NCBI GenBank assembly: GCA_002923195.1
Contig: BDTH01000074.1
Location: 9,081 to 73,080 of the forward strand
Length of the DNA stretch: 64,000 nt
Direction of reading: 5' to 3'
From: a bacterium BMS3Abin15
Lineage (GTDB): Bacteria > Patescibacteriota > Minisyncoccia > Moranbacterales > 2-12-FULL-40-10
Position numbers and translations under genes: made by a program. Numbering within the stretch: the first letter of the stretch is position 1; the number at the start of each line of letters is the position of its first letter. Shown piece by piece: positions 1-64,000 of the stretch. Under the pieces are notes generated by a model. It made no database searches. It was not told the origin of the DNA and worked only from the letters and a program-made list of their open reading frames with translations.

Positions 1-2584
1 CTATAGCTACTCTTCCTTCCACCCGACTGGCAAAACTTTGTCCGATTTTATCTGAATCCTCACGATAAAGATAAGCTCCCTCTTTGTCTTTGCAGTCAGC
101 TTCTCTTATAATAACATCTTGGGAGACATCAACCAGTCTTCTTGTTAAATAACCGGCAGTGGCTGTTCTAAGAGCTGTGTCAGCCATTCCTTTTCTGGCT
201 CCATGAGTGGATATGAAATATTCAAGAACATTGAATCCTTCCTTGAAAGAACTTTTTACAGGAAGCTCTATAGTTTCACCCGTGGGCCCTGCCATCAATC
301 CTTTCATTCCTGTCATCTGCACTACCACAGACTCGCTTCCTCTAGCCTTGGATTTGATCATAGTCGAAACCGGACCTTCTTTATCCAAAGATGTTCGAAC
401 TGAATCAGTTATTTTATTTTTAGCTTCATTCCAAATTTCTATTACTTTGTTTCTTTTTTCCTCAGTAGTTAGAAATCCCATGTCATACTGGCCCTTCACT
501 GTTTCGATTTCCTTCTCTGCTCCTTCCAATATACTTGTTTTGTTTTCCGGAATCTGCAAGTCATCCATTCCCCAACTAATCCCAGATCTAGTAGCTGCTT
601 CAAATCCCAATCCTTTCATCTTATCAACCAAAACAGCAGTCTCTTCTCCGCCAACAGTTTCCAGCATCTTAGCAACTAGCAATTTAAGATCTTTTTTAGT
701 CATCTCCTCATTAATGAATCGCATTTTAGGAGGTAAGATATCATTCAACAAAGCTCTTCCCAGGGATGTTTCAATAATTTTTTCATCGTAGTTTAATTTA
801 ATCTTGGCATTAATATCTGTTATTCCTTTATCATATGACATTATTGCTTCTTCTGTTGAGGAAAATGTCTTACCTTCGCCCGAAGCCCCTTTCTTAATAT
901 GGGTTAAGTAATAAAGCCCCAAAACAATATCCTGAGAAGGAGTTGTTATTGGCTCTCCATTGGCAGGCTTTAAAAGATTTTTAGAAGAAAGCATGTTTTC
1001 TGCGCTTTCTTCTCTAGCCTGCTTAGTCAAGGGAACATGAACAGCCATTTGGTCACCGTCAAAGTCAGCGTTAAACGCGGCACAAACTAAAGGATGAACT
1101 TGAATTGCTTTACCCTCAATAAGCACCGGCTGAAAAGCTTGAATTGAAAGACGGTGTAGAGTGGGTGCACGGTTCAAAAGAACGTAGTGATGCTCAATAA
1201 TATTGTCCAAAATTTCATATGCTTCTTCTGTTTCAGCATCTATCATCCTACCAGCCGTTCTGACATTATAGGCATATTCCTTTTCGATAAGTTTATTGAT
1301 AATGAACGGCCTAAAAAGTTCGAGAGCCATTTTTTTAGGAAGACCGCACTGATGCAACTTAAGTTGAGGTCCTACAACGATAACGCTTCTTCCAGAATAA
1401 TCAACTCTTTTACCAAGAAGGTTTTGCCTGAATCTTCCCTGCTTGCCTTTTAGGGCATCAGCTAGGGATCTTAGAGGCCTTCTTTGGCCAGTAGATGCCG
1501 CCACGGACGACTGTCCTCTTCTGGCACTATTATCAAATAGGGAATCTACTGCTTCTTGAAGCATTCTTTTCTCATTTCGAGTAATAACTTCGGGAGCGCC
1601 CAAATCAATCAATTTCCTTAATCGATTATTTCTATTAATAATTCTTCTGTATAAATCATTTAGATCAGAAGTAGCAAAACGACCTCCATCTAAAGCTACC
1701 ATGGGGCGGAGGTCTGGCGGAACAATTGGCACAACAGTTGGAAGCATCCACTCGAGTTTTAAGCCAGCATTTTTAAACCCTTGGAAAAATTTCAATCGTT
1801 TTATAAGTTTTTTCCTATCAGACGTTTCATCAGAATTGAATTCCTTGGTTAGTCCCTTAACCATATCAGCAATATTTATATTTTCTAATGTCTGGCGAAC
1901 AGCTTCTGCTCCTATGCCAGCAGAAAACACCTGACCAAAACGAGTGGACAGATTAAAGTATTCTAATTCTGATAAAATTTGGAATGGTTTTAAATTTCTA
2001 AGTTCTTCCCTGGAAGAACGATAAATTCCCTTTAGCTCTTCTAGGGCGTCTTCTACTGACGATTTATTACCTTCTATTTTTCCACCCTTTATTTCTTTTT
2101 GCTTCTGTTTATATTCAGATTCCATCTGACTCATGGATTTTTGCTTAGCTTGTTCATCAACGCTAGTAATCACATAAGCGGAAAAATAAATAACCTTTTC
2201 CAGTTCTTGAGGAGACATTCCCATTGCCAATCCTATCTTTGACGGCACTCCGCGTAAAAACCAAATATGGGAAACGGGCACAACTAGCTTTATATGCCCC
2301 ATTCTTTCTCGACGAACAACAGAGCGAGTGACTTCCACGCCACATTTATCACAAACTATTCCTTTGTAGCGAATTCGTTTGTACTTACCACAATAACACT
2401 CCCAATCCTTGGAGGGGCCAAAAATCTTCTCGCAAAAAAGCCCGTCTTTTTCATAACGCTGGGTTCGGTAGTTTATTGTTTCCGGCTTAGTGACTTCTCC
2501 ATGCGACCAGGATAATATCTCTTCAGGACTGGCCAGCTTAATCCGTACGCTTTCAAAATCACTTACCTTGGTAATATTCTCCAT
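1..2584 (-). CDS. rpoC: DNA-directed RNA polymerase subunit beta' (N-terminal ~860 aa; C-terminus lies beyond window start)
   Basis: Minus-strand frame is open from the ATG at 2584 to the window edge. N-terminus reads [85 protein letters not shown], the beta' zinc-finger N-terminus. It lies immediately downstream of rpoB. Not in the ORF track because it runs off the edge. Confidence 0.9.
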
Positions 2585-2627
2585 AAATTAATTGTTTGAA
2601 ATTCTCATAAATATTTATCAGTTATCT

Positions 2628-2669
2628 CGCTGTAGCGGAACCCCGCTTGCTCCGCCAGTAGCGGAGGCC
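2628..2669 (-). promoter_or_regulatory. Two small stem-loops (cgc-tgta-gcg; ctccgc-cagta-gcggag) in the 95-nt rpoB-rpoC spacer; possible processing or attenuation structure
   Basis: Inverted repeats seen directly in the sequence. Position is analogous to known regulatory structures inside rpoBC operons. Confidence 0.3.
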
Positions 2670-2679
2670 AAGGCGGTAA

Positions 2680-5600
2680 CTAGTCGCCGGGCCTTTCTTT
2701 TTCATCTTCTCTTTCTTTCTTAGCCCCAACTAATTCGATGTCCAGACACAGACCCTTAAGCTCGTTAACCAAAACATGAAAGGAGGCGGGAATATTAGGA
2801 CTTCTTATTGGCTCACCTTTTATGATGGACTCATAGGCTTTTGATCTTCCTAGGACATCGTCTGATTTTATAGTCAACATTTCTTGAAGCGTATGGGCAG
2901 AACCATATCCTTCCAGCGCCCAAACTTCCATTTCTCCAAATCGTTGTCCTCCAAATTGCGCTTTTCCTCCCAGAGGCTGCTGAGTTATCAAAGAATAAGG
3001 GCCAATGGATCTCATATGGATCTTGTCTTCCACTAAGTGATTAAGTTTCATCACATAAAGCACTCCTACTGTTGATTCATTGTCAAAACATTCGCCGGTT
3101 TTTCCATCAACTAATTTAACTTTTCCATTCTCGGGAAGACCAGCTTTTTTAAGCTCTTTCTTTATATCATTTTCATCTACTCCATCCAGTGAAGGAGTAG
3201 CCGCTTTGTATCCCAATTTTTGGGCCGCCCAACCAAGATGAGTTTCCAAAATTTGACCTATATTCATACGGCTAACCACTCCCAACGGATTAAGTATTAC
3301 ATCCACGGGAGTTCCATCGGGAAGATAGGGCATATCCTCTAATGGGGCAATTCTGGAAATAACTCCTTTGTTTCCATGGCGTCCGGCCAATTTATCACCG
3401 ACCGATATTTTTCTAAGTTGAGCTATCGAGACCTGGATCTGCTGAATAACTCCGGTAGGAAGCTTATCCCCTTGTTCCCTTGAGAAAATTTTAATATCTA
3501 CTGCCTTCCCATGTTCTCCGTGAGGAAGGTAAAGGGAAGAATCTTTGACATCCCGGGATTTTTCTCCAAAAATAGCGCGAAGCAGTCTCTCTTCTGCTGT
3601 TAGATCACCTTCTCCCTTGGGAGTAATCTTACCTACTAAAATGTCGCCGGAAGAAATTTCTGCCCCGACTCTAATGATTCCGGTTTCGTCCAGATTTTTT
3701 AGACGCTCTTCTCCGATATTAGGGATATCCCTAGTCACAACTTCCGGTCCCAATTTTGTATCCCTAACGTCAATTGTAAAGTCTTCAATATGGATAGAGC
3801 TATAACGGTCCTCTCTTAACAGTTTTTCAGAAATAATAATAGCATCTTCAAAGTTATATCCTTCCCAGGAAACAAAAGCCACAAGAACATTTTGTCCCAA
3901 AGCCAATTCACCATTATCAGTAGAAGCTCCATCTGCTAAAAGCTGGCCTTTCTTTATCTTATCCCCCTTGGATACCCGGGGAATCTGGTTCATGCTCGTA
4001 AAAGCATTGGACTTAACAAAACTTTGTAATCTATAGTCCCGTTTGTAATATTCTTTTTTGGCTCCAACCGGGGATTTTTCTTTTACCATAACGTGATCAG
4101 CGTCAACTTCCACTACTTCTCCGTCCTTGACCGCTAAAACCACTTGTCCGGAGTCGGAAGCTGCCTTATCTTCTATTCCTGTTCCCACGATAGGAGATTG
4201 GGGCATAACACAAGATACAGCCTGACGTTGCATATTTGATCCCATAAGGGCACGGTTAGCATCATCATGCTCTAGAAATGGAATTAGAGAAGTAGCTACT
4301 GAGATGCACTGTTTAGCAGAAACATCGACGTGATCTAATTTTTCTGCCTCTATCATTTCCGGATGTCCTTTCACTCTAGCCTCAACCAAATCATCTAAAA
4401 TATTATTATTTTCATCGATATTAACTCCGGCATGGGCAATGTTTTTGCGGTCTTCGACAGTAGCATTAAGATATTCTATTTCGCTGGCTATAAAAGGTCT
4501 TATTTTAACAGTTTTTTTATTTGTGTCAGCGATTTTTCTTGCCAGCTGTGAATTAATCTTTTCTCCAATATCAGCTACGCCAGAAATATCTTCATTTAAA
4601 ATTCTTTTTTCTAAATTTCCAGCCTTGTTTTCTACCTCCTTAACAACATTAAGATAAGGCGTTTCTAAAAACCCGTATTCATTTACTCGGGCATAAGTTG
4701 CCATATGGCCTACCAATCCGATGTTCGGACCTTCAGGTGTCTGCACCGGACAGATTTTCCCATAGTGAGAATGGTGGACGTCACGAACTTCAAATCCGGC
4801 TCTTTCTCTGGTCAGTCCCCCCGGTCCCATGGCTGAAAGACGCCTCTTGTGTTCCAGTTCGGCCAGGGGATTAACTTGATCCATAAATTGGGAAAGTTGA
4901 GAACTGGAAAAAAATTCTTTAACTGCGGCCGCCAGTGGACGGGAGTTAATTAGTTGGCCGGGAACTACGGTCTCTAAATCACAAGTACTCATTCTGTCTT
5001 TTATATTGCGCGTCATCCTGGTGATTCCAACTCTCAATTTGTTTTGAACTAATTCTCCCACTCCTCTTATTCTCCTATTGCCTAAGTGATCGATGTCATC
5101 TGCTTGCGCTAGCGGATTATTATTAAGCTTGATAACTTCTTTAATTATTGATACCAAATCTTCTATTTTAAGAACCCTGTTTTCTTCATTGTTAGGCCTT
5201 TCAGTATTTAACCGCTGATTAAGCCTGTATCGCCCCACTTTCCCGAAGTCGTATCTCTCGAAATTGAAGAACATAGCATCAATCATCTGCTTAGCATTTT
5301 CAATGGTGGCCATATCACCGGGACGGATTCTTTTGTACACCTCTATATATCCCTCGCCTTGGTTCTTGGATGAATCTTTCGCGATGGTGCTTTCAATGTA
5401 TTTAATTTCTCCTGTATCCACATCGGTGAATTCCTTTTCAATCTTCCCGTTAGTATCATGGCCAAAAGCGCGAAGCAGCGCTGTGATAGGAACTTTTCTT
5501 TTTCTATCAATTTTTACTGAAATCACGCCGTCTAAGTCAGTATCAATTTCCAGCCAGGCGCCGCGGTTGGGAATAATCTTAGCTCCAAAAAGTTTTTTTC

Positions 5601-6144
5601 CTTTTTGATATTCCATATTAAAAAACACACCGGGGCTGCGAATCAGCTGGCTAACCACTACTCTCTCTACTCCATTGATAATAAAAGTTCCCCTATCAGT
5701 CATGATGGGGAAATCACCCAGGTATATTTCCTGTTCCTTAACCTCTCCGGTTTGCTTTATAACAAGCTTAGCTTTAGCCCGCAAAGGAGCCTCATAAGAG
5801 ATATTCTTATTTCTTGCAGTTGTCTCGTCATACTTAGGCTCGTCTAGATAATAATCAGCAATAGATATTTCCAGATCCTTGCCTGTAAAATCCACAATAG
5901 GATTTACTTCATCAAGTAATTCTTTAAATCCCTTATCTAAAAACCACTTGTAAGAATCAAGTTGCGCTTCAATAAGATTAGGAAGCGACACCATAAGGCG
6001 TCTTTTGAAGAATTTTCTTTTGGAAAGCGAAGAAGAAGAACTAAAGGTATCTTTAACCTTTAAAGTTTTTTGTCCTTTAAGCATAAAAACAGCTCTCACT
6101 GGCACTACCTTACTCCGCTCATTTTCTTGGAAGCAAAGGTACAC
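2680..6144 (-). CDS. rpoB: DNA-directed RNA polymerase subunit beta (likely true start at internal Met, 6084)
   Basis: 1154-aa ORF with PNLIEAQLDSYKWFLDKG near the N-terminus and conserved beta-subunit motifs throughout (e.g. GDKLAGRHGNKGV, NPLGVVSRMNIGQILE). Confidence 0.95.
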   Translation of the reverse strand: MYLCFQENERSKVVPVRAVFMLKGQKTLKVKDTFSSSSSLSKRKFFKRRLMVSLPNLIEAQLDSYKWFLDKGFKELLDEVNPIVDFTGKDLEISIADYYLDEPKYDETTARNKNISYEAPLRAKAKLVIKQTGEVKEQEIYLGDFPIMTDRGTFIINGVERVVVSQLIRSPGVFFNMEYQKGKKLFGAKIIPNRGAWLEIDTDLDGVISVKIDRKRKVPITALLRAFGHDTNGKIEKEFTDVDTGEIKYIESTIAKDSSKNQGEGYIEVYKRIRPGDMATIENAKQMIDAMFFNFERYDFGKVGRYRLNQRLNTERPNNEENRVLKIEDLVSIIKEVIKLNNNPLAQADDIDHLGNRRIRGVGELVQNKLRVGITRMTRNIKDRMSTCDLETVVPGQLINSRPLAAAVKEFFSSSQLSQFMDQVNPLAELEHKRRLSAMGPGGLTRERAGFEVRDVHHSHYGKICPVQTPEGPNIGLVGHMATYARVNEYGFLETPYLNVVKEVENKAGNLEKRILNEDISGVADIGEKINSQLARKIADTNKKTVKIRPFIASEIEYLNATVEDRKNIAHAGVNIDENNNILDDLVEARVKGHPEMIEAEKLDHVDVSAKQCISVATSLIPFLEHDDANRALMGSNMQRQAVSCVMPQSPIVGTGIEDKAASDSGQVVLAVKDGEVVEVDADHVMVKEKSPVGAKKEYYKRDYRLQSFVKSNAFTSMNQIPRVSKGDKIKKGQLLADGASTDNGELALGQNVLVAFVSWEGYNFEDAIIISEKLLREDRYSSIHIEDFTIDVRDTKLGPEVVTRDIPNIGEERLKNLDETGIIRVGAEISSGDILVGKITPKGEGDLTAEERLLRAIFGEKSRDVKDSSLYLPHGEHGKAVDIKIFSREQGDKLPTGVIQQIQVSIAQLRKISVGDKLAGRHGNKGVISRIAPLEDMPYLPDGTPVDVILNPLGVVSRMNIGQILETHLGWAAQKLGYKAATPSLDGVDENDIKKELKKAGLPENGKVKLVDGKTGECFDNESTVGVLYVMKLNHLVEDKIHMRSIGPYSLITQQPLGGKAQFGGQRFGEMEVWALEGYGSAHTLQEMLTIKSDDVLGRSKAYESIIKGEPIRSPNIPASFHVLVNELKGLCLDIELVGAKKEREDEKERPGD

Positions 6145-6561
6145 TGCTCAATGAGGTTTATGAAAAGATATTTAATTGCTTATTGAATAAGTCATTCCCC
6201 CTTGACCCCGTATATACAAAATACGGTTGGTTTTCACTATATAAAAAATGTATGACTTTTATGAGAATATTCAGTCTTGACCCCGTTAAACCTTCGTCCT
6301 GAGTTTGTCTGCGCCCCATGTAAATCAAAGATTTAACGGGGTTGACAAGTATTGTTCATTGTATACCTAAGTGGAAAATAATGCAAGAAATAGCTTACTT
6401 TTCCGGATTTAAGCACCTAAAGATCTTAACATTATATTGTTTTCTTGTCAAATATGGCTTAAATAAAGGATTTTTAAAAAATGTCGGTTTTTTATCCAAT
6501 TACAGAATTAACTCTATAATTAATTTAACCAACAAGTTATCCACAATTTAGTAACTCTTTC

Positions 6562-6822
6562 TTATTTATTCGCATAATTCCACGCGTTAGCCACTGACTT
6601 GGCGATTCGGGTAGTTGTATAGCCGGCTGGGATGTCAGTTTTTACTGTTAATTTTATATTTTCTTTGTTTATTTTATTTTTCCTAATAAGTTTGTCTATT
6701 TCCGGCAGAAGTTTTTCGCTTAAATTATTTTCATCATTCCACAAAGAAGAGCCGATAACTTTCTTGTTATCTTTCAATTGCAAAGTAATTTTTTCTTTCT
6801 TCAAATGGATGTATAAATACAT
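6562..6822 (-). CDS. Short (86 aa) protein resembling only the N-terminal domain of TsaB/YeaZ (t6A biosynthesis); possible truncated gene
   Basis: MYLYIHLK...LTVKTDIPAGYTTTRIAKSVANAWNYA parallels the TsaB N-terminus (DTST... / GPGSFTGLRIG..A.GLA). No continuation of homology is visible downstream. Confidence 0.4.
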   Translation of the reverse strand: MYLYIHLKKEKITLQLKDNKKVIGSSLWNDENNLSEKLLPEIDKLIRKNKINKENIKLTVKTDIPAGYTTTRIAKSVANAWNYANK

Positions 6823-6834
6823 ATTAACTCGAAT

Positions 6835-7257
6835 TTACGAATAATTACCCGAATTACTCGAATGAAATTTCGGATTGATTACCCGCTTGGGGCTTAAATA
6901 ATGTGATCTGAAATTTACTATTATCCCTAAAGGCAAATTTGCTACTTCTAAATATCTCATCATCTGATAAAAATCTTCTTTTGTGATTAATCTCTTAGCC
7001 TTAAAATCCACAATTATTTTTTGGTCTATAATAAAATCCGGGATATTCCCTCTTGAATTAACGTTGCTAAAGATTTTATTAATTTCTTTTTCTCTTTGAT
7101 ATTCAACATTGTTTTCTTTTAAATGCTTTTCAAAAGCATCACAATACTGTCTCTCAGACATAGACCTGCCTAATTCATTATGCACTTTGAAAAACAAACC
7201 AGTCAACTTATAGGATAATTTTGGATAATATATATTTTTGTTTTTTACCAATGTCAT
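6835..7257 (-). CDS. GxxExxY family protein (PD-(D/E)xK-like)
   Basis: YYPKLSYKLTGLFFKVHNELG...FEKHLKENNVEYQREKEI pattern is typical of the GxxExxY family. Confidence 0.7.
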   Translation of the reverse strand: MTLVKNKNIYYPKLSYKLTGLFFKVHNELGRSMSERQYCDAFEKHLKENNVEYQREKEINKIFSNVNSRGNIPDFIIDQKIIVDFKAKRLITKEDFYQMMRYLEVANLPLGIIVNFRSHYLSPKRVINPKFHSSNSGNYS

Positions 7258-7297
7258 ATTATTCGAGACATTCGAGTTTAGATTCGAATCATTCGGA

Positions 7298-8050
7298 TTA
7301 TTCTATTTTATTCCAATCAAAGTTCCACGGATCGTCTTTTCTTCCTGGAGCAATTTGATCGTGGCCTAATGTATACTTAATGGAATATTTCAATTTTAAG
7401 TAATTTATTAGTTCATTTAGTGTTTCATATTGATTTGAAGTATATTCGTCAGTCTTCGTGTTTATTAATTCTATACCGATGGAAAAATTATTAACATCTG
7501 TTCTTCCATCAGAAACACTGCTCACTCCGGCGTGATAAGCGATGTTCTTATCTTGCACCAATTGATATATTTTTCCCTTTCTGTCTATTAAATAATGAGT
7601 GGCTACCCCATATTGTTTATATTCATTAATAAGCCCGTCCAAATCATAAGGATCATTACCTAGAGCATTATAAGAAGAATGAATTACAATTGTATCAATA
7701 GAGCGGTTACTGGCTGACTGATATCCCCAAGAAACAAGTTTATTAATAATGTCGGGCGCGCCCACGCCTTCCTCAATAATTTCTTTTTCTTTATCTTCTT
7801 CAGTTTCATTTTCAGTAACTATTGGTGCATCAATAATTTCGGCTTCTTCTGTATTGCTTATTATATCTTCAACCTCCTTATTTTTAGCGGTCACTTCTAT
7901 ATCACTTTCTTCCTGTTGTATATTTTGCATACCCGCATTCTTAATCGCTATCTTTTTCGTATCCTTAAAAACAAAATAAAAAATACTTGCTCCTGCAAGA
8001 AAGATGATAACAATTAATAATTTTTTAGAAAGAATATTTTTAATCATCAA
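7298..8050 (-). CDS. N-acetylmuramoyl-L-alanine amidase (Amidase_2/PGRP domain), membrane anchored
   Basis: N-terminal TM helix; motifs IVIHSS, AYHAG, GHDQIAPGRKDDPWNFDW. Confidence 0.8.
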   Translation of the reverse strand: MMIKNILSKKLLIVIIFLAGASIFYFVFKDTKKIAIKNAGMQNIQQEESDIEVTAKNKEVEDIISNTEEAEIIDAPIVTENETEEDKEKEIIEEGVGAPDIINKLVSWGYQSASNRSIDTIVIHSSYNALGNDPYDLDGLINEYKQYGVATHYLIDRKGKIYQLVQDKNIAYHAGVSSVSDGRTDVNNFSIGIELINTKTDEYTSNQYETLNELINYLKLKYSIKYTLGHDQIAPGRKDDPWNFDWNKIE

Positions 8051-8119
8051 TCATACTTTCTCATACTTATTAAATTGAAGCAATGAACTTGTTCAGTAAC
8101 AAGTTACTGAACACTTTTA

Positions 8120-9283
8120 TTAGCGAAGTGCCTCATTGATAACATCTTCGTCTTGACAGGAATACTTTCTATCCGCAGAATAAAACCTTTCATATTTACC
8201 GTGGCATCCCCCATTGTATTTTGGTAGTGGCGTCGTTATCGGCATTAAAAATCCCATATCGCGAGAAGTAAAAAATTTATGCAGACTGCGTAATGTTTTA
8301 GTCCTGGTATCTTTGTTCATATTAACAAAAATACTCATATCATCCCCGGACTTGGCACTCCAATCAAGATGAAGTAGGACATTATTGGCTTTGGAAGAAA
8401 ATCTTTCGTGCCAGATAAGCGCCCAACACCAATCACCTTCCTGCTGCCACCAGTGAGAATGGCAAGGACCGTCCTCTATATTTCCGCTGCCATCTATGCC
8501 CACGCCGCCTTCAATGTAATCAAAAAGTTTTAAGTATTCCGGGTTATCAATATCATTCGTTTGGGCGCCAATTACAATTTCTGTATTTTTAAAGTCAGCG
8601 TACTCTCTCATTTCCCGGATTATTTCCGGAATTATAGGATTAGAAAGATCGCTTCTTTCCTGATAAAAAATTTGACCGAATAAAAAACTCTGGATGCCCA
8701 TGTCTATGGCCTGTTCGGTGATGTATCTTAAGTATTTCCTGTATTCTTCTTTTTTGAAAGACGGAATGCAGGTATGCTCCCCCCAGAAATTCTTGCTGTG
8801 CCCGCGGCACATCTCGTCAAATTCAAATTCCCGTTTTTCAGCCGGATAATAATAATTATCTTTCACATCAATAGCTTCGGCAATGAACATTCCATAAACG
8901 ATATCTTTCTTTTTGATTTTCTTTTTGATTTTTTTGGCCTTTTTAAAATCAGGCGGCTCCAGCCAAGTTTCAATGGCCCGATGGAGATAATAGCATTCCG
9001 ATCGATTAATCAGTTTAGCGTTTTCATTTGTTCTTCCCCCATAACTGGTAAGAAATCCGTCAGCCACGCATCCTTTGGTTTTCATCTTTTCCATTGATGG
9101 AGGCGGGGGTGGGGGCAATGGATCAGGGAGCACCTTTTTATATAATCTTATCACTATGGGAACATATTTTGTTTCGTCATCAACTGAAAAGCTTGAAGTA
9201 AAGTCAATCAAAATAGCAGTTGTAAATATTGCAACTGACAACACAATTATTATTCCTTTCCACGTTTTGATAGGATGTGCCAT
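8120..9283 (-). CDS. Hypothetical membrane-anchored protein with poly-proline linker and a Cys/Trp-rich extracytoplasmic domain
   Basis: 387-aa ORF with N-terminal TM and PPPPPP linker; no recognisable catalytic motif. Confidence 0.6.
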   Translation of the reverse strand: MAHPIKTWKGIIIVLSVAIFTTAILIDFTSSFSVDDETKYVPIVIRLYKKVLPDPLPPPPPPSMEKMKTKGCVADGFLTSYGGRTNENAKLINRSECYYLHRAIETWLEPPDFKKAKKIKKKIKKKDIVYGMFIAEAIDVKDNYYYPAEKREFEFDEMCRGHSKNFWGEHTCIPSFKKEEYRKYLRYITEQAIDMGIQSFLFGQIFYQERSDLSNPIIPEIIREMREYADFKNTEIVIGAQTNDIDNPEYLKLFDYIEGGVGIDGSGNIEDGPCHSHWWQQEGDWCWALIWHERFSSKANNVLLHLDWSAKSGDDMSIFVNMNKDTRTKTLRSLHKFFTSRDMGFLMPITTPLPKYNGGCHGKYERFYSADRKYSCQDEDVINEALR

Positions 9284-9340
9284 TAGTACTTAATACAATT
9301 ATTAGGGATAATATTTACTTTATATCAATTCATCCCCCTA

Positions 9341-9363
9341 GACAAAGGCTGATTTTTAGGTAT
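9341..9363 (+). promoter_or_regulatory. Sigma70-like promoter (TAGACA-N17-TATAAT) upstream of tRNA-Gly
   Basis: tagacaaaggctgatttttaggtataat lies ~60 nt upstream of the tRNA 5' end. Confidence 0.45.
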
Positions 9364-9420
9364 AATGATGTTTAGTGTTTTATTCGCTAAGCGGGCTTGC
9401 CTCGCCGGAGCGGAGCACAG

Positions 9421-9492
9421 GCGGGATTCGTATAGTGGCTATTATATCTGCCTTCCAAGCAGAGGACGCCAGTTCGATTCTGGTATCCCGCT
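9421..9492 (+). tRNA. tRNA-Gly (anticodon UCC)
   Basis: Cloverleaf by eye: acceptor GCGGGAT/ATCCCGC, anticodon stem TCTGC/GCAGA, loop CTTCCAA, T arm CCAG-TTCGATT-CTGG. Confidence 0.9.
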
Positions 9493-9500
9493 CATAAAAA

Positions 9501-9528
9501 GAAACCCCTTGAGGGGTTTCTTTTATTT
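9501..9528. terminator. Rho-independent terminator hairpin (gaaacccc-ttga-ggggtttc + T-run), bidirectional between tRNA-Gly and rubrerythrin
   Basis: Perfect 8-bp GC-rich stem followed by TTTTATTT. Confidence 0.7.
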
Positions 9529-9544
9529 GTAACAAAGTTTTTGA

Positions 9545-10129
9545 TTAATACTCTTCGCACTTAACCTGAGAAAAACTTTTTTCATGATCGCAAGACGGAC
9601 ATTTTTCCAGTGGTTCTTTGCCTACATGCTGATACCCGCACTCCCTGCAAATCCAGATTACTTCTTTATCTTTTTTAAATACTGATCCCCCTTCCAAGAC
9701 AGCTAGTAGTTTTTTATATCTTTCCTCATGATGCTCCTCGGCTTTGGCAATTGACCGCAATCGAACTGCAATCTTGTCTAGCCCTTTTTTCTCTGCTTCA
9801 TCAGCAAATTCTGGATACATCTCTGTGTATTCATAATTTTCTCCGGCGATTGATGCTTTAAGATTTTCTACAGTGGTATCGTAAACTGTTGGAGCAGCTA
9901 CTTCTACCTTTATTTCATCTAAATTCTCATCGCTTTCTTTTTTTAATTCGTTGATATGTTCGAATAGCCGCTTGGCATGTTCTTTCTCTTGGTCGGCTGT
10001 TTCGGCAAAAATTCCGCCAATCTGCTCGTAGCCTTCCTTTCTGGCAACTTTGGCATAAAAAGTGTAACGATTCCTAGCTTGGGATTCACCAATGAAGGCC
10101 TTAGCTAAATTCTCGATTGTTTTCTTCAT
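9545..10129 (-). CDS. rbr: Rubrerythrin (diiron ferritin-like domain + C-terminal rubredoxin-like CxxC...CxxC)
   Basis: EKEHAKRL and EEHHEERY di-iron motifs; C-terminal CRECGY...CPSCDH. Confidence 0.85.
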   Translation of the reverse strand: MKKTIENLAKAFIGESQARNRYTFYAKVARKEGYEQIGGIFAETADQEKEHAKRLFEHINELKKESDENLDEIKVEVAAPTVYDTTVENLKASIAGENYEYTEMYPEFADEAEKKGLDKIAVRLRSIAKAEEHHEERYKKLLAVLEGGSVFKKDKEVIWICRECGYQHVGKEPLEKCPSCDHEKSFSQVKCEEY

Positions 10130-10150
10130 TTTTTTTTATCAAATCAATTA

Positions 10151-10762
10151 TTAAGCATTATCAAATCTTTCCTCAGCAACATCCCAGTCAATGGCTTTAA
10201 AAAACGCTTCAATATAGTCAGCTTTCTTTAATCCATAATCCGGTATAAAAGCATGTTCAAAAACATCCATAACCAAAACCGGAATTGCACCTGCCAAATG
10301 GCCCAAGTCGTGTTCGTTAATCCAGACATTGAAGAGTTTGTCATTTTGGCAATCGCAATATAAAACTGCCCAGCCAATGCCGCGCATTGCCCCTAAGGCT
10401 TTAAAATCCTTTTCCCAGTTTTCATAAGAACCGAAGTCCTCTACGATTTTATCGCGAAGATTAGAATCCTTATCCAGCTCCTTGCCTCCCTTGGTCAGAT
10501 TTCCAAAATAATTCTCATGCAGGCGCATTCCGTTAAATTCCCACCCAAATCGGCGCTTTAACTCTGCGTACTCTGAATCGCCAGTTTTCCCCTCTTTTAA
10601 ATATTCCTCCAGTTTTTCGGTTAGCTTGTTGGTGTTAGCTACATATCCCTGATATAAAGTAAAGTGGTTCTGCAATGACTGATCACTGAACCCCTCTGTC
10701 CCCAAAAGATTGTCCAAATTTTTTGCTTCGTAAACCATTTTTCTAATTTTAGCATTAAGCAC
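10151..10762 (-). CDS. Fe/Mn superoxide dismutase
   Basis: LHENYF, WINEHD, DVFEHAFIPDY motifs characteristic of Fe/Mn-SOD. Confidence 0.85.
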   Translation of the reverse strand: MLNAKIRKMVYEAKNLDNLLGTEGFSDQSLQNHFTLYQGYVANTNKLTEKLEEYLKEGKTGDSEYAELKRRFGWEFNGMRLHENYFGNLTKGGKELDKDSNLRDKIVEDFGSYENWEKDFKALGAMRGIGWAVLYCDCQNDKLFNVWINEHDLGHLAGAIPVLVMDVFEHAFIPDYGLKKADYIEAFFKAIDWDVAEERFDNA

Positions 10763-10805
10763 ACGTAATAAATATACAACTACACTCTATAAATATTTCT
10801 TCCCT

Positions 10806-10871
10806 GTCCCCACACCAATACTAGTGAAGTTTACTGCTATTTTTAGTTTGTCGTAAATATTGGCGTGGGGA
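10806..10871. repeat. Palindromic element, copy 1 of the CCCCACACCAAT...ATTGG(C/T)GTGGGG family (intergenic, upstream of thiI)
   Basis: Terminal inverted repeats gtccccacaccaata / tattggcgtgggga about 40 bp apart. Confidence 0.7.
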
Positions 10872-10875
10872 TGAA

Positions 10876-12315
10876 TTGACATTACCTCACTCCATAATAC
10901 ATAATACTTTATACATGATACATCATACACACATCATCTGCCACTATAACGAAATAGGCATCAAGGGAGGAAATCGGGATTATTTCGAGAAAATGCTGGT
11001 TGATAATATCAAAAATAAGTTGGATAGAGATATCTCTAATGGATTTGAACATGCACGCCCCCGCACTAATTCTAAAATAATAAAAAGCTCAAAAATTAAT
11101 TCACGCAACAGTCTTGATTATAAACATAGTAAGGTCACTGCTAATATTGGTGTGGGGGTAAAACGCATTTCCGGCCGAATAATCATAAGACTCACGAATA
11201 AAGAGCAGATGAAAAGCAAATTTGAACTAATATTAAAAAACATCTTCGGTATTGCTAATTTTTCTTTCGCCATTGAATCAAAACAGGACATAAAAATACT
11301 TCAGGAAGATTGCTGGAATCTTATTAAAAATGAAAAGTTCAAGACTTTTAGAGTTACAACTCAGCGGTCAGAAAAAAACTATCCTCTTACTTCCCAGCAG
11401 GTTAATGAAAAAGTAGGAGATTACATTTGTAAAAAATTAGAAAAGGATGTTCGCCCTGTTAAATTCGCCAGAAGCGGTGCAAAACAATTTAACAGGGTAA
11501 ATCTCAAAAATCCAGATATTAATTGCTTCATTGAAATAGTGGATAAGCAAGCGTTTATTTATTTAGAAAAAATAGACGGTCCGGGAGGAATGCCAGTGGG
11601 AACCAGTGGGAAAGCCTTAGTGCTTCTTTCTGGAGGAATTGATTCGCCGGTCGCCGCTTACTATATGCTTAAGAGAGGAGTTAGAACTGATTTTATTCAT
11701 TTTCACTCTACTTCTCCGGCTTCGGTAGGTAAGGTCAAGGAGCTGGCAAAAATCATAAACAAGTTTCAGCTGAATTCAAAAATATTTATAATTCCATTTA
11801 CTGAAATCCAGAAAGAAATCATGGCGCAGACTCCTCCTAAGTTAAGGGTTATATTCTACCGAAGAGTGATGCTGAAAATTGCCGAAGCTATTGCTAATAA
11901 AGAAAAGTATTTAGTTCTTGTTACCGGAGAGGCGGTGGGACAGGTGGCCTCGCAGACATTGGAAAATATAGCGGTAATAGAAGATGCTGTTCACCCCCAC
12001 ACCAATTTAGTTAATAAAAGCTTACTTAATAAAAAAACTACTACCGATAAAAATAATAGAATTGGTGTGGGGGTATATATACCCGTTCTTCGCCCACTAA
12101 TTGGGTTTGATAAAGAAGAAATTATAAATAAAGCCAAAGAGATCGGGACTTATGAAACTTCCATCCTTCCCCATGAAGATTGCTGTACCCGCTTTATTCC
12201 CAAACATCCGGAAACCAGAGCCAAATTAACCGAAGTAAAAGAAGCGGAAAAGAATTTGAATGTTGAGAAACTGGTCAAAGAAGCAATAAAGAATTATAAT
12301 TCAGAAAAGCTTTGA
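10876..12315 (+). CDS. thiI: tRNA 4-thiouridine synthase / tRNA sulfurtransferase ThiI (THUMP + PP-loop), carrying two in-frame palindromic-element insertions
   Basis: ICHYNEIGIKGGNRDYFE (N-terminal ThiI region), PP-loop ALVLLSGGIDSPVAAYYM, C-terminal IPVLRPLIGFDKEEII...GTYETSI. Confidence 0.85.
   Translation: MTLPHSIIHNTLYMIHHTHIICHYNEIGIKGGNRDYFEKMLVDNIKNKLDRDISNGFEHARPRTNSKIIKSSKINSRNSLDYKHSKVTANIGVGVKRISGRIIIRLTNKEQMKSKFELILKNIFGIANFSFAIESKQDIKILQEDCWNLIKNEKFKTFRVTTQRSEKNYPLTSQQVNEKVGDYICKKLEKDVRPVKFARSGAKQFNRVNLKNPDINCFIEIVDKQAFIYLEKIDGPGGMPVGTSGKALVLLSGGIDSPVAAYYMLKRGVRTDFIHFHSTSPASVGKVKELAKIINKFQLNSKIFIIPFTEIQKEIMAQTPPKLRVIFYRRVMLKIAEAIANKEKYLVLVTGEAVGQVASQTLENIAVIEDAVHPHTNLVNKSLLNKKTTTDKNNRIGVGVYIPVLRPLIGFDKEEIINKAKEIGTYETSILPHEDCCTRFIPKHPETRAKLTEVKEAEKNLNVEKLVKEAIKNYNSEKL
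11054..11160. repeat. Palindromic element copy 2, inserted in-frame inside thiI (encodes ARPRTNSKIIKSSKINSRNSLDYKHSKVTANIGVGV)
   Basis: Imperfect termini cacgcccccgcactaat ... aatattggtgtgggggta; reading frame stays open. Confidence 0.65.
11992..12075. repeat. Palindromic element copy 3, inserted in-frame inside thiI (84 bp = 28 codons, HPHTNLVNKSLLNKKTTTDKNNRIGVGV)
   Basis: 15-bp inverted repeat cacccccacaccaat / attggtgtgggggta. The element starts exactly on a codon boundary of thiI. Confidence 0.8.
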
Positions 12316-12373
12316 AATTCTTAGCGCCGACCATACTAACTAGTAACTTAAAAATAAATAAAGGAGGTGAGAA

Positions 12374-12877
12374 GTGTTAAAGGCATTAAGAGTCAGCATT
12401 TTGTTATTCTTATTTCTAATGCTTCATATATCTGCATCAACCTGTTCTGCTGAAAAGATGATTGTTATTAAACTCAAAGACAAGACTCTGGAATTTTATG
12501 ATGCTGGGACATTGATCAAGAAGTATGATGTGAGAGTCGGGAAAAAACCAACTCCTACTCCAACAGGTGATGGATATATTTATGAGAAAAGGAAACGCCC
12601 TGTCTTTAGATATATAGACCCTCCAAATAAGGGAAAAGTTATTAAGTATGTTACGTTAGGTAGCGGGAAGACAATTAAAGTGCCTCGTAACAAAATGAGA
12701 TCGTTGGGATTCCGAATTAATGGCTATGATACGGACAAATACAGCATCCACTCAACCAATCATACTGACACGATCGGAAAGGCAATATCAAACGGATGTG
12801 TTGGAATGAGAATAGAAGATATGCTGGAATTTTACCCGCTGATTGAAGTGAATACAAAAGTAACTATAGAACCTTAA
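12374..12877 (+). CDS. L,D-transpeptidase (YkuD domain), secreted; GTG start after AAGGAGG RBS
   Basis: Signal peptide; catalytic motif IHSTNHTDTIGKAISNGCVGM (His...Ser-x-Gly-Cys). Confidence 0.8.
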   Translation: MLKALRVSILLFLFLMLHISASTCSAEKMIVIKLKDKTLEFYDAGTLIKKYDVRVGKKPTPTPTGDGYIYEKRKRPVFRYIDPPNKGKVIKYVTLGSGKTIKVPRNKMRSLGFRINGYDTDKYSIHSTNHTDTIGKAISNGCVGMRIEDMLEFYPLIEVNTKVTIEP

Positions 12878-12908
12878 GCCGTCTGAAAAATATCAGACGG
12901 CTTTTTTA
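12878..12908. terminator. Rho-independent terminator (gccgtctga-aaaatatc-agacggc + T6)
   Basis: 9-bp stem followed by TTTTTT. Confidence 0.7.
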
Positions 12909-12931
12909 TTATCGTTGTTAGATTTGAAATA

Positions 12932-13456
12932 TTAATGAAGATTTAATCGGCTATTTCTCAATTCTTTTCTTATATCTCTATGGTCAGGAGCTGTCCTGGA
13001 TACCAAATCCCAAAATTCCTTGGAATGATTGAATTCCTTTAAATGGCATAATTCGTGAACGATAATATAGTCTGCTATTCTTGCCGGCAGTAATGCCACT
13101 TTGTAATTAAAGTTTAAATTTCCTTTTTTGGAACAGCTTCCCCATCTGGTTTTCTGATTTCTGATATTAATTCTATTGAATTGGAAATTATAAAAATTAT
13201 TGAAATGTTCAATCCGGTTACCAATAAATTTCCTGGCCTCCTCTTTATGCTTCAAATATTCTGCCTTATTATTTCTGAAAAAGAAGTTGCCTTTGAATTT
13301 TTTGAAATGTTCCAGTTTCGATAAAATCCAATTGGCTTTTTGAATAATAAATCTTTCAACCGAATTCTCGCTTAACCCTTGCGGGCGGGTAGCCACTAAA
13401 TTTCCGTCGCAATAAATAGACAGGCGCATTCTCTTGGCGCGCCTGCTAGTTCTCAA
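12932..13456 (-). CDS. YgjP-like metal-dependent hydrolase (DUF45 / M48-like HExxH)
   Basis: WGSCS...HELCHL motif. Confidence 0.75.
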   Translation of the reverse strand: MRTSRRAKRMRLSIYCDGNLVATRPQGLSENSVERFIIQKANWILSKLEHFKKFKGNFFFRNNKAEYLKHKEEARKFIGNRIEHFNNFYNFQFNRINIRNQKTRWGSCSKKGNLNFNYKVALLPARIADYIIVHELCHLKEFNHSKEFWDLVSRTAPDHRDIRKELRNSRLNLH

Positions 13457-13497
13457 TGTATAATTAATTTTTTTATCCTGAAGCTCTATTTGTTTTT

Positions 13498-13710
13498 TTA
13501 TATGATTTGTATTAAATAGCCAATTAAAACTAGAGTGACGCCTGTTATTCCGATTAACCGTTCCCTTTTCATAGCTTTAAACACTTTCTTGTCTATTTTA
13601 TGTTCATTTAAAACACGGTAATGTACCCGCAACGCCGCAAAGGCAATAAGTATCGTTCCGAGCGCATCCAGTGTTAGCGTGATTTTTTCCATATTTTCAT
13701 TATAGCACAT
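13498..13710 (-). CDS. Small hypothetical membrane protein (70 aa, 2 TM)
   Basis: ORF with two hydrophobic helices; no other support. Confidence 0.4.
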   Translation of the reverse strand: MCYNENMEKITLTLDALGTILIAFAALRVHYRVLNEHKIDKKVFKAMKRERLIGITGVTLVLIGYLIQII

Positions 13711-13714
13711 CAGA

Positions 13715-13742
13715 TTGACAAACAGGATTAGATATGTATAAT
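13715..13742 (+). promoter_or_regulatory. Near-consensus sigma70 promoter TTGACA-N16-TATAAT with no downstream ORF on its strand
   Basis: ttgacaaacaggattagatatgtataat. Confidence 0.5.
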
Positions 13743-13883
13743 AGGAAGCAAATAGAGTCTCAAAAGTTTATCAATCAGTGTCTCGTAAGTGCTCTGTTTA
13801 AAAGGGGTCAGGAGCATTAGAGGAAATTACCTCTCCCCGTTCCCAAAAGGGAATGAAGAAAGAGGACCTATATTTCTAGGACA

Positions 13884-13912
13884 AGGGCCATTCATATGAA
13901 TGGCCCTTTTTA
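13884..13912 (+). terminator. Rho-independent terminator (agggccattca-ta-tgaatggccct + T5) closing the ORF-less transcript
   Basis: 11-bp perfect stem followed by TTTTT. Confidence 0.6.
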
Positions 13913-13940
13913 ATTTGCGCCGCAACGTGAATAAAACAAA

Positions 13941-13984
13941 AAGCCGTAGTCTCTGTAATAAGAGACTACGGCTTAGTTTTAAAG
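13941..13984 (-). terminator. Rho-independent terminator of the aminotransferase gene (14-bp stem aagccgtagtctct / agagactacggctt)
   Basis: Perfect stem; U-run on the minus strand. Confidence 0.6.
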
Positions 13985-13987
13985 CTT

Positions 13988-15385
13988 TTAGTATTTTACG
14001 TCTGCTTTTTCGAATCCGGATTCGATAGCAGCGATAAACTCGGGAGTTTCGATATCCTCCACGACCGCATAACGAATACACTCCGGATGCAGATGCACGC
14101 CTATCAGGCCGGTATTGCTGATCACCAACTCATTGAAATGCTTAGAGTCTTCGATGTTGACTCCAAAAGCTTTCTTTGGAAGTTCCCACCAGTTGAAAAA
14201 GGTGGACTTGGGCTTAACAACCGGCTGCATACCATATTTCGTTGCGATTCCAAAAAATAATTCTTGGCGCCGCTGGAATGTCTGCCAGTATTCCTTGATT
14301 TTTTCCGGTGCATAGCGTAAAACCGCTAGCACACCGACAGCCGCCGGAGCATAAAATCCCGAATCACAGTTCCCCTTGATGGTTGCGATGTCACCAACGA
14401 AATCAGTAGAACCAACTACCGCCCCTACCCGGTGTCCGGTAAGGTTACATCCCATCTTGGAAGATGAATACGATTCTGCCCAAGAAAGGTCGGGATAGTC
14501 AACAGCAACTTCAGATAAAAGCACGTTTTCTTCAGGCGCCAGCTTTGCATAAGCCGCATCGTTGAACAGCCGGATTCCGTTTTTTTCACAGAAGTCGCAT
14601 ATCATATACCAGAATTCCAGTGTCGCAATCTGTCCCGACGGATTATTGGGATAATTCATCATCATTAAGTCGCATACTTCCAAATGATCAGTGGGAAGAA
14701 ACTGGTTCTCTGCCGTTAAGGGAAACGTTTTATGCGGAATACCTAAATACTCACACATTGTCGCCGGTGTTGGATACCCTGGCTCCGACATACTCATAAC
14801 TTCCATGTTGTCACCAAAACTGTTGCGACAAGCCAGTATTATGTATTCAAAAGCAGGCTTGGTTCCCGGCAGGGGAAGGTATTTAACATTTGCATCTGGT
14901 AAACCGATTCGCACATGGTGCTGAACAAACTCTTCGGCGAAATCAGGACATTCTTTCGCCCATTGACTTTCTTTGTCTGTATCGATACTCATTACCCCAA
15001 GCAGAAAGGAAAGAAGATCTATTCCCTCTCTCACTGTATTAGACGGAAGAATGGTGGCAGCTCCACTTATACGATTAGCAATTTTCGCAATCGGGATATG
15101 GCTTTTACGAAGTGCTTTAAAAAATGCTGTCACGCCAGGCGCTCCATTGTCCTGATATCCATGAACGTCTTCGTTATCGAGCATTGTTGCCAGAACATTC
15201 ATGAATCTGGCAATTAGCAATGCCGAGCCAACGGGCTGGCCGATGGAAAGATTCCATATTTCAGTCCCTCCCGCCTCGGCAGCCTTGCGCATTGCCTTCA
15301 CTTCCGCGAAAATATTTACACCGCCTTCCGGCAAACGACTATACCTTCCTACTTTTCTTTTTCCGATCTCCTGTTTCATAATCAA
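13988..15385 (-). CDS. PLP-dependent aminotransferase, class I/II fold (possibly DapL-like)
   Basis: MNYPNNPSG and SSSKMGCNLTGHRVG (PLP-lysine motif). GC content is clearly higher than the flanks. Confidence 0.85.
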   Translation of the reverse strand: MIMKQEIGKRKVGRYSRLPEGGVNIFAEVKAMRKAAEAGGTEIWNLSIGQPVGSALLIARFMNVLATMLDNEDVHGYQDNGAPGVTAFFKALRKSHIPIAKIANRISGAATILPSNTVREGIDLLSFLLGVMSIDTDKESQWAKECPDFAEEFVQHHVRIGLPDANVKYLPLPGTKPAFEYIILACRNSFGDNMEVMSMSEPGYPTPATMCEYLGIPHKTFPLTAENQFLPTDHLEVCDLMMMNYPNNPSGQIATLEFWYMICDFCEKNGIRLFNDAAYAKLAPEENVLLSEVAVDYPDLSWAESYSSSKMGCNLTGHRVGAVVGSTDFVGDIATIKGNCDSGFYAPAAVGVLAVLRYAPEKIKEYWQTFQRRQELFFGIATKYGMQPVVKPKSTFFNWWELPKKAFGVNIEDSKHFNELVISNTGLIGVHLHPECIRYAVVEDIETPEFIAAIESGFEKADVKY

Positions 15386-15548
15386 CCCTCCCTTTCTTTG
15401 TTTGTTTGAAATATTTATATTTAAAATAACAGTCGTTGATAGTACACGCTATCACGTAATTCACTTCCTGTCAATGATTTTAATCCCGTGCAGGAGCAAG
15501 CTCCTGCACAAATAAAAAAGCGGATATTGGTTTTTAACCTCACCGCTT

Positions 15549-16157
15549 TCAAGTTTGTTCCGCATGGCGCAACTTAGTAGAATAGTTCGTTTTCGGATAA
15601 TAAATCGTATTACCACGCTGAATTGCAGTCTCCCAGTAAATAACATCTCGGACCAAATAGGCCGACTCGGAGAATAGTTTTTTGATTGGCACTATCCTCA
15701 TCAATTTACTTACTCCGATTCCCTTGAGTATTGGGAATCTCTGAAGCGTACGCAAATCGGAAGACGAATCCGGAGTAATACTTTTGTGGTAATCAATTAA
15801 GTATTTTTTTTCCGGTAATATTATCCAGGAGTGCTGGATAGGGATCCGCCAGAACATGTTCTGCCTAAGGCTTCCTTTTCTTGCTAACTTGGCAATCAAT
15901 CTTACAGTCCTTACAACTTCATCTTCATTAGATGCGATTGGAAGAAATAGATCGCAGTTTCCCCTTCGTGCTTCCTTGAAAAATGTCGAGAAGAGGTAGA
16001 ATGCTTGTCCGTCTTTGACTTCCGCCTTGATATTCCTCCCGGAAAGCTCGGATTTTAGCAGCCGCATTATTTCGTGGCAACGATAACGCTCAAAAACATT
16101 ATCATTGACTATGCTCACAATCATTTCTTTTATATCGCTCGCTGATAAATTAATCAC
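15549..16157 (-). CDS. Hypothetical protein (202 aa) in the GC-rich islet
   Basis: Long ORF with compositional consistency; no recognisable motifs. Confidence 0.55.
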   Translation of the reverse strand: MINLSASDIKEMIVSIVNDNVFERYRCHEIMRLLKSELSGRNIKAEVKDGQAFYLFSTFFKEARRGNCDLFLPIASNEDEVVRTVRLIAKLARKGSLRQNMFWRIPIQHSWIILPEKKYLIDYHKSITPDSSSDLRTLQRFPILKGIGVSKLMRIVPIKKLFSESAYLVRDVIYWETAIQRGNTIYYPKTNYSTKLRHAEQT

Positions 16158-16166
16158 CGTGCCTGT

Positions 16167-16433
16167 TCACCTCCTTTTTTTGTCCGGCGCAATGCCAAGA
16201 AGAGGGAGTAGGATATCACTCCAGTTTTTAATAGAGCCGTTAATGCCGTTTATCTCAAGACCCTGACCATCTTCATCGTAATGAATATCAAGCCTGGGAG
16301 CTCTACAACATCCGCACCTTATGATGTACCGCGGAGTTTGACCTTTTCTTTGTCCATGGATTACGCGAATGCGGGAATATCCGCCTTCAAACTCTTGCCC
16401 CATTTTTCTTTGTATTTTTATTCCCTTTATCAT
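16167..16433 (-). CDS. Hypothetical small protein (88 aa, CGCC motif)
   Basis: ORF tightly spaced after the previous gene. Confidence 0.5.
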   Translation of the reverse strand: MIKGIKIQRKMGQEFEGGYSRIRVIHGQRKGQTPRYIIRCGCCRAPRLDIHYDEDGQGLEINGINGSIKNWSDILLPLLGIAPDKKRR

Positions 16434-16605
16434 TTCATACCCCCTTAAAATTTTTTGTTAAGTTAACTGATAAGAAAGCATAGCACCCCAGCTATGTTTC
16501 TGTCAATCCATATGTAGAATTAAAAAATTGACAAAAGAGCATGCTAACGTTATGCTTTTTCAATCAATACCTAATAGTAAATATTATAAAAAAGGAGGTA
16601 TAGTA

Positions 16606-16938
16606 ATGAATGGTAACCCACCCGGAATACCCCTGCATCCAGCATACACAAGCGAGACTCATGGATTTGAGAAATATTTACGTCACCATGGCGGTGGCCA
16701 CAATCTTCTGAGGACCAAGCGGATTGCCCAGCCCTGCACTCTGCAAATAGGTGATATTCTTGCCAACGGAGATAGAGTATTATCCCTTCCCAGAGAGGGT
16801 GGCAATGGATCGGTTCTGATTCATTTGACCGGTGGCCTTTATGGACATTGGATAGGCGTTCCCGCTCGTATTCCGATTGCGCTACTTACAAAAGAAGATG
16901 GCGCACCAAAAGAAATATGGGATCTGGAAAAAGAATAA
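16606..16938 (+). CDS. Hypothetical protein (110 aa; ORF-track ORF begins at 16528, but the AAGGAGG RBS supports ATG 16606)
   Basis: RBS aaaggaggt 8 nt upstream of ATG; high-GC coding composition. Confidence 0.55.
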   Translation: MNGNPPGIPLHPAYTSETHGFEKYLRHHGGGHNLLRTKRIAQPCTLQIGDILANGDRVLSLPREGGNGSVLIHLTGGLYGHWIGVPARIPIALLTKEDGAPKEIWDLEKE

Positions 16939-16950
16939 GAAAAATAAAAA

Positions 16951-16978
16951 GGTCTGTGAATTATCACAGACCTTTTTT
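16951..16978 (+). terminator. Rho-independent terminator (ggtctgtga-atta-tcacagacc + T6)
   Basis: 9-bp stem followed by TTTTTT. Confidence 0.65.
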
Positions 16979-16996
16979 AATTTATGCAGACCCGCG

Positions 16997-17069
16997 GTGC
17001 AGGAGCTTAATACGTATTAAGCTCCTGCACATATCTACAATCATCTTCTGACGGCCGTCAGAAGATGAT
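16997..17069. repeat. Composite palindromes A (gtgcaggagcttaata-cg-tattaagctcctgcac) and B (atcatcttctgacgg-ccgtcagaagatgat)
   Basis: Two perfect palindromes of 34 and 30 bp separated by 9 bp. Confidence 0.7.
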
Positions 17070-17072
17070 GCC

Positions 17073-17633
17073 TTAAGTAGTTTTAAAAAAGCGCCTTTTA
17101 AGTTTTGTTTCATTATCAATTTTGGTAGCTGTAATTACCCGCACATAAGGCCCAGCCGAATAAAGAGCAATTAATTCTAAAATGGGTTTCTCGAAAGGAT
17201 ATGGAGAAACAAAAACACTGTGCTGAAGCTTAAGAAATTTGAGTGCTCGAAGATGTTCGCGCAAAATGTTACGAAAAAATCGATCTTTTTCAGGAATATC
17301 AAAAAGTACTATTCTCCATTTCTTATCCCAGCGTTTAGGCTTTTTAAGATTTATAGAATTACCCACCAAACTAAGTAGCTTGGCTTGTCGTTTTCCTTCT
17401 TTAGTAAGAATTAACTTGAAAGAACCGCCAGGGAGCGTTTTCTCTTTAATTAATTTTTCTTGAGAAAGTCGGCGAATGGAGCGATTAAAATTTTGCCTAT
17501 TTATTTTTCCCCAATCCTTCCGCAATTTTCGAAAAGTCCTAAAATACTGTCTAGGCGACGAAGATAATCCCATTGCTACTCCACCCATAAGCGCCAAAAG
17601 AATCTTTTTTTGTGCCGATCCGAATCTATACAT
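17073..17633 (-). CDS. Hypothetical basic protein; C-terminal segment has a Cas2/VapD-like signature (WRIVLFDIPE...LQHSVFVSPY)
   Basis: 186-aa ORF flanked on both sides by the A/B palindromes in inverted order. The Cas2-like assignment is by eye only. Confidence 0.55.
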   Translation of the reverse strand: MYRFGSAQKKILLALMGGVAMGLSSSPRQYFRTFRKLRKDWGKINRQNFNRSIRRLSQEKLIKEKTLPGGSFKLILTKEGKRQAKLLSLVGNSINLKKPKRWDKKWRIVLFDIPEKDRFFRNILREHLRALKFLKLQHSVFVSPYPFEKPILELIALYSAGPYVRVITATKIDNETKLKRRFFKTT

Positions 17634-17644
17634 AATTTTACTAT

Positions 17645-17728
17645 ATCATCTTCTGACGGCCGTCAGCAAATGATTGTTTTTTGTATTTGAGTCTGTGTAG
17701 GAGTTAAATGCGTATTGAGCTCTTGCAC
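17645..17728. repeat. Palindromes B' and A' (degenerate copies), in order inverted relative to 16997..17069
   Basis: atcatcttctgacggccgtcagcaaatgat ... gtgtaggagttaaatgcgtattgagctcttgcac. Confidence 0.65.
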
Positions 17729-17830
17729 AGAGGCCCGCTTCGCCGAATCGAGGCGAGTAGGCAAGCCTGAACGATGTTATGCTTTCATTATATTCTCCTT
17801 TTCCCAAATATAAAAGCGTCTTAGGGGGAG

Positions 17831-18556
17831 TTAATTATTTTGTATGTGCATAAAATTCAAGACTGTTTGGCGCGCTTGCACAATTTCTTCAAGTGTCAGG
17901 TTAAATCCATCAGCGCCTTGGGACATTAAGCGCCCTTCATCGTTTGGCACATGGCCCAGGCCGAAGACATGTCCGATTTCATGGGCAAGAACCCTGAAAT
18001 CATAGCTGGTAGTTAAATCAGCCACAGTAACAACTCCTAAACCGACAAATGCGATTCCATTCAGACCCATAAGTGTTTCTTTTAAAAAAACATTAATGCG
18101 GTGATTATGGTAATCACGGATATTGGCTACAAAAGCACCGGGATCATGCAGAAATGCATTAATCTCTTCGTCACTTAATTCAAGAAAAATAATTTCTTCT
18201 ATGTCCAATTCAATCCCTGCCTGCTCCCATATCTTTGACGTATTTTCAACCAGCCGCCTCACATCTTCTTCTGATCTTTTAGAGCCTGACTCGTCATTTA
18301 CAAATACAAAAACCCGCAAAGGAAGCGCGACTAATTCAGCATCGAGTCTGTTCTCTACTTCCTTCTGAGTAACGCTGTCCGGTGTCCGTTGGTATAGAAA
18401 TAACTGATACACTCCTGAAATATAAAGAAGCCCTACGATTACAACAAGGGCGACCACTATGCGAATATATCGCAAAATTATCTCGCCTTTGGTTGGCTCT
18501 TTATGCTCCTTGTCTGGATCAAAAAGATTTGGATCATCAGGGTCAATTTTTTTCAT
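17831..18556 (-). CDS. Membrane-anchored zinc metalloprotease, metzincin type (HExxHxxGxxH)
   Basis: HEIGHVFGLGH motif; N-terminal TM helix. Confidence 0.8.
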   Translation of the reverse strand: MKKIDPDDPNLFDPDKEHKEPTKGEIILRYIRIVVALVVIVGLLYISGVYQLFLYQRTPDSVTQKEVENRLDAELVALPLRVFVFVNDESGSKRSEEDVRRLVENTSKIWEQAGIELDIEEIIFLELSDEEINAFLHDPGAFVANIRDYHNHRINVFLKETLMGLNGIAFVGLGVVTVADLTTSYDFRVLAHEIGHVFGLGHVPNDEGRLMSQGADGFNLTLEEIVQARQTVLNFMHIQNN

Positions 18557-18645
18557 AATTTTTATCTCAGATTCCTTTTACTTTACTCCTGCCAAATCTG
18601 AAAATCAAGTTTATGATTCCTATTTTTATGCTAGTATAAGTTTCA

Positions 18646-18674
18646 TTAAAAACCCCGCCTCAGCGGGGTTTTTG
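18646..18674. terminator. Rho-independent terminator (aaccccgc-ctca-gcggggtt), bidirectional
   Basis: GC stem flanked by A-run and T-run. Confidence 0.65.
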
Positions 18675-18701
18675 TATTATCGTAAATATATATTTTTAAA
18701 A

Positions 18702-19004
18702 CTATCTGTTCTTCCCTTCGTGCCATTTTTGAAACTCGCTGTTTCGCCTTCCTTCTTCCTTATTTTTCTCAATATTAATTTTTCTCATTGCAAGCTCCTG
18801 ATTATACTCCCTTTCGGAAATTTGTTTAGTTTCAAATTCAATTTTCGGAGATTGCGCTAACGTCTCCCTTCCCAGCGTATTTTTCATTTTTTCAATCGCA
18901 TCATCTTCATTTTCAGCAATAAAAACTTCTCCCCGGGGCAGTGTCATAGATCCTGGCTCTTTGGCAAATACAGCAAAATATTTCTGTTCTTTTTCTCCAT
19001 TCAT
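18702..19004 (-). CDS. Hypothetical protein (100 aa)
   Basis: ORF preceded by GAGGTAGG RBS. Confidence 0.5.
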   Translation of the reverse strand: MNGEKEQKYFAVFAKEPGSMTLPRGEVFIAENEDDAIEKMKNTLGRETLAQSPKIEFETKQISEREYNQELAMRKINIEKNKEEGRRNSEFQKWHEGKNR

Positions 19005-19114
19005 AATTCAATCCTACCTCATTAAAATCTTTAAATCAAATAAAAAAAGGGAACATTTGTTAAAATGTTCCCCGATTTTTGATTATTTACTTCTTCTTTA
19101 TTGTATTTTACAAT

Positions 19115-19648
19115 TTAAATCCAAATTTTGCTTGAAAGATGTAGCATACATTCAACTTTGTTGCTTTCTCCGCCAAATTCATCTGTAAGACGGATGGTGA
19201 ATGTAATGATGTCGCCATTTTCTATTAATCTGGAATTATAAGGGATGGTAAGAACCACGAATTCAAACGTTCCCCTTGTCGGATCATCATTAACGTTAAC
19301 GATGTTGTAATCAATCCACTGGTACAGCATAGCTTGACGTACTCCATAATGCGGATTGGTGCCATCTTTTTTTGTTACTTTTGTCTCCAAAACGGCCTCA
19401 GCATATTCAATTCCGCCGACTATGTTACGAAAAGAAAATTCCAACTTAATCTCTTTCCCTGCTTGAATCGCCGAGAAATCTCCTATTACAGGCAAAGGCA
19501 CAGAGTCTCTTGCTGTCATAATATTGCTTATTAGCACATAAAGACAGGCCAGTAAGACAAGTAATAATATTTTTGTTGTCCTCTTCATCTTTGCCTCCTT
19601 TTCGTTTTTGATTTTATTGTTAAGTTGCAGGAAATTATCTGCTTCCAT
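19115..19648 (-). CDS. Hypothetical secreted protein (likely start at MKRTTKILLLV, 19588)
   Basis: Signal peptide after internal Met; 5' leader is shared with the neighbouring gene. Confidence 0.55.
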   Translation of the reverse strand: MEADNFLQLNNKIKNEKEAKMKRTTKILLLVLLACLYVLISNIMTARDSVPLPVIGDFSAIQAGKEIKLEFSFRNIVGGIEYAEAVLETKVTKKDGTNPHYGVRQAMLYQWIDYNIVNVNDDPTRGTFEFVVLTIPYNSRLIENGDIITFTIRLTDEFGGESNKVECMLHLSSKIWI

Positions 19649-19682
19649 CCTACCCCATTAAATTTTTTAAATCAAACAAAAA

Positions 19683-19710
19683 AAATCCCCCGCCTAGGCG
19701 AGGGATTTTC
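19683..19710 (-). terminator. Rho-independent terminator downstream of the response-regulator gene
   Basis: atcccccgcc-ta-ggcgagggat stem; T-run on the minus strand. Confidence 0.6.
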
Positions 19711-19723
19711 TAATATCAATAAT

Positions 19724-20107
19724 TTATTCAGACATTCCCAGTTTGTCTTTCACTTTTTTTACCACATCTGCCATTTTCCAGTCAGATTTAATCAGATAGT
19801 CATAAGCGCCAGCTTCCGTTGCTTTATGCACATCTTCGGCAGTACTTAAGTTGGTAAGCATGATAACATCAGCACTCTTACCCCATTCATCTTCCCTTAA
19901 TTTATTAAGCATAGTTATTCCGTCCATCTTGGGAAGAATAATGTCCAGCAAGATAATGTCCGGATGTTCTTCCGTGGCAATGGCTAGCCCCTCTTCGCCA
20001 TTACTGGCCCTCATCACTCCTATTCCTTCTGCAGCAAACATATCCAGCAGCATTTGGGATAATTTATGGTCATCTTCAACAATTAGAATTTTTTTATCTG
20101 TAGTCAT
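19724..20107 (-). CDS. Single-domain response regulator (CheY-like receiver)
   Basis: IILLDIILPKMDG phospho-acceptor region; 127 aa. Confidence 0.8.
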   Translation of the reverse strand: MTTDKKILIVEDDHKLSQMLLDMFAAEGIGVMRASNGEEGLAIATEEHPDIILLDIILPKMDGITMLNKLREDEWGKSADVIMLTNLSTAEDVHKATEAGAYDYLIKSDWKMADVVKKVKDKLGMSE

Positions 20108-20172
20108 TTTATTATACTTAAATATTATAACTTATTCTATTATAGCATATGGGATAAATTATTAAATAAAGC

Positions 20173-20556
20173 TTATGCGGGGCTAACTTTTAAGAATTTG
20201 ATGGATTTTTCAACGACTTTTGCCATAGGGGTTTCAGCTTTAATAAAATAATCCACCGCTCCCAACTTTTTGGCTTCATCAATAAAATTCTTCTCACTAA
20301 GATTGGAAGAAACTATTACTGGTGTGTTGATTTTCATTTTTTTTAATTTTTTCAAAATTTCAAACCCATCTACTTTCGGCAAAAGCAAATCCAGTAATAT
20401 TAAATCAAAATGGTTTTTCTTCAATATATCGAGTGCCTCTTTTCCGTCATGCACCATCTGGGCATTAAAACCAATGTTGTGGAATTTCAAATTAAGCATT
20501 CTTGCTATAGGACCCTCATCTTCAATAATTAGAATTTTCTTTTGTTTTTCAGTCAT
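20173..20556 (-). CDS. Single-domain response regulator (CheY-like receiver), paralog
   Basis: DLILLDLLLPKVDG; 127 aa. Confidence 0.8.
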   Translation of the reverse strand: MTEKQKKILIIEDEGPIARMLNLKFHNIGFNAQMVHDGKEALDILKKNHFDLILLDLLLPKVDGFEILKKLKKMKINTPVIVSSNLSEKNFIDEAKKLGAVDYFIKAETPMAKVVEKSIKFLKVSPA

Positions 20557-20599
20557 ATATAACTAAACTTTACCTTAAATAAATACTATTTGCAAAAAT

Positions 20600-22585
20600 C
20601 TATTCGTAGCGTAAAGCATCAAGCGCTGATATCTTTGTTGCCCGTTTTGCCGGATAAATGCCCGTCCCTATTCCAACAATTAGAGCAAGGAATAGAATTA
20701 GAAACACAAATAACGCAGGGATGTGCGACACATTTACAAACCCGACTCCCTTAAATAAAGCGAAGGCCGATAATATTAAACTGACGAGCTTGCCGCCTAT
20801 GAATCCGATGATTATGCCGATGACTCCGCCAAAAAATCCCATTATCATTGACTCGGTCAGAAACAACTCCCTTACTTCCGAGGATCTCATTCCCATAGCT
20901 TTCATCAGACCGACTTCTCTGGTGCGTTCAAGCAAAGACACGGTAAGGGTATTGAACATTCCCAACGCCGCCACGGACAGCGCCACGGTGCCCAATAATG
21001 CGAGTATTATTCTTACGGTCGCAAACAAGCTGTTGATTTGCTTGACCGTATCCACCACGGAAGAAGTCGCAAATCCCATAGCTTCAATCTTTCCTCTTAC
21101 ATCGCTTACTTCTTTCTGGCTAGTTAATACCACCGTTACTTGTGAGTAATTGGCTATACCCAAAGAACGCAAGTCTACAAAAGGAACATAGAATACCGGA
21201 GTCTTGTCTCCCGGTATTACCCCGACAATTACATATTCAGCAAATTCCGATTCTATCTTGTCTCCGCCATCAAATAACAGATCGCCTGTCACCACGAAAG
21301 AGGTGTTAAACTTCTCTCCTACCGCATTTCCTTCGTCAATGCCTAGCACTTTCAACATAGTCCTGTTTACCACCGCTTCTTTCTTGGCAGAAGGGGGTAA
21401 TACCACAATTTTCGTTTTTGCCGCCTGGGATGATTCTGATTCAGCAGGAATCTCCACCCAATCGACGGAAGTATCAGCCAGATCACTATCATCATCGGAA
21501 ACGCCCAATACTGCTGACGATCCGCTAATATTAACCAGGTCTGTTTCTGCTATATATCCGCTTTCTTGAGCATGATACGCGTTTTCATCTTTAATGGTCA
21601 GGTACTTCCCTTCTTCGCAATCCGCTTCATTAACATCGCAAGACTGGCGGTTCCAGAGATAGACCAAAGACTTAATCCACTTACCCATTTTTTTATCCTC
21701 ACCTACCAAAATTTTTCCGTTATCATTATCGGAGGCGTAGGGACTGCCCCAAACTTCGCTTCCCAAGTGCAGATCCTCAGTTCTCTTGGTGTATCCTAAT
21801 GTTTCCGAATTTGTATCTGGTCCTTCTCTTACTCTTACCCATTCTCCCGGATAAATGCTGAAATTGATTTCTTCTCTTGCTTTTTCACCCACCTTTTTTT
21901 CATCCCCTCTTGCAACTTCTTCCAATTCACTGACTTGTCCGAATACCTCGGCGACTATATCATTGCTTTCAAAAATATCTCCCCGGACCGGCTGGATAGC
22001 AGACTGCCTGAGGTAATCGGATGTGACGCCGTAAACCGCCATATCAGAAACAGATCCTTGGAAATCAACTTTTCCCACCACAGCAATAACAGGAAGCACC
22101 GCCTCAACATCGCTTATGCCTCTGAACTTGGCTAGCGATTTGTCATTAATTTTTATTTGCGATCCTGTCTGGGAAACAATATTTACCTGTCTCATTTCAT
22201 TAAGCTTAGCAACACGAGAAATTACGAGTTTCTGAAGTCCATAGCCCAGAGAAACAAGAAATACTATAGCGCCAATTCCCACCGCCATACCGCCGATGGT
22301 GATTATTGACCTGGAACGCTTAAAGTTCATGCTCTTGATGGCCAATTCAATAAGATTAACTCTGTTAATAGTGTTTTTGCTATGCCGGCTAAACTTTAAA
22401 ATATGAACATGTAAATTATTAAGAGGCCCTTTTAATTTATCCCTCATAATCTGCGGGGTAAATTTTCCCAAAAACCTGATAACCGAAGCAAGTAAATACA
22501 CAATTAACATTAAAACAAAAGTGCTTGTATACCATACAGACTTTGCGAAATTATCATAAATTCTTGTAAGCAGTTTTTTTATCAT
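20600..22585 (-). CDS. ABC transporter permease, FtsX/MacB-like, with large extracytoplasmic domain
   Basis: N-terminal TM, large soluble domain, C-terminal FtsX-type 3-TM bundle; overlaps the ATPase gene by 4 nt. Confidence 0.8.
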   Translation of the reverse strand: MIKKLLTRIYDNFAKSVWYTSTFVLMLIVYLLASVIRFLGKFTPQIMRDKLKGPLNNLHVHILKFSRHSKNTINRVNLIELAIKSMNFKRSRSIITIGGMAVGIGAIVFLVSLGYGLQKLVISRVAKLNEMRQVNIVSQTGSQIKINDKSLAKFRGISDVEAVLPVIAVVGKVDFQGSVSDMAVYGVTSDYLRQSAIQPVRGDIFESNDIVAEVFGQVSELEEVARGDEKKVGEKAREEINFSIYPGEWVRVREGPDTNSETLGYTKRTEDLHLGSEVWGSPYASDNDNGKILVGEDKKMGKWIKSLVYLWNRQSCDVNEADCEEGKYLTIKDENAYHAQESGYIAETDLVNISGSSAVLGVSDDDSDLADTSVDWVEIPAESESSQAAKTKIVVLPPSAKKEAVVNRTMLKVLGIDEGNAVGEKFNTSFVVTGDLLFDGGDKIESEFAEYVIVGVIPGDKTPVFYVPFVDLRSLGIANYSQVTVVLTSQKEVSDVRGKIEAMGFATSSVVDTVKQINSLFATVRIILALLGTVALSVAALGMFNTLTVSLLERTREVGLMKAMGMRSSEVRELFLTESMIMGFFGGVIGIIIGFIGGKLVSLILSAFALFKGVGFVNVSHIPALFVFLILFLALIVGIGTGIYPAKRATKISALDALRYE

Positions 22586-23355
22586 TTGCTTTTATTGGTA
22601 TCTTTATTATAAAGTCCGCGCTTGTAAACTAATTCTTTTAATAATTTACTTTTCTCTTTTGACCCGTAGGTTTTTACAACTTCCCCGTCAAATATTTGAA
22701 TGAGATAGTTAGCAAAATGTAGATACGCGAAATCGTGAGTTACCATAATAATGGTTTTTCCGTGCTGCTTGTTTAAATCACCGAGAAGCTGCATCATTTG
22801 CTGGCCTGATTCATAATCAAGGTTCCCCGTAGGCTCATCAGCAATAATGACTTCCGGGTTGTGGATAAGGGACCTGGCCAGGGAGACGCGCTGTTGCTGC
22901 CCGAAAGACAACTCGGTAGGAATATAGTCCGCCCACTCAACCATCCCAACCTGTCTCAGCATTTCCAGTGCTTTTTCTTGAGCAATAGTATTTTCTATCC
23001 CGAGGAGCGTTAGGGGAAATGCCACATTTTCCTTGACATCCAAAGCCTTTATCCAGTTTGATTGCTGAAAAACCATTCCGATAAGCTGTTTCCGAAAAAT
23101 AGCCCTGTCGTCCTCGTTTGTTCCCTCATAAAGATTGTGTCCAAAAAGAACCACATTTCCTTCATTGGGATCCTCCAGTCCTAAAATGGTATGAAGTAAT
23201 GTGGACTTGCCACAGCCGGAAGGGCCGAAAATAATAGCAAAATCGCCGTCTTTAATGGTAACGGAGACATTCTTCAGAACCGGAACATCCTGTGAACCGA
23301 CAGAGAATGACTTGCAAACACTATTTACTTCGATAACCGGCTGGTGGTTTTCCAT
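22582..23355 (-). CDS. ABC transporter ATP-binding protein (MacB/LolD type)
   Basis: Walker A GPSGCGKST, signature LSFGQQQR, Walker B IIADEPT. Confidence 0.85.
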   Translation of the reverse strand: MENHQPVIEVNSVCKSFSVGSQDVPVLKNVSVTIKDGDFAIIFGPSGCGKSTLLHTILGLEDPNEGNVVLFGHNLYEGTNEDDRAIFRKQLIGMVFQQSNWIKALDVKENVAFPLTLLGIENTIAQEKALEMLRQVGMVEWADYIPTELSFGQQQRVSLARSLIHNPEVIIADEPTGNLDYESGQQMMQLLGDLNKQHGKTIIMVTHDFAYLHFANYLIQIFDGEVVKTYGSKEKSKLLKELVYKRGLYNKDTNKSK

Positions 23356-23372
23356 AAATATTTTATTGCTTG

Positions 23373-26300
23373 TTATAATCTCTTCAGAAATCCAAATACT
23401 TCCTTAAGATTTCCAATTACAAGATCGAATGCGTTATCAGCGATCTTAGGAGTTATAGTCACGGTGTCAATAGATCTTGAATCATTGTTGGCTTCATCCT
23501 TGGATATTGCGCGTAAATGATAAACTTTTGATGGAGTAAGATTAGAAACGATAACCAAGTGATTGCTGGTGAAATTGGCATCCTCTTGTGTTTTTTGAGC
23601 GTAGGAATCGCCAGTTCCTTCTCCGAATTCCACCTGGCTGGTAGCCGGTTCATCTGTATCCCAAGTAACAACTAACTGGGTAACCGCATCTTCAGTGGGA
23701 CTTCCGAAAACGCCAGATCCTTCTACTTGAAGGCTGGATATCTGAGGAGGACGGGTATCAGTGGCAGTCGTAAGCTTGTGTGTATCGCTCACGGCTTCAT
23801 TGCCTATTATATCTCTTCCCTTAACAACAACTATGTAATCCGTATGGGGAAGCAATCCTCGGATAGTTGTCTTATGTTCACCAGACACAAGGGTGACATC
23901 GACTTCGTCTCTTGATCGGCTGGAATCCCCATCCGGATAATAAGTAACAATAGATGATATTTCAGTATTGGTATCCCAGGAAACAAGAATAGTCGGCTGA
24001 GCTGCTCCTCTGGCCTGCTGTACGCGGACATTGGAAATTTTAGGGCGGGGCAGAGTGGTAAAATCAAGCGTTGTCCCATCGTACTCATCATCCTCCGCGT
24101 CATAAGTATTGATTTTGTAATAATATTTTGTGCCATCCTTAAGGCCACTAAGAGTTACTACATAGGTGGATTTTGAAGTAGAGGTTGAAATTTCCGACAA
24201 ACCGCCGAAAGACGTTGACTCTCCATAATATATCTTGGCTTCATTGGCTCCGTCGGTAGTAAATTTTATAACCGCACTGGAAATTCCGACACTTGTTACT
24301 TCAACATCCTGCACCGTAGGCGCGTAATCTGTCCTGAAGCTTTCTTCGTCGCTTGTTCCTGTATTTCCATCTTCGTCGGTCCATTTGGCTTTGTAATAGT
24401 ACCTGGTTCCGGGCGATAAATTAGTAAGGTTGATCTCGTGGCTGGTTACCTGATCAGAAGTAGAAGGCTCTTCATCATAATAATCCCCGGATTTTTTCCC
24501 GTAAGACACCTTGGAATCTGCAGTTCGGTCTGTTGACCATTCTATGGCGGCTCTTTGAGTAGTAATACCATCAACTGAAGGATCAGAAGTAAGTTCAGCC
24601 GCTTCGGTAAATTTTCCATCAGGGTATCCCGACGCAGTAGAAGAGACAGCTGAACAGTTGTTGGCGCTGTCACAGGCTTTGACGCAATAATAATATGTCT
24701 GCTGAGAAAGTCCTGTATCTGAATATGATGTACCGGCAGTTGATCCTAATTCGGCAAAAGAAGCGAAACTGGAAGAACACGTCGTATTAGTGGCAGATCT
24801 GTATATGTTATAATTTTCCACTCCGGCTCCCACACTTGATGGCTCTTCCCAGGATAAAGCCAGTTTCCAGTTTGATGTAGCCTTAATTGATATATCCGCC
24901 ACATCAACGCTCCTTGGTATTCCCGGCGCAGTTCCAGAATAAGTAAATTCTACTGATACATAGACGTCGTAATTAATATTAGCTGCTTCATCTTTGGCAA
25001 CAAGATAAAGGGTATTAGCACCCGGTTGATTGGCAAAAGCATCCGCTGAAAGAGAAGTTGCGCCAGCGGAAGTATAGGTGCAGGAAAGCGCGGAAGGAAG
25101 CGTATTTATTGTATAACAATAAGTGATATTGCTGGCTTGCCCAAAATATGTAGTCGGGGCATCCCAAGAGAATGCGTAAGAGTTGGTTGTGCTGGTTGAA
25201 GGAGTGACATCCAAATTAAGGGGAGCGGACGGAGCGCTGGTGTTCAACTTAATAGTTCCGGTTGTATATGTGGTGGAAACGTTTCCGGCCGTATCCCAAG
25301 TGCGGAAATACAAGGCATTAGTGCCTTCCTGAAGATCATCATAATCGGGAGGATCTTGAGTCGCATAAAGCCCGTCATCCGCAAGAAGGTCGGTACTATC
25401 CTGTGCCCCAGAGTGGGAGTCGCCGTACCAAGTTCCGCTGCTTCCTATTCTGTATTGAAGGCCGGCCACTCCAGAGTGGCTATCACTGGTTGCATCTTCT
25501 CCAGCAGTCGGCCATGTAATGTTGACTGCTTCGGTGGAAATCCATTCTCCCGGAAAGGATATGTATGCGGGATTATCCGGCAAAGTATTATCAAAACGAA
25601 ACTGGAATTGGGCATCAATAGTTGAATAAATATTTCCGGCATGGTCTATAGCCCATATAGTTAAATAATAGGGATCAGTATCAATACTAGAGGTCAGCCA
25701 GGTAGCTCCGCGGTAAGCAGTTGTGGCAAAATCAATTGAAGTGGCATTGATTATGAACTGGCAGTCGGTTCCGACCGTACTGACCGGAGAAGTGCCTAAA
25801 AGGCTGCTACCAGCATTAAAAAGCGCGGTTGGATCTATTCCTAGATACAAACAATATCCTTTAAGTCCTGCTTGAGAATCAGATCCGGCCGTCCAGGAAA
25901 AGTAAGGAGCCGGATCATTGGTCCAATCATTAGAATTCAGATCGGTTCCCCCGGCCTGTTTTTTCATCGCCACACTGGAAGCATTGGTTTCCGGCGCCGT
26001 GTCATCAGACATATAATAAATGGTAAAATTATCCAGTTGCGGATTACTAACTCCATCTGAAGAAGCCAGAGTGGCCTTAATTTGTATATATCTGCCTGCC
26101 GTTCCGGTCGGGATACTTAAAACATCCAGTTCCCCTTTGGTTTTAGTAAAGGGGTTGCTAGTGGCGATTCCAAGATTGGCATAACTGGCAGAAGAGAGAT
26201 CTCCGGCAGAAGCGGCCGCTCTCATCTGGAAAGTTACTGACGAATTAGCCCCGACATTGGCTACTGTTGCAGAAAAAGCAGTAGAATCTACATCATCTCC

Positions 26301-28124
26301 GTCTCCCCATCCCCCGTTCCAGATAACATCCATTACATTTGAATCAGTCGGGGATTCCCATGTTCCAGAAGCGTTAATCACCGTCGTTTCACTGCCGGTG
26401 CTAAAAGACGGATCGGGATAAGAATATTGGCGCATCATCGGATACGACCAAATGGTTGCTTCTGAACCTGCGTTTTTCTGATAATGAGCCGAGACCGGCT
26501 TATCACATGTCATATACCAAGGATTGGCGGTGAAGACATTGGAGTCTCCCGTTCCAAATCCCAAAAAATAAATCGATGAATTAGATGAAGATCCTGACCC
26601 AGATCCAATAGTTCCACCACTGGTATTATAAACTGTACAGCTAAATGCCTGATCTGAAGCAATAGAAATATAATCAGTGGTAACAGCTGATCCATAAGTC
26701 GTTCCCATATCCCTGACCAATTGAAACATATGAGAATCTCCTCCATCAGCATCAGCATACTGATGCACTCCAATAGGATCATTCGCCGACCAAGCTAAAA
26801 TTGACGGACCAGCTCCGAATGAGCCTCCTCCTCCGGGACCTATATATGTGTCAGCTCCGAGATCCGCCGGATCAACCGCAGATGATCCGGATGATAAGAA
26901 GTAGCGATAATCAGCTCCGCTGGCATTTGACATAAGTTCCACATTTGAACCGCTTCCTATCCATTCACTGGCACTAGATGGATGAAGAGGCATTGGATCA
27001 GTAGTTCCTTTCTCATAAAAAATAATGACCGGATAATCACTGGATATTCTCACCTGGCCGGTTGTAATACCGCAAGACAGTGTTGCTCCCGATGAAGTAA
27101 CTGACTGGCTTCCGCATTTCAGAGTTCCGGCATTGTATATATCCACAGTCGCATCCTGCCATGGCGCTATTGCAAAGAAAGTATCGGTGCTGGGACTGCG
27201 GCTGAACATTAAAAACTCAGTTCCAGCCCAAGATACGGGAACAAGGGAGTCGGTATCCTCAGAAGAATCATCGGCATTAAAAAATTTCGTCGCGGTAACG
27301 GGAGCCCACTGGTCAATACTAGAAAAAGAATTGGTATCATATTGATCCATTGACCTAGTCACTCCGTTATGAGTAATGGAGTTTCCATCTTCCAGTGAGA
27401 TAATTTGAAGATCGTCCACGCTGCTGTCAAGAACATAAGCAATGGTTTTTTCCGTTGAGTAGCTAAAGGTAGCCGATTCATCCTGTCCTTCAGAAGCAGC
27501 CGCAGCGCCGTAGTACATATAGATTGTCGTATTGGAAGACGCGGCGATTGAATCAACTTTGACCCATATTTCCGTGTCGGAAGTATCGCAAGTTCCTCCT
27601 ACAATGAAATAATCCAATGCTGCAAAGCTAGCATTAGTAAATCGCAGATCATCGCAATCAGATTGCATTTTTCCTCCTGATATTAAGGTAGCAGTGTCAA
27701 TTGCGTCAATAAGAACCTGGTATTCAGTCAGGGTATTGCTATTAGATGTATTATCAATCGTAATTTCCCTCCGGTAAGTCGTTCCGTCCGGCCCTCCTCC
27801 CTCATCAAGCTGGACAAACGCATCGTCTCCGCTTCCCGAAACTTCCGTGTTAGCCAATGTCCCCTGGTTGAAATGCGTGTCAGTGTACTTGGCGACTGAA
27901 GTAGCTGTATCGGCAAAAATTTTAGGAATGACAAAATTGGAAACTGTTAGATAAAATCCTATGACTATTCCGGAAAACAAAACCAGCACTCCAAATAAAT
28001 TGAACTGCCATCTGGCGATTAATATTTTTTTCGTAAACAGGAGATGCATTATCCGCTTATTATTAATCTTTTTATTTTTATTTCTGATCCCAATACTTGA
28101 AAATTCCCGATTCTTCCATATCAA
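23373..28124 (-). CDS. Giant (about 1560-1583 aa) S/T/G/D-rich cell-surface protein with at least six C-terminal fibronectin-III-like repeats; probable start at 28049
   Basis: N-terminal TM/signal; repeated W..xP / YYYxxxxxD FN3-like modules (e.g. ISIKATSNWKLALSWEEP, TRYYYKAKWTDEDGN, TKYYYKINTYDAEDD). Confidence 0.75.
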   Translation of the reverse strand: MIWKNREFSSIGIRNKNKKINNKRIMHLLFTKKILIARWQFNLFGVLVLFSGIVIGFYLTVSNFVIPKIFADTATSVAKYTDTHFNQGTLANTEVSGSGDDAFVQLDEGGGPDGTTYRREITIDNTSNSNTLTEYQVLIDAIDTATLISGGKMQSDCDDLRFTNASFAALDYFIVGGTCDTSDTEIWVKVDSIAASSNTTIYMYYGAAAASEGQDESATFSYSTEKTIAYVLDSSVDDLQIISLEDGNSITHNGVTRSMDQYDTNSFSSIDQWAPVTATKFFNADDSSEDTDSLVPVSWAGTEFLMFSRSPSTDTFFAIAPWQDATVDIYNAGTLKCGSQSVTSSGATLSCGITTGQVRISSDYPVIIFYEKGTTDPMPLHPSSASEWIGSGSNVELMSNASGADYRYFLSSGSSAVDPADLGADTYIGPGGGGSFGAGPSILAWSANDPIGVHQYADADGGDSHMFQLVRDMGTTYGSAVTTDYISIASDQAFSCTVYNTSGGTIGSGSGSSSNSSIYFLGFGTGDSNVFTANPWYMTCDKPVSAHYQKNAGSEATIWSYPMMRQYSYPDPSFSTGSETTVINASGTWESPTDSNVMDVIWNGGWGDGDDVDSTAFSATVANVGANSSVTFQMRAAASAGDLSSASYANLGIATSNPFTKTKGELDVLSIPTGTAGRYIQIKATLASSDGVSNPQLDNFTIYYMSDDTAPETNASSVAMKKQAGGTDLNSNDWTNDPAPYFSWTAGSDSQAGLKGYCLYLGIDPTALFNAGSSLLGTSPVSTVGTDCQFIINATSIDFATTAYRGATWLTSSIDTDPYYLTIWAIDHAGNIYSTIDAQFQFRFDNTLPDNPAYISFPGEWISTEAVNITWPTAGEDATSDSHSGVAGLQYRIGSSGTWYGDSHSGAQDSTDLLADDGLYATQDPPDYDDLQEGTNALYFRTWDTAGNVSTTYTTGTIKLNTSAPSAPLNLDVTPSTSTTNSYAFSWDAPTTYFGQASNITYCYTINTLPSALSCTYTSAGATSLSADAFANQPGANTLYLVAKDEAANINYDVYVSVEFTYSGTAPGIPRSVDVADISIKATSNWKLALSWEEPSSVGAGVENYNIYRSATNTTCSSSFASFAELGSTAGTSYSDTGLSQQTYYYCVKACDSANNCSAVSSTASGYPDGKFTEAAELTSDPSVDGITTQRAAIEWSTDRTADSKVSYGKKSGDYYDEEPSTSDQVTSHEINLTNLSPGTRYYYKAKWTDEDGNTGTSDEESFRTDYAPTVQDVEVTSVGISSAVIKFTTDGANEAKIYYGESTSFGGLSEISTSTSKSTYVVTLSGLKDGTKYYYKINTYDAEDDEYDGTTLDFTTLPRPKISNVRVQQARGAAQPTILVSWDTNTEISSIVTYYPDGDSSRSRDEVDVTLVSGEHKTTIRGLLPHTDYIVVVKGRDIIGNEAVSDTHKLTTATDTRPPQISSLQVEGSGVFGSPTEDAVTQLVVTWDTDEPATSQVEFGEGTGDSYAQKTQEDANFTSNHLVIVSNLTPSKVYHLRAISKDEANNDSRSIDTVTITPKIADNAFDLVIGNLKEVFGFLKRL

Positions 28125-28515
28125 TCCTTAAAACCAGTGTTCTTCTAACTTTTGAAAATTCATGTTCAAATTCTGAGGAGTTGTATTCAATACTGGCGAC
28201 ATCTTTGTATATTTCTAAAAAAACTTTGATCTCTGCTTCTATATTTTTCATCTCTCCAATAAATCCTTCGGTCATAGCAGTGTCCTCTCCTTTGACTTTC
28301 ATATTTTTCAATAATTCAACATAAAGAACCTCATTTTCCAGATCTACATGCTCTGTCAAGTCTTGGCTGAATTTCCCTAACCTCTTAAGTATTTCTTCTG
28401 CACTATAACTGTTGTTTTTGGTTACTTGGTTATATATAAAACCCAGCTCCTCTCGCAGATTGTTACGCTGATTGATTAAAGTTGAGATTAGTTCCTTTTT
28501 CTCATCTTTATTCAT
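28078..28515 (-). CDS. Hypothetical protein, possibly hemerythrin-like
   Basis: 145-aa ORF; H/E-rich helical motifs (EHVDLENEVLYVEL). Weak call. Confidence 0.45.
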   Translation of the reverse strand: MNKDEKKELISTLINQRNNLREELGFIYNQVTKNNSYSAEEILKRLGKFSQDLTEHVDLENEVLYVELLKNMKVKGEDTAMTEGFIGEMKNIEAEIKVFLEIYKDVASIEYNSSEFEHEFSKVRRTLVLRIDMEESGIFKYWDQK

Positions 28516-28558
28516 AGCATTTAGATTATATCATAGAACAAAGCAGTTATAAACAGTA

Positions 28559-28669
28559 CACCCCCACACCTATGCAAGTAATAATCGTAATTTTTTAACA
28601 AATAAGCCTTGTTGTCTAGATTAAATTGTAAGATTATACACAGTGTTTTTATATATAGGTGTGGGGGTA
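28559..28669. repeat. Palindromic element copy 4 (cacccccacacctat ... ataggtgtgggggta) in the divergent intergenic region
   Basis: 15-bp inverted repeat with 14/15 match, 81 bp apart. Confidence 0.7.
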
Positions 28670-28755
28670 AAATTGACATATTTTTCACAGTTAGTAGTAT
28701 TACTAATGTACCTACCCCCCAGGTATGTATTATTTAATAAGAAATCCACGCAATT

Positions 28756-29031
28756 ATGAAGAGTAGCCCGAAACAACAATCGCTAACTAATTTTAAAAAA
28801 GCCAGCAGCCATATTGACAAAATAATAACGATGGTAGAAAACGGCAATTATTGCATAGACATTATGCAACAAAACTTAGCTGTAATCGGACTGTTGAAAT
28901 CTGCCCACCAGATGTTAATGGAGGGTCATCTTAGGGGTTGTTTTACTAATGCGATGGAGACAAAAAATGAACGGAGAAAACAAAAAATGGTGGAAGAAAT
29001 TTTGAGAGTTTCTAAATTACTCAATAAATAA
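28756..29031 (+). CDS. csoR: CsoR/RcnR-family metal-sensing transcriptional repressor
   Basis: YCIDIMQQNLAVIGLLKSAHQMLMEGHLRGC carries the C-H-C metal-ligand pattern of CsoR. Confidence 0.7.
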   Translation: MKSSPKQQSLTNFKKASSHIDKIITMVENGNYCIDIMQQNLAVIGLLKSAHQMLMEGHLRGCFTNAMETKNERRKQKMVEEILRVSKLLNK

Positions 29032-29033
29032 TT

Positions 29034-29501
29034 GTGAAGAAAAATATAATAATTATAGTTATAGTTGCAGCAGTTGCGTCACTGGTCTTTTATTTTTTAA
29101 GTCAGCGTAACCCTGAAATCAATTCTAGCAATGAAGAAAATAAAGTTATAGTTTATAAATCACCTACTTGCGGATGTTGTGTAAAATACATAAGCTATCT
29201 CAAAAGCCAAGGACTCAAAATTGAAACTGTTACCACTAATGATACAGCTTCTGTAAAAAATGAGCATAAAATCTCGCGCGATATGGAAAGCTGCCATACT
29301 GCCATTTTTGGAGATTATTTTGTAGAGGGACACGTTCCCATTGAAGCAGTCAACAAATTATTGGAAGAAAAACCGGATATTGATGGAATTGCATTACCTG
29401 AAATGCCATCCGGATCTCCCGGGATGCCCGGGCCCAAGTTGGAACCGTTTAAAATTTACAGCATAAAAGACGGGCAAGCATCAGAGTTCTTAAGTTTGTA
29501 A
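29034..29501 (+). CDS. DUF411-type periplasmic copper-binding protein
   Basis: VYKSPTCGCC...SCHT...YFVEGHVP motifs. Confidence 0.7.
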   Translation: MKKNIIIIVIVAAVASLVFYFLSQRNPEINSSNEENKVIVYKSPTCGCCVKYISYLKSQGLKIETVTTNDTASVKNEHKISRDMESCHTAIFGDYFVEGHVPIEAVNKLLEEKPDIDGIALPEMPSGSPGMPGPKLEPFKIYSIKDGQASEFLSL

Positions 29502-29518
29502 TTAAACAATAGTATATT

Positions 29519-29983
29519 ATGAAAAATATTGAAAAATCGTGGATAAAAATAATCTTACTTATAGTAATAGGGATTATAGCTGGATATCTGATAACTATTA
29601 GTATAAGCATAACTAATGATACATTTTCAAATAAAAATATCAACGAAAAAAGAACAGAATTCATTGAAGAAAAAAATGCAATTATAGGAGAACAGCTAGC
29701 ACATGGTGATTATGCTTGTTGTCTAGAAAAACCCTGCACTTATTGCATTGAAAAAACTCCCAAACACGGAGATGGCGCAAAATGCTCTTGTCTGGAGGAT
29801 GTAGTTAATGGAGTCCACCCTTGTGGGGAATGCATTGGAGAAATAATGGAAGGGCATGGAAACAGATTCTTGTCTAAATTCTTTGCTCGATCTATTGCTG
29901 AGGAAGTAGGAACGCAATATACAGACACTTTGAAGAAAATAATGGAAGAAAAATATGGAATACCAATAACTGAACAACTCTAA
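29519..29983 (+). CDS. Hypothetical membrane-anchored Cys/His-rich protein (putative metal binding)
   Basis: CC..C..C, C.C, C..C clusters after an N-terminal TM. Confidence 0.5.
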   Translation: MKNIEKSWIKIILLIVIGIIAGYLITISISITNDTFSNKNINEKRTEFIEEKNAIIGEQLAHGDYACCLEKPCTYCIEKTPKHGDGAKCSCLEDVVNGVHPCGECIGEIMEGHGNRFLSKFFARSIAEEVGTQYTDTLKKIMEEKYGIPITEQL

Positions 29984-30011
29984 CTAATATTTAACAACCA
30001 TATAAATTTTT

Positions 30012-30950
30012 ATGGACAAAAAAATAATCAGCCCTAAATTAAATGAGAAAAAATATTTTTTCCTGTGGATCTTGACTTTGTTGATATTGGTTATCGTCGC
30101 GGGCATCGGTGTCTTTAACATATTAAAAGGAAAGAGTTCAGGGACAAAATCGAATACATCCGAGCAAGCTAACAGCGCCGATAATTCGGAAATTAGTGAA
30201 TTTAAAAAGGCATTATTGCCAGCTGAGGGAATTATTCTGCCAGTCAGATGGAATGATCTGGGAAAAAGACTAACTGAAACAGGGGTGATAGACGAGCAAA
30301 AACTCATTGCAATCTATGATCAGCGCGGCGGGCTGAGCGAAGAAGATAAAAAACTGCTTTATGACAGTGATAACGGAAATATAATTATAACTGCCCAAAA
30401 TTCCGGCTTTCTTCTTAATTTATTATGGGCACTGGGATTAGGAAACAAAAATCCAGTTCTGGAAAAAGGGCCGATGCAAGACCCGAAATATAAAGGAGCT
30501 GACCGTTTCGCATCAACCGGCGGATGGAGCATCGCCAAAGGAAACGCTATGGACCACTATAGCAAGCATAAATTCATTACTCTAACCCCAACTCAGCAGG
30601 AACTGGTAGAAAAAGTAAGTAAAAACATTTACCGTCCGTGCTGTGGAAACTCAACCTATTTTCCGGATTGCAACCACGGCATGGCAATGCTGGGATTTCT
30701 TCAGCTGATGGCTTCCCAGGGAATGGCTGAAGAAGAAATGTACAAAACAGCGCTGACAGTTAATACCTTCTGGTTTCCTGATGCTTATCTGACAATTGCC
30801 AAGTACTTTCAGAAGAAAAAAGTTGCATGGGAAGATGTAAATCCTAAAAACGTTTTAGGATTAGAATATTCGAGTGCTTCCGGCTACAAGCAGGTTATGA
30901 CAGAAGTGAATCCTGTTCAATCACAGGGAGGCAAAAGATGCGGAGTATAA
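30012..30950 (+). CDS. Hypothetical membrane-anchored protein (312 aa) with CCGNSTYFPDCNHG motif
   Basis: ORF with N-terminal TM helix. Confidence 0.5.
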   Translation: MDKKIISPKLNEKKYFFLWILTLLILVIVAGIGVFNILKGKSSGTKSNTSEQANSADNSEISEFKKALLPAEGIILPVRWNDLGKRLTETGVIDEQKLIAIYDQRGGLSEEDKKLLYDSDNGNIIITAQNSGFLLNLLWALGLGNKNPVLEKGPMQDPKYKGADRFASTGGWSIAKGNAMDHYSKHKFITLTPTQQELVEKVSKNIYRPCCGNSTYFPDCNHGMAMLGFLQLMASQGMAEEEMYKTALTVNTFWFPDAYLTIAKYFQKKKVAWEDVNPKNVLGLEYSSASGYKQVMTEVNPVQSQGGKRCGV

Positions 30951-30962
30951 TTATTAAAACAT

Positions 30963-31376
30963 ATGAAAAAAATATACTTCATTGCAATAATATTAATATC
31001 ATTATTCTTAGTGCCCGTTTTAGCTCAAGCGCACGCGGGTGAAGATCAAGAAGAACATTGTGCTCTGGGAGAAATGCCTACCCTGAGCATAGTCGAAGGG
31101 ATGGAACATATGCTGGGAGGAGGTGGAGGTTCTATGATGGGAAGTTTTGGACCAGGACCAGCAAGCTGGTTTGGCTTCGGATTCGGTTTTATCTTCATGA
31201 TAATTTTCTGGGCTTTGATTATATTCGGAATTATTGTTTTAATTAAATGGTTAGTTAATCAAAATAAAACAGACGCTGGGAAGAAATCCCCGATGGATAT
31301 CTTAAAAGAAAGATATGCCAAGGGGGAAATAGATAAAGAGGAATTTGAAGAAAAGAAGAAAGATATAAGTCAGTAA
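30963..31376 (+). CDS. SHOCT-domain membrane protein with His/Met-rich N-terminal region
   Basis: C-terminal [23 protein letters not shown] (SHOCT-like); central Gly-rich TM. Confidence 0.6.
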
Positions 31377-31413
31377 CTAGTAACCCGTAACTTGTAACTA
31401 GAAATTTATTATT

Positions 31414-33471
31414 ATGAGTTGTTGTCCTGAACACAAATTAAATAGCCACAAACATCATCACGGGGATCACCCTGGTCATAGTATGGACCATGGCGGCCAT
31501 GATATGTCTGCAGACCTTTCGATGCATGGCAGTGCACAAACTTTCTTGCGCCGTTTTTGGATTGTCACCTTTTTGTTAATCCCCTTGTTCTTAACTAGTC
31601 AAGTAGCTGTTGATTTTTTGGGAATTGGGGATTTTGCTTTCCGAAAAATTTTGCAGTTTATACTGGCTACAATAATCTTTGGATTTTCTCTGATATTTTT
31701 CCAGCACGCCAGGCATGAGATTCAGATGAAAAAGTACGGAATGATGACACTGGTTTCTCTGGCAGTGGGAGCCGGATACTTATTTTCCGTAGTTTCAACC
31801 TTTTTTCCTCAATTGGAAGCAGAGTTTTATTTAGAAATTTCAACTTTAGTCTGGGTACTTCTCTTCGGCCATTACCTGGAGGCCAAATCAACTACAGCTG
31901 CTGGAAATGCATTGCAGGAAGTGGCTAAGTTACTGCCAAAAAAAGCTCATCTGCTAAAAGATGAGGAAGAAATTGATGTAGATGTAGCAGAGCTAAAAAA
32001 GGGCAACATCGTTTTGATAAAGCCAGGAGAAAAAGTTCCAGCTGACGGAATAATTATAAAGGGCACCGCTAATGTAGACGAGGCATTAATAAGCGGTGAA
32101 TCGAAACCCGTTAGGAAAATAAGAGATGAGGAGGTGGCAGCCGGATCAATTTGCCTGGATGGATCTTTAGAAATAAAACTCACTAAAGTGGGAGAGAATT
32201 CAACTATTGGACAGATTCAAACATTAATTGCTAAGGCTCAAATGACAAAGCCTCAAAAACAGAAATTAGCCGATAAAGCCGCAGGCATTTTAACCTTTGT
32301 AGCTCTGGCAGCTGCAATAATTTCCCTTTTGGTCTGGTCTGTTTTTCTGGGAAAACCATTGGCTTTTGCTTTTACCTTAGCTATTACCACATTGGTTATC
32401 GCTTGTCCTCACGCCTTGGGCATGGCTATCCCGGCAGTAACTGCAATTTCCACAAAGCTGGCAGTAAAAAATGGAATCTTTATAAAAGATCTAGCTAAAA
32501 TGGAACTTGTTAAAGATATTAATTATGTAATATTTGATAAAACAGGAACATTGACCAAGGGAGAGTTCGGACTGACAAATATAGTGCCATTAAGTAATGA
32601 GGCTGACATATTGAAAATCGCTGGATCATTAGAACAGAATTCCTCCCATGTCATCGGCCAAGCCTTCACAAGAAAAGCCAAAGAAGAAAATATACAATTA
32701 GAAAAAATAGATGATTTTGAAAATTTCGCCGGAAAAGGAGTAGGAGGAAAAATTTCAGATCAAATTTATTGGTTGGGAAACAAAATTCTAATGAAAGAAA
32801 AAGGAATCTTATTAAATAAAGCAGAAGAGGAAAATAAAAAATTATTTAATTCTAGAAAAAGTTTGGTTTTTTTGGCTAATGAATCAGTATTGATTGGAAT
32901 TTTTGCTTTGGCTGATAAAATTAAACCAGAATCATTTTCTATAGTTAATAAACTTCACAAACTAGGAATAAAAGTGGCTATGCTTACCGGTGATAATAAA
33001 CAAGTAGCTGAAGGCGTGGCCAAGGAATTGAAAATTGATACTTATTTCGCCGAGGTGTTGCCCGGAGATAAATATAGAAAAGTTAAAGAGCTCCAGGGCC
33101 AAGGGCACAGGGTAATGATGGTGGGCGATGGAGTTAATGACGCCCCGGCCCTAACTCAAGCCGATGTAGGAGTGGCCATTGGTGCTGGAACTGACGTAGC
33201 CGTAGAGGCCGGTGATATAGTGCTGACCAGAAATAATCCAGAAGATATTTCCCGCTTGATAGTTTTAGGAAGAAAAATTTACCGCAAGATGTTGGAAAAT
33301 CTTATTTGGGCGTTAGGTTACAATGTTGTAGCTATTCCAGCTGCCGCCGGAGTACTCGCTCCTTGGGGATTTTTCCTTCGTCCAGAAATCGGAGCATTGA
33401 TAATGAGCTTATCTACCGTGATTGTGGTGGCTAACGCTTTAACTCTAAAAAAAACCAGTTTGGAAATTTAA
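31414..33471 (+). CDS. copB: Heavy-metal P1B-type ATPase, CopB-like (His-rich N-terminus, CPH motif)
   Basis: HKHHHGDHPGHSMDHGGHDM, IACPHALG, FDKTGTLT, GDGVNDAPAL. Confidence 0.85.
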   Translation: MSCCPEHKLNSHKHHHGDHPGHSMDHGGHDMSADLSMHGSAQTFLRRFWIVTFLLIPLFLTSQVAVDFLGIGDFAFRKILQFILATIIFGFSLIFFQHARHEIQMKKYGMMTLVSLAVGAGYLFSVVSTFFPQLEAEFYLEISTLVWVLLFGHYLEAKSTTAAGNALQEVAKLLPKKAHLLKDEEEIDVDVAELKKGNIVLIKPGEKVPADGIIIKGTANVDEALISGESKPVRKIRDEEVAAGSICLDGSLEIKLTKVGENSTIGQIQTLIAKAQMTKPQKQKLADKAAGILTFVALAAAIISLLVWSVFLGKPLAFAFTLAITTLVIACPHALGMAIPAVTAISTKLAVKNGIFIKDLAKMELVKDINYVIFDKTGTLTKGEFGLTNIVPLSNEADILKIAGSLEQNSSHVIGQAFTRKAKEENIQLEKIDDFENFAGKGVGGKISDQIYWLGNKILMKEKGILLNKAEEENKKLFNSRKSLVFLANESVLIGIFALADKIKPESFSIVNKLHKLGIKVAMLTGDNKQVAEGVAKELKIDTYFAEVLPGDKYRKVKELQGQGHRVMMVGDGVNDAPALTQADVGVAIGAGTDVAVEAGDIVLTRNNPEDISRLIVLGRKIYRKMLENLIWALGYNVVAIPAAAGVLAPWGFFLRPEIGALIMSLSTVIVVANALTLKKTSLEI

Positions 33472-33479
33472 GAAATTTA

Positions 33480-33516
33480 AAAAGCTTCTATCTCTTAAGA
33501 TAGAAGCTTTTTTTTG
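33480..33516 (+). terminator. Rho-independent terminator (aaaagcttctatctcttaagatagaagctttttttt)
   Basis: 13-bp stem + T8. Confidence 0.7.
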
Positions 33517-33533
33517 TTTATTAATACAAGTAC

Positions 33534-33968
33534 TTACTTTTCAGACGGATAATAATAACGCTCTGGCTCTTCGCTTTCTTCATCCCTAATGTTTTTAGTG
33601 GGAATATCCAGCTTTTCTCCCACATAAAGATATTCTTTTACGCCTCGTTTAGCAATTTTTCTGGCAAATTCACTTCGTGAGTAGCCAAATCTACGAGCTA
33701 GTCCAGACTGGGTATCGCCTTCTTTAATCCGATAAACGCAAACTGAGGCGTCGCCTTTTATTATAAACTCTTCGCATTCTATATACTTCCCGACATTTTC
33801 TGCTATCTGTTCTTCTTCCACCTCGGCTGCGGTTCTTCCAGTATCGGATATGTGGCTCCAGTCCTTTACAATCCCTGTTTCAGATTGTTTTTCAACCTTA
33901 GAATCTTTACAACTCGCGAGTGTCACAAATGATATTGCGACAATCAGAATCCAAAAAATATTTCTCAT
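33534..33968 (-). CDS. LysM-domain lipoprotein
   Basis: Lipobox LASC; LysM YRIKEGDTQSGLARRFG...YVGEKLDIP. Confidence 0.7.
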   Translation of the reverse strand: MRNIFWILIVAISFVTLASCKDSKVEKQSETGIVKDWSHISDTGRTAAEVEEEQIAENVGKYIECEEFIIKGDASVCVYRIKEGDTQSGLARRFGYSRSEFARKIAKRGVKEYLYVGEKLDIPTKNIRDEESEEPERYYYPSEK

Positions 33969-34111
33969 CTGTTTCCTCCTTTATGTTGGGTTTATTTTGT
34001 AATGTACTACAACTGGATAATGTTACTGGTTTATCGCTTTTTTGTCAACTTTAGAGATATAAAAAATAGCCGTTAGGGGCTACTACGATTATGGTTAATT
34101 AAAATATTAAA

Positions 34112-34588
34112 TTATAGAATTAAAGGGAACAGCCCCAGTGCTAGTAGAAAGAAAATGAAAAATAGAAATTTATATATTTTTTGCGGAAGAGTTTCGTAGT
34201 TAGAAGAAATATTAACTATTGTATATATGGACATAAGCAATATAATGAACAGAAAATAGATAATGGCTATGTCTTGATAATGACTGGCCACCACTAGCCC
34301 GATTACATTAAAAACAAAGACATTGCCTATCGTATTGGTATGCCAGCCAAGATAATCCCACTTTTTTATTTCCTCTCTGCGATAGCCGATTTTCGAATAA
34401 GCTAGGGAAGAAACAAAAAGCAATGGCACTGCCAGAACTAATTGTAGTATAGCAATGTAGCTGAATTCCTCAGGGCCGTTGTTCCAGATAAAAGCGAAAA
34501 TAAAAATCAAAACGCCCATCATTATAGAGCTGATGTGCACTTTGGAAATCGCTTTCTCCGGGCTGGTTTTGAAAATATTCCTTGGCAT
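34112..34588 (-). CDS. Hypothetical integral membrane protein (158 aa, 4-5 TM); its 5' third is duplicated at 41362..41604
   Basis: ORF; near-identical N-terminal 65 aa occur in a second copy. Confidence 0.6.
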   Translation of the reverse strand: MPRNIFKTSPEKAISKVHISSIMMGVLIFIFAFIWNNGPEEFSYIAILQLVLAVPLLFVSSLAYSKIGYRREEIKKWDYLGWHTNTIGNVFVFNVIGLVVASHYQDIAIIYFLFIILLMSIYTIVNISSNYETLPQKIYKFLFFIFFLLALGLFPLIL

Positions 34589-34647
34589 ATTACTTTTTAA
34601 ATTTTACCACAAAACAAAAATAACCCTAACTGGGTTATTTTCTTGTC
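34410..34647. repeat. Direct repeat, left copy (5' part of membrane-protein gene + leader + terminator)
   Basis: Near-identical to 41420..41604 + 41740..41797. Confidence 0.7.
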
Positions 34648-34850
34648 GCAATTGCTGAACGAAGCTTGAACCTTTTTGAATAAAAAATGCTTGAACAGCT
34701 TCGCTACGGCTCGGGCGTGGCGGAATTGGAGGCCGTGCCAATTTCATTGGCGTGCCGTCTCTTTGTAATTTTTTATAACCCCCTCCTATCCATTTTTTTA
34801 TGACGTTTTTTTGGATGCGCTAGAGATTCTATTGGCATACAATTTGTCTT

Positions 34851-35957
34851 TTATGAATGAAACGCCGGATGTAGCTTTTTATTTAGCTCCATACGTTCAG
34901 CCAAATATCGTACGATTTCACAGTTTTTCTCGCATTTTCCCAATATATCACCTGTTTCATTAACTACTTGTCCGAGGCATCCCCCAGCACAATTATATAT
35001 GTATTTGCAATCACTGCATGTTTTTTTCTTTAAGTTTTCCACGCATCTTGAACGAACATTAGCTACTGCTTTTTCGTCATAGACAATAATGTCTTTTTCC
35101 GGAATATATTTTCCATAAATTAATTGTTGAAGTGGACCTGGGGAATATTCAGAACCCAATTGGGTAAAATCACAACATGAGACATATCCATCAGTGGTTA
35201 AATGTGGATTTGGAGTACAAGCCCTGCAAGCATGTCTTGTTTTTTCATCAAAATTAACGATGCACATTGTATTGTACCATACCCCAAGTTTTTTCGCTTT
35301 TTTATGAGCAATAAGAAAATTTTTGGCAAATTCAATAGGATCCCATTCAAAGACAGTGCTCGAATTATCATCGATCGGGGCAAATGCGGGAAGAACATTT
35401 ATATACTTTATGCCGATACTATGAAAATATCCTACTATTTCTGATTGTCTTTTCATTATTGGGGGTGTCAATGTGACCCTTGCTCCTGCCTGCATTGATT
35501 TCTGCTTGGAAAAATATTTAAGATTTCTTTCTACAATCTCAGAAGTTGGCTTTTTAGTTGCCGTTGGTCTTTGAATATCATGAACTTCAGCCGGTCCGTC
35601 GCATGAAACCCACAAAATATTTACATTTTTGGCAATCCACTTAGCTACTTTTTCCGAGAAGAAGCCATTGGTCTGCAATTCTACAGTTAATAAATTGTCT
35701 GCTTTCTTGTATGCATAATTTTTTATTTTTTTCATCAGTTCAAATTCCAATGTTGGCTCGCCAATGCCGTAAAATCTAATATGCCTACTGGCGTTATCCC
35801 TGAAAAAATCATCAATCCCTCGCTTGGAAAAATTGAAATCTAAAGATTGATGCTCTTTCTTAAGGTTTTGATTTTTATGCGTATAGCAATAAATGCACCT
35901 AAGATTGCATCTTGTTGATAAAAAGAAAGAAATCATTTGTTTTCTTACATGTGCCAT
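34851..35957 (-). CDS. Radical SAM enzyme with SPASM domain, anSME-like (anaerobic sulfatase-maturase family)
   Basis: CNLRCIYCY (CxxxCxxC), QTNGFFSEKVAKWIAKNVNILWVSCDGPAEVHDIQR, C-terminal Cys clusters CRAC...SCCDF...CSDCKYIYNCAGGC. Confidence 0.8.
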   Translation of the reverse strand: MAHVRKQMISFFLSTRCNLRCIYCYTHKNQNLKKEHQSLDFNFSKRGIDDFFRDNASRHIRFYGIGEPTLEFELMKKIKNYAYKKADNLLTVELQTNGFFSEKVAKWIAKNVNILWVSCDGPAEVHDIQRPTATKKPTSEIVERNLKYFSKQKSMQAGARVTLTPPIMKRQSEIVGYFHSIGIKYINVLPAFAPIDDNSSTVFEWDPIEFAKNFLIAHKKAKKLGVWYNTMCIVNFDEKTRHACRACTPNPHLTTDGYVSCCDFTQLGSEYSPGPLQQLIYGKYIPEKDIIVYDEKAVANVRSRCVENLKKKTCSDCKYIYNCAGGCLGQVVNETGDILGKCEKNCEIVRYLAERMELNKKLHPAFHS

Positions 35958-36019
35958 ATTATTCTAATGCTATTTATTATGAATTTATTGCTATATAATA
36001 ATATTAAACGAATTGTAGC

Positions 36020-37363
36020 CTACTTGTATAAACCCTCTTTTAAGCGAGTTAGCAATTTATGAGTTTTCAGTCCAATTGTAGATTTGGTTCTCCAGCCCGA
36101 ACGATAAGTTGCTATCAGAAATTTTTTGCGCTCTCGCAATTCTTCTCTTGGCGGTAAAGTATCGTAAACATCCACATATCCATTTAAATCATCTTTTTTA
36201 AAGCGACTTAAAAAATAGGCTTGGTCTTGAAAAATACTACCGACACTTACATTAACTACCGTAGTTTTTTTAGGAATCATGTCAATCATTTCATTGGTGA
36301 TGAATTTTTCAGCGCCAACATGAGGCAAGTGGAAAGTTATAATGTCAGATTCGGTTAATATTTTTTCCAATGGCTTAAATTGAAGATTGTATCGTTTTTC
36401 AAGATCCGGATTTTGGCTTGTCGAATAATAGGAAACATCCATGTCAAATCCATCTCTGGCAATTTGTACAACTCTTCTGCCAATACGACCAAGGCCAATT
36501 ATACCAATTTTTTTATTCATCAATGATTCACCTGTCGGAATAATTTTAGCAACATCAACGACCGAAAGATAATTACCTTGATTAATTTTGTTTTTTATTT
36601 CTTCGCTAACTGATCTTGAGTCATAAATAATAACATGACTTTCTCTCAAAAAATTGTCTATGGGTCTATAGGCGATATTTAATGCATGTTGCAAGTCACT
36701 CAGGCTATAAATCGCATTCATATGAAAGCCATGACTGGCTATTTTAAATAAATCTTCTTTAAGATTATCATTTACCAACAAGCCGACGGTTAATCCTTTG
36801 AGTGTTTCTTCTTTAAACTCATCAGGACTGGTAATTTTTAATTTTCCAACTTTTACATATTCATGAATCCACGAACCTCTTAAATTATCTCGCCAATTTT
36901 TATTAAACTTTCTGACATCGTCGGTAATCTTGGCCATAATTTCTTCTTGTAAATGTCTCCGATTGTTCGTTGGTGTTAAGCCTAGGGCATTTTCATTATT
37001 CTTATAAAGCTGCAATAAACCGACAAATGCTAGTTCCGCAACCGAATCAGTTCCGTAATCAGGAATACTGGGAATGTGAAGGTTATGTTTTAGCGCATAA
37101 TCTTTATTAATTCTGTGTTCGAAAGCATGAGTCCAAAAGGCAATCGTCTTTAATTGAGGATTCTCGTCGATTACTTCATTCGGAATATCAACCCAGCAAC
37201 TTATAATGCAATCAGCACCTTTGACTCTTTCCAGCACCTCTTCTTCGGTTTCACAGGTATTATATTCGACTACTTCTTCCGCAATTTCATTTAATCGATC
37301 TCTGTGTTCGGGATAAAAGATAACCGAATCTAATACAACAATTTTTTTATATTTTTTATTCAT
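36020..37363 (-). CDS. D-isomer-specific 2-hydroxyacid dehydrogenase family protein, divergent (about 170-aa insertion between the catalytic and NAD domains)
   Basis: GIIGLGRIGRRV Rossmann motif; N-terminal catalytic-domain similarity. Confidence 0.65.
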   Translation of the reverse strand: MNKKYKKIVVLDSVIFYPEHRDRLNEIAEEVVEYNTCETEEEVLERVKGADCIISCWVDIPNEVIDENPQLKTIAFWTHAFEHRINKDYALKHNLHIPSIPDYGTDSVAELAFVGLLQLYKNNENALGLTPTNNRRHLQEEIMAKITDDVRKFNKNWRDNLRGSWIHEYVKVGKLKITSPDEFKEETLKGLTVGLLVNDNLKEDLFKIASHGFHMNAIYSLSDLQHALNIAYRPIDNFLRESHVIIYDSRSVSEEIKNKINQGNYLSVVDVAKIIPTGESLMNKKIGIIGLGRIGRRVVQIARDGFDMDVSYYSTSQNPDLEKRYNLQFKPLEKILTESDIITFHLPHVGAEKFITNEMIDMIPKKTTVVNVSVGSIFQDQAYFLSRFKKDDLNGYVDVYDTLPPREELRERKKFLIATYRSGWRTKSTIGLKTHKLLTRLKEGLYK

Positions 37364-37393
37364 AATGCTAATTATTGAATTGATTATTTAAGG

Positions 37394-37464
37394 AGGCGCA
37401 GGTAGGATTCGAACCCACATGCAGAGCTCTGCAAGCTCTGGTCTGACTACTTGACTACCGCGCC
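37394..37464 (-). tRNA. tRNA-Cys (anticodon GCA)
   Basis: Acceptor GGCGCGG/CTGCGCC, anticodon stem AGAGC/GCTCT, loop TTGCAGA, T arm GTGGG-TTCGAAT-CCTAC, discriminator U, 3-bp D stem. Confidence 0.8.
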
Positions 37465-37470
37465 ATATTT

Positions 37471-38949
37471 TTACGGATTGGAAATTAATCTTTTGGATAA
37501 AAGTATTGGAATATAACACGGAACAATTATATCTCTACCATCTTCCGCTTTCATTTCTTTGATCAAATCATTTTTTCTCATAATTTTTCCTGTAATTTCT
37601 TTCGCTTCATTTTCTACGATTAAATTCTGGAAATCTTTATCTTTTTTATTGATAGTAATCACATAGGGTATCCATTTTAAGTCCCCTGCTTTCTTTTTGA
37701 CATTATAATTAATTTTTCTATCATCTAAGTCAACCCTAAAATCTAATGAATTAAGTTCTTTTTCAAGTTTTTTAGCATTCTCCAAAGAATCATCATCACG
37801 AGTAATTATTCTGGCTTGTATCGGAGCAACCCAAAAAGGAAACGATCTAAAGCCGGTCCTTGTTTCTTTCTTAATTGCTCTGTCAATAAAAAAGTAGGCA
37901 GAACGTTCAATCGATGAGAATGGAAAAACGACATGCAATATGGAAACGGGTTTTTTAATACCACCCTTCGTTTTAAATTTCAAATCAAGTGAAAATTCCG
38001 AAGAACCATCATCCACAAGACATGTGGCGATTTCTACTGGCGATTTTAAGCTATCAAATACTTTATACTCAATATCAATTTTTACTCCATCTTTGCAACG
38101 GACATCTTCATAAACTGCCAACAAGATTGGCTTGTTTATAGATTTGACTATTGTTTTTAAAAAATCAAAATTTTCTTTTAAGAAATCCTGTGTCATACTG
38201 CATAATAATTCATATTCTGGATCAAATTTCTCTATTTCATTTAATATTTTTGTATGTGCAGCTAATGCTATTTTTATTGACGACATTATATCTGCATTGA
38301 TAACATCGAGTTCTGGTATGCTAAAGCTTCTAACTCTTTTACATAATTGTAGCTCTTTTTCTTCTTCAAACCTGTAGCTCTTGGATATTTCGAAAAAACC
38401 AATTGGAAGACCTTTGTCATGAAGATTAATCCCTTTTGCTATTGAAAGTTTTTGCATACAAGCGTTATATCTTAATATTCGATTCTTTTTATTGATAACG
38501 ACATCGTATTGATTTAATCCATATAGCCCGGGATTTTTAGAAATTATCGCGATTTGCTTTTTTACTTCTGGAACATTGACATCAAGTAACTCTCCTCCAC
38601 CAACTTTATATAGTGGAATATCTTGATCATCGCTAAATTCTTTAACAACTAGCCAACTATACTTTTCTATTGCCTCCATGACAGTTGTAGCGTGTTGTAT
38701 TTGTCTCATATGTCCAGGCTCCGATAATGGATCCCATTCAAAACCCATTTCATTAATCATTTTATTAAGTTTGGTTTCTCGATCCTTAAATTTATGATTT
38801 TTTAAAAAACACTCGCTATCCACAAGTGATTTTAAACAAACTTCGGTTTTATCAAATTTATAATCATCCACAGGTGTAACTGTGGAGGACGAATCCAGTA
38901 TATAATATTTTTTATCAGAATGACTTTTTTTAGACTTTCTTATAGACAT
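37471..38949 (-). CDS. Class II aaRS-like protein, ThrRS-family paralog with degenerate active site (second zinc His missing); retains anticodon-binding domain
   Basis: YNACMQ (Cys ligand), motif-2-like SKSYRFEEE...RVRSFSIPELDV (no His), anticodon-binding FPFWVAPIQARIIT...DFRVDLDDRKINYNVKKK...IPYVITIN. Confidence 0.65.
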   Translation of the reverse strand: MSIRKSKKSHSDKKYYILDSSSTVTPVDDYKFDKTEVCLKSLVDSECFLKNHKFKDRETKLNKMINEMGFEWDPLSEPGHMRQIQHATTVMEAIEKYSWLVVKEFSDDQDIPLYKVGGGELLDVNVPEVKKQIAIISKNPGLYGLNQYDVVINKKNRILRYNACMQKLSIAKGINLHDKGLPIGFFEISKSYRFEEEKELQLCKRVRSFSIPELDVINADIMSSIKIALAAHTKILNEIEKFDPEYELLCSMTQDFLKENFDFLKTIVKSINKPILLAVYEDVRCKDGVKIDIEYKVFDSLKSPVEIATCLVDDGSSEFSLDLKFKTKGGIKKPVSILHVVFPFSSIERSAYFFIDRAIKKETRTGFRSFPFWVAPIQARIITRDDDSLENAKKLEKELNSLDFRVDLDDRKINYNVKKKAGDLKWIPYVITINKKDKDFQNLIVENEAKEITGKIMRKNDLIKEMKAEDGRDIIVPCYIPILLSKRLISNP

Positions 38950-38995
38950 AATATCTCTTTGAAAGTAATTTGTAGTTTGATTAGCAAGTTTATTT

Positions 38996-39046
38996 TTTAA
39001 AAAAAGGGACAGGAAACAATACTGTGTTCCCGTCCCTTTTTCTTTT
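38996..39046 (-). terminator. Rho-independent terminator between the two ThrRS-like genes
   Basis: gggacaggaaaca-atac-tgtgttcccgtccc stem with flanking A/T runs. Confidence 0.55.
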
Positions 39047-40450
39047 CTAACGAAAACGAGGCTGCTTTGAAAGAAGGCTGGGCCAACTTAGTGGCTCAAA
39101 AGGTTTGTCTCCCTGAAGTTGATCGAGGTTTTGGGAAAACTCGGATTCCTTCATTTCCTTTTGTCCAGAAATTCCTCGTTCTCTCACAGCGATGGCCTGA
39201 TTCTCGAGTTCCTTATCCCCAACCATACCAACAAATGGCACCCAATTGACTTCTGCCTCCCGTATTTTGTACCCAACAGTCTCCTTGCGATCATCGATTT
39301 CCACCCTTGCCCCTATCTTTGAGGCAATTTCCTGACAACGCAAAATATGTCTGTCGGCTACAGGTATCAAGCGAACCTGAGTAGGACATAGCCAGTATGG
39401 AAACTTGGCAACTTCTCCTTTTTGTATTCTCCTTGCCTGTAGCTCCAAAAGAGCATACAGATTGCGATCTATAGACCCGGAGATTGATGCATGGAGAAGT
39501 AGGGGGCGTTGCTGTTTGCCATCCTTGTCAACATAGTTAATATCGAACCTCTCTGCATTCTCAACATCGATTTGCACAGTGGAAAGAGCGGCCGCTTTCT
39601 TTTGCCCATCAATCACGTTAAATTCAAACTTAAGGACAAAATAAAAGAACCTTTCTTTCCATACCTCGAGCAATACTGGACGCCCGAAATCCTTAACGAT
39701 TTCCATAACAAAGTCGCGGTTTTTTTGAAAGAAATCATCAACAACTCTTATTGCCATAACATGGTTGAGTTCGAGATCGCTCATCCATCTCTTACAAAGA
39801 AGATATTGCTGATAAAATTCTTCCTTGGCTTGCTCCACATCAACACAAAGAGAATGCATATCGGGCATCGTAAATACCCTCAGACGCCTCAATCCAGCCA
39901 ATTCCCCCGCCTGCTCCCTGCGAAATGAATAATGGGTCAGTTCGTAAATCTTCACTGGTAAATGATGATAGCTAATCCCCATATCATGCATGATCAGATA
40001 CTGTCCAAAGCAAGCAGCAAAACGAAGAAAATACTTCTTATCTCCACTTAGCAAATAGTATTGCCTTGCCGGAAAGCGTTTCAGATAGCTTGCCAGTTGT
40101 GGATGTTTAAGATCATACATAACTGGACTTTCAACCTGTATGCCACCATAGTCCTTTACAATTTCAGAAGCATGTCTTTCCATAAGGCGCTTGATTAAGT
40201 GTCCCTTTGGCAACCAACGAAAATTGCCAGAATCAGCAGCTGGTTCATAATCAACCAACTCCATTTGTTGCATCATCTTCACATGAGCAGGCGCTTCCTT
40301 CACCTCCCTCGAGCCAGAGCTTTCGTACGAATAAAAAACCTTCAAATCTTCACTCCCTGCCCATTTGAATTTCTCTACCTTAATAATTGATCCATCGGGT
40401 GAAACAATCAACCACTCCGATTTTGGCTCTTCTTCTTGTTTTGCACCCAT
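39047..40450 (-). CDS. Threonyl-tRNA synthetase-like catalytic core + anticodon-binding domain, lacking TGS/editing N-domains (ORF extends to 40588; RBS AAGGAGG supports start 40450)
   Basis: All three ThrRS zinc ligands are aligned: AACFGQ, MPDMHSL, LLLHASISGS. Motif 2 is FRREQAGELAGLRRLRVF. Anticodon-binding region is KFPYWLCPTQVRLIPV...GARVEIDDRKETVGYKIREAEVNWVPF. Confidence 0.75.
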   Translation of the reverse strand: MGAKQEEEPKSEWLIVSPDGSIIKVEKFKWAGSEDLKVFYSYESSGSREVKEAPAHVKMMQQMELVDYEPAADSGNFRWLPKGHLIKRLMERHASEIVKDYGGIQVESPVMYDLKHPQLASYLKRFPARQYYLLSGDKKYFLRFAACFGQYLIMHDMGISYHHLPVKIYELTHYSFRREQAGELAGLRRLRVFTMPDMHSLCVDVEQAKEEFYQQYLLCKRWMSDLELNHVMAIRVVDDFFQKNRDFVMEIVKDFGRPVLLEVWKERFFYFVLKFEFNVIDGQKKAAALSTVQIDVENAERFDINYVDKDGKQQRPLLLHASISGSIDRNLYALLELQARRIQKGEVAKFPYWLCPTQVRLIPVADRHILRCQEIASKIGARVEIDDRKETVGYKIREAEVNWVPFVGMVGDKELENQAIAVRERGISGQKEMKESEFSQNLDQLQGDKPFEPLSWPSLLSKQPRFR

Positions 40451-40608
40451 CGCCCTTCCTCCTTTATTCGTTTTTAATGTGCTCTTCAAAGAATTATTCT
40501 TTGAAACATTATATTGTATATCAGAAACTTGTTTATTGTCAATTCTTTTATTTTTTTTCATATGCTTCCTTGAATAATTATTTAACACTTATTTTTATAC
40601 TTGTATAT

Positions 40609-41346
40609 TTATCTGAGGCTGTAACCGCCATCAACAACAAGTAATTCGCCGGTTATAAAACTTGCATCACTGGATGCCAAAAATAAGACGGCTTTTGCAA
40701 TTTCGTCAGGTTCAGCAGATCGCTTGAGTGGAGTTTGCTGTTCGAAGAATTTTATAACCCTCTTTCCAGCTTCTTTTGTCATGTCAGTCATTACATTGCC
40801 CGGAGCGACAGCGTTTATGCGAATATTAGGAGCCAACTCTTTTGCAAATGCCTTTGTCATTGTAATTATTCCTCCTTTTGCTGATGAATATGCCAATACG
40901 GATGCAGCGCCAAGAAAACCATATATGGATGAAATATTGACAATGGATCCACTTCCATTTCTTGTCATAATTGGCGAAACTTCTCTTATCATCAACCATG
41001 CACTGGTTAGATTAATATCCATAGTTGCATGCCAAATTTTTTCGCTTGATTTCCAATTGCCTTCTCTAAAAATAACCCCGGCATTATTCACAAGTATGTC
41101 AATCTTGCCAAATTTTTTTATTGTTTCAGACACAAGGTGCTTTACATCTTCTTCCTTAGAAACATCTGCCTGAATAAAAATAGCTTTGTTTTTTCCAATA
41201 GCATTTACAACTTTTTTTGCATCTTCTGTTTGATCTTTGCAATTAATAACAACCCTTGCACCCTCTTTAGCAAAAAGAATGGCCGTTGCTTTTCCTATGC
41301 CTCGTGATGATCCTGTAATAATTGCAACTTTATTTTTTAGTTTCAT
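40609..41346 (-). CDS. Short-chain dehydrogenase/reductase (FabG-like)
   Basis: TGSSRGIG, NAG, S-YxxxK (YSSAKGG) motifs. Confidence 0.85.
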   Translation of the reverse strand: MKLKNKVAIITGSSRGIGKATAILFAKEGARVVINCKDQTEDAKKVVNAIGKNKAIFIQADVSKEEDVKHLVSETIKKFGKIDILVNNAGVIFREGNWKSSEKIWHATMDINLTSAWLMIREVSPIMTRNGSGSIVNISSIYGFLGAASVLAYSSAKGGIITMTKAFAKELAPNIRINAVAPGNVMTDMTKEAGKRVIKFFEQQTPLKRSAEPDEIAKAVLFLASSDASFITGELLVVDGGYSLR

Positions 41347-41361
41347 AAATATAGGACTTTT

Positions 41362-41604
41362 TTATTTGATCAAATCATTAACGCTAACGCCCAATCCCTT
41401 GGCTATTTTTGAGTAGGCAAGAGTGGAAACAAATAAGAGGGGGATTGCTAAAACCAGTTGGAATATAGCAATACGACTGAGTTCGTCAGGGCCGTTGTTC
41501 CAGATAAAAGCGAAAATAAAAATCAAAACGCCCATCATTATAGAGCTGATGTGCACTTTGGAAATTGCTTTCTCCGGGCTGGTTTTAAAAATGTTTTTAG
41601 GCAT
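41362..41604 (-). pseudogene. Truncated duplicate (first ~65 aa) of membrane-protein gene 34112..34588 with a 15-aa unrelated tail
   Basis: MPKNIFKTSPEKAISKVHISSIMMGVLIFIFAFIWNNGP... is identical or near-identical to the other copy, then diverges. Confidence 0.5.
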
Positions 41605-41739
41605 ACCCTGTAGTAGAAATTCAAATGGGCTTTGCCCAAAATGAACTAATTATTTACTTAAAATTTATTTTTAATTAAAAACCCTGCCCCATGTACTCCC
41701 TTAATACTCCGTAACTTTTGAATTTTCACTACGGGGCAT
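41605..41739. mobile_element. MITE-like insertion, 135 bp, with ~20-bp terminal inverted repeats (ccctgtagtagaaattcaaa / tttgaattttcactacgggg)
   Basis: Present in the right repeat copy, absent from the left. Inserted exactly at the start codon; CAT is duplicated at both ends. Confidence 0.55.
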
Positions 41740-41762
41740 ATTACTTTTTTAAATTCTACCAT

Positions 41763-41790
41763 AAAACAAAAATAACCCTAAATGGGTTAT
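41763..41790 (-). terminator. Rho-independent terminator after tRNA-Pro (ataaccc-attta-gggttat + U-run)
   Basis: Same structure is present in the left repeat copy (34611..34640). Confidence 0.6.
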
Positions 41791-41797
41791 TTTTTTG

Positions 41798-41868
41798 TCG
41801 GGGCACTGAGAATCGAACTCAGCCTACATGGTCCCAAACCAAGCGTACTACCAATATACGATGCCCCG
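41798..41868 (-). tRNA. tRNA-Pro (anticodon UGG)
   Basis: C1-G72 pair and A73 typical of bacterial tRNA-Pro; anticodon loop TTTGGGA with G37; T arm CTGAG-TTCGATT-CTCAG. Confidence 0.85.
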
Positions 41869-42108
41869 CCTACGCTATGCTTCGGCGGGCAAGCCCGTTT
41901 CCACATAACAAATATGCTTATAAATAATATCCTCAAATAAAACTTTAGTCAATTAGCAGAATGACAAAACCCTGCCCCAGAAAGCAGGATTTTCTAGACA
42001 CCCGATGTTCTGACGACCATAGCTACCAAAAGACATCGGATGTCGTTAAGTGCGTAAGCTCTAATTAGTTTGCGGCATTCGTATGAAATTCGCATTGTTC
42101 GCATCGCC

Positions 42109-42390
42109 TTATCTAACAGCTTCCTTAAGAGTTTTTCCGGCAGTAAATTTAGGAACAGACATTTCCGGAATTTGAATGCTTTCTTTGGTCTGGGGATTAA
42201 TTCCTTTACGAGCAGCCCTTTTAGAAACTCTAAAAGTTCCAAATCCTGTTATAGTCACCTTATTTCCGTTGCGAACTTCTTCTGTAATCCTGTCGGTTAA
42301 AGAATCTATAACAGCTTCAATGTCCTTTTTAGACAATTCCATTCCGGACGAAATTGAATCGACTAAAGCATCTTTGTTGATATTGGCCAT
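42109..42390 (-). CDS. hup: DNA-binding protein HU
   Basis: MANINKDALVDSIS...GFGTFRVSKRAARKGINPQT. Confidence 0.9.
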   Translation of the reverse strand: MANINKDALVDSISSGMELSKKDIEAVIDSLTDRITEEVRNGNKVTITGFGTFRVSKRAARKGINPQTKESIQIPEMSVPKFTAGKTLKEAVR

Positions 42391-42433
42391 AAAACACCTG
42401 CCTTCCTAGATTAGTTTTATTTTTTTATATTAT

Positions 42434-43981
42434 TTACCGGGCAAATTCAATAGCTCTTGTTTCTCTTAATACATTCACTTTTATCTCTCCCGGATATTTT
42501 AATTCCTGTTCAATTTTATCTGCAATTTGGCGTGATAATTTCATTGCCCCCAAATCATCTAGCTTTTCTGGTTTTACGAAAACCCTGATTTCTCTTCCAG
42601 CTTGAATAGCATAGGATTTTTCCACTTCTTCAAAAGAATTGGCTACTGCTTCCAGCTCTTCCAATCGCTTGAGGTAATTTTCTAGTGTATCTTTTCTGGC
42701 GCCTGGCCGACTGGCAGAAATTGCGTCGGCTGCCGCTATTATAAAAGATTCCTGGGTATCAAACGGGTATTCTTCATGATGAGGCTTGAGCGCATTGATA
42801 ACTTTCTCATCAATATTAAATTTATCCAAAATTTTTACTCCAATATCCACATGACTTCCTTGAATTTCATGATCAACTGCTTTTCCAATATCATGAAATA
42901 ATCCAGCTTCTTTAGCTACCTTAACATCCGCTCCCAATTCCGCAGCCAACGCTCCGGACAGATGAGCAACTTCTAAAGAATGGATGAGGACATTTTGTCC
43001 ATAACTGGTTCGGTATCTCAACCGTCCTAGAATATGAACTAATTTAGGTTCAATCCCCGCCACTCCTACATCGTAAGCCGCTGCTTCTCCGGCCTCTTTA
43101 ATTTTATTGTCAACTTCATTCTTGGCAAATTCCACTGATTCTTCAATTCGGGTAGGATGAATCCTTCCATCTCCTATTAATTTCTCCAATGCAATCTTAG
43201 CTATTTCCCTCCTTACCGGATCGAAGCCAGAAATAACCACTGCCTCAGGAGTATCATCAACAATAATTTCCACTCCGGTCAATTTTTCTAAAACTTTAAT
43301 GTTTCTTCCTTCCCGTCCGATAATTCTTCCTTTGACCTCGTCAGAAGGAAGAGTAAGCGTAGAGGTGGTAATCTCAGCCGCATGAGATCCAGCATATTTT
43401 TGAATAACTTGAGTCATTATATTACGAGCCTTTTTTTCTAATTCTTCTGATCCTTCTTTCTCTAGCTTAGCGATTCTATTAGCTATAAGATCCCTGTTTT
43501 CTTCTTCGGTCAACTGAAGAAGAACTTTTTTGGCCTGTTCTTTTGAAAATCCGGCGATTTTTTCTAGACGTCCGAGTTCCTTTTTTCTAGCTTCTTCTGT
43601 TTCCTGGCGGATAGTTTTGACTTCTTGAGCTTTCTGTTCCAGGATATTCTTTCCTCTTTCCAATTCATCCATCTTTTTATCTAGGGATTCCTCTTTTTTT
43701 TCTAAGCGCTGTCCTGCTTTAAAAATGTGATCTTCTCTTTCCTTTTCCTTGTTTTTAGCTTCTTCCAAAATTTCCACCGCCTTGTTTTTGGCATCAAGAG
43801 TAATCTCCTGAGATTTTTTCTCAGATTCTTCAATCATTTTATTTATTTTTCCCTCAGCTGTAGAAAGTTGTTTTTTAGCAATGCTCTGCCGGGCAAGATA
43901 TCCCAGTACTGATCCTATCGCTAAAGTTAGAAAAGATACTGCTAAAAGTGTTGCATTTATTTCCATATTTTTTACTGTCAT
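42434..43981 (-). CDS. rny: Ribonuclease Y (TM + coiled coil + KH + HD)
   Basis: KH GRIIGREGRNI; HD LFHDIGKAVDHE. Confidence 0.85.
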   Translation of the reverse strand: MTVKNMEINATLLAVSFLTLAIGSVLGYLARQSIAKKQLSTAEGKINKMIEESEKKSQEITLDAKNKAVEILEEAKNKEKEREDHIFKAGQRLEKKEESLDKKMDELERGKNILEQKAQEVKTIRQETEEARKKELGRLEKIAGFSKEQAKKVLLQLTEEENRDLIANRIAKLEKEGSEELEKKARNIMTQVIQKYAGSHAAEITTSTLTLPSDEVKGRIIGREGRNIKVLEKLTGVEIIVDDTPEAVVISGFDPVRREIAKIALEKLIGDGRIHPTRIEESVEFAKNEVDNKIKEAGEAAAYDVGVAGIEPKLVHILGRLRYRTSYGQNVLIHSLEVAHLSGALAAELGADVKVAKEAGLFHDIGKAVDHEIQGSHVDIGVKILDKFNIDEKVINALKPHHEEYPFDTQESFIIAAADAISASRPGARKDTLENYLKRLEELEAVANSFEEVEKSYAIQAGREIRVFVKPEKLDDLGAMKLSRQIADKIEQELKYPGEIKVNVLRETRAIEFAR

Positions 43982-44352
43982 TCAATCGGCAAATTATAGC
44001 TTCATTTTTCGAAACGCAAAAAACGGCCATATTTATTCGGCTCGCGTTGAGCTTGATTTTCATGCTATTTTCCATGTCTTTATTCCAAAAATGATGCTGC
44101 AGGCACTATACGTCGCTAATGTTCTGCAGAGAGCACTGCTATTCTAAAATGTGCTCTGATTTACCAGATTGAAGATAAAATGAATATTTATTATTACAGG
44201 TGTAATAATATAACATCAATACTTTTTTGTCAAAGGATGATAAAAATGATAGAATTAGGCAGCGATACGAACAATACAAACTTCCATACGAATGATACGA
44301 ATACAAATCTATTCGCGGCATTCGTATGTAATTCGTAAATTAGTATCGCTTT

Positions 44353-45921
44353 ATGTATAAGCCAGTTGTATTGGTTATATTAGATGGCTGGGGAATAAGC
44401 AAGAACAGCCAGGGCAATATTATCAAAAGGGCCAAGCTCCCAACTATTGATAAATTCAATAAATTCTACCCGATGACCACCCTTCAGGCATCCGGAATAT
44501 CTGTCGGCATTCCTTGGGGGGAAAACGGAAACAGCGAAGTGGGGCACACGGTCATAGGAGCAGGAAGAATAATTTATCAGAATCTTCCCCGCATTACTCT
44601 GTCTATTCAAGATGGCACTTTTTTTAATAACGAAGCTTTACTTTCCGCAGTTGAAAACGTCAAGAAAAACAATAGCAATCTTCATCTTATGGGACTTCTC
44701 AGTGAAGGATCTGTCCATTCTTACACAGCTCATTTACATGCTCTCCTGGAGCTTGCCAAGAAACATGGAATAGAAAATGTTTTTATCCACGTATTTACTG
44801 ATGGCAGAGACTCTTCCCCTGTGGGCGGCACAAAGGCCATCAAGGATCTTCAAAAAAAATTAAAAGAGTTTCAAGTGGGAAAGATTGCTACTCTTTGTGG
44901 AAGAAACTGGGCTATGGACAGAAAGAATGATTGGAAAAACATTGAAAAAGCTTATAGATTATTGACTGAAGGCGTAGGAGAAAAAATCCAGGATCCTATT
45001 AAGTATCTTCAAGAATCTTATTCTCATGAAATTACTGATGAACATATCGAACCGGCTATTATTATGGAAAATGATAATCCCATTGGCATAATTAAAAATA
45101 ATGATTCTGTTATATTCTTCAACTTTCGTGAGGATCGAGCCAGAGAATTAACTAAGGCGTTTGTACTTCCTGGATTTGGAAAATTTAAAAGGGAAAAACG
45201 GCTTAAATTGGAATTCGTGACTATGACAGAGTATGAAAAGGACCTTCCGGTTCCTGTTGCCTTTCCTCCTTTGGAAATAAACAATGGCTTGGGGGAAATA
45301 TTAAGTAACAATAAAAAAAAGCAGTTCAGAATTGCGGAAACAGAAAAGCATGCTCATGTCACTTACTTTTTTAATGGGGGAAGGGAAAAGCCATGGGATG
45401 GAGAAGATCGTGTCTTGGTTCCCTCCCCGGCTGTTTCTAAATATGATCAAACTCCGGAGATGAGCGCAGACAAGGTTACCGACCAGTCAATTGATGCAAT
45501 ACGCTCGGGTAAATACGATTTTATTTTAATAAATTATGCCAATGCTGACATGGTGGGACATACTGGAAATGAAAAAGCCTGCATAGAAGCTGTCGAAATA
45601 ATAGATGCTAGTTTAGCTGCCCTGATTCCGGAAATATTGAAAGCTAAAGGCTGCCTAATTGTTACCTCTGACCACGGAAATGTAGAAGAAATAAAAAACC
45701 CCTACACTGGGGAAATTGATACCGAACATTCTTCTAATCCGGTTCCTCTTTGGTTTATAACAGCTGACAACCATCGCAATAAAACTTCAGAAGAAATGAT
45801 TAGGAGCCAGAATGAAGTAGGGGGATTATTAAGTGATATTGCACCAACCATTCTTGATATAATGGCTATCGAACCCCCCCAGGATATGAACGGGAGTAGC
45901 CTGATGCCAATGCTGGAATAG
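44353..45921 (+). CDS. gpmI: 2,3-bisphosphoglycerate-independent phosphoglycerate mutase
   Basis: VVLVILDGWG, NSEVGHT, FTDGRDS motifs. Confidence 0.9.
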   Translation: MYKPVVLVILDGWGISKNSQGNIIKRAKLPTIDKFNKFYPMTTLQASGISVGIPWGENGNSEVGHTVIGAGRIIYQNLPRITLSIQDGTFFNNEALLSAVENVKKNNSNLHLMGLLSEGSVHSYTAHLHALLELAKKHGIENVFIHVFTDGRDSSPVGGTKAIKDLQKKLKEFQVGKIATLCGRNWAMDRKNDWKNIEKAYRLLTEGVGEKIQDPIKYLQESYSHEITDEHIEPAIIMENDNPIGIIKNNDSVIFFNFREDRARELTKAFVLPGFGKFKREKRLKLEFVTMTEYEKDLPVPVAFPPLEINNGLGEILSNNKKKQFRIAETEKHAHVTYFFNGGREKPWDGEDRVLVPSPAVSKYDQTPEMSADKVTDQSIDAIRSGKYDFILINYANADMVGHTGNEKACIEAVEIIDASLAALIPEILKAKGCLIVTSDHGNVEEIKNPYTGEIDTEHSSNPVPLWFITADNHRNKTSEEMIRSQNEVGGLLSDIAPTILDIMAIEPPQDMNGSSLMPMLE

Positions 45922-45950
45922 GACATATAAATTTTTACAAAAAATACTTC

Positions 45951-46547
45951 CTACTTAATAATCTTATCTACTATACTATAATTTTTGGCCTCCTCAGCAC
46001 TCATAAAATAATCTCTTTCTGTATCCTTTTCTACTTTACCTAATTTTTGGCCCGAATGCTTGGCCATTATTTTATTTAATCTTTCTTTAACTTTAATGAT
46101 ATGTTTTGCATGAATATCAATATCTGTTGCCTGACCCTGAGCGCTGCCCATAACTTGATGGATCATTACTTCTCCATTAGGAAGGATGAGTCTTTTCCCC
46201 TTTTTCCCCGCTGCCAAAAGCAGCGCTGCGCCGGAAGCCGCTAATCCTACACAAATAGTCTGAACATCCGGCTTAACATATTGCATAGTATCGTAAATTG
46301 CTAACGCTGACGTCACCACTCCACCGGGAGAATTGATATAAATTTTGATATCTTCTTTGAGATTCTGTGATTCCAGAAAGAGAAGCTGGGCAATAACCGA
46401 ATTGGCAATGTTATCGTCAATAGGACCGCCAATAAAAATTATGCGATCTTTTAAAAGACGGGAATAAATGTCGTATGCCCTTTCACCATAACTAGTTTTC
46501 TCAATTACGGTGGGAATTAAAAATTGGCTGGTAGTTTTACTATTCAT
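45951..46547 (-). CDS. clpP: ATP-dependent Clp protease proteolytic subunit
   Basis: [24 protein letters not shown], catalytic Ser/His/Asp spacing. Confidence 0.9.
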
Positions 46548-46565
46548 AATATTAGAATTTGAAAC

Positions 46566-47855
46566 TTATAACCTCTCAAGATATCTAAATACTTCCTCAT
46601 TAGTAAGTATTCCTTTCACGTAATTATACAATCTGGCTGTATCAACATTCTTTTCTAAATCTTTTACATTCTTATACTGCTGAAGGGTCTTGTTCATCTC
46701 TTCTTCAATCTTATCACTAGAAGCTTTAATGTCCAATTCTTTGGCAATTTTTTCAAGTGCCATAGATGATTTTATTCTTTTTTCTGCTTGAGGAATCCAT
46801 TCCTTCTCAAGATCTTCCCGAGTTTTTTTCATTTTTTCTAAATAACCATCAATATCCATCCCCATGCCCTGAAGCTGCATTCCAAACTCTTCAACCATTT
46901 TATGCAATTCTGAGTGTATCAAGACTTCTGGAACATCAACTTTCATTGCCTCAATTAGTTTTTCTATAAATTCAGTCCGTTTTTGTTCTTTTTGCTTCTC
47001 TTCCTTTCCCTTGAGTAATCCGTCTTTAACACTATCCTTTAACTCCTCCAGATCTTTGAATTTACCTAGCGACTTGGCAAAGTCGTCATTAATTTCGGGA
47101 GTCTGCCTTTCCTGGACTAAATTTACTTTTACCTTGAATTCAGCAGGCTTACCAGCTAAATTCTTATCGTGGTACTTGTCGGGAAATTGAATCTCGAATT
47201 CTTTTTCTTCTTTTTCTTTCATTCCAATAATATTTTCCTCAAACCCGGGAATAAAAGCATTGGAACCCAAAACTAGTGGATGGTTTTTGCTAGATCCGTT
47301 CTCAATAGGAACGTTGTTTCGACTGACCTGGAAATCAATTTCTGCGCTGTCTCCCTTTTTGGCTTCACGATTAACGGTAACTAACTTAACACGACTGTTA
47401 GCTAATTTTTTTAACTCATTATCCATTTCCTCATTAGAAATTTCCGTTTTCTTGCTCTTATAATCTTTATTAATTTTTTCAATGTCTTTTTTCCATGGCG
47501 TCATTGTTATCTCCGGCATTACGGCAGTATTGGCTTTATATTCTAAATCGTTTCCTTCAGCCAATTTTAATATTTCTATCCTGGGAGATCCCATAGCATC
47601 TATTTTTTCTTTAGAAATGGCATCCTTATATGTCTTATTGATTGTCTCTTTGGCAGCCGCATCTAAGATAGTGTTCTTGCCGACTTTTTTCTCTATCATA
47701 CCTCTAGGAGCTTTTCCAGGACGAAATCCTTTTATTTTAATGTCCTTGGAAATTTTCGAAACTGCTTTACCAATAAAATCCTTCCATTCTTTCCAGGGAA
47801 CGGTAATTTTAATTTCCAATTCTGATTTTGGAAGTTTTTTAGTTTCAATATTCAT
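46566..47855 (-). CDS. tig: Trigger factor
   Basis: N-terminal ribosome-binding region, PPIase-like middle, C-terminal arm; 429 aa. Confidence 0.85.
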   Translation of the reverse strand: MNIETKKLPKSELEIKITVPWKEWKDFIGKAVSKISKDIKIKGFRPGKAPRGMIEKKVGKNTILDAAAKETINKTYKDAISKEKIDAMGSPRIEILKLAEGNDLEYKANTAVMPEITMTPWKKDIEKINKDYKSKKTEISNEEMDNELKKLANSRVKLVTVNREAKKGDSAEIDFQVSRNNVPIENGSSKNHPLVLGSNAFIPGFEENIIGMKEKEEKEFEIQFPDKYHDKNLAGKPAEFKVKVNLVQERQTPEINDDFAKSLGKFKDLEELKDSVKDGLLKGKEEKQKEQKRTEFIEKLIEAMKVDVPEVLIHSELHKMVEEFGMQLQGMGMDIDGYLEKMKKTREDLEKEWIPQAEKRIKSSMALEKIAKELDIKASSDKIEEEMNKTLQQYKNVKDLEKNVDTARLYNYVKGILTNEEVFRYLERL

Positions 47856-47864
47856 ATAATTTTC

Positions 47865-47898
47865 TACAAATTACAAATCTTGTTACAAATTTACAAAT
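47865..47898. repeat. Four tandem TACAAAT heptamers immediately upstream of tig
   Basis: tacaaat-tacaaat-cttgt-tacaaat-t-tacaaat. Confidence 0.6.
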
Positions 47899-48296
47899 TA
47901 TTTTTCTATATTTAACAAACGCATAAATTTTATACCATCAGAAGTAAAATTTGCAAGTATCGCTAATTTTAATCCCGTAGCTTTCAAGTATCCATTCACT
48001 TGATTGATATTTCTTTTAATAAAATAATTCCCTTTTTTAATTTCAAGAATAATCTTATCTTCGATTAAAAAGTCTAGAAAATATCTCCCGATTTCTTCTT
48101 TTTTGAATTTTATTTTAAATGGAACCTGCTTTTTAAATTTAATCTCTTTCTCTGTAAATGCTTTTTCTATTGCTTTACAATAATGTTTTTCCTGATAACC
48201 ATAATCCAGTTCGTTAAAAACATCAAACAACGATCCAACAATTCTATAGCTCAGTTGTTTATAGACTACCTTGTTATCAGTTTGTTTTTTCTTCAC
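47898..48296 (-). CDS. GxxExxY family protein (second copy in window), GTG start
   Basis: YKQLSYRIVGSLFDVFNELG...CKAIEKAFTEKEIKFKKQVPF. Confidence 0.7.
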   Translation of the reverse strand: MKKKQTDNKVVYKQLSYRIVGSLFDVFNELDYGYQEKHYCKAIEKAFTEKEIKFKKQVPFKIKFKKEEIGRYFLDFLIEDKIILEIKKGNYFIKRNINQVNGYLKATGLKLAILANFTSDGIKFMRLLNIEK

Positions 48297-48300
48297 CTTT

Positions 48301-48333
48301 ATTTGTATATTTGTATTTAATTCGTAATTTGTA
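48301..48333. repeat. Three ATTTGTA heptamers (+1 degenerate) upstream of the GxxExxY gene
   Basis: atttgtat-atttgta-tttaattcgta-atttgta. Confidence 0.55.
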
Positions 48334-48338
48334 GGAGG

Positions 48339-50339
48339 CTATATTATCAGCCCTGCTATTAGCAATGCTACAATGTTAATAATTTTAATCATCGGGTTAA
48401 TGGCCGGTCCAGCTGTATCCTTGTAAGGATCACCGACTGTATCACCGGTAACTGCCGCTTTATGAGCAAATGAACCCTTGCCTCCAAAGTTTCCCTCCTC
48501 AATATATTTCTTGGCATTATCCCAAGCTCCTCCTCCAGAAGTCATTGATATGGCTACAAAAATACCAGTAATAATTGATCCTACTAAAAGTCCGCCCAAA
48601 GCCTGTGGCCCTAAGAATACTCCTATAATTATAGGAGCCAGTACCGGAATTAAAGCAGGAACGATCATTTCTTTTATCGCTGATTTTGTCACGATATCAA
48701 CGCTGCTGGCATAATCCGGCTTAGTCGTCCCTTCCATAATTCCCTTAATCTCCCTGAACTGCCTTCTCACTTCCTCCACAACTGCGCCAGCTGTTTTGGA
48801 AACCGCCCGCATACTAATTGACGCGAAAAGATAAGGAATCATTCCACCAATAAACAGGCCGACTAAAACATTTACATCGTCTAGTCTGAAAATTGCATTT
48901 TCCATTCCTTTGTCGATAAGCTCCTGGATATAAGAAGCAAAGAGAACTATAGCAGCCAATCCGGCAGAAGCAATGGCGTAACCTTTTGTTACTGCTTTAG
49001 TTGTATTGCCGACAGAATCCAAAGCATCTGTAATTTCACGGACGGAATCATCCATTTTTGACATCTCAGCAATTCCGCCAGCATTGTCTGTAATCGGGCC
49101 AAATGCGTCAATGGCTACAATAATCCCAGCCATTGAAAGCATACTCATCGCTGCTACTGCTATTCCGTAAAGGCCGGCTAGCCAAAACGAGAGGAGTATG
49201 CCAGCTACAATGATTATAACAGGCAAGGCTGTTGATTCCATTCCCATTGCCAATCCCATAATAATATTAGTCCCATGACCGGTTTTCGAAGCCTTGGCTA
49301 TTTCTTTAACCGGCCGGTATTTTTTAGAGGTGTAATATTCAGTAATCAATACCATGCCGGCAGTGATAGCTATTCCGATAATAGAAGCAGCATATATTTT
49401 ATGAAAATCGTATAAGCCATTTCCTTCCATTATAATCTTGGTGATGGGATAGAAGGCAATCAAAGCAATGACTGACGAAGCAATAAGCCCTTTATAAAGC
49501 GCTCCCATTATATTTTTTGACGAACCCAATCTAACAAAGTAAATTCCCAGAATTGACGCTACGATTGAAACCGCTCCCAAAGCCAGCGGGTAAATAACAG
49601 CGTTGCTGAAAGCGGCGAAAGTAAAAGATCCCAAAAGCATGGCAGCAATAGCAGTTATGGCATAAGTTTCAAATAAATCAGCTGCCATCCCAGCGCAGTC
49701 TCCGACATTATCTCCCACGTTATCGGCAATAACAGCCGGGTTGCGGGGATCGTCTTCCGGAATACCGGCTTCCACTTTTCCAACCAGGTCGGCTCCTACA
49801 TCGGCCGCTTTGGTATAAATGCCTCCGCCTAGCCGGGCAAAAACGCTGATTAAGCTTCCGCCAAATCCCACTCCAATTAAAGCACTCAGATCTTTTCCTC
49901 CAGACAAAATATAAAATCCAGTCACTACCAAAAGTCCCAATCCGACTACCAGCAATCCAGTCACCGCTCCTCCTTCAAATGCAACTTTCAAAGCTTTTCC
50001 CAGTCCGCTTTTAGCCGCTTCAGCAGTACGAACATTAGCTCTAACTGCAATATTCATTCCGATATAACCGGCAATAGCCGAAGCTATAGCCCCGACCAGA
50101 AATCCTATCCCAGTGCTAAGCCCCAAGGTAAAATAAAGAATGGCAAAAATAATTAATGCTACATAAGCCACCGTTTTATATTGGCGATTCAGATAGGCTT
50201 TAGCTCCCTCACGGATAGCGTTAGAAATCTCAACCATTTTTCCTTCTCCCTCCGGATACTTTTTAACTTTCCGAGCGAGATAAAAAGCGAATGCTATTGA
50301 TATTAATGATGCGGCAATCGCGTATGCTTCTACTGACAT
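48339..50339 (-). CDS. hppA: Membrane-bound proton/sodium-translocating pyrophosphatase
   Basis: [27 protein letters not shown]. Confidence 0.9.
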
Positions 50340-50371
50340 AGATTCTTATCGTTTAATTATTAGAAAGCTTA

Positions 50372-51793
50372 TTATTCATCTTCTTTTTTAGGATCTTTCT
50401 TTTTACCTGCCCCGCTGTCATCTTTGGATGATTTTGCGGGGTCTTTTTTGGCAGTTTCTTTTTTTACTTCTTTCTTACTTTCCTTTTTGACATCTTTTTC
50501 TTTTTCATCTGCCTCGTTGGCATCGCTAGATGATTTTTCGGGGTCCTTGTCCCTTTTGCCTTCTTTGTCTTCGTCTTCTTCTTTACTAGCACCAGAAACA
50601 TTTATTTTCCACCCGGTAAGCTTAGCAGCTAAACGCACATTCTGACCTTGTTTTCCAATAGCTAAAGACAGCTGGTCATCCGGCACCGAAACTTCTGACT
50701 CCCTTTCTTTTTCCCTTAGTTCCACAGAAAGAACCTTAGCCGGACTCAAAGAAGCACTGATAAACTTTTCCACATCTTCACTCCATTCAATTATATCTAT
50801 TTTTTCTCCTCCAATCTCGTCAATAACCGCTTGCACACGAGTTCCTTTTTGGCCGACACAAGACCCAATTGGATCTATGCCATTTTCCGTAGAAGCCACG
50901 GCTATCTTAGTTCGAAATCCTGCTTCCCTGGCAATAGCTTTTATTTCCACAGTCCCGGCAAAAATTTCAGGGACTTCCAGTTCAAAAAGTTTGCGCACCA
51001 TTTCCGGATGAGTACGGCTTAGAGATATGCCTGGCCCCTTGGGATCGGATTCCACCCTCATTATATGAACTTTAACTCGTTGTCCTATTCTATAATTCTC
51101 ACCCCTTATTTGTTCTGAAGGAAAGAGAACGCCCACTGATTTACCCAAATCAACAAAAACATTGCGTCCCTCTACTCGCTGAACAACTCCACTGATTACT
51201 TCTCCTTCTTTTTCTTTATATTCCTCAAACATTGAATCGCGTTCTGCTTCTCGGATGCGCTGAATTATAACTTGTTTGGCAGTCTGAGCAGCTACTCGTC
51301 CGTAATCTTCCTTGGATTCCAGTTTAGTTTCAATCACATCTCCAAGTTTAATGCTTTTCTTAGTTTTTTTGGCATCTTCCAGTGTGATGTCTCGTTCCAG
51401 ATTAAAACGCGGGAGTTTTTCCTCGTCACCTTCACTTTCTTTTGAGGGTTCTTTCTTTTGTCTAACGCGTTCTGCGGTCGGACCTCTGTCTTCGCTTTCA
51501 GCGAGCGCCTGAGCTTCCTCCTCTGGATCAACAAATTCTCGAGTAGATTCATCCACTACTTCTTTAACTAAATAAAACTTAGTATCTCCTGATACTTCAT
51601 TAAATTCGGCCCTGATGTTCTGGCCCTTTTTGCCATAATCTTTCTTATAAGCAGCCGCTAAAGCTATTTCTATTGTTTCAATGACCTTTTCTTTAGAGAT
51701 TCCTTTTTCGTCAGCTATTTGCATGATAGCACTAGCAAACTCACCCATGCGCATGCTGGAATCTTGATCATTTGTTTTTTTCTTTTTTGCCAT
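50372..51793 (-). CDS. nusA: Transcription termination/antitermination factor NusA with K/E/D-rich C-terminal tail
   Basis: N-terminal NusA domain, S1, tandem KH (GSCVGQKGTRVQ; LAIGKQGQNVRLA). Confidence 0.85.
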   Translation of the reverse strand: MAKKKKTNDQDSSMRMGEFASAIMQIADEKGISKEKVIETIEIALAAAYKKDYGKKGQNIRAEFNEVSGDTKFYLVKEVVDESTREFVDPEEEAQALAESEDRGPTAERVRQKKEPSKESEGDEEKLPRFNLERDITLEDAKKTKKSIKLGDVIETKLESKEDYGRVAAQTAKQVIIQRIREAERDSMFEEYKEKEGEVISGVVQRVEGRNVFVDLGKSVGVLFPSEQIRGENYRIGQRVKVHIMRVESDPKGPGISLSRTHPEMVRKLFELEVPEIFAGTVEIKAIAREAGFRTKIAVASTENGIDPIGSCVGQKGTRVQAVIDEIGGEKIDIIEWSEDVEKFISASLSPAKVLSVELREKERESEVSVPDDQLSLAIGKQGQNVRLAAKLTGWKINVSGASKEEDEDKEGKRDKDPEKSSSDANEADEKEKDVKKESKKEVKKETAKKDPAKSSKDDSGAGKKKDPKKEDE

Positions 51794-52287
51794 AATTGTC
51801 TACGAGTTGTGCGAGTAGCTACCCGCATCAATTCTCTTATTAAGTTTTGATTAATATATGACTAAACCGCATCCCGTTTCGCCGTGGCGGGAGAATTTAG
51901 TGCGAGGTCGCCAATAAAATATATATCTAATTAATTGTATTAAAAATAAAAGTCCGCTTTCGCGAACTGTCATTAACTGTATTACATTATGATTATAGCA
52001 AGCTACATAATTTTGTCAATTATGCAGTAAAATAATGCTTTTGAACACAGGGATTGCGCGGCTCAATCGAACGATTGAGCCGCAAAATAAGCTCCATTTT
52101 AGACATTTCCAGCTATTTGACACATTTCCCGTTTTATGCTAATATTGAGCGTTGCTAGTTGTACTAGTAATGAAGGTCAAAAATGGGCCTTCGGCCCTTT
52201 AAAAATTCACCCCGTGATTTCATTTTTATGAAATTCTTACGGGGCTAAATAAATTCAAAATTGCCAATACGGCAGAAGGAGGAGAAA

Positions 52288-53364
52288 ATGCTTAAAGGAT
52301 TAGGTAATTTACTGAAAGGATTTTTTACCAAGCCTGAGAAAACTTCCGGGTCCGCAAAATCTGCTGAAAAGAAAGCGGAAGAAGAGAAGAAAAAATACGA
52401 TGTAGGTAAGATACCCAGATGGCTGAAAGACTTAGGATACATAGTTTTCCTAGGCGGATCACTACTGTTCGTTATTCTGGGATCAATAATTGGACATATC
52501 TTTGAATATGCCAGTGAAGGTGCCGTGTCAGGATTGATTCTGTGGAGCTCTATCTATATAGCTCTCGGAATTGATATAGTTCCCCAAAAAATGTCCCGCG
52601 TGTACGAACGATTTGGCAAACCGGTAAAAATTAACCGTGCGGGTCCTCACCTAACATGCCTCAAGGGAATTATTGACAAGTTAGCAGTAGAAGTGTCGCA
52701 CCAGTATCATGTAACTAATCTCTTTACTGGGAAGGAGGGAGATCCGTCTCCCAAGATAGATTTTGCAGAAGGTACTACCGCTAAAATATGCGCCGAAACT
52801 TGGTGGAGAGTAGAGGATACTATTGATTCGATTTTGAGATTCGCATACGAAGTTTCAGATCCGGAGGGATTTATCCGCCAACAGTTTGATACACTTATAA
52901 GACCACACTTACAAAAACATTCTGCCGATGAAGCACAGCTTCAGAAAAATGAAATTGCCAGCAAAATAATAGAAGAACTTTCACCAAGAATAGCTGAACT
53001 TACAGGTATTGAGCTCGAGCCGATAAAGGGACTATTGATAAGAGATATTGAACTTCCTGAAAAAGTAGTAAACCAGAGATTTAAACGACTTGAGGGAACA
53101 ACAGAGGCTGAGAAAGACATACATCGTGGCAAAGGATATATAAATGCGATCCTGGCTATCAAAGAAGCAGCTAAAAAAGATGGGACAGATATTGACCTTG
53201 GTCAAGCTCAGAGAATATTTGAGCGCCAACGTGGTTTAGAAACCATTGAAAAAACAGGTGCTAATGTAACTTTCATCTCACCGGGTATTGGCGGCGTGTT
53301 AAAGACACTTGATATTGCACCTGAGAGAAAATACGACAAAAAAAGAAAGGAGAAAACGGCATGA
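52288..53364 (+). CDS. SPFH/band-7 (stomatin/prohibitin-like) membrane protein; ORF-track ORF begins at TTG 52261, but RBS favours ATG 52288
   Basis: AGGAGG RBS 7 nt upstream; TM then SPFH-like core (VPQKMSRVYERFGK...). Confidence 0.75.
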   Translation: MLKGLGNLLKGFFTKPEKTSGSAKSAEKKAEEEKKKYDVGKIPRWLKDLGYIVFLGGSLLFVILGSIIGHIFEYASEGAVSGLILWSSIYIALGIDIVPQKMSRVYERFGKPVKINRAGPHLTCLKGIIDKLAVEVSHQYHVTNLFTGKEGDPSPKIDFAEGTTAKICAETWWRVEDTIDSILRFAYEVSDPEGFIRQQFDTLIRPHLQKHSADEAQLQKNEIASKIIEELSPRIAELTGIELEPIKGLLIRDIELPEKVVNQRFKRLEGTTEAEKDIHRGKGYINAILAIKEAAKKDGTDIDLGQAQRIFERQRGLETIEKTGANVTFISPGIGGVLKTLDIAPERKYDKKRKEKTA

Positions 53365-53996
53365 ACGGATTAATTATTGTTGCGGCGTCACTGGTTATAG
53401 GCACGACAATTATCATTGTATCCGTGCTACGCCAAACAAGAAGCAAGAAGGTACCGGTAACTGAACTTAAGGATAAGTCCGTAGAAACCTCAGCTAAGAC
53501 TGACTCTTCAGCTAAGAAAAAGTTTTCATGGGCTTTCTTGGGAAAGTCCTGGGGAACAATTAAGGGGCTGACTATAGCAACGGTGATTATTGTCGCGATA
53601 ACTTTCCTGATCATTCTGCCTGTACACTCCTCGCTGACCAAGACCAAGATAGTTTCTTATTATCCTGCCGCAGGCACCCAAACGGTCTGTATTGGAAAGG
53701 AAAGTCAAAAAGTACATGTCAAAGTGGGAATAACCTACTATGAAATTCCCAGACTTGGCAGAACGTTAAAAAACAGAATGTCGGTTTCCACACTGGGAGA
53801 GTGGCCAAATTCAGAGACGAAGAAACTTTTACCCGTTAAGCATCGCAAATACGGGGAAGTATTGGTAAGCAGTCAGCCCAACAACTCCATAGTGAAGCTG
53901 GATTCTGATGGCTGCATCGAAGTTAAACTTAATCTTCCCGAGATGGTAAAAACTATCAGAGGAAGTAAAACAAGACTGCAATTTACAAAATTGTAA
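53361..53996 (+). CDS. Hypothetical membrane protein translationally coupled (ATGA overlap) to the SPFH gene; possible NfeD-like partner
   Basis: 4-nt overlap; N-terminal TMs + beta-rich C-terminal domain. Confidence 0.5.
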   Translation: MNGLIIVAASLVIGTTIIIVSVLRQTRSKKVPVTELKDKSVETSAKTDSSAKKKFSWAFLGKSWGTIKGLTIATVIIVAITFLIILPVHSSLTKTKIVSYYPAAGTQTVCIGKESQKVHVKVGITYYEIPRLGRTLKNRMSVSTLGEWPNSETKKLLPVKHRKYGEVLVSSQPNNSIVKLDSDGCIEVKLNLPEMVKTIRGSKTRLQFTKL

Positions 53997-54006
53997 GACA
54001 CAAAAA

Positions 54007-54040
54007 GAGGCGTATTCAATTGAATACGCCTCTTAAATTT
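54007..54040. terminator. Perfect 14-bp hairpin terminator (agaggcgtattcaa/ttgaatacgcctct), bidirectional
   Basis: Palindrome flanked by A/T runs. Confidence 0.7.
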
Positions 54041-54060
54041 GTTAAATAAAGTTATTCTGG

Positions 54061-54924
54061 CTAACCAGAAACAAAGAACGTAGCAACCTGACTGACAATT
54101 ACCAACGCGGCCATAGCAATTATAATCCCAATAACAGACCATTTGAAAATATTTTTCCCTTTAGTTATTCTTTCTTCATCTCCGGCCGATGTAAGATACA
54201 TTATTCCGCCTACTACCAACATTATAAGGGCCAGTATCCCTACAATAGAAAGGAGGAACTGAAGGGTACTAAGCGCTATTACGGCTAAAGTAGGCGACGT
54301 GGTTAAGACATCAATGCACTGCTGTTGAGCAATAGGGTCCGTGATAGACTGGCAGGCTTCCATTTTACTTGCATCGTCCCATCCTATAATATCCGAGACT
54401 TCATGCAGGAATGATGGGGCAGCTATTCCAATTGCCAGACCGATTACTGAAGCAGTAATAGCTTTCTTAGCCATTTCCATTCGTTTTTCATTTCCAGCGG
54501 AAGTTATGTAAAAAATTGCTCCGACTATGATAAATATAACAGAAACAACCACGATTATGCCCTGCAGGGCATTTAGTAAGCTAGCTAGTACTCCTTCCAC
54601 AGTGCTGAATTTTAATGGATTAGGAAAATCAATCGGGGCGGTAGCTCCTGTGCCAGGATCAGTGACTAGAACGCAACATTTTACACCAAGATCACAAGTT
54701 ATTGTAGGACTTGACCCCCTATCACTAAACCTTGAGCAATCACCCCCAACACCGCATAGTCCGTTAGCAGCAATACATTCAGTAGTAGTGGCTTTGGTTG
54801 CGGGAGCACCTACGAAAAAAAGCAAAAAAACAGACAATAGAAAGGTGGCTGCTAAAAATTTTTTAGAAAACAAAAGAGATTTTTTCATAAAACTTCTATT
54901 AAAAATACGGAGTGCTTGCATCAA
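54061..54924 (-). CDS. TrbC/VirB2-like 'T4SS pilin' family protein with two tandem pilin modules
   Basis: Signal peptide; Cys-rich variable region; modules with IFYITSAGNEKRMEMAKKAI and IMYLTSAGDEERITKGKNIF loops between hydrophobic helices. Confidence 0.65.
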   Translation of the reverse strand: MMQALRIFNRSFMKKSLLFSKKFLAATFLLSVFLLFFVGAPATKATTTECIAANGLCGVGGDCSRFSDRGSSPTITCDLGVKCCVLVTDPGTGATAPIDFPNPLKFSTVEGVLASLLNALQGIIVVVSVIFIIVGAIFYITSAGNEKRMEMAKKAITASVIGLAIGIAAPSFLHEVSDIIGWDDASKMEACQSITDPIAQQQCIDVLTTSPTLAVIALSTLQFLLSIVGILALIMLVVGGIMYLTSAGDEERITKGKNIFKWSVIGIIIAMAALVIVSQVATFFVSG

Positions 54925-55348
54925 GCGCTTCGGTAATGGCCCATATTATCACCAAGCCGGAAATACCCACAATTACTCCGATTACTGACCATCTCATATT
55001 TCTTTTGGCTGTTTCAATCATTTTTTCATCCCCAGCTGAAGTCAGATACTGAATTCCGGAAATTACAAAGGCGATTATGGCAATAAACCCGAATATCCCC
55101 AAGACCCAGGATAGAAAGTTAGCCATAATATCGATAACAGGTGCTTCAGATAGTCCGGTTTCTGTAGGAAAACATACACCTGCCTCCTTTTCAAAGCTAT
55201 CTGGACATTCACTAGCGCCAGGATTAGTAATCTGTGCATTTGCTAAATTAGAGAAGAATAAAACGCCAGAAAAAATCAGTATGACAGCAATGATAAAAAA
55301 TTTTGATTTATTGCTTGTTTTAGTTTTTGTTTTCATGATAATTAACAA
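54899..55348 (-). CDS. TrbC/VirB2-like T4SS-pilin family protein
   Basis: IQYLTSAGDEKMIETAKRNMRWSVIG between two hydrophobic helices; signal peptide. Confidence 0.65.
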   Translation of the reverse strand: MLIIMKTKTKTSNKSKFFIIAVILIFSGVLFFSNLANAQITNPGASECPDSFEKEAGVCFPTETGLSEAPVIDIMANFLSWVLGIFGFIAIIAFVISGIQYLTSAGDEKMIETAKRNMRWSVIGVIVGISGLVIIWAITEALDASTPYF

Positions 55349-55356
55349 GTTAATAT

Positions 55357-55749
55357 TTAGCAGATTTTAACAAACGGCAGTATATAAAAGCACCCATCTA
55401 GTAGGGCGGTAACCTCCTGGAGTATAATCAGGCCGGCAAGAGCTGTGATTACTCCATATATTGACCATTTCATATTTCTTTTGGCTGTTTCAATTGCAGT
55501 TTCATTGCCAGCTGAAGTCAGATACTGGATACCAGAAATAGAAAAAGCAATTATGGCTATTATGCCTATTATGGAAAGTATCCACATCATAATCTTTTCA
55601 ACTATGTCATAAATTCTCCCTTCGGGAAGACCGTAATTCCCATAGTTGGCCGGATCCCATGCTTCTCCCTGAGCCTGCACAACACACATCCCAACAAAAA
55701 ACAGAAGGATGATAGTAAAAACCAATAATGTTAAGCGTGACTTGTTCAT
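55357..55749 (-). CDS. TrbC/VirB2-like T4SS-pilin family protein
   Basis: IQYLTSAGNETAIETAKRNMKWSIYG. Confidence 0.65.
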   Translation of the reverse strand: MNKSRLTLLVFTIILLFFVGMCVVQAQGEAWDPANYGNYGLPEGRIYDIVEKIMMWILSIIGIIAIIAFSISGIQYLTSAGNETAIETAKRNMKWSIYGVITALAGLIILQEVTALLDGCFYILPFVKIC

Positions 55750-55919
55750 TTTACTTTTAAGAAATTTATTGATGTTTATATTATATCACACCTAATCTTA
55801 TATAAAAACACTGTGTGGATAACTGCGCCCTTACACATAATAGAGAAGTAAAAAAGTAAAAACGACTCAAATAAAGAGCCGCTTTTACCCTGAAAATTTT
55901 ATTAAAGTCAGTATAAAAA

Positions 55920-56294
55920 CTAGAATGTGGTTTCGCCTCCTCCAAGCCATGCATTAACAGCTTGTAATATCACTAAGCCTACTAATGCCACTATTACACC
56001 GATAATTGACATTATCATTGCTTTCTTAGCCTGACTGACTCTATCTTCATTTCCCGCTGCAGTTAGATACAAGATTCCCGCGATTGCAAAACCGATAACT
56101 CCGATAACTCCGACTAAGGCCAACAGCCATTTCATCAAATTACTAATGATATTGAAGACGGTACCTCCAGGAAGATTGGTATTATCTGGAGCAGCATACT
56201 GTGCCAAAACTACTACTGGAGCCAGCAACAGTCCTGAAGAAACAGTATAGGCAATTTTTTTGATTTTGTTTTTCATCATCCCACCTCCTTTCAA
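55920..56294 (-). CDS. TrbC/VirB2-like T4SS-pilin family protein
   Basis: ILYLTAAGNEDRVSQAKKAMIMSIIG. Confidence 0.65.
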   Translation of the reverse strand: MKGGGMMKNKIKKIAYTVSSGLLLAPVVVLAQYAAPDNTNLPGGTVFNIISNLMKWLLALVGVIGVIGFAIAGILYLTAAGNEDRVSQAKKAMIMSIIGVIVALVGLVILQAVNAWLGGGETTF

Positions 56295-56377
56295 CAGGAA
56301 AGTTAATTAAAACTTATCCCTTACTTTTGTTTTATTAACGAGTACTACAATTTATGCAATTATTATAATCCCTCTCC

Positions 56378-56460
56378 TACAAATGTACAAATACGCTACA
56401 AATATACAAATGTGAAACACTGGCTATATTTGTTATTTGTGGATTTGTAAAAGATTTGTA
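56378..56460. repeat. Palindromic array of heptamers: 4x TACAAAT, 20-nt spacer, 4x ATTTGT(A/G/T), upstream of the pilin-like gene
   Basis: tacaaatgtacaaatacgctacaaatatacaaat ... atttgttatttgtggatttgtaaaagatttgta. Confidence 0.6.
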
Positions 56461-56534
56461 AATTCGCGGGAAGCCTATATTTTTAAGTATGAAAACACGC
56501 AATCATTATTTTCATTATAACACATACAAAAAGT

Positions 56535-56804
56535 CTAGGAAATAAAGTTAGCCACAGTTCTTACTATTATTAAAACTGCAAAAATGACAACGGTTCCAAT
56601 TATAAAATAAGTAAAAGATTTTTTGGCTTTTTCCATCATGGACTCATTGCCGCCAGCTGTCAGATACATAATTCCCGATAATAAGGACATTATTATAGCA
56701 ATAATTCCCACCACTGTTAAAAGAAAATTGAAAAATCTAAGAAGGACTTCGGCCAAACTTGGAGCGTCCGATATAACACCAGCCTGGGCAACTTCGTAAA
56801 ACAT
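56535..56804 (-). CDS. TrbC/VirB2-like T4SS-pilin family protein (shortest paralog, 89 aa)
   Basis: IMYLTAGGNESMMEKAKKSFTYFIIG. Confidence 0.6.
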   Translation of the reverse strand: MFYEVAQAGVISDAPSLAEVLLRFFNFLLTVVGIIAIIMSLLSGIMYLTAGGNESMMEKAKKSFTYFIIGTVVIFAVLIIVRTVANFIS

Positions 56805-56829
56805 AATTCGATATTAAATGTTTTGATTA

Positions 56830-58152
56830 TTATTTCCTCATCAACTGATTTATTCTTGTTTCGGCAATCTTTAGAGCGTCCCTGATAGTGATACTGCCTT
56901 TGTTGACTGAGTCAATTGCTTCCGCTAAAATCTTTTCATTCTCTTCCGGATCCACCTGGTACCAGCTCTTGGCAATTAGGTTGCCGTAAGCAAATGGACC
57001 TAAGATAGGATCGCTTTTTTGTTCCTCTATTATATCACGTCTGGCAGCCGGCTTTCCTGTTATGTCTAAATAATTCTTGGCCGGATCAAAATCTACAGCA
57101 AATTCTTTAGTGTTTCCGCTAAGTGCATTGCCAAGTATAACTTTTCCATTATTTTTAACAGTCAGGAATTTTAAAAACTGTTGGGCTTCATAAGTAGCTT
57201 CATTACTTTTACCTTTGGCTGATGCAAATCCCCAATAATTAGCGTAGTTTACCGGCTGTCCAGAAGACGGCTGAGGAACAGGAGCGACCGCAAAATTAAG
57301 CTTTGCATTTTTGCTTTTGACAGTGCTGTAGTGCCAAGAGTAGTTTATCATCATAGCGGCTGTACTTTCATAAAATGAATCAATAGAATCATGCTTACTT
57401 GAATTCCAAGTGTAAAGCGGAGAATTAGAGCGAGCAAATTTGGTGTAGTATTCCATTGCTACTCTTCCCTGGTCATTATTAAGGGTAACCCTCCCCTTGT
57501 CGTTAATCATCTGGTTCCCATTCTGAAACATACGCAATCCCAGAATATCAGTAGAGCGATTAATATTATAAGCTGTTCCCATAGCTGCTCCTGACAGAGT
57601 TGGATTATTATATTGATCTATTTTGGTAAGCTTTTTAACAGCTTCGTCAAACTTTTCCCAGGTATCAGGAGGAGAGGCAATACCTTCAGCATTAAATAAG
57701 TCTTTATTGTAATACAAGGCCAACGAATCAACACTTAGGGGCAACGCATAAATTTGCCCTTCGCTTATAAAATCATCAATTGCCACATCTACAAAATTCT
57801 GGCGAAATTCCTGTTCGCCTAGAATATTATTTGAAATAGGCTCTATTTTATTTTTAAAAGACGGCAGCCAGTCATTATGAATTAGAAAAATATCCGGACC
57901 ATTGCCTGCGGCCATAGCACCTATAAGATCCTGCTTATAGTTCTGCTCCGTAAGCTTCTTATAATCTATGTCTCCTATATGAGGATTTATTTCTCTGAAA
58001 TTTTTGATAATCTCACGAAAAGAATCGGAGTCATCAAAGACGCCCCATATTACCAGATCGACTCTGTAATTGGTATTCTTCCCACATCCCGAAATAAAAA
58101 ATATGGAGGAAGTTATTAATATTGCTATTATTATTTTTATTTTTCTGCTCAT
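56830..58152 (-). CDS. ABC transporter extracellular solute-binding lipoprotein (family 1, sugar/glycerol-3-P type)
   Basis: Lipobox FISGC; SBP_bac_1-like length and composition (DTWEKFDEAVKKL, multiple W/Y). Confidence 0.75.
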   Translation of the reverse strand: MSRKIKIIIAILITSSIFFISGCGKNTNYRVDLVIWGVFDDSDSFREIIKNFREINPHIGDIDYKKLTEQNYKQDLIGAMAAGNGPDIFLIHNDWLPSFKNKIEPISNNILGEQEFRQNFVDVAIDDFISEGQIYALPLSVDSLALYYNKDLFNAEGIASPPDTWEKFDEAVKKLTKIDQYNNPTLSGAAMGTAYNINRSTDILGLRMFQNGNQMINDKGRVTLNNDQGRVAMEYYTKFARSNSPLYTWNSSKHDSIDSFYESTAAMMINYSWHYSTVKSKNAKLNFAVAPVPQPSSGQPVNYANYWGFASAKGKSNEATYEAQQFLKFLTVKNNGKVILGNALSGNTKEFAVDFDPAKNYLDITGKPAARRDIIEEQKSDPILGPFAYGNLIAKSWYQVDPEENEKILAEAIDSVNKGSITIRDALKIAETRINQLMRK

Positions 58153-58181
58153 GGTAGTGTTTAGTAATTGACTTGCTGGCC

Positions 58182-58733
58182 TTAACCCTTAGTGGCGATA
58201 AGCCCGTAATGAAAATCGCCAGCATCCACTTTTTCTTCAATTCTGAATCTCTGGCCTTCAACAAACTTTTCTAGCTCTTCGGATGATATTCTTATTCCTT
58301 TGTCCGGCCCAACGGATAGATTTCTGTCCCCCCATTCTATAACTAAAATTTTTCCCCCTGGCTTTAAGATTCGATGAGCCTCTTTTAGGACAACCTCCTT
58401 ATTTTTATTCTGAAAAAGCATGTCTTTTAATATCACCCAATCGATACTCCCTTCTTCTAGTCCAGATCCTTTTTCTTTTTCTAAATTAACCCTTTTAGTA
58501 ACTATATTGGAAATTCCCCCGATCTTTGCTTGACTTTCCACTGATTCCAATGCCTGAGGCAAAACATCAAGGGAATATAACTTCCCTTCCTCAATAGCTC
58601 TGGCGATAGGAATTGAAAAATATCCCGATCCACATCCAAAATCAGCCACAATACTGTCTTTGGATATGCTTATTTTACTTATAATAGCATCGGGATTAAT
58701 AAATTTGTCCGTCAAAGCGATTTTGTCCTCCAT
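58182..58733 (-). CDS. Class I SAM-dependent methyltransferase
   Basis: Motif I VADFGCGSGYFS; motif post-I KLYSLDV. Confidence 0.8.
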   Translation of the reverse strand: MEDKIALTDKFINPDAIISKISISKDSIVADFGCGSGYFSIPIARAIEEGKLYSLDVLPQALESVESQAKIGGISNIVTKRVNLEKEKGSGLEEGSIDWVILKDMLFQNKNKEVVLKEAHRILKPGGKILVIEWGDRNLSVGPDKGIRISSEELEKFVEGQRFRIEEKVDAGDFHYGLIATKG

Positions 58734-58805
58734 ATTTAACGTTAAAACTTTAATAAGATTGCTAGTTTCTGTTAAAATTCTACAACAAAAAGACGAAATA
58801 GTAAA

Positions 58806-59060
58806 CTATTTATTCTCCATCCCCGCATTTTTTAATGCTTTATTAATTTTAGTATTTTCTTTTTCTATTGCATCTTGGATATTTTCTTCGGCCCCTTTTT
58901 TAATATTAACCATGCCTGGCAAATACCCGGGGTATTCATCTTTCTGGACTTCCTGTTCCTCGACGTTCCGTTCTCTGTTAAATAAGCGTCCATTAAAATA
59001 TAAATAAAGACTCACCATGAATGATGCTAGCAGAAGATAAACTATAATTTTTTTATTCAT
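58806..59060 (-). CDS. Hypothetical small secreted/membrane protein
   Basis: ORF with N-terminal hydrophobic helix. Confidence 0.4.
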   Translation of the reverse strand: MNKKIIVYLLLASFMVSLYLYFNGRLFNRERNVEEQEVQKDEYPGYLPGMVNIKKGAEENIQDAIEKENTKINKALKNAGMENK

Positions 59061-59067
59061 GAATAAA

Positions 59068-59580
59068 TTATTTGGACAATAATATTATTTCCCTTTTATT
59101 TTCGCTTGCCTCTGTCCGTCTAGACTCGGCGGGGATGGCGTGAGACGGGTTAACTAGCTTAAGCTTAATCCAAAGAGATTTCTGGGGAATTATTTTTTTA
59201 ATTTTATTTGCCCATTCAATAATTATTATATTATTCTTGTCGGCTACAATTTCTTCCCACCCGATATCCAAAACATTCTTGGCAGTAACACGATAAGCAT
59301 CAATATGATAAATATCCTGAACACCACCCCGAATCTTGGTTAAAAGTTTTCTTCCTTTTAATTTTCTTTTGTAGTGCTTCATTACCACAAACGTCGGACT
59401 GGTATAGGGATCCTTTATGCCTAATCCTTTGAGCAGTCCCTGGGTAAAAGTAGTCTTGCCTGATCCCAGTTCGCCTTCAAGACAAATAATTTTCCCGCCT
59501 TTAATTTCTTCGGCTAACAATTCGCCAAGTTCTTTAGTTTGTTCAGCGTCAGTTGTAATAAATATCTTCATATATTTCAA
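59068..59580 (-). CDS. tsaE: tRNA threonylcarbamoyladenosine biosynthesis ATPase TsaE
   Basis: P-loop LEGELGSGKTTFTQGL and HIDAYR motif. Confidence 0.8.
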   Translation of the reverse strand: MKYMKIFITTDAEQTKELGELLAEEIKGGKIICLEGELGSGKTTFTQGLLKGLGIKDPYTSPTFVVMKHYKRKLKGRKLLTKIRGGVQDIYHIDAYRVTAKNVLDIGWEEIVADKNNIIIIEWANKIKKIIPQKSLWIKLKLVNPSHAIPAESRRTEASENKREIILLSK

Positions 59581-59602
59581 TAGTAAAACAAATTAAGAAA
59601 AA

Positions 59603-59633
59603 TAAAAAGGGGAATCAATTGATTCCCCTTTGT
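59603..59633 (-). terminator. Rho-independent terminator (aggggaatcaa/ttgattcccct)
   Basis: 11-bp perfect stem; U-run on the minus strand. Confidence 0.65.
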
Positions 59634-59642
59634 GGTGAATTT

Positions 59643-60077
59643 TTACCATCTTGTCCTGTGTCTTCTCCCATATCTGCACTCACTGCCCAGTCCATCACAG
59701 TATGCTTTTTGTTCTGCCCTGATTTGTTCTCTTTGATATTTTTCGGCAATCCCTCGCAAGAAGGCGGAGCAGGTACCTCTATCGGGATTATTTTCACAGT
59801 ATTTGAAACGATTATATTCGTCCGTGGTGACAGAAACTGTCGCTCCAATAAATCCTCCTCCGGCACATCCGATAGCTCCGGCCTTTACAGGATCTCCACC
59901 AAAAACACCTGCTAGTATGGCTGCAGGAAGACCCACAAGCATACAGCCCGAAATGGCATTAATTGTCCTGGCTCCCACTTCGCCCTTGCTAATCTCAACA
60001 TTGTCATTTTTACCAACGGTGGCACATCCAGTAAAAAACACGACCATAATCAGTAATAGAAACATTCTCCTTATCAT
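59643..60077 (-). CDS. Lipoprotein with glycine-zipper region
   Basis: Lipobox FFTGC; GxxxGxxxG zipper AGVFGGDPVKAGAIGCAGGGFIGA. Confidence 0.6.
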   Translation of the reverse strand: MIRRMFLLLIMVVFFTGCATVGKNDNVEISKGEVGARTINAISGCMLVGLPAAILAGVFGGDPVKAGAIGCAGGGFIGATVSVTTDEYNRFKYCENNPDRGTCSAFLRGIAEKYQREQIRAEQKAYCDGLGSECRYGRRHRTRW

Positions 60078-60407
60078 CCTTGTTTCCTCCTTTCAGTTTT
60101 TTAGGAATTTTTATAAATTTTAGGTACTAATTTGATTCTCTATTCTACACCAAAACCATTAAAAAGTCAATAGTGAAATATGCCTTATTTAAGCCATAAT
60201 TTTCAAGTGTTTCCTCTGTAAAATAATACAATCACCGATTGTATTATATAACAAAATAACTGCCATTGCTGATTACTAGTTACAGATTATTGGTTACTAG
60301 ATGGATATTTGACACTAGAACTAAACTTTGGTAACTTAAAGGACTGTTTTAATAAATTTTTTGTTTCTAAGCACCGGACCTTGACTAACTTAGGGGTTTT
60401 ATAAATC

Positions 60408-61547
60408 ATGGCACTTGAACCAATTCAACAATTTGAAAAAATTATAGGAAAATCAAAAAATGTTTTGATCCTTCTTCCTCAAAACCCGGACGGCGATGCA
60501 ATAGGAGCCGCTTGGGCTTTTTATTTTTTCTTAAAGAAAAGAGGTGTCGATACTACCATTGCTTTTTCTGATGGAATTCATAATACTAAGAAATTTGATT
60601 TCCTGCCCCGTCCCAAAAATATTACTGACAATATTTCAGGAGCCAGAGACTTCATTCTGTCTTTTGGTACCCGTCATAATAAAATATTAGGAGCGCGCAC
60701 AGAAAGTGATGAAGAAGAGTTTAGAATATATGTAACTCCTGAACACGGATCAATTGACCCCCGCGATTTTTCATTTGTGCCAGCCAGTTTCAAGTTTGAT
60801 TTGGTTGTAACCTTTAACTGCCCTGATAAGGAATCAACAGGAAAGATTTACGAAGAGAATCCTGACATTTTTTATGAAATACCTGTGGTAAATATTGATC
60901 ATCACAGTAATAATGAAAATTTTGGCCAGATCAACTTAGTTAACATGAATTCCTCTTCCGCTTCTGAAATACTAGCGGAAATTTTCGAGCAATCCAGTCT
61001 ATTTTCTTTTGACAAAGTTACTGCCAACTGCCTGCTCTCCGGCATAATCAGCGCCACTGAAAGCTTTCAGAAAAAAAACACTACTCCTAAAGCGCTCCAG
61101 ATAGCCGCCAAACTGATGGATAAAGGAGCTGACCAGCAGAAAATTATCCGCTACCTTTATAAAACCCAGCCATTCCATGTTCTTAAGCTTTGGGGAAGGG
61201 TTATGGCTCGGCTTAAATGGAATGATGAGTTAAAATTAGCCTGGTCACCAGTATATATAGAAGACTTTGTCCAGAGCCGAAGCAGCCACCATGACATACC
61301 TCGCATATTAGAAAAAATACAGGACAACTATTCAACTGGTAAAATGTTTTTGATATTTTTTAATGACACCCCCGATTCCGTAAGGGGTATAATAAAGTTT
61401 ACTGAAGATGAACACATTAAAAAGATAACTTCTATATTAAAAGGAGAAACCAGAGGAAACATTCATGAATTTAAACTAGAAGATGGGGATATAAATAAGG
61501 CAGAAAAAGAGGTACTGGAAAAAATAAGATTGGGCATAAAAAAGTAG
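60408..61547 (+). CDS. nrnA: DHH-family phosphoesterase (NrnA-like nanoRNase/pAp phosphatase)
   Basis: PDGDAIGA, NIDHHSNN (DHH), DHHA1-like C-terminus. Confidence 0.8.
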   Translation: MALEPIQQFEKIIGKSKNVLILLPQNPDGDAIGAAWAFYFFLKKRGVDTTIAFSDGIHNTKKFDFLPRPKNITDNISGARDFILSFGTRHNKILGARTESDEEEFRIYVTPEHGSIDPRDFSFVPASFKFDLVVTFNCPDKESTGKIYEENPDIFYEIPVVNIDHHSNNENFGQINLVNMNSSSASEILAEIFEQSSLFSFDKVTANCLLSGIISATESFQKKNTTPKALQIAAKLMDKGADQQKIIRYLYKTQPFHVLKLWGRVMARLKWNDELKLAWSPVYIEDFVQSRSSHHDIPRILEKIQDNYSTGKMFLIFFNDTPDSVRGIIKFTEDEHIKKITSILKGETRGNIHEFKLEDGDINKAEKEVLEKIRLGIKK

Positions 61548-61689
61548 AAAGCCAATATATTTTTGTAATTCGTATCAGACCTCGCTTCGCGAGGTTTTTT
61601 GCTAACACACTGAAAATGAGCTAAAATAGTATACGAACACCTTGACGAAAAGGCACATACGAATTCAATGCTAAAAAACCAAAAACAAC

Positions 61690-64000
61690 ATGGTTAAAAT
61701 TTCTAAAAAACATGCTGGCAAAACAAAATATTCTAAGGAAAAGAAGCTCGAGACGAAAAGGGTAATAAAAAAGATGCATCGGGAATCAGAGGAAGAAATA
61801 GCCGCAGCTGTTGCTATAAGAAATAATCTTCCCTATCTAGACCTCGGGCTAATACCTGTAGGTGAAGATGATGTAAAAATCATTAGTGAAAGAGATTCTC
61901 ATGACTACAACATGGCTGTTTTTCACAAAACGGGCAAAAATGTTAAGGTTGCCATCATCAATCCTCAGGATGTCAAATTAAAAGAAAGGATTGAAAAACT
62001 TCGCGAAGAAAAGGGCTGGGATATAAGCTTGTATGTTGTTTCTCAATCATCCATCCAGAAAGTGTGGGACATTTACAAGGGTGCCCCTCTAATGGAAAAT
62101 TTGGACACTATTCGGTTGTCTCTTTCCGGAAAAGATTTAGAAGAATTTGAAAAAAAATTCGGGGACCTTTTGAGTCTTAAGGAAAGAATAAAAGAAATAC
62201 CCATTACTAAGGTACTAAACACTGTAATGGCAGGATCTGTAAAAATGGATGCCAGTGATGTTCACTTTGAACCACAAGAAAAAGATGTGCGTGTAAGATT
62301 TCGGATTGATGGCATACTTCAAGATGTAGGAAATATTCCGTCAGACACTTACCGCTCTATACTATCACGAATAAAAATGATGAGCGGAATGAAAATTAAT
62401 ATTCGTGATATTGCCCAGGATGGACACTTCTCCATTAACATCAATAGGGATCGGAAAGATTCAAAAGATAAATCTTCAGATGATGCCAGGTTTGATGTCA
62501 GAGTCAATGTTATCCCAGGCAATTTTGGAGAAAGCACTGTTATGCGCCTCCTCAACCAGTCAGACGTAATGCTAAATGTGGAAGACCTGGGATTACGCGG
62601 ACTAGCCTATGAAGAGATAAAAAAACAAACTGAAAGGCCCAATGGAATAATTCTTGCTACTGGTCCTACCGGATCAGGAAAAACTACTACTTTATACGCT
62701 TTAATTAACAAACTTAATGTTCCAGGAGTAAAAGTAATCACCATCGAAGATCCCATAGAATATCAAATAAAGGGAATCTCACAAACCCAGGTTAGCAAAA
62801 ATAAGGACTATACTTTTGCTAAAGGATTACGGGCTATTGTTCGCCAGGATCCAGACATAATCCTAGTGGGTGAGGTCAGAGATGATGAAACGGCTGATAT
62901 TGCCATCAATGCCGCCCTTACTGGACACCTGGTACTCTCTACTTTGCATACTAACAACGCATCGGCTTCTATCCCCCGCTTAATAGAAATGGGTGTTAAG
63001 CCGTCTCTGATTCCTCCTGCTGTCAACGCTTTTATCGCTCAAAGATTGGTAAGGCGTCTTTGCCCGCACTGTAAAAAAGAATACAAGCCCGCTAAAGAAA
63101 CAGTAATTTCAATTAAAAAAATACTGGCTATAATTTCTCCTAAATCAAAAATAGAGATTCCTAAAGAAATACCTAGTTTGTACCGCCCGATTGGTTGTTC
63201 TAGGTGCCACAATCTAGGATACAAAGGAAGGGTAGGAATATTTGAAGTTTTGACCATCAATGAAGAAATTGAAAAATTGGTAATGGAAATGGCCGGTGAA
63301 ACAGACATAACTAGGGCAGCTTTAGAAAACGGAATGGTTACTATGGCCCAGGATGGTATTCTCAAGGCGGCTGAGGGCATAACTTCAATGGAAGAGGTTT
63401 GGAGGGTAACCGGACAGACAGAGTTCCTAGAAGAGCTTTATGAAAAATTAATGGCCCAGGCTCTGGGACGCGCTACTCTAGTTGACAAGATTAACTTTGA
63501 AAAAGCCAAAAATAGCTTTAAGGACTTTAAAAAATTCCAAGAAGTCATATCGGCAGCCAAAACAAAAGATCTCAGTAAAATAATTTTTTCCGCGGCTACG
63601 CTAATGGATGTCGGAGATATTCATATTGAACCGGAAGCCAATGATGTAAAAGTGCGCTTTAGAATAGATGGAATACTCCATACTGTAGCGACGTTTCCAC
63701 TTAATGAATACCCTAACGTTTTAGGTGAAATAAAACTGCTAAGTGGAGTAAAGTCCGGAGCCAGAGAAGGGGTTATCGACAGCCGTTTTAGCATCAAATT
63801 TGATGACGATATACAGAATATAAAAGAAAAATCAGTAGATATCCGTGTATCTATTATCCTTGGCGGTCATGGAGAAACTGTCGTACTGAGATTATTAAGC
63901 AAAGCTACCGTAGAGCTTGATATGAGCAAACTGGGCTTCAGGAAACAAAATCTTGATAAAATACTTAAAGAAATAGAAAAGCCAAATGGTATTATTCTCA
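61690..64000 (+). CDS. GspE/PilB-family secretion ATPase with a tandemly duplicated N2+ATPase module in one ORF (partial; continues past window end)
   Basis: T2SE N-terminal domain; Walker A GPTGSGKTT; Asp box; His box LSTLHTN; CPHC...CSRC tetracysteine. From ~63500 a second ...VKVRFRIDGIL...VDIRVSIILGGHGETVVLRLLS...KPNGIIL module begins in the same frame with no intervening stop. Confidence 0.85.
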   Translation, partial: MVKISKKHAGKTKYSKEKKLETKRVIKKMHRESEEEIAAAVAIRNNLPYLDLGLIPVGEDDVKIISERDSHDYNMAVFHKTGKNVKVAIINPQDVKLKERIEKLREEKGWDISLYVVSQSSIQKVWDIYKGAPLMENLDTIRLSLSGKDLEEFEKKFGDLLSLKERIKEIPITKVLNTVMAGSVKMDASDVHFEPQEKDVRVRFRIDGILQDVGNIPSDTYRSILSRIKMMSGMKINIRDIAQDGHFSININRDRKDSKDKSSDDARFDVRVNVIPGNFGESTVMRLLNQSDVMLNVEDLGLRGLAYEEIKKQTERPNGIILATGPTGSGKTTTLYALINKLNVPGVKVITIEDPIEYQIKGISQTQVSKNKDYTFAKGLRAIVRQDPDIILVGEVRDDETADIAINAALTGHLVLSTLHTNNASASIPRLIEMGVKPSLIPPAVNAFIAQRLVRRLCPHCKKEYKPAKETVISIKKILAIISPKSKIEIPKEIPSLYRPIGCSRCHNLGYKGRVGIFEVLTINEEIEKLVMEMAGETDITRAALENGMVTMAQDGILKAAEGITSMEEVWRVTGQTEFLEELYEKLMAQALGRATLVDKINFEKAKNSFKDFKKFQEVISAAKTKDLSKIIFSAATLMDVGDIHIEPEANDVKVRFRIDGILHTVATFPLNEYPNVLGEIKLLSGVKSGAREGVIDSRFSIKFDDDIQNIKEKSVDIRVSIILGGHGETVVLRLLSKATVELDMSKLGFRKQNLDKILKEIEKPNGIIL

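Follow-up and report, generated by a model that had tools for sequence, protein, structure and literature searches.

A divergent threonyl-tRNA synthetase paralog encoded beside a canonical synthetase in an apparently mobile bacterial gene cassette

The window analyzed here, a stretch of 64,000 nucleotides, carries a group of co-oriented genes flanked by two copies of a direct repeat (Table 1). Two of these genes belong to the threonyl-tRNA synthetase (ThrRS) family. ORF B, the subject of this report, has an intact reading frame, and ORF A lies immediately upstream of it in the same orientation. They are accompanied by genes for a short-chain dehydrogenase/reductase (SDR), a D-2-hydroxyacid dehydrogenase and a radical SAM/SPASM enzyme, and by a tRNA-Cys(GCA) gene that starts 6 nt past the ORF B stop codon, in keeping with the adjacency noted in the original prediction. 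The host was placed in the Patescibacteria (Microgenomates). An archaeal origin of the window was considered and rejected, as it encodes RNase Y, trigger factor, ClpP, NusA and RpoB and its relatives are Patescibacteria/Microgenomates MAGs.

Table 1. Positions of the genes, repeats and ORF B subfeatures within the window. Residues are equated with those of E. coli ThrRS; fractions give conservation among 81 members of the ORF B family.
Feature	Position	Strand	Basis
Right-hand copy of ~260-nt direct repeat bracketing the cassette	34389..34648	.	Repeat comparison
Radical SAM/SPASM enzyme, 368 aa, PapB/anSME-like, frequent partner	34851..35957	-	Domain search
D-2-hydroxyacid dehydrogenase, 447 aa, ~100-aa insert between catalytic and NAD-binding domains, invariable partner	36020..37363	-	Domain search
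tRNA-Cys(GCA)	37392..37464	-	tRNA gene scan
ORF B, 492 aa, ThrRS-derived paralog, member of the "E383 clade"	37471..38949	-	ORF list, Pfam, NCBIfam, Foldseek
ORF B, C-terminal domain of HGTP_anticodon fold	37540..37842	-	Pfam, alignment columns
ORF B, class II catalytic core with motifs 2 and 3	37855..38619	-	Pfam, residue mapping to E. coli ThrRS
ORF B, His339 (= H511, third zinc ligand) to Arg349 (= R520, motif-3 ATP-binding arginine) in ILHVVFPFSSIERS; both invariant	37903..37935	-	Alignment
ORF B, Cys285 of clade-specific C-x-D-G motif, at or beside the ThrRS Y462 position, 78/81	38095..38097	-	Alignment-dependent loop placement
ORF B, Glu213-Leu214-Asp215 (= D383-A384-H385) in RVRSFSIPELDV	38305..38313	-	Alignment
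ORF B, Arg193 (= R363, motif-2 ATP-binding arginine) in SKSYRFEEE, 81/81	38371..38373	-	Alignment
ORF B, Cys164 (= C334, first zinc ligand) in YNACMQ, 81/81	38458..38460	-	Alignment
ORF B, N-terminal ~110 aa, linker and pre-catalytic region of archaeal ThrRS	38620..38949	-	NF003068, BLASTP, alignment
ORF A, canonical archaeal-type ThrRS with catalytic and anticodon domains, lacking N-terminal editing domain	39047..40588	-	NF003068
SDR, 245 aa, invariable partner of ORF B	40609..41346	-	Pfam
Left-hand copy of direct repeat (41405-41605 at 84%, 41746-41800 at 93%)	41405..41800	.	Repeat comparison

The proposal that ORF B is a ThrRS-family paralog is borne out. Its AlphaFold model (pLDDT 78, pTM 0.81; confidence is low at residues 118-163 and around motif 2) has the ThrRS fold and matches ThrRS structures in Foldseek at E about 1e-25 and TM 0.77, and the class II signatures quoted in the original prediction (YNACMQ, SKSYRFEEE and a motif-3-like string) are all found in the protein. 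It nevertheless falls short of the models that define ThrRS, scoring 295.3 bits against the equivalog cutoff of 484 for NF003068 (archaeal thrS) and 119.6 bits against 383.65 for TIGR00418, with 20.5 bits for Pfam tRNA-synt_2b, under the cutoff of 29.3. Its relatives, annotated in their sources as "threonyl-tRNA synthetase," comprise about 40 close clusters at 35-87% identity and a wider clade beyond these. The family is discrete, full-length members scoring at least 642 bits and canonical ThrRS at most 358 bits in profile searches; it was widened only by an exhaustive search of representatives, and a profile re-search of an indexed protein database gave the same set. Residue conservation was read from an alignment of 81 members (43 close and 38 distant; 27-87% identity). 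ORF B is under purifying selection, with dN/dS of 0.10-0.17 in a comparison that leaves aside the frameshifted copy at locus L001.

Two of the original claims about the body of the protein did not hold. The N-terminal 110 residues were described as unrelated to known ThrRS domains; positions 146-610 of NF003068 align with ORF B residues 5-488, BLASTP aligns residues 14-487 with residues 58-509 of ORF A, and the AlphaFold pLDDT is 88-95 over residues 11-40. On these alignments, the region is homologous to ThrRS and no new domain. The active site was called degenerate, a description that reduces to the altered H385. The replacement of this second zinc-binding histidine, by Asp215 in ORF B, was correctly reported, but the ATP-binding arginines, E365, F379, C334 and H511 are invariant.

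In all, C334, K337, S361, R363, E365 (Glu195 of ORF B), F379 (Phe209), E383, E479, H511, E519 and R520 are the same in 81 of 81 sequences, and thus include both ATP-binding arginines whose conservation in motifs 2 and 3 had been singled out for checking (R193 and R349 of ORF B). R520 and R375 contact the γ- and β-phosphates of ATP in ThrRS structures and are needed only when ATP is used. The canonical zinc triad C334/H385/H511, taken together with D383, is incomplete in ORF B: Cys164 and His339 are kept, and Asp215 and Glu213 are substitutions. D383, the residue of ThrRS that binds the hydroxyl of threonine, is glutamate throughout the clade and never aspartate. Position 385 is histidine in all 38 distant and 25 of the 43 close relatives; the remaining 18, which make up the ORF B subclade, have aspartate there and also carry S332N, L381I, F483C and Q484L, correlated changes that do not amount to scattered decay. 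Many archaeal-type ThrRS-like sequences align an aspartate at C334, not at the H385 position, and keep the other canonical residues. The pocket of ORF B differs further from that of ThrRS in a new invariant lysine at 337, in an aspartate for K465 and in the replacement of Y462. The motif-1 proline is Gly119, and so the dimer interface may differ. Given an invariant ATP site, two invariant zinc ligands, a third that is either histidine or aspartate, and a low dN/dS, ORF B is best regarded as catalytically non-degenerate. Around a rebuilt amino-acid pocket, it is predicted to keep the ATP/adenylate site of class II enzymes and a zinc-type site formed by Cys164, His339 and, where histidine is usual, Asp215.

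These features make it very unlikely that ORF B is an ordinary ThrRS. A second, divergent isoform serving, for example, in stress, zinc limitation or antibiotic resistance would account for the full-length architecture of the catalytic ThrRS type and for the annotation, and we give it next to no weight: both equivalog cutoffs are missed, D383 is never aspartate, Y462, K465, R583, E600 and R609 are all changed, and the genomes already hold one or two canonical ThrRS beside ORF B.

The last three of those residues belong to the C-terminal domain, which the original prediction took to be an intact anticodon-binding domain. For the fold this stands (Pfam HGTP_anticodon, E = 1.7e-8), and the core motifs PFW.xPxQxR and DDR are retained; for the contacts it does not. 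R583, E600 and R609, the anticodon-binding residues of ThrRS (PMC6430810), are K, D and E in ORF B and vary over the family, whereas they are conserved in nearly all canonical ThrRS aligned, every ORF A included. No Pfam match to the editing domain PF08915 (tRNA-Thr_ED) was found in ORF B, and NF011500, the model for ThrRS-ed/Ser-tRNA(Thr) hydrolase, reaches 48.7 bits (cutoff 362) and matches the C-terminal domain only. The suggestion of a ThrRS-ed-like trans-editing factor was thus not upheld, and that of a regulatory tRNA-Thr decoy is unlikely since the residues that read the threonine anticodon are lost.

More generally, ORF B might be a non-catalytic pseudo-enzyme, one that binds tRNA as a decoy or regulator, assists editing in trans or pairs with ORF A as the structural half of a heterodimer. 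The subthreshold tRNA-synt_2b score, the replacement of H385 and the loss of the motif-1 proline point this way, as does the tandem arrangement with ORF A, itself devoid of an editing domain, which recalls the crenarchaeal ThrRS-cat/ThrRS-ed pair and the T1/T2 hetero-oligomers of Anabaena; duplicated ThrRS are mentioned as trans-oligomerizing (PMC5370408). The conservation of ATP- and zinc-site residues over 81 sequences of 27-87% identity is nevertheless something that a scaffold would not need. ORF B has no editing domain and would be a poor tRNA-Thr decoy without the anticodon contacts, and it also occurs without ORF A, beside a bacterial ThrRS or a full-length ThrRS with its own editing domain. 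We regard a pseudo-enzyme as decidedly improbable.

ORF A, in contrast to ORF B, exceeds the cutoffs of both equivalog models (599 bits for NF003068 and 405 bits for TIGR00418), and its catalytic, zinc and anticodon residues are all canonical in the alignment. Its true start is probably the ATG at 40450, giving a protein of 467 aa. In a tree, it clusters with the ThrRS of the Streptomyces and Acidobacteria cassettes described below; it is 55% identical to the Streptomyces protein, the alignment starting at residue 168 of the latter. The type of ThrRS varies between cassettes. A bacterial-type ThrRS and ORF A are adjacent at L003 and L012, the Streptomyces and Acidobacteria cassettes have an archaeal-type ThrRS with an editing domain, and L002 and L015 have the bacterial type only, so no specific pairing of ORF A with ORF B is required. 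Streptomyces presumably carries a housekeeping bacterial thrS besides the cassette copy. A second cognate synthetase within the cluster, the arrangement associated with self-resistance, is thus found in the L003 and L012 pairs and in the Streptomyces cassettes. No diagnostic resistance substitutions were seen in ORF A at the active-site columns examined.

The two ORFs are part of a cassette, viewed here over ±10 kb of each contig. Its core is the SDR, the insert-bearing D-2-hydroxyacid dehydrogenase and ORF B, to which TauD and/or radical SAM enzymes of B12, HemN or SPASM type are added, and a canonical ThrRS accompanies every cassette. It is conserved, with shuffled gene order, at 11 Microgenomates loci and at four loci outside the Patescibacteria (two in Streptomyces, one in a Pyrinomonadaceae genome and one on an unassigned contig). 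The SDR is present at every locus where the contig covers that side (those of L001, L005 and L012 stop short), and the SPASM enzyme is found at L003, L006, L007, L009, L010 and L012. Start and stop codons of cassette genes overlap at the Streptomyces loci. Identity between window and Streptomyces proteins is 53% over the full length of the 2-hydroxyacid dehydrogenase, 37% for the SDR and 27% for ORF B. PvcB and AsnO are the nearest relatives of the cassette TauD, and TokK and CysS those of the B12 radical SAM enzyme. The window's cassette has neither TauD nor the radical SAM genes of B12 and HemN type, so that the pathway may be partial there; also missing is a ~320-aa protein of other cassettes, for which a 312-aa ORF at 30012-30950 was considered and rejected for want of similarity. 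No carrier-protein domain turned up in the cassette genes of any locus, and neither nucleoside-building genes nor a condensation enzyme is obvious in the cassette. The original prediction overlooked this decisive context: a cassette that is conserved and moves horizontally, brings a canonical ThrRS of its own and extends from Microgenomates to Streptomyces.

Several other kinds of gene cluster were considered and set aside. The SPASM enzyme resembles peptide maturases, yet the intergenic gaps are too small for the precursor peptide of a RiPP cluster. The SDR resembles YmfI (203 bits, cutoff 238), but the context gave no support for EpmA-like EF-P modification. As for anti-phage defense, PADLOC returned no match for ORF B, ORF A, the SDR or the dehydrogenase, and only a generic viperin-like radical SAM similarity was seen.

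The window bears signs of insertion. The left-hand repeat holds a truncated duplicate (ORF 41362-41604) of a 158-aa gene at 34112-34588 and is abutted by tRNA-Pro (41797-41868); tRNA-Pro and tRNA-Gln flank other cassette copies. From the flanking direct repeats, the duplicated gene fragment, a recombinase at L002 and an IS4 element at the second Streptomyces locus (L016), we conclude that the cassette is horizontally mobile between bacterial phyla, insofar as such marks can be read from sequence.

The tRNA-Cys gene of the window falls inside the repeat-bounded segment. Such a gene lies within the cassette at six of the 11 Microgenomates loci and, where present, is without exception immediately upstream of the 2-hydroxyacid dehydrogenase, despite a different gene order at L011; a scan of three of the four loci outside the Patescibacteria (L013-L015) detected none within the cassettes or close to them. 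An unusual tRNA was considered and rejected, as the gene folds as a standard tRNA-Cys with U73, an A13/A22 mismatch, a 3-bp D-stem and normal T-arm features, the only difference being G18 to A. This association raises the question of whether ORF B charges the cassette tRNA-Cys(GCA), or another tRNA, with an amino acid other than threonine (Cys, or a Cys/Thr analogue) that the neighboring enzymes then tailor on or off the tRNA, much as in SepRS/SepCysS or the pyl cassette. The constant position of the tRNA gene, its place inside the repeat-bounded segment of the window and the anticodon-fold domain, conserved with a changed surface, would fit, and the predicted Cys/His(Asp)/His ligands with an invariant glutamate resemble the zinc site of class I CysRS, which is of Cys2-His-Glu type. 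Yet five of the 11 Microgenomates loci, like L013-L015, have no tRNA gene, and mobile elements often carry tRNA genes or insert beside them. The bacterial identity set is the standard one (U73, GCA, A13/A22), so ordinary CysRS should charge this tRNA, and mischarging would corrupt Cys codons. We consider such tRNA charging distinctly unlikely. The more specific version is still less probable: the cassette would be a self-contained pathway, mobile between phyla and centered on a ThrRS duplicate, in which aminoacyl-AMP or aminoacyl-tRNA is a handle on which TauD, radical SAM enzymes and dehydrogenases build a new threonine-like amino acid; in Microgenomates it would bring along a tRNA(GCA), and ORF B would charge tRNA-Cys. 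Within it, taken jointly and at the same low level of credence, ORF B would either be a "CysRS-like" enzyme derived from ThrRS, with zinc held by Cys, His and Glu, or begin a conversion of the amino acid on tRNA. If true, charging of tRNA-Cys by ORF B would be a new synthetase specificity evolved from ThrRS and would open a third route to aminoacylated tRNA-Cys.

The explanation that we favor, to which we give about an even chance, is that ORF B is a neofunctionalized descendant of an archaeal-type ThrRS, predicted to be catalytically competent and not a pseudo-enzyme. In essence, ORF B would use ATP to activate a threonine-like metabolite, β-hydroxy or otherwise zinc-chelating, that neighboring cassette enzymes may make or tailor, and would pass the activated group to an acceptor other than a tRNA-Thr read via its anticodon. 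The product would probably be a threonine- or ThrRS-directed antimetabolite, and the co-transferred canonical ThrRS, ORF A, could be an insensitive spare, a supplier of Thr-tRNA or both. As a whole, this picture of an ATP-using ligase in a mobile biosynthetic cassette, with ORF A for immunity and/or Thr-tRNA supply, is in our judgment evenly balanced between right and wrong. An extra ThrRS may have reasons besides immunity, a tRNA-dependent role would be compatible with the conserved anticodon fold and with the tRNA-Cys found in many Microgenomates cassettes, and neither a carrier protein nor nucleoside-building genes nor a condensation enzyme is obvious in the cassette as a source of acceptor. 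Of the three functions originally suggested, an aaRS-like ligase analogue outside translation comes closest to the evidence.

A precedent for such a pair of proteins, which the favored explanation parallels, is known from antibiotic biosynthesis. In the ascamycin pathway, AcmD is an extra, resistant AlaRS, and AcmF is a divergent AlaRS-like transferase that carries a D-to-E change and has lost most ATP-binding residues; SbzA is an IleRS-like enzyme of SB-203208 biosynthesis (PMC12945691). On a stricter analogy, ORF A would make Thr-tRNA(Thr), and ORF B would move the threonyl group to a small molecule bound in the former ATP/adenylate pocket, without ATP. The pairing of a divergent aaRS-like protein with a canonical-like extra synthetase is that of ascamycin, with the D-to-E change in the amino-acid site common to both; ORFs A and B are neighbors in the same orientation, and the tRNA-binding fold of ORF B is kept. 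Against this, the loss of ATP/adenylate residues is not seen in ORF B, in which all are invariant, including the motif-3 arginine for the γ-phosphate of ATP. ORF B is also without the threonine-anticodon contacts, and the presence of bacterial-type ThrRS only at L002 and L015 makes a specific A-B pairing unneeded. A transferase of this kind is accordingly unlikely, if the least so of the alternatives to ATP-dependent ligation.

If the ligase reading is correct, ORF B represents an undescribed ThrRS-derived family of at least 80 sequence clusters, spread over Patescibacteria, Actinobacteria, Acidobacteria and at least one unassigned lineage; a limited literature search returned nothing relevant on a ThrRS-like biosynthetic enzyme or on ThrRS paralogs in CPR bacteria. 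ThrRS has been validated as an antibiotic target, its natural inhibitors are few (borrelidin and obafluorin), and the portable cassette may yield a new threonine- or ThrRS-directed antimetabolite. Genome-reduced, probably episymbiotic Microgenomates would then keep and exchange a secondary metabolism-like module of 7-12 kb, which bears on their interaction with hosts. A caution for annotation also follows: "threonyl-tRNA synthetase" is the name routinely given to ORF B proteins, and the genuine ThrRS of the cassette has no editing domain here.

AcmF/AcmD and SbzA are among the closest known systems. Like them, ORF B is a strongly diverged aaRS-like protein, probably with a role outside translation, encoded beside an extra canonical-looking copy in a transferable tailoring cluster; this arrangement is found in the window, at the 11 Microgenomates loci and at the four others. 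ORF B would add ThrRS as a third lineage of such biosynthetic enzymes, unusual in keeping its ATP site. It derives from ThrRS and not from AlaRS or IleRS, and the cassette has SDR, 2-hydroxyacid dehydrogenase, TauD and radical SAM enzymes for tailoring in place of nucleoside-sulfamate genes and occurs also in ultra-small Patescibacteria. Canonical archaeal-type ThrRS (NF003068; the nearest are of Thermoproteota/Bathyarchaeia type, such as that of Pyrobaculum) shares with ORF B the fold, the domain order from linker to C-terminal tail, about 30% identity, the residues C334, R363, E365, H511 and R520, and the Q336/E479 subtype signature. ORF B differs from it in having no editing domain, in D383E, in the changed Y462 and K465, in the new K337, in the loss of the anticodon contacts and motif-1 proline, and in falling below the equivalog cutoffs. 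The split ThrRS of Crenarchaeota likewise involves two ThrRS-family genes, and ORF A resembles the editing-less ThrRS-cat; ORF B, however, is the reverse of ThrRS-ed, lacking the editing domain and keeping the catalytic residues, and its hosts are bacteria that often have an editing bacterial ThrRS. The self-resistance ThrRS of borrelidin (BorO) and obafluorin (ObaO) producers are also extra copies inside biosynthetic clusters, but those clusters are of PKS/NRPS type and have no ThrRS-derived biosynthetic enzyme, and resistance of ORF A is only putative. Finally, EpmA/PoxA, the SerRS-like amino acid:carrier-protein ligases, HisZ and AsnA likewise reuse the class II core outside translational tRNA charging. 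They generally do without an anticodon-binding domain, whereas ORF B keeps its HGTP_anticodon domain, and its cassette has no adjacent carrier protein or EF-P-related partner.

B, a ThrRS-derived protein, and A, the neighboring ThrRS, are encoded side by side (coordinates are collected in the table) and share 22% identity over their full length (E = 2e-36). Pfam detects an HGTP_anticodon domain at the C terminus of B (E = 1.7e-8), with the tRNA-synt_2b class II core, at 20.5 bits, remaining below the 29.3-bit threshold. Residues 5-488 match positions 146-610 of the NCBIfam archaeal thrS profile NF003068, scoring 295 bits and thus falling short of the 484-bit cutoff. The N-terminal 110 residues, considered foreign to ThrRS in the original prediction, in fact align with archaeal ThrRS, over its linker and pre-catalytic part, and with residues 58-160 of A. 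Modeled by AlphaFold from an alignment of 12 sequences (pLDDT 78, pTM 0.81), B matches ThrRS crystal structures with a Foldseek E of ~1e-25 and a TM-score of 0.77 on the target.

Close relatives of B form ~40 clusters (at 90% identity) that are 35-87% identical to it, and a second, more distant subfamily of equal length, B-like2, emerged when 1.84 billion representatives were searched exhaustively with a profile. The family is discrete: members score at least 642 bits on the family profile, whereas no canonical ThrRS exceeds 358 bits. In a neighbor-joining tree, a rough distance tree, all B-type proteins with Glu in place of Asp383 of Escherichia coli ThrRS form one clade, sister to Thermoproteota/Bathyarchaeia-type ThrRS, and most A proteins cluster with the cassette ThrRS of Streptomyces and Pyrinomonadaceae. 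Source annotations read "threonyl-tRNA synthetase," "aminoacyl--tRNA ligase-related protein," or "hypothetical," and no description of the family or its cassette was found in the literature searched. The closest genomic ortholog, 85% identical (MAG DeMMO5_21, JAGUWE010000106.1), is on a 3-kb contig and is disrupted by a frameshift around codon 50 and by an in-frame stop codon, reflecting either pseudogenization or faulty assembly.

Features of the window, of related loci (L001-L003 and L006-L012, Microgenomates; L013-L016, outside Patescibacteria), and of B relative to E. coli ThrRS
Feature	Position	Strand	Remark
ThiI-like tRNA sulfurtransferase	10876-12315	+	
Class I/II aminotransferase	13988-15385	-	Long N-terminal extension
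158-aa ORF	34112-34588		
Repeat copy 1	34389-34648		
Cassette segment	~34649-41404		6.8 kb
Insert-bearing 2-hydroxyacid dehydrogenase	36020-37363	-	
Insert-bearing 2-hydroxyacid dehydrogenase	L013 8640-10004		
tRNA-Cys(GCA)	37392-37464	-	6 nt past B stop codon
B	37471-38949	-	Uninterrupted ORF, 492 aa
A	39047-40588	-	Directly upstream of B; bona fide archaeal-type ThrRS, NF003068 599 bits, above cutoff
80-aa ORF	41362-41604		
Repeat copy 2	41405-41605; 41746-41800		84% identity; 93% identity
tRNA-Pro	41797-41868		
Membrane H+-pyrophosphatase	48339-50339	-	
Closest B ortholog	L001 216-1700		
311-320-aa protein	L003 5488-6447; L007 2528-3490; L009 10456-11391; L010 10164-11111; L012 1-864		
Serine recombinase and tRNA-Gln	L002 8587-10148		
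IS4 transposase	L016 4833-6143		
B C164	E. coli C334		Zinc ligand
B R193, E195, F209	E. coli R363, E365, F379		Motif 2, ATP and adenine
B E213	E. coli D383		D383 binds Thr hydroxyl in ThrRS
B D215	E. coli H385		Zinc ligand position
B H339	E. coli H511		Zinc ligand
B S346, R349	E. coli S517, R520		Motif 3

Residues 243-629 of E. coli ThrRS were reconstructed from PDB alignments, with Cys334, Arg363, His385, His511, and Arg520 confirming the standard numbering, which is used below. Mapped onto this reference, the motifs originally quoted for B are real, as is the His-to-Asp change in its zinc site, and the ATP-binding arginines of motifs 2 and 3 are both intact. The description of the active site as degenerate does not survive: the site is remodeled, with its ATP-site residues invariant. 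In all 81 members (43 close and 38 distant), Cys334, Ser361, Arg363, Glu365, Phe379, Glu479, His511, Glu519, and Arg520 never vary, position 383 is always Glu, position 337 (Gln or His in ThrRS) is always Lys, and position 465 (Lys in E. coli) is nearly always Asp. The family also has a conserved C-x-D-G motif in the Tyr462 region and Gly or Val instead of the motif-1 Pro. His is present at position 385 in 25 of the 43 close and all 38 distant relatives; Asp is limited to a subclade that includes the B of the window, where S332N, L381I, F483C, and Q484L are correlated with it. At Cys334, a different zinc-ligand position, many archaeal-type ThrRS-like representatives with otherwise canonical residues align with Asp rather than Cys, and a carboxylate at a zinc-ligand position therefore need not equate to loss of function. 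Pairwise dN/dS between B and four orthologs is 0.10-0.17, rough values given that dS is close to saturation. The conservation pattern fits an enzyme that has kept ATP binding, and probably metal binding, while recognizing a different substrate.

The anticodon-binding domain, thought to be intact, is so in its fold and core motifs (PFWxxPxQxR and DDR) but not in the residues that contact the Thr anticodon, which in E. coli ThrRS are Arg583, Glu600, and Arg609 (PMC6430810). These are kept in nearly all canonical ThrRS aligned, every A included, whereas B has Lys, Asp, and Glu, respectively, at positions that vary across its family. With the contacts replaced, selection of tRNA-Thr by B via the anticodon is therefore unlikely.

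The profile match of A begins at around NF003068 position 143, meaning that the archaeal editing domain is missing. A is 55% identical to the cassette ThrRS of Streptomyces sp. 3MP-14, in an alignment that starts at residue 168 of the 629-residue Streptomyces protein. The GTG listed as the start of A, at 40588, probably lies too far upstream, homologs favoring the ATG at 40450. The 64-kb window contains no bacterial-type ThrRS. One with a tRNA_SAD domain adjoins the cluster in L002, L003, L009, L010, and L012, such that three genes of the ThrRS family lie within 8 kb in both L003 and L012.

RNase Y, trigger factor, ClpP, NusA, and RpoB mark the window as bacterial, and its nearest genomic relatives are Patescibacteria/Microgenomates MAGs. 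Among 11 distinct Microgenomates loci with B homologs, every one of sufficient length also encodes a 245-residue SDR and a 440-448-residue D-2-hydroxyacid dehydrogenase. Most have, in addition, A, a 368-residue SPASM radical SAM enzyme, HemN-like and B12-binding radical SAM enzymes, and a conserved 311-320-residue protein with no match in Pfam, NCBIfam, or PADLOC; L002 has a TauD dioxygenase in place of the radical SAM genes. The gene set persists although its order is shuffled, and the window carries a reduced version, without the TauD, B12 radical SAM, HemN radical SAM, and 311-320-residue protein genes. Outside Patescibacteria, the same cassette accompanies B-like2. Two Streptomyces strains and one Pyrinomonadaceae genome encode, in this sequence, a B12 radical SAM enzyme, SDR, 2-hydroxyacid dehydrogenase, B-like protein, TauD, HemN-like radical SAM enzyme, and B12 radical SAM enzyme, with a full-length archaeal-type ThrRS, editing domain included, placed after them or before them across an IS4 element. 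Start and stop codons overlap in the dehydrogenase/B-like and B-like/TauD pairs of both Streptomyces loci and in the B-like/TauD pair only of the Pyrinomonadaceae locus. A 1.8-Mb contig from a further organism encodes a bacterial ThrRS, SDR, dehydrogenase, B-like protein, and TauD. The dehydrogenase has an insert of ~100 residues between its catalytic and NAD-binding domains whose conservation extends from Microgenomates to Streptomyces; the enzymes of the window and of Streptomyces sp. 3MP-14 are 53% identical over their full length, insert included, the corresponding values for the SDR and B being 37% and 27%.

The window cassette, comprising the SDR, A, B, tRNA-Cys, dehydrogenase, and radical SAM genes, is flanked by direct repeats of ~260 nt, each combining the terminator hairpin downstream of tRNA-Pro with the 5' end of a membrane-protein gene. 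The 80-residue ORF is a truncated duplicate of the 158-residue ORF (88% identity over 68 residues), and together with the repeats it has the appearance of a scar left by insertion or recombination. Elsewhere, a large serine recombinase and tRNA-Gln adjoin the cassette in the Microgenomates MAG of L002, and in Streptomyces (L016) the IS4 transposase lies between the cassette and its ThrRS.

The adjacent tRNA-Cys raises the question of whether B is a ThrRS-derived enzyme that charges it. The gene is within the cassette in six of the 11 Microgenomates loci (the window; L001, L003, and L012, with B 68-85% identical; L007, 56%; and L011, 47%) and, where present, is always directly upstream of the dehydrogenase, the order in L011 being SDR, tRNA-Cys, dehydrogenase, B. 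The cassettes of L002, L006, L008, L009, and L010 lack it, and a tRNA gene scan of L013-L015, three of the cassettes outside Patescibacteria, likewise found no tRNA-Cys. The window tRNA has an ordinary bacterial fold, with U73, the GCA anticodon, an A13/A22 mismatch, a 3-bp D-stem, and a normal T-loop. Its D-loop is AAGTAGTCA where relatives have AAGTGGTTA or GAGTGGCTA, an adenine thus replacing one conserved G (G18/G19). Because of the patchy distribution and ordinary fold, we regard the tRNA-Cys as cargo of the cassette or as left over from recombination at tRNA genes. Family-wide, B cannot rely on it for its function; a lineage-specific link is possible, and charging of this tRNA by B is very improbable.

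The architecture is that of a diverged aminoacyl-tRNA synthetase-like enzyme beside an extra canonical copy of the same synthetase, within a transferable tailoring set. B differs from canonical ThrRS in its score, at Asp383 and His385, and in its anticodon contacts. Having no editing domain, it is ruled out as a ThrRS-ed, and it is distinguished from the SerRS-like amino acid:carrier-protein ligases by its retained tRNA-binding fold and the absence of a carrier protein nearby. Among published systems, the ascamycin cluster is closest: Ala-tRNA comes from AcmD, an additional AlaRS resistant to the product, and the aminoacyl-adenylate mimic is built by AcmF, which is AlaRS-like but diverged and has a D-to-E change; SbzA is an IleRS-like analog (PMC12945691). 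Given that AcmF lacks most of the ATP-binding residues and B has them all, we favor B being an ATP-dependent ligase. The substrate that it activates would resemble threonine, chelate a metal, and be produced or tailored by the SDR, dehydrogenase, TauD, and radical SAM enzymes. The same reading is indicated by the closest solved relatives of these tailoring enzymes: the amino acid hydroxylases PvcB and AsnO for TauD, the iterative C-methylases TokK and CysS for the B12 radical SAM enzyme, and glyoxylate/hydroxypyruvate reductases for the dehydrogenase. The cassette ThrRS might then serve as an insensitive spare, a putative immunity role for A, and/or as a supplier of Thr-tRNA. B has its genomic logic in common with enzymes of the AcmF/SbzA type, while the loss of the ATP site that they have undergone is not seen in B.

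Follow-up and report, generated by a model that had tools for sequence, protein, structure and literature searches.

An archaeal-type threonyl-tRNA synthetase devoid of an editing domain on a repeat-flanked gene cassette of a Patescibacteria bacterium: a possible accessory enzyme

Gene content of the locus

The 64-kb stretch of DNA analyzed here (further referred to as the window) originates from a Patescibacteria (CPR) bacterium and contains a cassette of approximately 6.7 kb, bracketed by direct repeats. The cassette carries the genes for an SDR, an archaeal-type threonyl-tRNA synthetase (ThrRS A), a ThrRS-like protein (B), a tRNA-Cys, a 2-hydroxyacid-dehydrogenase-like protein, and a radical-SAM/SPASM enzyme (Table 1). 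Loci with related genes are indicated by L numbers.

Table 1. Features of the cassette and its borders, with positions counted from the first nucleotide of the window.
Feature	Position	Strand	Evidence and remarks
Left direct-repeat copy	34389..34648		5' part of the intact membrane-protein gene 34112-34588 and its upstream hairpin
Radical-SAM/SPASM enzyme, 368 aa	34851..35957	-	Pfam Radical_SAM; PapB-like and anSME-like NCBIfam matches, all below cutoff
2-Hydroxyacid-dehydrogenase-like protein, 447 aa	36020..37363	-	Pfam 2-Hacid_dh_C, 94 bits
tRNA-Cys(GCA)	37392..37464	-	ARAGORN and Rfam, 51.2 bits; separated by 6 nt from the stop of B and by 28 nt from the next gene
ThrRS-like B, 492 aa, divergent paralogue (core and anticodon-binding, without editing domain)	37471..38949	-	NF003068, 295 bits (cutoff 484)
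Intrinsic terminator after ThrRS A	38999..39043	-	GC-rich hairpin 39006-39036 and U-tract 38999-39005; dG -25.7 kcal/mol, z -6.9
ThrRS A, archaeal-type threonyl-tRNA synthetase (core and anticodon-binding, without editing domain)	39047..40450	-	NF003068, Pfam, 1nyq alignment, AF2/Foldseek
RBS of ThrRS A, AAAGGAGG	40458..40465	-	Sequence read directly; 7 nt before ATG 40450
Promoter-like site TTGACA-18-TACAAT, upstream of ThrRS A	40513..40542	-	Consensus scan, 11/12 matches
SDR, 245 aa, first cassette gene	40609..41346	-	Pfam adh_short_C2, 229 bits
Right direct-repeat copy	41405..41800		Truncated membrane-gene copy 41362-41604 and 3' flank of tRNA-Pro 41797-41868

Reading frame and signals of the gene for ThrRS A

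A preliminary description of this DNA had reported an ORF at positions 39047-40588 of the minus strand. This ORF was retrieved, and its translation contained all peptides quoted at that time (FRREQAGELAGLRRLRVF, HASISGSIDRNLYALLE, KFPYWLCPTQVRLIPV, KIREAEVNWVPF, AACFGQ, MPDMHSL, and LLLHAS). The coding region proper opens at the ATG at 40450 and yields a protein of 467 amino acids. This start had already been proposed on the basis of a ribosome-binding site; indeed, AAAGGAGG precedes the ATG and the orthologues of A have the same starting residue. The promoter-like site of the gene, which is the best minus-strand site between positions 34000 and 42000 in terms of consensus match only, falls within the over-long, GTG-started ORF, and therefore the 46 codons upstream of the ATG are very probably non-coding. 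The rho-independent terminator that had been ascribed to this gene was retrieved too (Table 1). A hairpin and U-tract occur at the same place after A in eight related loci (L001, L002, L013, L020, L021, L022, L023, and L039), the stem sequences varying with compensatory changes. Neither a riboswitch nor a T-box was found upstream of ThrRS A, even at a permissive threshold. The promoter-like site, the ribosome-binding site, and the conserved terminator together mark ThrRS A as a predicted self-contained transcription unit in the window.

Family, catalytic residues, and domain content of ThrRS A

The profile of archaeal-type ThrRS (NCBIfam NF003068) scored ThrRS A at 599.3 bits over profile positions 143-612 (cutoff 484), and scores above the cutoffs were also obtained with TIGR00418 (thrS; 405.3 bits, cutoff 383.65) and with the Pfam families tRNA-synt_2b (71.6 bits, cutoff 29.3) and HGTP_anticodon (55.4 bits, cutoff 21). 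The class IIa anticodon-binding motif DDR...KIRxAE was present, and DDRKETVGYKIREAE was conserved. The zinc ligands (Cys of AACFGQ, His of PDMH, and His of LLLHAS) fall on the corresponding residues of the Staphylococcus aureus ThrRS 1nyq (phmmer, E 3.9e-40), and the motif-2 and motif-3 arginines align with this solved structure as well. In an alignment of 27 sequences including ThrRS A, R177, E179, D197, H199, H320, and R329 were invariant and C147 was nearly so; the equivalents of Asp383, Tyr462, Lys465, Thr482, and Gln484 are all retained in ThrRS A. An AlphaFold2 model (pLDDT 87.3, pTM 0.88) had ThrRS catalytic and anticodon-binding structures as its top PDB matches in Foldseek (TM-score up to 0.84). 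These results bear out the earlier reading, made by eye, of ThrRS catalytic and anticodon-binding domains with three intact zinc ligands. Membership of the ThrRS family, with conservation of the catalytic and zinc residues, can be considered established at the level of profiles and alignments, and ThrRS A is likely to be enzymatically active on the host tRNA(Thr).

The absence of an editing domain, which had been noticed together with that of a TGS domain, was corroborated. The editing-domain part of NF003068 (PF08915, positions 1-142) was unmatched, the alignment beginning at position 143, and searches with five archaeal and three bacterial editing-domain queries (tblastn) returned no match in the window. 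In contrast, the archaeal relatives of A with 48-58% identity all carry an N-terminal editing domain. A mis-started, full-length thrS with an editing domain encoded in frame further upstream, which the preliminary description had named as what would overturn its reading, was ruled out by this search, by the shared starting methionine of the orthologues, and by the upstream in-frame stretch, which amounts to the 46 codons with the promoter-like site, is closed by a stop codon, and has the SDR gene as its upstream neighbor. What did not stand is the extension of approximately 70 amino acids that had been supposed to replace the missing domains. It is a conserved archaeal linker between core and editing domain; the N-terminal 55-70 or so residues of A align with positions 143 to about 210 of the archaeal ThrRS profile and with full-length archaeal proteins, and they were modelled as a folded subdomain (AlphaFold2, pLDDT about 95).

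Ancestry and distribution of ThrRS A

The clade of ThrRS A consists of about 65 editing-less proteins of 466-467 amino acids, all from CPR bacteria, that share 63-95% identity, indicating purifying selection. In a neighbor-joining distance tree, in which crenarchaeal ThrRS-cat sequences were not explicitly included, this clade nests among full-length euryarchaeal ThrRS proteins (54-58% identity). The archaeal ancestry of A can, on this comparative evidence, be regarded as demonstrated; the best explanation is that the gene came to the CPR bacteria from a euryarchaeal-type lineage and that it has lost the N-terminal archaeal editing domain.

The gene was also found outside complete cassettes. 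It occurs solo, adjoining toxin-antitoxin and IS genes, in L003-5, whereas merely the first ~90 nt of B are left beside it in L022. It adjoins an rRNA operon in L030 and a gene for a class II D/K/N-type (AspRS/AsnRS-like) synthetase in L035, housekeeping surroundings in which A could serve as the main ThrRS. Its own signals, solo occurrence, and survival after cassette decay point to A as an independent and portable unit. A phage origin was rejected, as no viral contigs carry A, and a search for plasmid-borne relatives gave only generic thrS matches of less than 30% identity. One orthologue of A is labelled threonine--tRNA ligase by NCBI. A search of the literature on ThrRS paralogues in CPR bacteria or on such a cassette revealed nothing directly relevant.

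The cassette and its other genes

The gene downstream of ThrRS A had been recognized before as ThrRS-like, and this holds for B; the wider, repeat-flanked cassette context was absent from that account. Protein B aligns to NF003068 positions 146-610, its Pfam core match of 20.5 bits lies below the cutoff, and its AF2 model displays a ThrRS fold (pLDDT 83.5). In the B family, which counts about 40 proteins, Cys164, Arg193/Glu195, His339, and Arg349 are invariant and a Glu stands in place of Asp383, the subtype of the window also having an Asp instead of His385 and a Leu instead of Gln484. A dead pseudo-enzyme was rejected for B, given that the zinc Cys/His and the motif-2 and motif-3 arginines were invariant in 23 sequences. 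Similarly, A and B are no recent duplicates, as they are only 21% identical and have different archaeal sister groups, that of B being the Bathyarchaeota-type ThrRS (neighbor-joining tree).

The tRNA-Cys resembles an ordinary bacterial one (GGCGCG acceptor stem, U73, GCA anticodon). In 11 other loci, the rearranged L031 among them, it likewise belongs to the cassette and immediately precedes the dehydrogenase-like gene. As a universal partner of B it found no support, since it is confined to 12 loci of one subclade and missing from L007, L009, L011, and L016.

The SDR gene was found in every complete B cassette. The dehydrogenase-like protein contains an insertion of about 100 amino acids and is devoid of the canonical Arg/Glu/His triad; in an alignment with glyoxylate reductase 2dbq, SVG replaces ARG and the EEP position is without Glu. 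This protein is 60-73% identical between clusters whose B proteins are only 35-42% identical. The radical-SAM/SPASM enzyme, with PDB matches to 5wgg and 4k37, has no N-terminal peptide-recognition extension, and a TauD-family dioxygenase takes its place in L007 and L011. B, the SDR, the dehydrogenase-like protein, and either a radical-SAM/SPASM enzyme or TauD as the C-H-activating oxidant form the conserved core of the cassette. An unannotated protein of 302-319 amino acids occurs among the cassette products too. Except for A, none of the cassette enzymes reached a curated family cutoff. A RiPP cluster was considered improbable and set aside, as the recognition extension is missing and a non-exhaustive inspection of the spaces between the genes of the window showed no conserved precursor-like small ORF. 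A defence-system origin was rejected as well, PADLOC giving no system match and solely a generic radical-SAM-core similarity to pVip (43 bits).

Two repeat families bracket the cassette, namely D1 (201 nt, 84%) and D2 (55 nt, 93%), as obtained by a repeat search, and a stretch of about 140 nt that is unrelated to the repeat breaks the right copy. In L020 and L023, this cassette was retrieved with about 91% identity but with other flanks, the homology stopping at positions 34719 and 41409. Conservation of the cassette at different genomic sites is thus well documented by these alignments, and the direct repeats together with the different flanks mark the cassette as, in all appearance, mobile.

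Linkage of the cassette to ThrRS genes

Among the B cassettes with enough flanking sequence, 13 out of 14 adjoin a ThrRS gene, gene order and orientation being variable. This gene is A in the window and in L001, L002, L013, L017, L020, L021, L023, and L031, an independently derived editing-less archaeal-type ThrRS in L011, and a bacterial thrS in L007, L009, and L018, as well as in L002 and L017. It can be argued from this pattern that the cassette needs a ThrRS. In L002 and L017, which among the large contigs having this cassette are the closest ones, A (70-82% identical) is present on the same contig as a bacterial ThrRS of 582-589 amino acids, which has intact HxxxH and CxxxH editing motifs and is typical of hundreds of ThrRS proteins of Patescibacteria. 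In these relatives, A is an accessory enzyme and not the sole ThrRS. No bacterial thrS was found within the 64-kb window; the genome concerned presumably possesses one as well. The possibility that the cassette-adjacent bacterial ThrRS proteins are ObaO-like resistant variants found no support, as Tyr462, Gly463, Gln484, and position 489 are ordinary and the editing motifs intact.

Threonine content

ThrRS A contains only five threonines in 467 residues (1.07%). The mean threonine content of the A clade is 2.1%, versus 3.8% for its archaeal sisters (Mann-Whitney p 2e-14, without phylogenetic correction), 3.5% for bacterial ThrRS, 5.1% for window ORFs of at least 200 amino acids, and 3.3-5.4% for the other cassette proteins. 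Furthermore, B-linked copies of A contain 1.45% threonine, compared with 2.25% for unlinked copies (p 0.005, again without phylogenetic correction). A low threonine content is as predicted for an enzyme whose synthesis has to continue under a shortage of Thr-tRNA. The A-like copy of L011 has 4.1% threonine and hence is not depleted, nor are the bacterial ThrRS proteins adjoining A-less cassettes, and low-threonine copies of A without a visible B exist in L022, L025, and L026, which are short or decayed contigs.

Possible function of ThrRS A

The company of B, a tRNA-Cys, and unusual redox enzymes makes A look like an accessory or back-up enzyme instead of an ordinary housekeeping thrS. The reading that is favored, tentatively and with a probability of roughly 0.45, is that of an accessory back-up or immunity ThrRS. 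ThrRS A would keep Thr-tRNA(Thr) made while the chemistry of the cassette renders it scarce, and we infer that the cassette does cause such a scarcity. A first route to it may consist of a product or intermediate of the cassette that is a threonine-like compound, blocking the housekeeping bacterial ThrRS or being mischarged by it. Alternatively, the cassette pathway may drain threonine or Thr-tRNA. Several observations are in line with this function, namely the retained zinc and catalytic residues, the profile scores, and the purifying selection; the coexistence with a bacterial thrS in L002 and L017; the ThrRS linkage of nearly all B cassettes, combined with the portability of A and the mobility of the cassette; and the threonine depletion of A. 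Moreover, a second ThrRS is known as a means of self-immunity in the case of ObaO (PMC11252418), and genes for translation fidelity serve as markers of gene clusters for threonine analogues (PMC13149037). However, the bacterial ThrRS proteins beside A-less cassettes look ordinary, which agrees no less well with a cassette using ThrRS or Thr-tRNA than with one poisoning ThrRS. Also, the L011 copy that is not depleted, the low-threonine copies without a visible B, the housekeeping surroundings of A in L030 and L035, and the lack of cassette enzymes reaching a curated family cutoff plead against it.

The leading alternative, although unlikely, is that A is a dedicated supplier of aminoacyl-tRNA(Thr), which B, the SDR, the dehydrogenase-like protein, and radical-SAM or TauD would use as a substrate in tRNA-dependent chemistry; being editing-less, A might be a source of Ser-tRNA(Thr) too. 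Dedicated aminoacyl-tRNA synthetase copies do exist in tRNA-dependent pathways, such as VlmL in the case of valanimycin. Either a bacterial, editing ThrRS or an archaeal, editing-less one can accompany the cassette, which suggests that the ThrRS product is what is needed. According to the neighbor-joining tree, there were at least two independent recruitments of an editing-less archaeal-type copy, namely A and the A-like copy of L011, and the cassette is tRNA-centered, with its tRNA gene and a ligase derived from an aminoacyl-tRNA synthetase. Yet, the scanned cassette proteins included no recognizable aminoacyl-tRNA-dependent transferase (Fem/GNAT-type, CDPS, or LanB/PEARL-like), a second supplier would be redundant in L002 and L017, where a bacterial thrS is already adjacent, and the threonine depletion of A and its solo survival after cassette decay are left unexplained.

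Xenologous replacement, whereby A would be the housekeeping ThrRS, the bacterial thrS would have been lost, and the linkage to the cassette would be incidental, is quite unlikely. Indeed, L002 and L017 possess the same cassette and retain a canonical bacterial thrS, and diverged direct repeats and different flanks around a copy of ~91% identity would be odd for a sole essential gene. The absence of a bacterial thrS from the window agrees with a replacement, but 64 kb is a small part of a genome. The housekeeping neighborhoods of L030 and L035 and the name given by NCBI to the A orthologue point in the same direction as that absence, and archaeal TyrRS and TrpRS have replaced the bacterial enzymes in CPR bacteria (PMC5370408).

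A stress back-up that is unrelated to the cassette, acting upon threonine starvation, zinc limitation, or oxidative stress, is very unlikely, as the recurrent linkage of the B cassette to ThrRS genes of three origins would be unexplained, no T-box or riboswitch precedes the gene, and the zinc ligands are of the usual Cys/His/His kind. Alternative ThrRS enzymes have a precedent in ThrZ of Bacillus subtilis. The threonine depletion would suit expression under threonine limitation, the promoter-like site is the gene's own, and the cyanobacterial T2 is a second ThrRS that makes Ser-tRNA(Thr) under low zinc (PMC9437257). Finally, a split crenarchaeal-type ThrRS, with A as the catalytic half and a separate editing protein, is barely credible: despite the ThrRS-cat architecture of A and the second ThrRS-like gene following it, B is without an editing domain, none was detectable in the window, A belongs to a euryarchaeal and not a crenarchaeal clade, and the identity with B is low, so that this option is largely refuted.

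Returning to the back-up or immunity function, a more far-reaching proposal, which is unlikely as it stands, is that the cassette encodes an undescribed ThrRS-centered pathway in which B acts as a remodelled zinc ligase activating a threonine-like compound and the editing-less, threonine-poor A is the immunity enzyme of the producer, spreading independently as a resistance gene. Protein B would then be a zinc-dependent ligase that arose from an archaeal ThrRS, with a pocket changed by Asp383 to Glu, Tyr462 to Cys, and an insertion, as well as by the two additional substitutions in the window lineage, and with a remodelled anticodon-binding motif. The C-H oxidant, the SDR, and the triad-less dehydrogenase-like protein would make or tailor the substrate of B, and B might load the threonine-like compound onto a tRNA, the co-encoded tRNA-Cys being the obvious candidate. 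The outcome could be a ThrRS-directed antimetabolite or a non-canonical aminoacyl-tRNA.

Significance

Editing-less ThrRS enzymes are known in Crenarchaeota and yeast mitochondria, and additional ThrRS copies have been described as immunity genes against antibiotics. What is new here is the combination of an editing-less and extra-copy ThrRS in ultra-small CPR bacteria, together with an independent loss of the proofreading domain from an archaeal ThrRS. In addition, A shares a probably mobile cassette with unusual redox enzymes, a tRNA gene, and another ligase of ThrRS descent, and this cassette is almost always linked to a ThrRS gene. If the back-up or immunity function is true, it points to a threonine-analogue or ThrRS-directed metabolite from organisms thought to be almost without secondary metabolism, and A would be a naturally inhibitor-insensitive ThrRS; if A is a supplier, the cassette points to new tRNA-dependent chemistry. 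With respect to annotation, the presence of A-type genes is no proof that the sole thrS of a genome is editing-less. The hypotheses are directly testable with four or five small genes.

Comparison with known systems

The archaeal-type ThrRS (NF003068/PRK03991) is homologous to A from end to end over the core and anticodon-binding domains and shares the zinc ligands, the linker subdomain, and the C-terminal tail. It differs from A by its N-terminal DTD-like editing domain (PF08915) of ~140 residues, whereas A is of bacterial (CPR) occurrence, is located on a mobile cassette, and has about half the threonine content. The likeness to the crenarchaeal ThrRS-cat that had been put forward in the preliminary description holds for the architecture, as this ThrRS-1 is likewise without a cis editing domain and is found near another ThrRS-like gene. 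It does not hold for the lineage, the euryarchaeal nesting of A in the neighbor-joining tree indicating an independent domain loss, nor was a free-standing editing partner found in the window; unlike ThrRS-ed, B has no editing domain but possesses the adenylation and zinc residues. Yeast mitochondrial MST1 (3ugq, 4eo4, and 4yye) also consists of the core and the tRNA-binding domain alone (TM-score about 0.8; PMC4267643), but it is 22-24% identical to A and is a sole organellar enzyme without a cassette.

Regarding duplicated synthetases, T2 and other stress-induced copies are, like A in L002 and L017, alternative enzymes alongside a housekeeping one; A, however, is a xenologue instead of a duplicate and belongs to a conserved cassette of enzymes. 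Similarly, ProRSx-tRNAProA, MshC, and aa:CP ligases are derived from aminoacyl-tRNA synthetases, as is B, which keeps its adenylation residues and, in the window lineage, is immediately followed by a tRNA gene (PMC9437257). In contrast to the ProRSx-tRNAProA-type pairs, the cassette tRNA looks like an ordinary bacterial tRNA-Cys and is missing from more distant B cassettes.

Lastly, ObaO/BorO are second ThrRS proteins beside biosynthetic-looking genes, and so is A in L002 and L017, where a housekeeping copy coexists with it; A of the window, in its conserved and enzyme-rich cassette, may be another such copy. ObaO is a second full-length bacterial ThrRS that owes its resistance to G463S and L489M (PMC11252418). 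ThrRS A, in contrast, is editing-less, reads Tyr-Phe-Val-Leu-Lys at the former site, and has an Asn at the L489 position; its local sequences FFY-FVLK and QIDVENAE are those of its archaeal relatives, without G463S/L489M-type resistance substitutions. As A is of a different, archaeal-type lineage, it falls outside the ObaO group, and the architectural likeness to resistance copies such as BorO/ObaO that had been put forward earlier does not extend to the sequence. An immunity-like role of A is nevertheless plausible on grounds other than kinship with ObaO/BorO.

An archaeal-type threonyl-tRNA synthetase without editing domain

Profile searches assigned ThrRS A to the archaeal-type threonyl-tRNA synthetases (NCBIfam NF003068, 599 bits, cutoff 484 bits; TIGR00418, thrS, 405 bits, cutoff 383.65 bits), with a Pfam class II core (tRNA-synt_2b, 71.6 bits, cutoff 29.3 bits) and an HGTP anticodon-binding domain (55.4 bits, cutoff 21 bits). 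The alignment to NF003068 spans only profile positions 143-612, indicating that the archaeal editing domain of about 140 residues is absent from the predicted protein. What had been taken for an N-terminal extension of about 70 amino acids is the conserved archaeal linker between editing domain and core; it aligns with full-length archaeal proteins and was modelled as a folded subdomain. Alignment to the solved ThrRS of S. aureus (1nyq; E 3.9e-40) superposed the three zinc ligands and the arginines of motifs 2 and 3, in agreement with the preliminary description. These positions, as well as the equivalents of E. coli Asp383, Tyr462, Lys465, Thr482, and Gln484, are kept in A, its orthologues, and archaeal ThrRS. 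The AlphaFold2 model (pLDDT 87.3, pTM 0.88) matched best, with TM-scores of at most 0.84, ThrRS catalytic and anticodon-binding structures in PDB, one of which is yeast mitochondrial MST1, an enzyme that naturally has no editing domain. Taken together, the residues, family scores, and fold indicate that A is very probably a functional ThrRS.

The ATG at 40450 is almost certainly the true start of A, since the ribosome-binding site AAAGGAGG ends 7 nt upstream, the orthologues (466-467 amino acids) start at the equivalent residue, and a sigma-70-like site (TTGACA-18-TACAAT), the best on the minus strand as judged by consensus matches only, falls within the 46 extra codons of the longest open reading frame. 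The start proposed earlier is hence retained, as is the terminator behind A, whose hairpin and U-tract (dG -25.7 kcal/mol, z -6.9) recur in eight related loci with differing stem sequences. Given this terminator and the absence of a detectable riboswitch or T-box for A, the gene looks like a monocistronic unit within the cluster.

About 65 clusters of close relatives were found in the protein database (63-95% identity, all about 466 amino acids); all are without an editing-domain Pfam match, and those named are Moranbacteria, Parcubacteria, or Patescibacteria. The next-best matches are full-length archaeal ThrRS bearing the PF08915 editing domain (54-58% identity), and metagenome loci 48-55% identical to A are full-length too. 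In an apparent exception (L070; L numbers denote related loci on other contigs), the editing domain is in frame behind an internal stop: this archaeal-type thrS (L070:9530-11410) has editing domain and core in a single frame with one in-frame stop (KQKDI*TYRAPFGW), which may reflect an error in sequencing, a pseudogene, or recoding of the stop. In a distance tree without crenarchaeal ThrRS-cat sequences, the A clade falls within the full-length ThrRS of euryarchaeal type, a position that limits the earlier likening of A to ThrRS-cat to the domain architecture and that argues for a separate loss of the editing domain. Passage of archaeal aminoacyl-tRNA synthetase genes into CPR bacteria is known for TyrRS and TrpRS (PMC5370408).

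A mobile cassette around ThrRS A

The main new result is the cassette neighbourhood of A.

Features of the cassette and its surroundings (window positions)
Feature	Position	Strand	Remark
SDR	40609-41346	-	cassette gene 1
ThrRS A	39047-40450	-	cassette gene 2
ThrRS-like B	37471-38949	-	cassette gene 3
tRNA-Cys(GCA)	37392-37464	-	cassette gene 4
2-hydroxyacid-dehydrogenase-like protein	36020-37363	-	cassette gene 5
Radical-SAM/SPASM enzyme	34851-35957	-	cassette gene 6
Direct repeats bracketing the cassette	34389-34648 and 41405-41800		84-93% identical
Truncated upstream copy of membrane-protein gene	41362-41604	-	
Longest open reading frame at A	39047-40588	-	513 amino acids, GTG start
Sigma-70-like site	40542-40513	-	
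Hairpin and U-tract	38999-39043		after stop codon of A

Two diverged direct repeats (201 nt at 84% and 55 nt at 93%) border the cassette exactly. The duplicated sequence consists of the 3' flank of tRNA-Pro together with the 5' third of a membrane-protein gene; the arrangement looks like the outcome of a single crossover that integrated DNA of a related strain. Two loci (L020 and L023) carry the same block, about 91% identical, with homology stopping at 34719 and 41409 and unrelated flanks, and yet other surroundings occur in L001, L002, and L017, so that the cassette behaves as a mobile one.

The core conserved across loci consists of B, the SDR, the dehydrogenase-like protein, and an oxidant; this last is the SPASM radical-SAM enzyme, whose place is taken by a TauD-family dioxygenase in L007 and L011. 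Larger cassettes (L002, L009, L015, L017, L018, and L021) add HemN-like (class C) and B12-binding radical-SAM enzymes and a conserved 302-319-aa protein without a Pfam or NCBIfam match; a methyltransferase or an MFS transporter may be added too. The MFS transporter is located at the cassette edge in L017, and L016 has an SBF-family transporter. Curated family cutoffs were reached by none of the cassette enzymes, and defence-system models gave no match to cassette proteins.

The B family is small (about 40 proteins, 35-86% identity) and restricted to CPR. B aligns to NF003068 positions 146-610 (295 bits, below cutoff), and likewise has no editing domain. It shares just 21% identity with A and groups, in the distance tree, with Bathyarchaeota-type archaeal ThrRS, a lineage other than that of A. 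The zinc Cys, the second zinc His, the motif-2 Arg/Glu, and the motif-3 Arg are invariant; in the pocket, Asp383 is replaced by Glu and Tyr462 by Cys plus a three-residue insertion, and the anticodon-binding motif DDR...KIRE is altered. In the subtype of the window, Asp moreover takes the place of the zinc ligand His385 (Cys/Asp/His versus Cys/His/His), and Leu that of Gln484. Together with a modelled ThrRS fold, these residues give B the look of an active adenylating enzyme whose substrate pocket has changed; its RNA recognition is probably altered.

Among the cassette proteins, the dehydrogenase-like one is conserved best (60-73% identity across lineages where B has just 35-42%). It retains the NAD(P)-binding GxGxxG motif and contains an insertion of about 100 residues, but the canonical catalytic Arg, Glu, and His are missing, SVG replacing ARG; such conservation despite these losses points to either a new activity or a role outside catalysis. 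Directly upstream of its gene, even in the rearranged L031, there is always the tRNA-Cys(GCA) in those cassettes that contain one (window, L001, L002, L012, L013, L017, L018, L020, L021, L023, L031, and L039), position 37 being G or A depending on the copy. Cassettes of more distant relationship (L007, L009, L011, and L016) are without this tRNA. No CysRS was found in the window.

Linkage of cassettes to ThrRS genes

As counted on fragmentary metagenome contigs, 13 of the 14 B cassettes with usable flanks adjoin a ThrRS gene, the exception being L016. The neighbour is A in nine (window, L001, L002, L013, L017, L020, L021, L023, and L031), an archaeal-type copy of independent origin without editing domain in L011, and a bacterial thrS (582-598 amino acids) in L007, L009, and L018; L002 and L017 possess the latter additionally to A. 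Gene order and orientation vary among these cassettes, indicating that the linkage outlived rearrangement. Six further co-occurrences of A and B are suggested by contigs of equal length in the tables of A and B proteins. The adjoining bacterial enzymes have intact editing motifs and resemble other Patescibacteria ThrRS at the sites linked with resistance to obafluorin and borrelidin (PMC11252418). Across 125 Patescibacteria ThrRS (proteins P0175-P0295 plus five cassette-adjacent copies), Met occupies the E. coli Leu489 position in 116, the same replacement as in ObaO (PMC11252418), and 124 have kept Gly463. In L009, ARAGORN called a 92-nt tRNA-like gene (L009:250-341, plus strand) that lies about 1.1 kb upstream of the bacterial thrS heading the cassette; its anticodon is GGU (Thr) and its variable arm is long. 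The minimum-free-energy fold has an acceptor stem of just 5 bp (z -2.9), so that either a pseudo-tRNA or an atypical, class-II-like tRNA may be present here.

Copies of A are found outside the cassette too: toxin-antitoxin and IS110 genes accompany A in L003-5, an rRNA operon adjoins it in L030, and other SPASM radical-SAM genes lie beside it in L006, L025, L026, L034, and L035, the last case pointing to a repeated association with radical-SAM genes independent of B. These radical-SAM genes, from other Parcubacteria lineages (L006:8849-9907, L034/L035:944-2002, L025, and L026), encode a different radical-SAM/SPASM protein of 352-366 amino acids, NirJ/AhbD-like below cutoffs. In L022:1-1872, A (91% identical) and its terminator are followed by the first 90 nt or so of B alone and then unrelated genes, which looks like a decayed cassette with only A retained.

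Threonine depletion and possible role of ThrRS A

A protein that has to be made while an aminoacyl-tRNA is limiting would be expected to contain little of the corresponding amino acid. Threonine accounts for 5 of the 467 residues of A in the window (1.07%) and for 2.1% on average in the A clade, versus 3.8% in the archaeal sister cores (Mann-Whitney p 2e-14 against the A clade, phylogeny ignored), 3.5% in bacterial ThrRS, 5.1% in window open reading frames of at least 200 amino acids, 3.3-5.4% in the other cassette proteins, and 2.3-6.0% in the L002 cassette proteins except A. Moreover, B-linked copies of A are poorer in threonine than unlinked ones (1.45% versus 2.25%, p 0.005, shared ancestry ignored, these composition tests being blind to phylogeny). 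The A-like gene of L011 and most cassette-adjacent bacterial thrS genes are not depleted.

A tentative reading, with a probability of roughly 0.45, is that A is an accessory back-up or immunity ThrRS coupled to the cassette. This is suggested by the presence of a bacterial thrS alongside A in both L002 and L017, its promoter-like site and own terminator, its persistence past cassette decay, its threonine depletion, and the nearly constant adjacency of cassettes to a ThrRS gene. The cassette would lower the supply of Thr-tRNA(Thr) via a threonine-like antimetabolite, an inhibitor, or consumption, and the archaeal-type, threonine-poor A would sustain translation under this scarcity. In the main rival, itself unlikely, the ThrRS, whatever its type, would provide Thr-tRNA (or Ser-tRNA) for tRNA-dependent chemistry, a reading supported by the ordinary bacterial thrS beside cassettes lacking A. 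Still less probable is a simple replacement of the housekeeping ThrRS by A in this genome, of which the window covers 64 kb; no bacterial-type thrS is present within this window. Zinc- or stress-back-up models (PMC9437257) are improbable, nothing specific speaking for them. A crenarchaeal-style split enzyme with A as catalytic half is effectively excluded; tblastn of archaeal and bacterial ThrRS editing domains against the 64-kb window gave no match. For the back-up or immunity role, ObaO provides a precedent (PMC11252418), and genes for translation fidelity similarly serve as markers of threonine-analogue pathways (PMC13149037).

What the first reader, a model, noticed from the sequence alone, without database searches (positions are those of the whole stretch)
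54061..56804. Tandem array of five TrbC/VirB2-like small pilin paralogs, one internally duplicated
Five consecutive minus-strand genes each encode signal peptide + variable (often Cys-containing) ectodomain + two hydrophobic helices joined by a conserved (I/L)xY(L/I)T(S/A)(A/G)G(N/D)E...AK(K/R) loop. The last gene (54061..54924) contains two such modules in one polypeptide. This matches my recollection of the 'T4SS pilin'-type family prevalent in CPR bacteria. Such expansion with divergent ectodomains suggests antigenic or functional diversification of a surface filament, possibly linked to the duplicated GspE ATPase 5 kb downstream.
Basis: partly seen in the sequence, partly recalled or inferred. 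Interest (0 to 1): 0.55.

Follow-up and report, generated by a model that had tools for sequence, protein, structure and literature searches.

The report
VirB2-like pilin gene array, Moranbacteria
Five neighbouring genes in this ultra-small (CPR/Patescibacteria) bacterium encode small VirB2-like pilin proteins of a type IV secretion system whose motor gene lies 16 kb away; it is a real, typical example of a pilin array described in 2023-2025, not a new kind of system.

Summary
Five minus-strand ORFs (54061-56804) carry exactly six copies of one two-helix module, and all five pass Pfam PF18895 (T4SS_pilin). The last gene holds two modules. The genome is 'bacterium BMS3Abin15', a Moranbacteria-type Patescibacterium.

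Two contigs whose overlaps with the window are base-identical (13,593 and 4,671 nt) show prgI/virB3-like, traC-like and virB4 genes 16.4 kb upstream on the same strand, 15 genes away. A sixth pilin gene lies in between.

In 64 untruncated arrays from other species, the modal layout is the same: five genes, with the two-module gene last in 62 of 64. In 16 species a two-module pilin sits directly before prgI-traC-like-virB4. Each half of the fused pilin is 56-68% identical to its counterpart in other genomes but only 32% to its partner. The array is therefore ancient and ordered, not a recent expansion or recombination cassette.

The nearby double GspE ATPase is real but unlinked (near the array in 2 of 80 loci).

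Arrays of 2-11 VirB2-like pilins in Patescibacteria are already published (PMC10633639, PMC12102498). The conserved fused pilin and a mini-leader pilin are modest details I did not find there.

The parts
56535..56804 (-). Pilin gene 1 of the array (89 aa). It has one module and only an 8-aa mini-leader, MFYEVAQA, before GVISDAPS. It starts 26 nt after the stop of the SBP gene.
   Evidence: PF18895 48.7 bits; module HMM 5.8e-29. 41 orthologues of 80-110 aa in related arrays mostly carry a 7-12 aa leader ending AxA; 6 have a full signal peptide.
55920..56294 (-). Pilin gene 2 (124-aa ORF; likely start at ATG 56279, 119 aa). Sec signal peptide ending VLA|Q, no Cys. Candidate major subunit.
   Evidence: PF18895 43.4 bits. 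It is the only array gene with a strong Shine-Dalgarno, GGAGGTG. It has its own promoter-like site and terminator-like hairpin. AF2 gives a helical hairpin H41-73/H78-112 with pLDDT about 90 in the hairpin.
55357..55749 (-). Pilin gene 3 (130 aa). Signal peptide, one module, C-terminal tail with 2 Cys. A fairly recent duplicate of gene 4.
   Evidence: PF18895 38.2 bits and TrbC 18.2 bits, sub-threshold. The core is 55% identical to gene 4, and the DNA is 74% identical over 166 nt.
54899..55348 (-). Pilin gene 4 (149-aa ORF; annotated start 55336, 145 aa). Signal peptide, ectodomain with a Cys pair (C..GVCFP), one module.
   Evidence: PF18895 39.3 bits. NCBIfam NF045849 43.9 bits, cutoff 40. 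Orthologues carrying the same CP..GVCFP motif are L001_5 and L004_4.
54061..54924 (-). Pilin gene 5, the two-module fused pilin (BMS3Abin15_00899; annotated start ATG 54888, 275 aa). Order of parts: signal peptide, 6-Cys ectodomain, module 1, linker with 2 Cys, module 2.
   Evidence: PF18895 85.2 bits in 2 stretches. 100% identical to P0001. AF2 gives two helical hairpins, H97-129/H134-167 and H201-233/H238-273.
54376..54603 (-). Module 1 of the fused pilin. Its second helix has the conserved GLAIGIAAPSFL(K/H)E..GW signature.
   Evidence: Module HMM 5.5e-29. 56-68% identical to module 1 of other genomes but only 32% to module 2.
54070..54291 (-). Module 2 of the fused pilin.
   Evidence: Module HMM 8.8e-31. 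61-65% identical to module 2 of other genomes.
54005..54034 (.). Bidirectional intrinsic-terminator-like hairpin (13-bp stem) that closes the array and the convergent 211-aa ORF.
55853..55891 (-). Terminator-like hairpin directly after pilin gene 2.
56362..56389 (-). Promoter-like site (TGTACA-16-TATAAT) upstream of pilin gene 2.
   Evidence: This is a consensus match only.
56375..56471 (.). Imperfect 97-nt palindrome built from ACAAAT/ATTTGT hexamers that overlaps that promoter-like site. Possible operator; function untested.
   Evidence: 37-nt arms, 73% complementary. RNA fold z = -1.9. No Rfam family.
56830..58733 (-). Conserved upstream neighbours: an SBP_bac_1 lipoprotein (56830-58152) and a SAM methyltransferase (58182-58733). 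This is context; a functional link is not shown.
   Evidence: Pfam. Co-directional upstream of the array in 52-53 of 80 related loci.

Best explanation
The five genes encode the VirB2-like pilin set of the chromosomal, monoderm-type (MPF-FATA-like) type IV secretion system of a Moranbacteria-lineage Patescibacterium.

Proposed mechanism:
1. Four proteins are exported by Sec and cut at AxA sites. The 89-aa protein, with its 8-residue leader, probably inserts YidC-style, as ATP-synthase subunit c does.
2. Each module sits in the membrane as a helical hairpin, with both ends outside and the basic SAGNE..AKK loop in the cytoplasm.
3. The VirB4 ATPase, working with the PrgI/VirB3-like protein (and a VirB6-like protein, seen so far only in a relative's cluster), extracts the hairpins. 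It assembles them into a filament or conduit through the wall, and the variable, disulfide-bonded N-terminal ectodomains are displayed on its surface.
4. The paralogues are not interchangeable variants. They form a fixed, ordered set: the 119-aa protein is the likely major subunit, and the others are minor or specialised subunits.
5. The two-module protein is an ancient covalent 'heterodimer' of two different pilins that carries a variable ectodomain.

Shown here: family membership, module anatomy, conserved order and orthology, and proximity to virB4.
Inferred: topology, insertion route, filament formation, and the roles of individual paralogues.
For: Family:
- PF18895 is above threshold for all five proteins.
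- NF045849, a pilin-like conjugal transfer protein of Mycoplasma ICEs, is above its cutoff for two of them.
- hhalign against annotated VirB2/TrbC gives 81.5% probability, E 1.2e-5, with both helices in register.
- AF2 models show helical hairpins.

Machinery:
- In contigs whose overlaps with the window are base-identical (0 mismatches over 13,593 and 4,671 nt), the same strand carries, in window-equivalent coordinates: a sixth pilin gene (68423-69292; PF18895 26.7 bits), virB4 (73239-75050; P-loop_TraG 100 bits, AAA_10, DUF87), a traC-like gene, and prgI (38 bits).
- The locus tags agree: pilin 00899, 930-aa protein 00915.
- The gene order matches a relative in which CHAP/LysM, a TrbL_3 (VirB6-like) protein, PrgI, TraC-like and VirB4 precede the same tail genes and, 8 kb further on, the same MTase-SBP-pilin array.
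- In 16 of 80 species loci a two-module pilin is immediately followed by prgI-traC-like-virB4.

Fixed ordered set:
- 64 untruncated arrays have a modal size of 5. The two-module gene is last in 62 of 64, and a short mini-leader member is present in 36 of the 46 arrays with at least 4 genes.
- Orthologue identity exceeds paralogue identity for both halves of the fused pilin.

Topology:
- The leaders end in AxA, and the loops are K/R-rich (read from the sequences).
- The Cys count of the N-terminal ectodomain is even in 84 of 86 two-module proteins.

Literature:
- A series of predicted pilins within the T4SS cluster is essential in Southlakia epibionticum (PMC10633639).
- 441 such arrays have been catalogued (PMC12102498).
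Against: - No pilus made of these proteins has been seen in any Patescibacterium. 'Pilus' is an inference in the literature too (PMC12857230).
- Sequence links to bona fide VirB2/TrbC are weak. Pfam TrbC is below threshold, and a profile search of PDB sequences finds nothing.
- Foldseek returns only generic helical hairpins such as ATP-synthase subunit c, with no conjugative pilin in the top 50.
- hhalign on hydrophobic hairpins can overstate homology.
- Ten kb of unrelated genes separate the array from the T4SS genes: TsaE, DHH, the fused GspE and two Wzy_C genes.
- VirB6 and a cell-wall hydrolase were seen only in a relative. For this genome the contig I could read ends just upstream of prgI.
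- The proposal that the 119-aa protein is the major subunit rests only on consensus promoter, SD and terminator matches.
Confidence: 0.78

Rival explanations
1. The proteins belong to the T4SS but do not form an extended pilus. Instead they build a short membrane- or wall-spanning channel or pseudopilus, or act as membrane-resident stator-like components. The several paralogues and the fused protein give a defined hetero-oligomeric ring.
For: Monoderm T4SSs generally lack pili (PMC12857230). The fixed gene order and the conserved covalent fusion suit a defined stoichiometric complex at least as well as a homopolymeric filament. The best fold matches are ring-forming hairpins such as subunit c, although these matches are not significant.
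Against: Large, variable ectodomains (up to about 700 aa ahead of the two-module unit) with an even Cys count point to surface display. The family is homologous, if weakly, to filament-forming VirB2.
Confidence: 0.14
2. The array is an antigenic- or phase-variation system. The paralogues are interchangeable variants shuffled by recombination or gene conversion, as proposed for the virB2 paralogues of Anaplasma and Bartonella.
For: There are several divergent paralogues in tandem. PMC12102498 suggests an analogy to the Bartonella and Anaplasma VirB2 paralogues. Ectodomain length varies strongly between species.
Against: The longest DNA similarity between paralogues is 166 nt at 74%. Every paralogue has an intact ORF with its own start. 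Paralogue types keep their order across 64 arrays from different species, and orthologues are more alike than paralogues. There are no silent or truncated cassettes in the gaps.
Confidence: 0.04
3. The proteins are subunits or substrates of the type IV pilus / type II secretion-like machinery driven by the neighbouring tandem GspE/PilB ATPase.
For: A 1021-aa protein with two T2SSE domains lies 4.9 kb from the array.
Against: GspE is within 10 kb of the array in only 2 of 80 related loci. The leaders are Sec/AxA type, not class III prepilin type. The proteins match T4SS_pilin, not the type IV pilin N-terminal methylation families. The GspE gene is on the opposite strand and is followed by two Wzy_C genes, not by PilC or PilM.
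Confidence: 0.02
4. These are generic small two-helix membrane peptides, such as holin-, bacteriocin- or immunity-like proteins. They were named 'pilin' only through compositional similarity and are unrelated to secretion.
For: Hydrophobic hairpins give many weak, spurious Pfam matches (one search lists Saf_2TM, DUF6112 and Cyt_bd_oxida_II). The fold searches do not discriminate.
Against: The motif Y-x-T-x-x-G-x-E..K..G is conserved well beyond composition. Two-module members directly precede prgI-traC-like-virB4 in 16 species, and the array lies 15 genes from virB4 here. The pilin series is essential together with the T4SS in S. epibionticum.
Confidence: 0.02

Closest known systems
VirB2-like pilin arrays of Patescibacteria T4SS: the essential series of predicted pilins in Southlakia epibionticum ML1, the 'Sec-secreted array' of Nanosynbacter lyticus TM7x, and the 441 arrays of 2-11 genes catalogued by Quinonero-Coronel et al. 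2025 (PMC10633639, PMC12102498, PMC12857230)
   Same: Same Pfam family (PF18895). Tandem, sequence-divergent paralogues: 26-55% identity here against a reported mean of 25% and maximum of 54%. Chromosomal location within 20 genes of virB4, in a monoderm-type T4SS with PrgI/VirB3.
   Different: This array lies in the Moranbacteria lineage (Paceibacteria), whereas the paper says arrays are most abundant in Microgenomatia and Saccharimonadia. It is separated from the T4SS genes by about 10 kb of unrelated genes. It ends in a two-module fused pilin and begins with a mini-leader pilin; a text search of that paper found no mention of fused or duplicated pilins.
VirB2/TrbC conjugative pilins of diderm MPF-T systems (Pfam PF04956), e.g. 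the Agrobacterium T-pilin
   Same: Leader ending AxA|Q, a short ectodomain helix, two hydrophobic helices joined by a short basic loop, similar size. hhalign gives 81.5% probability.
   Different: Only 16% identity, and Pfam TrbC is below threshold. The loop is about 7 residues longer, with its own SAGNE..AKK motif. The host is a monoderm with no VirB5, VirB7, VirB9 or VirB10. Cyclisation is unknown. Fused two-module forms are, to my knowledge, not known in VirB2.
Mbov_0395 / MMCAP2_0565 pilin-like conjugal transfer proteins of Mycoplasma integrative conjugative elements (NCBIfam NF045849)
   Same: Two of the five proteins exceed the family's curated cutoff, at 42.9 and 43.9 against 40 bits. 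Both belong to wall-less or monoderm MPF-FATA-type systems.
   Different: Three of the five fall below the cutoff. The Mycoplasma proteins belong to mobile conjugative elements with DNA-transfer functions, whereas this is a chromosomal, vertically inherited locus.
Tandem virB2 paralogues of Bartonella and Anaplasma phagocytophilum T4SS (as cited in PMC12102498)
   Same: Several divergent pilin paralogues next to each other in a host-associated bacterium.
   Different: Those are classical PF04956 pilins in diderm pathogens and are thought to serve antigenic variation. Here the paralogue types and their order are conserved across species, and no recombination tracts were seen.
Type IV pilins (PilA/PilE type) assembled by GspE/PilB ATPases
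   Same: Small surface-filament subunits. A GspE-type ATPase lies nearby.
   Different: Different leader type, fold and family, and no conserved linkage. Not a member.

Membership tests
Pfam PF18895 T4SS_pilin (Patescibacteria-type VirB2-like pilin) | Score at or above the curated gathering threshold (26.6 bits) | tested here: met
   85.2 (two stretches), 39.3, 38.2, 43.4 and 48.7 bits.
Pfam PF18895 T4SS_pilin (Patescibacteria-type VirB2-like pilin) | Helix-loop-helix hairpin of two hydrophobic helices | tested here: met
   Hydropathy segments. AF2 hairpins with pLDDT 80-94.
Patescibacteria T4SS pilin array (sensu PMC12102498) | At least 2 pilin genes in tandem or separated by one non-pilin gene | tested here: met
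   Five consecutive genes carrying six modules.
Patescibacteria T4SS pilin array (sensu PMC12102498) | Genome encodes VirB4, and the pilins lie within 20 CDS of virB4 | tested here: met
   virB4 is at window-equivalent 73239-75050, 15 genes from the first pilin gene, on contigs whose overlaps with the window are base-identical.
Patescibacteria T4SS pilin array (sensu PMC12102498) | Other monoderm-type T4SS parts (VirB3/PrgI, VirB6, hydrolase) in the cluster | tested here: inconclusive
   PrgI (38.1 bits) and a TraC-like gene are present. VirB6-like (TrbL_3) and CHAP/LysM proteins were seen only in the syntenic relative L088, because the readable contig of this genome ends just upstream of prgI.
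TrbC/VirB2 (Pfam PF04956) | Score at or above the gathering threshold (27.9 bits) | tested here: not met
   Best scores are 19.0 and 18.2 bits, E 0.0016-0.0029. Profile-profile comparison supports distant homology (81.5% probability), so this is a relative of the family, not a member.
TrbC/VirB2 (Pfam PF04956) | Fold match to solved conjugative pilins (T-pilus, F-pilus) | tested here: inconclusive
TrbC/VirB2 (Pfam PF04956) | Assembly into an extracellular pilus; head-to-tail cyclisation in some members | not testable with these tools
   Needs microscopy and mass spectrometry.
NCBIfam NF045849 (Mbov_0395 pilin-like conjugal transfer protein) | Score at or above the curated cutoff (40 bits) | tested here: inconclusive
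   Met by the 287-aa (42.9) and 149-aa (43.9) proteins. Not met by the other three, at 32.0, 30.1 and 15.2 bits.
Type IV pilin / GspE-dependent filament | Class III leader (G|F-T/S-L-I-E) and conserved linkage to a GspE/PilB ATPase | tested here: not met
   The leaders end in AxA. GspE is near the array in 2 of 80 loci.

The most novel reading that the evidence does not exclude
The two-module protein is a conserved, covalently fused heterodimer of two different VirB2-like pilins.

Observations:
- It forms 244 clusters at 50% identity.
- The two-module unit is C-terminal in nearly all of the 150 listed hits, behind ectodomains of up to about 700 aa.
- It is the last gene of the array in 62 of 64 arrays, or sits directly before prgI-virB4.

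Reading: this protein may be the symmetry-breaking initiator, or the tip or adhesin-presenting subunit, of a heteropolymeric T4SS filament in monoderm Patescibacteria. That would make it a functional stand-in for the missing VirB5. The fixed gene order would then encode an assembly order.
Probability: 0.2. Interest if true: 0.6.

Novelty: new member of a known kind. Interest (0 to 1): 0.3.

Why it matters
Patescibacteria make up a large share of uncultured bacterial diversity and live attached to host cells. Their T4SS, including its series of pilins, is essential for that lifestyle in the one species tested (PMC10633639), yet nobody knows what the pilins build.

This locus adds nothing categorically new. 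It does give a clean, well-delimited example from the Moranbacteria lineage and three testable details:
- The paralogues form a fixed, ordered set rather than interchangeable variants.
- One of them is an ancient fusion of two different pilins that carries the variable ectodomain.
- One has lost all but a mini-leader.

These details narrow the hypotheses, favouring a heteropolymeric filament with defined parts over antigenic variation, for anyone solving the structure or doing genetics in a cultured relative.

Tried and rejected
- **GspE link:** rejected. It is near the array in 2 of 80 loci, has the wrong leader type, and its own neighbours are Wzy_C genes.
- **Recent expansion or gene conversion:** rejected. 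The longest similarity between paralogues is 166 nt at 74%.
- **Extra or decayed family members in the window:** none found.
- **T4SS genes inside the window:** none among ORFs of at least 110 aa. They lie just outside it.
- **Exact look-up of the TTG-start 287-aa ORF:** not on record. The annotated protein starts 12 codons later.
- **Finding this genome's VirB4 with a relative's VirB4 as query:** failed, because the top 120 hits were all closer relatives of the query. I got there instead by walking through the 930-aa neighbour and its cluster member.
- **Profile search of PDB sequences:** nothing.
- **tblastn of a pilin against plasmids:** no match.
- **Fetching R388 and RP4 by accession:** not in the collection. 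VirB2 sequences were obtained through a tblastn seeded with a T-pilin sequence recalled from memory; only the retrieved annotated genes were used.
- **Rfam on the array region:** only one sub-threshold sRNA match, on the terminator.
- **Literature search for 'Moranbacteria' plus 'pilin':** no paper.
Full report

Yes.

| ORF | Length | Note |
|---|---|---|
| 56535-56804 | 89 aa | |
| 55920-56294 | 124 aa | annotated 119 |
| 55357-55749 | 130 aa | |
| 54899-55348 | 149 aa | annotated 145 |
| 54061-54924 | 287 aa from a TTG | the public annotation BMS3Abin15_00899 starts at the ATG at 54888, 275 aa |

- A profile of the modules, searched against all six reading frames of the 64-kb window, hits exactly these six places (E 1e-29 to 1e-32). 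Nothing else scores better than E about 1. There are no further members and no decayed copies in the 170- and 240-nt gaps.
- Two corrections. The first gene of the array (56535-56804) has no real signal peptide, only MFYEVAQA ahead of the mature-looking GVISDAPS. Cysteines are present in three of the five proteins.

**2. What family?**

- All five proteins pass the curated threshold of Pfam PF18895, 'Type IV secretion system pilin'. Scores are 38-85 bits against 26.6, and the last gene has two stretches.
- Two proteins also pass NCBIfam NF045849, a pilin-like conjugal-transfer protein of Mycoplasma ICEs.
- The classical TrbC/VirB2 family (PF04956) is hit only below threshold.
- I tested that link myself by aligning six annotated VirB2/TrbC genes from MPF-T plasmids and 16 single-module CPR pilins. 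hhalign gives 81.5% probability, E 1.2e-5, 62 columns with both helices in register and 16% identity. The CPR loop is about seven residues longer.
- AlphaFold models show the expected hairpins: two of them in the fused protein and one in the 119-aa protein with pLDDT about 90.
- Foldseek against the PDB returns only generic hairpins, and a profile search of PDB sequences finds nothing.
- Conclusion: a secure member of PF18895 and a probable distant relative, not a member, of TrbC/VirB2.

**3. Whose genome, and where is the machinery?**

- The fused pilin is 100% identical to a protein of 'bacterium BMS3Abin15'. An identical assembly is labelled Candidatus Moranbacteria.
- Inside the window the neighbours are housekeeping genes: NusA, H+-PPase, trigger factor, ClpP, RNase Y, an SPFH protein, an orphan solute-binding lipoprotein, a methyltransferase and TsaE. 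No VirB4, VirB6 or VirD4 is present.
- Two public contigs overlap the window with zero mismatches, over 13,593 and 4,671 nt, and extend it.
- In window-equivalent coordinates, the extension carries:

| Feature | Coordinates | Strand |
|---|---|---|
| Fused GspE | 61690-64755 | + |
| Two Wzy_C genes | to 67258 | + |
| 381-aa gene | 67248-68393 | - (array strand) |
| Sixth pilin gene, 289 aa, module plus a C-terminal domain | 68423-69292 | - |
| 930-aa protein (BMS3Abin15_00915) | 69330-72122 | - |
| Two small genes | 72141-73193 | - |
| VirB4 | 73239-75050 | - |
| TraC-like | 75067-75753 | - |
| PrgI/VirB3-like | 75897-76337 | - |

- My own Pfam scan confirms VirB4 (P-loop_TraG 100 bits, AAA_10, DUF87), PrgI (38 bits) and the sixth pilin (26.7 bits).
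- The locus-tag arithmetic fits: 00899 plus 16 genes gives 00915. virB4 is therefore 16.4 kb, or 15 genes, from the array. That counts as 'near virB4' by the plus-or-minus 20 CDS criterion of the published survey.
- A relative shows the full order: CHAP/LysM, TrbL_3 (VirB6-like), PrgI, TraC-like, VirB4, tail genes including two pilins, a few housekeeping genes, then methyltransferase, SBP and the pilin array.

**4. Is it an expansion?**

- A scan of one genome per species found 103 loci encoding a two-module pilin. The 80 kept are almost all labelled Moranbacteria/Moraniibacteriota.
- Among 64 arrays not cut by a contig end, sizes are 1 (4 arrays), 2 (14), 4 (1), 5 (23), 6 (14), 7 (6) and 8 (2). 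The two-module gene is last in 62 of 64. An 80-110-aa member is among the first three genes in 36 of the 46 arrays with four or more genes.
- The methyltransferase and SBP genes lie co-directionally upstream in 52-53 of 80 loci, and NusA lies downstream in 33.
- The window's five-gene array is therefore the modal form of an old, vertically inherited locus.
- Module identities say the same. The two halves of the fused protein are 32% identical to each other, but 56-68% and 61-65% identical to the corresponding halves in three other genomes. Only genes 3 and 4 look like a younger duplication, at 55% protein identity and 74% DNA identity over 166 nt.
- No long identical tracts exist, so there is no sign of gene conversion.
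- What does vary is the ectodomain. In an exhaustive search the two-module unit is C-terminal in nearly all listed hits, in proteins of 197-911 aa. The family has 244 clusters at E <= 1e-30, and 15,984 clusters of the wider family at E <= 1e-3.
- The N-terminal Cys count is even in 84 of 86 two-module proteins. That fits an extracytoplasmic, disulfide-bonded domain and hence the N-out topology.
- In 16 species a two-module pilin is followed immediately by prgI-traC-like-virB4. This ties the fused form directly to the secretion machine.

**5. The GspE idea.**

The ATPase is real: a 1021-aa protein with two T2SSE domains plus an MshEN domain. However, it is on the other strand, is followed by two Wzy_C genes, and is within 10 kb of the array in only 2 of 80 loci. 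The pilins have AxA Sec-type leaders, not prepilin leaders. I reject the link.

**6. How it most likely works.**

- Shown: family, anatomy, order, orthology and proximity to virB4.
- Inferred from VirB2 biology and from the sequences:
  - Export is by Sec with cleavage at AxA. The mini-leader protein inserts YidC-style, as subunit c does.
  - The result is a membrane pool of N-out/C-out hairpins with the basic loop inside.
  - VirB4 extracts them and polymerises them into a filament or conduit through the wall that displays the ectodomains.
- The 119-aa gene is the only one with a strong Shine-Dalgarno. It also has its own promoter-like site and terminator-like hairpin, so I propose it as the major subunit. 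This is weakly supported.
- The fused protein, with its 6-Cys ectodomain, is a candidate initiator or tip subunit. This is speculative.
- The main rival is that the same proteins form a short hetero-oligomeric channel rather than a pilus.

**7. What is already known?**

- Wang et al. 2023 reported a series of predicted pilins inside the essential T4SS cluster of Southlakia epibionticum.
- Quinonero-Coronel et al. 2025 used PF18895 and PF04956 on 3,035 genomes and reported 441 arrays of 2-11 pilin genes. Mean identity was 25% and the maximum 54%.
- A 2025 review, which counts six pilins in the S. epibionticum cluster, highlights them as the only VirB2-like proteins in monoderm T4SSs.
- The class is therefore known, and this locus is a further member.
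- I found no mention in the survey paper of fused two-module pilins, and no paper combining Moranbacteria and pilin. The fused pilin, the conserved order and the mini-leader member are modest additions rather than discoveries.
- The NCBIfam match to Mycoplasma ICE proteins also bears on the survey's remark that VirB2-like pilins are absent from MPF-FATA systems.

**8. Verdict.**

- Observation confirmed.
- Family assignment supported.
- GspE link refuted.
- 'Diversifying expansion' is better described as an ancient, ordered paralogue set with variable ectodomains.
- Novelty: new member of a known kind. Interest: 0.3.

Noticed in passing
window 61690-64000 (+), continuing to window-equivalent 64755 (L006 11283-14348): A 1021-aa protein with an MshEN domain and two complete T2SSE (GspE/PilB) ATPase domains fused in tandem. 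It is followed by two Wzy_C (O-antigen-ligase/PilO-like) genes rather than by PilC or PilM.
   Followed up: partly
window-equivalent 67248-77166 (L006 16841-21140; L095 1-9919): Just beyond the window end lies the T4SS block of this genome. It holds a 381-aa gene, a 289-aa pilin with a C-terminal globular domain, a 930-aa protein with no Pfam match (a fusion of two genes that are separate in relative L088), two small genes, virB4, a traC-like gene and prgI.
   Followed up: yes
window 56375-56471: A 97-nt imperfect palindrome made of about eight ACAAAT/ATTTGT hexamers. It overlaps the promoter-like site upstream of the 119-aa pilin gene and may be an operator. There is no Rfam match, and the RNA fold z-score is only -1.9.
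   Followed up: partly
window 56781-56804, and 41 orthologues in L009-L085: The short pilin type has a 7-12-residue 'mini-leader' that still ends in AxA (AQA, AHA or AYA) before (G/Q)VI.DAP. Six orthologues keep a full signal peptide, which suggests the leader shrank while the cleavage site was retained.
   Followed up: partly
window 56830-58733: An orphan SBP_bac_1 lipoprotein with no adjacent permease or ATPase, plus a SAM methyltransferase, lie co-directionally upstream of the pilin array in 52-53 of 80 related species. The first pilin gene starts 26 nt after the SBP stop. A functional link is untested.
   Followed up: partly
window 55920-55940 and 54899-54920 (C-termini of the 119- and 145-aa pilins): These pilins and their orthologues end in a Gly/Ser/Thr-rich tail plus an aromatic residue (..GGGETTF, ..ASTPYF, ..GGSTTF, ..GATAY). 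Their predicted mature N-terminus is often Gln after AxA, as in the VirB2 sequences aligned here. This could bear on terminal processing.
   Followed up: no
window 54005-54034: A strong 13-bp-stem bidirectional terminator-like hairpin between the last pilin gene and a convergent 211-aa ORF with no Pfam match (53361-53996).
   Followed up: no
window 6835-7257 and 47898-48296: Two small PD-(D/E)XK nuclease (PDDEXK_3) paralogues lie 40 kb apart among housekeeping genes.
   Followed up: no
window 37471-38949 and 39047-40588: Two class-II aminoacyl-tRNA-synthetase-like genes (tRNA-synt_2b plus HGTP_anticodon) in tandem. The first matches the catalytic core only weakly.
   Followed up: no
window 20600-28124: A 1583-aa surface protein with DUF2341, several FN3 domains and purple-acid-phosphatase-N-like domains lies directly upstream of an ABC ATPase and a MacB/FtsX-type permease.
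   Followed up: no
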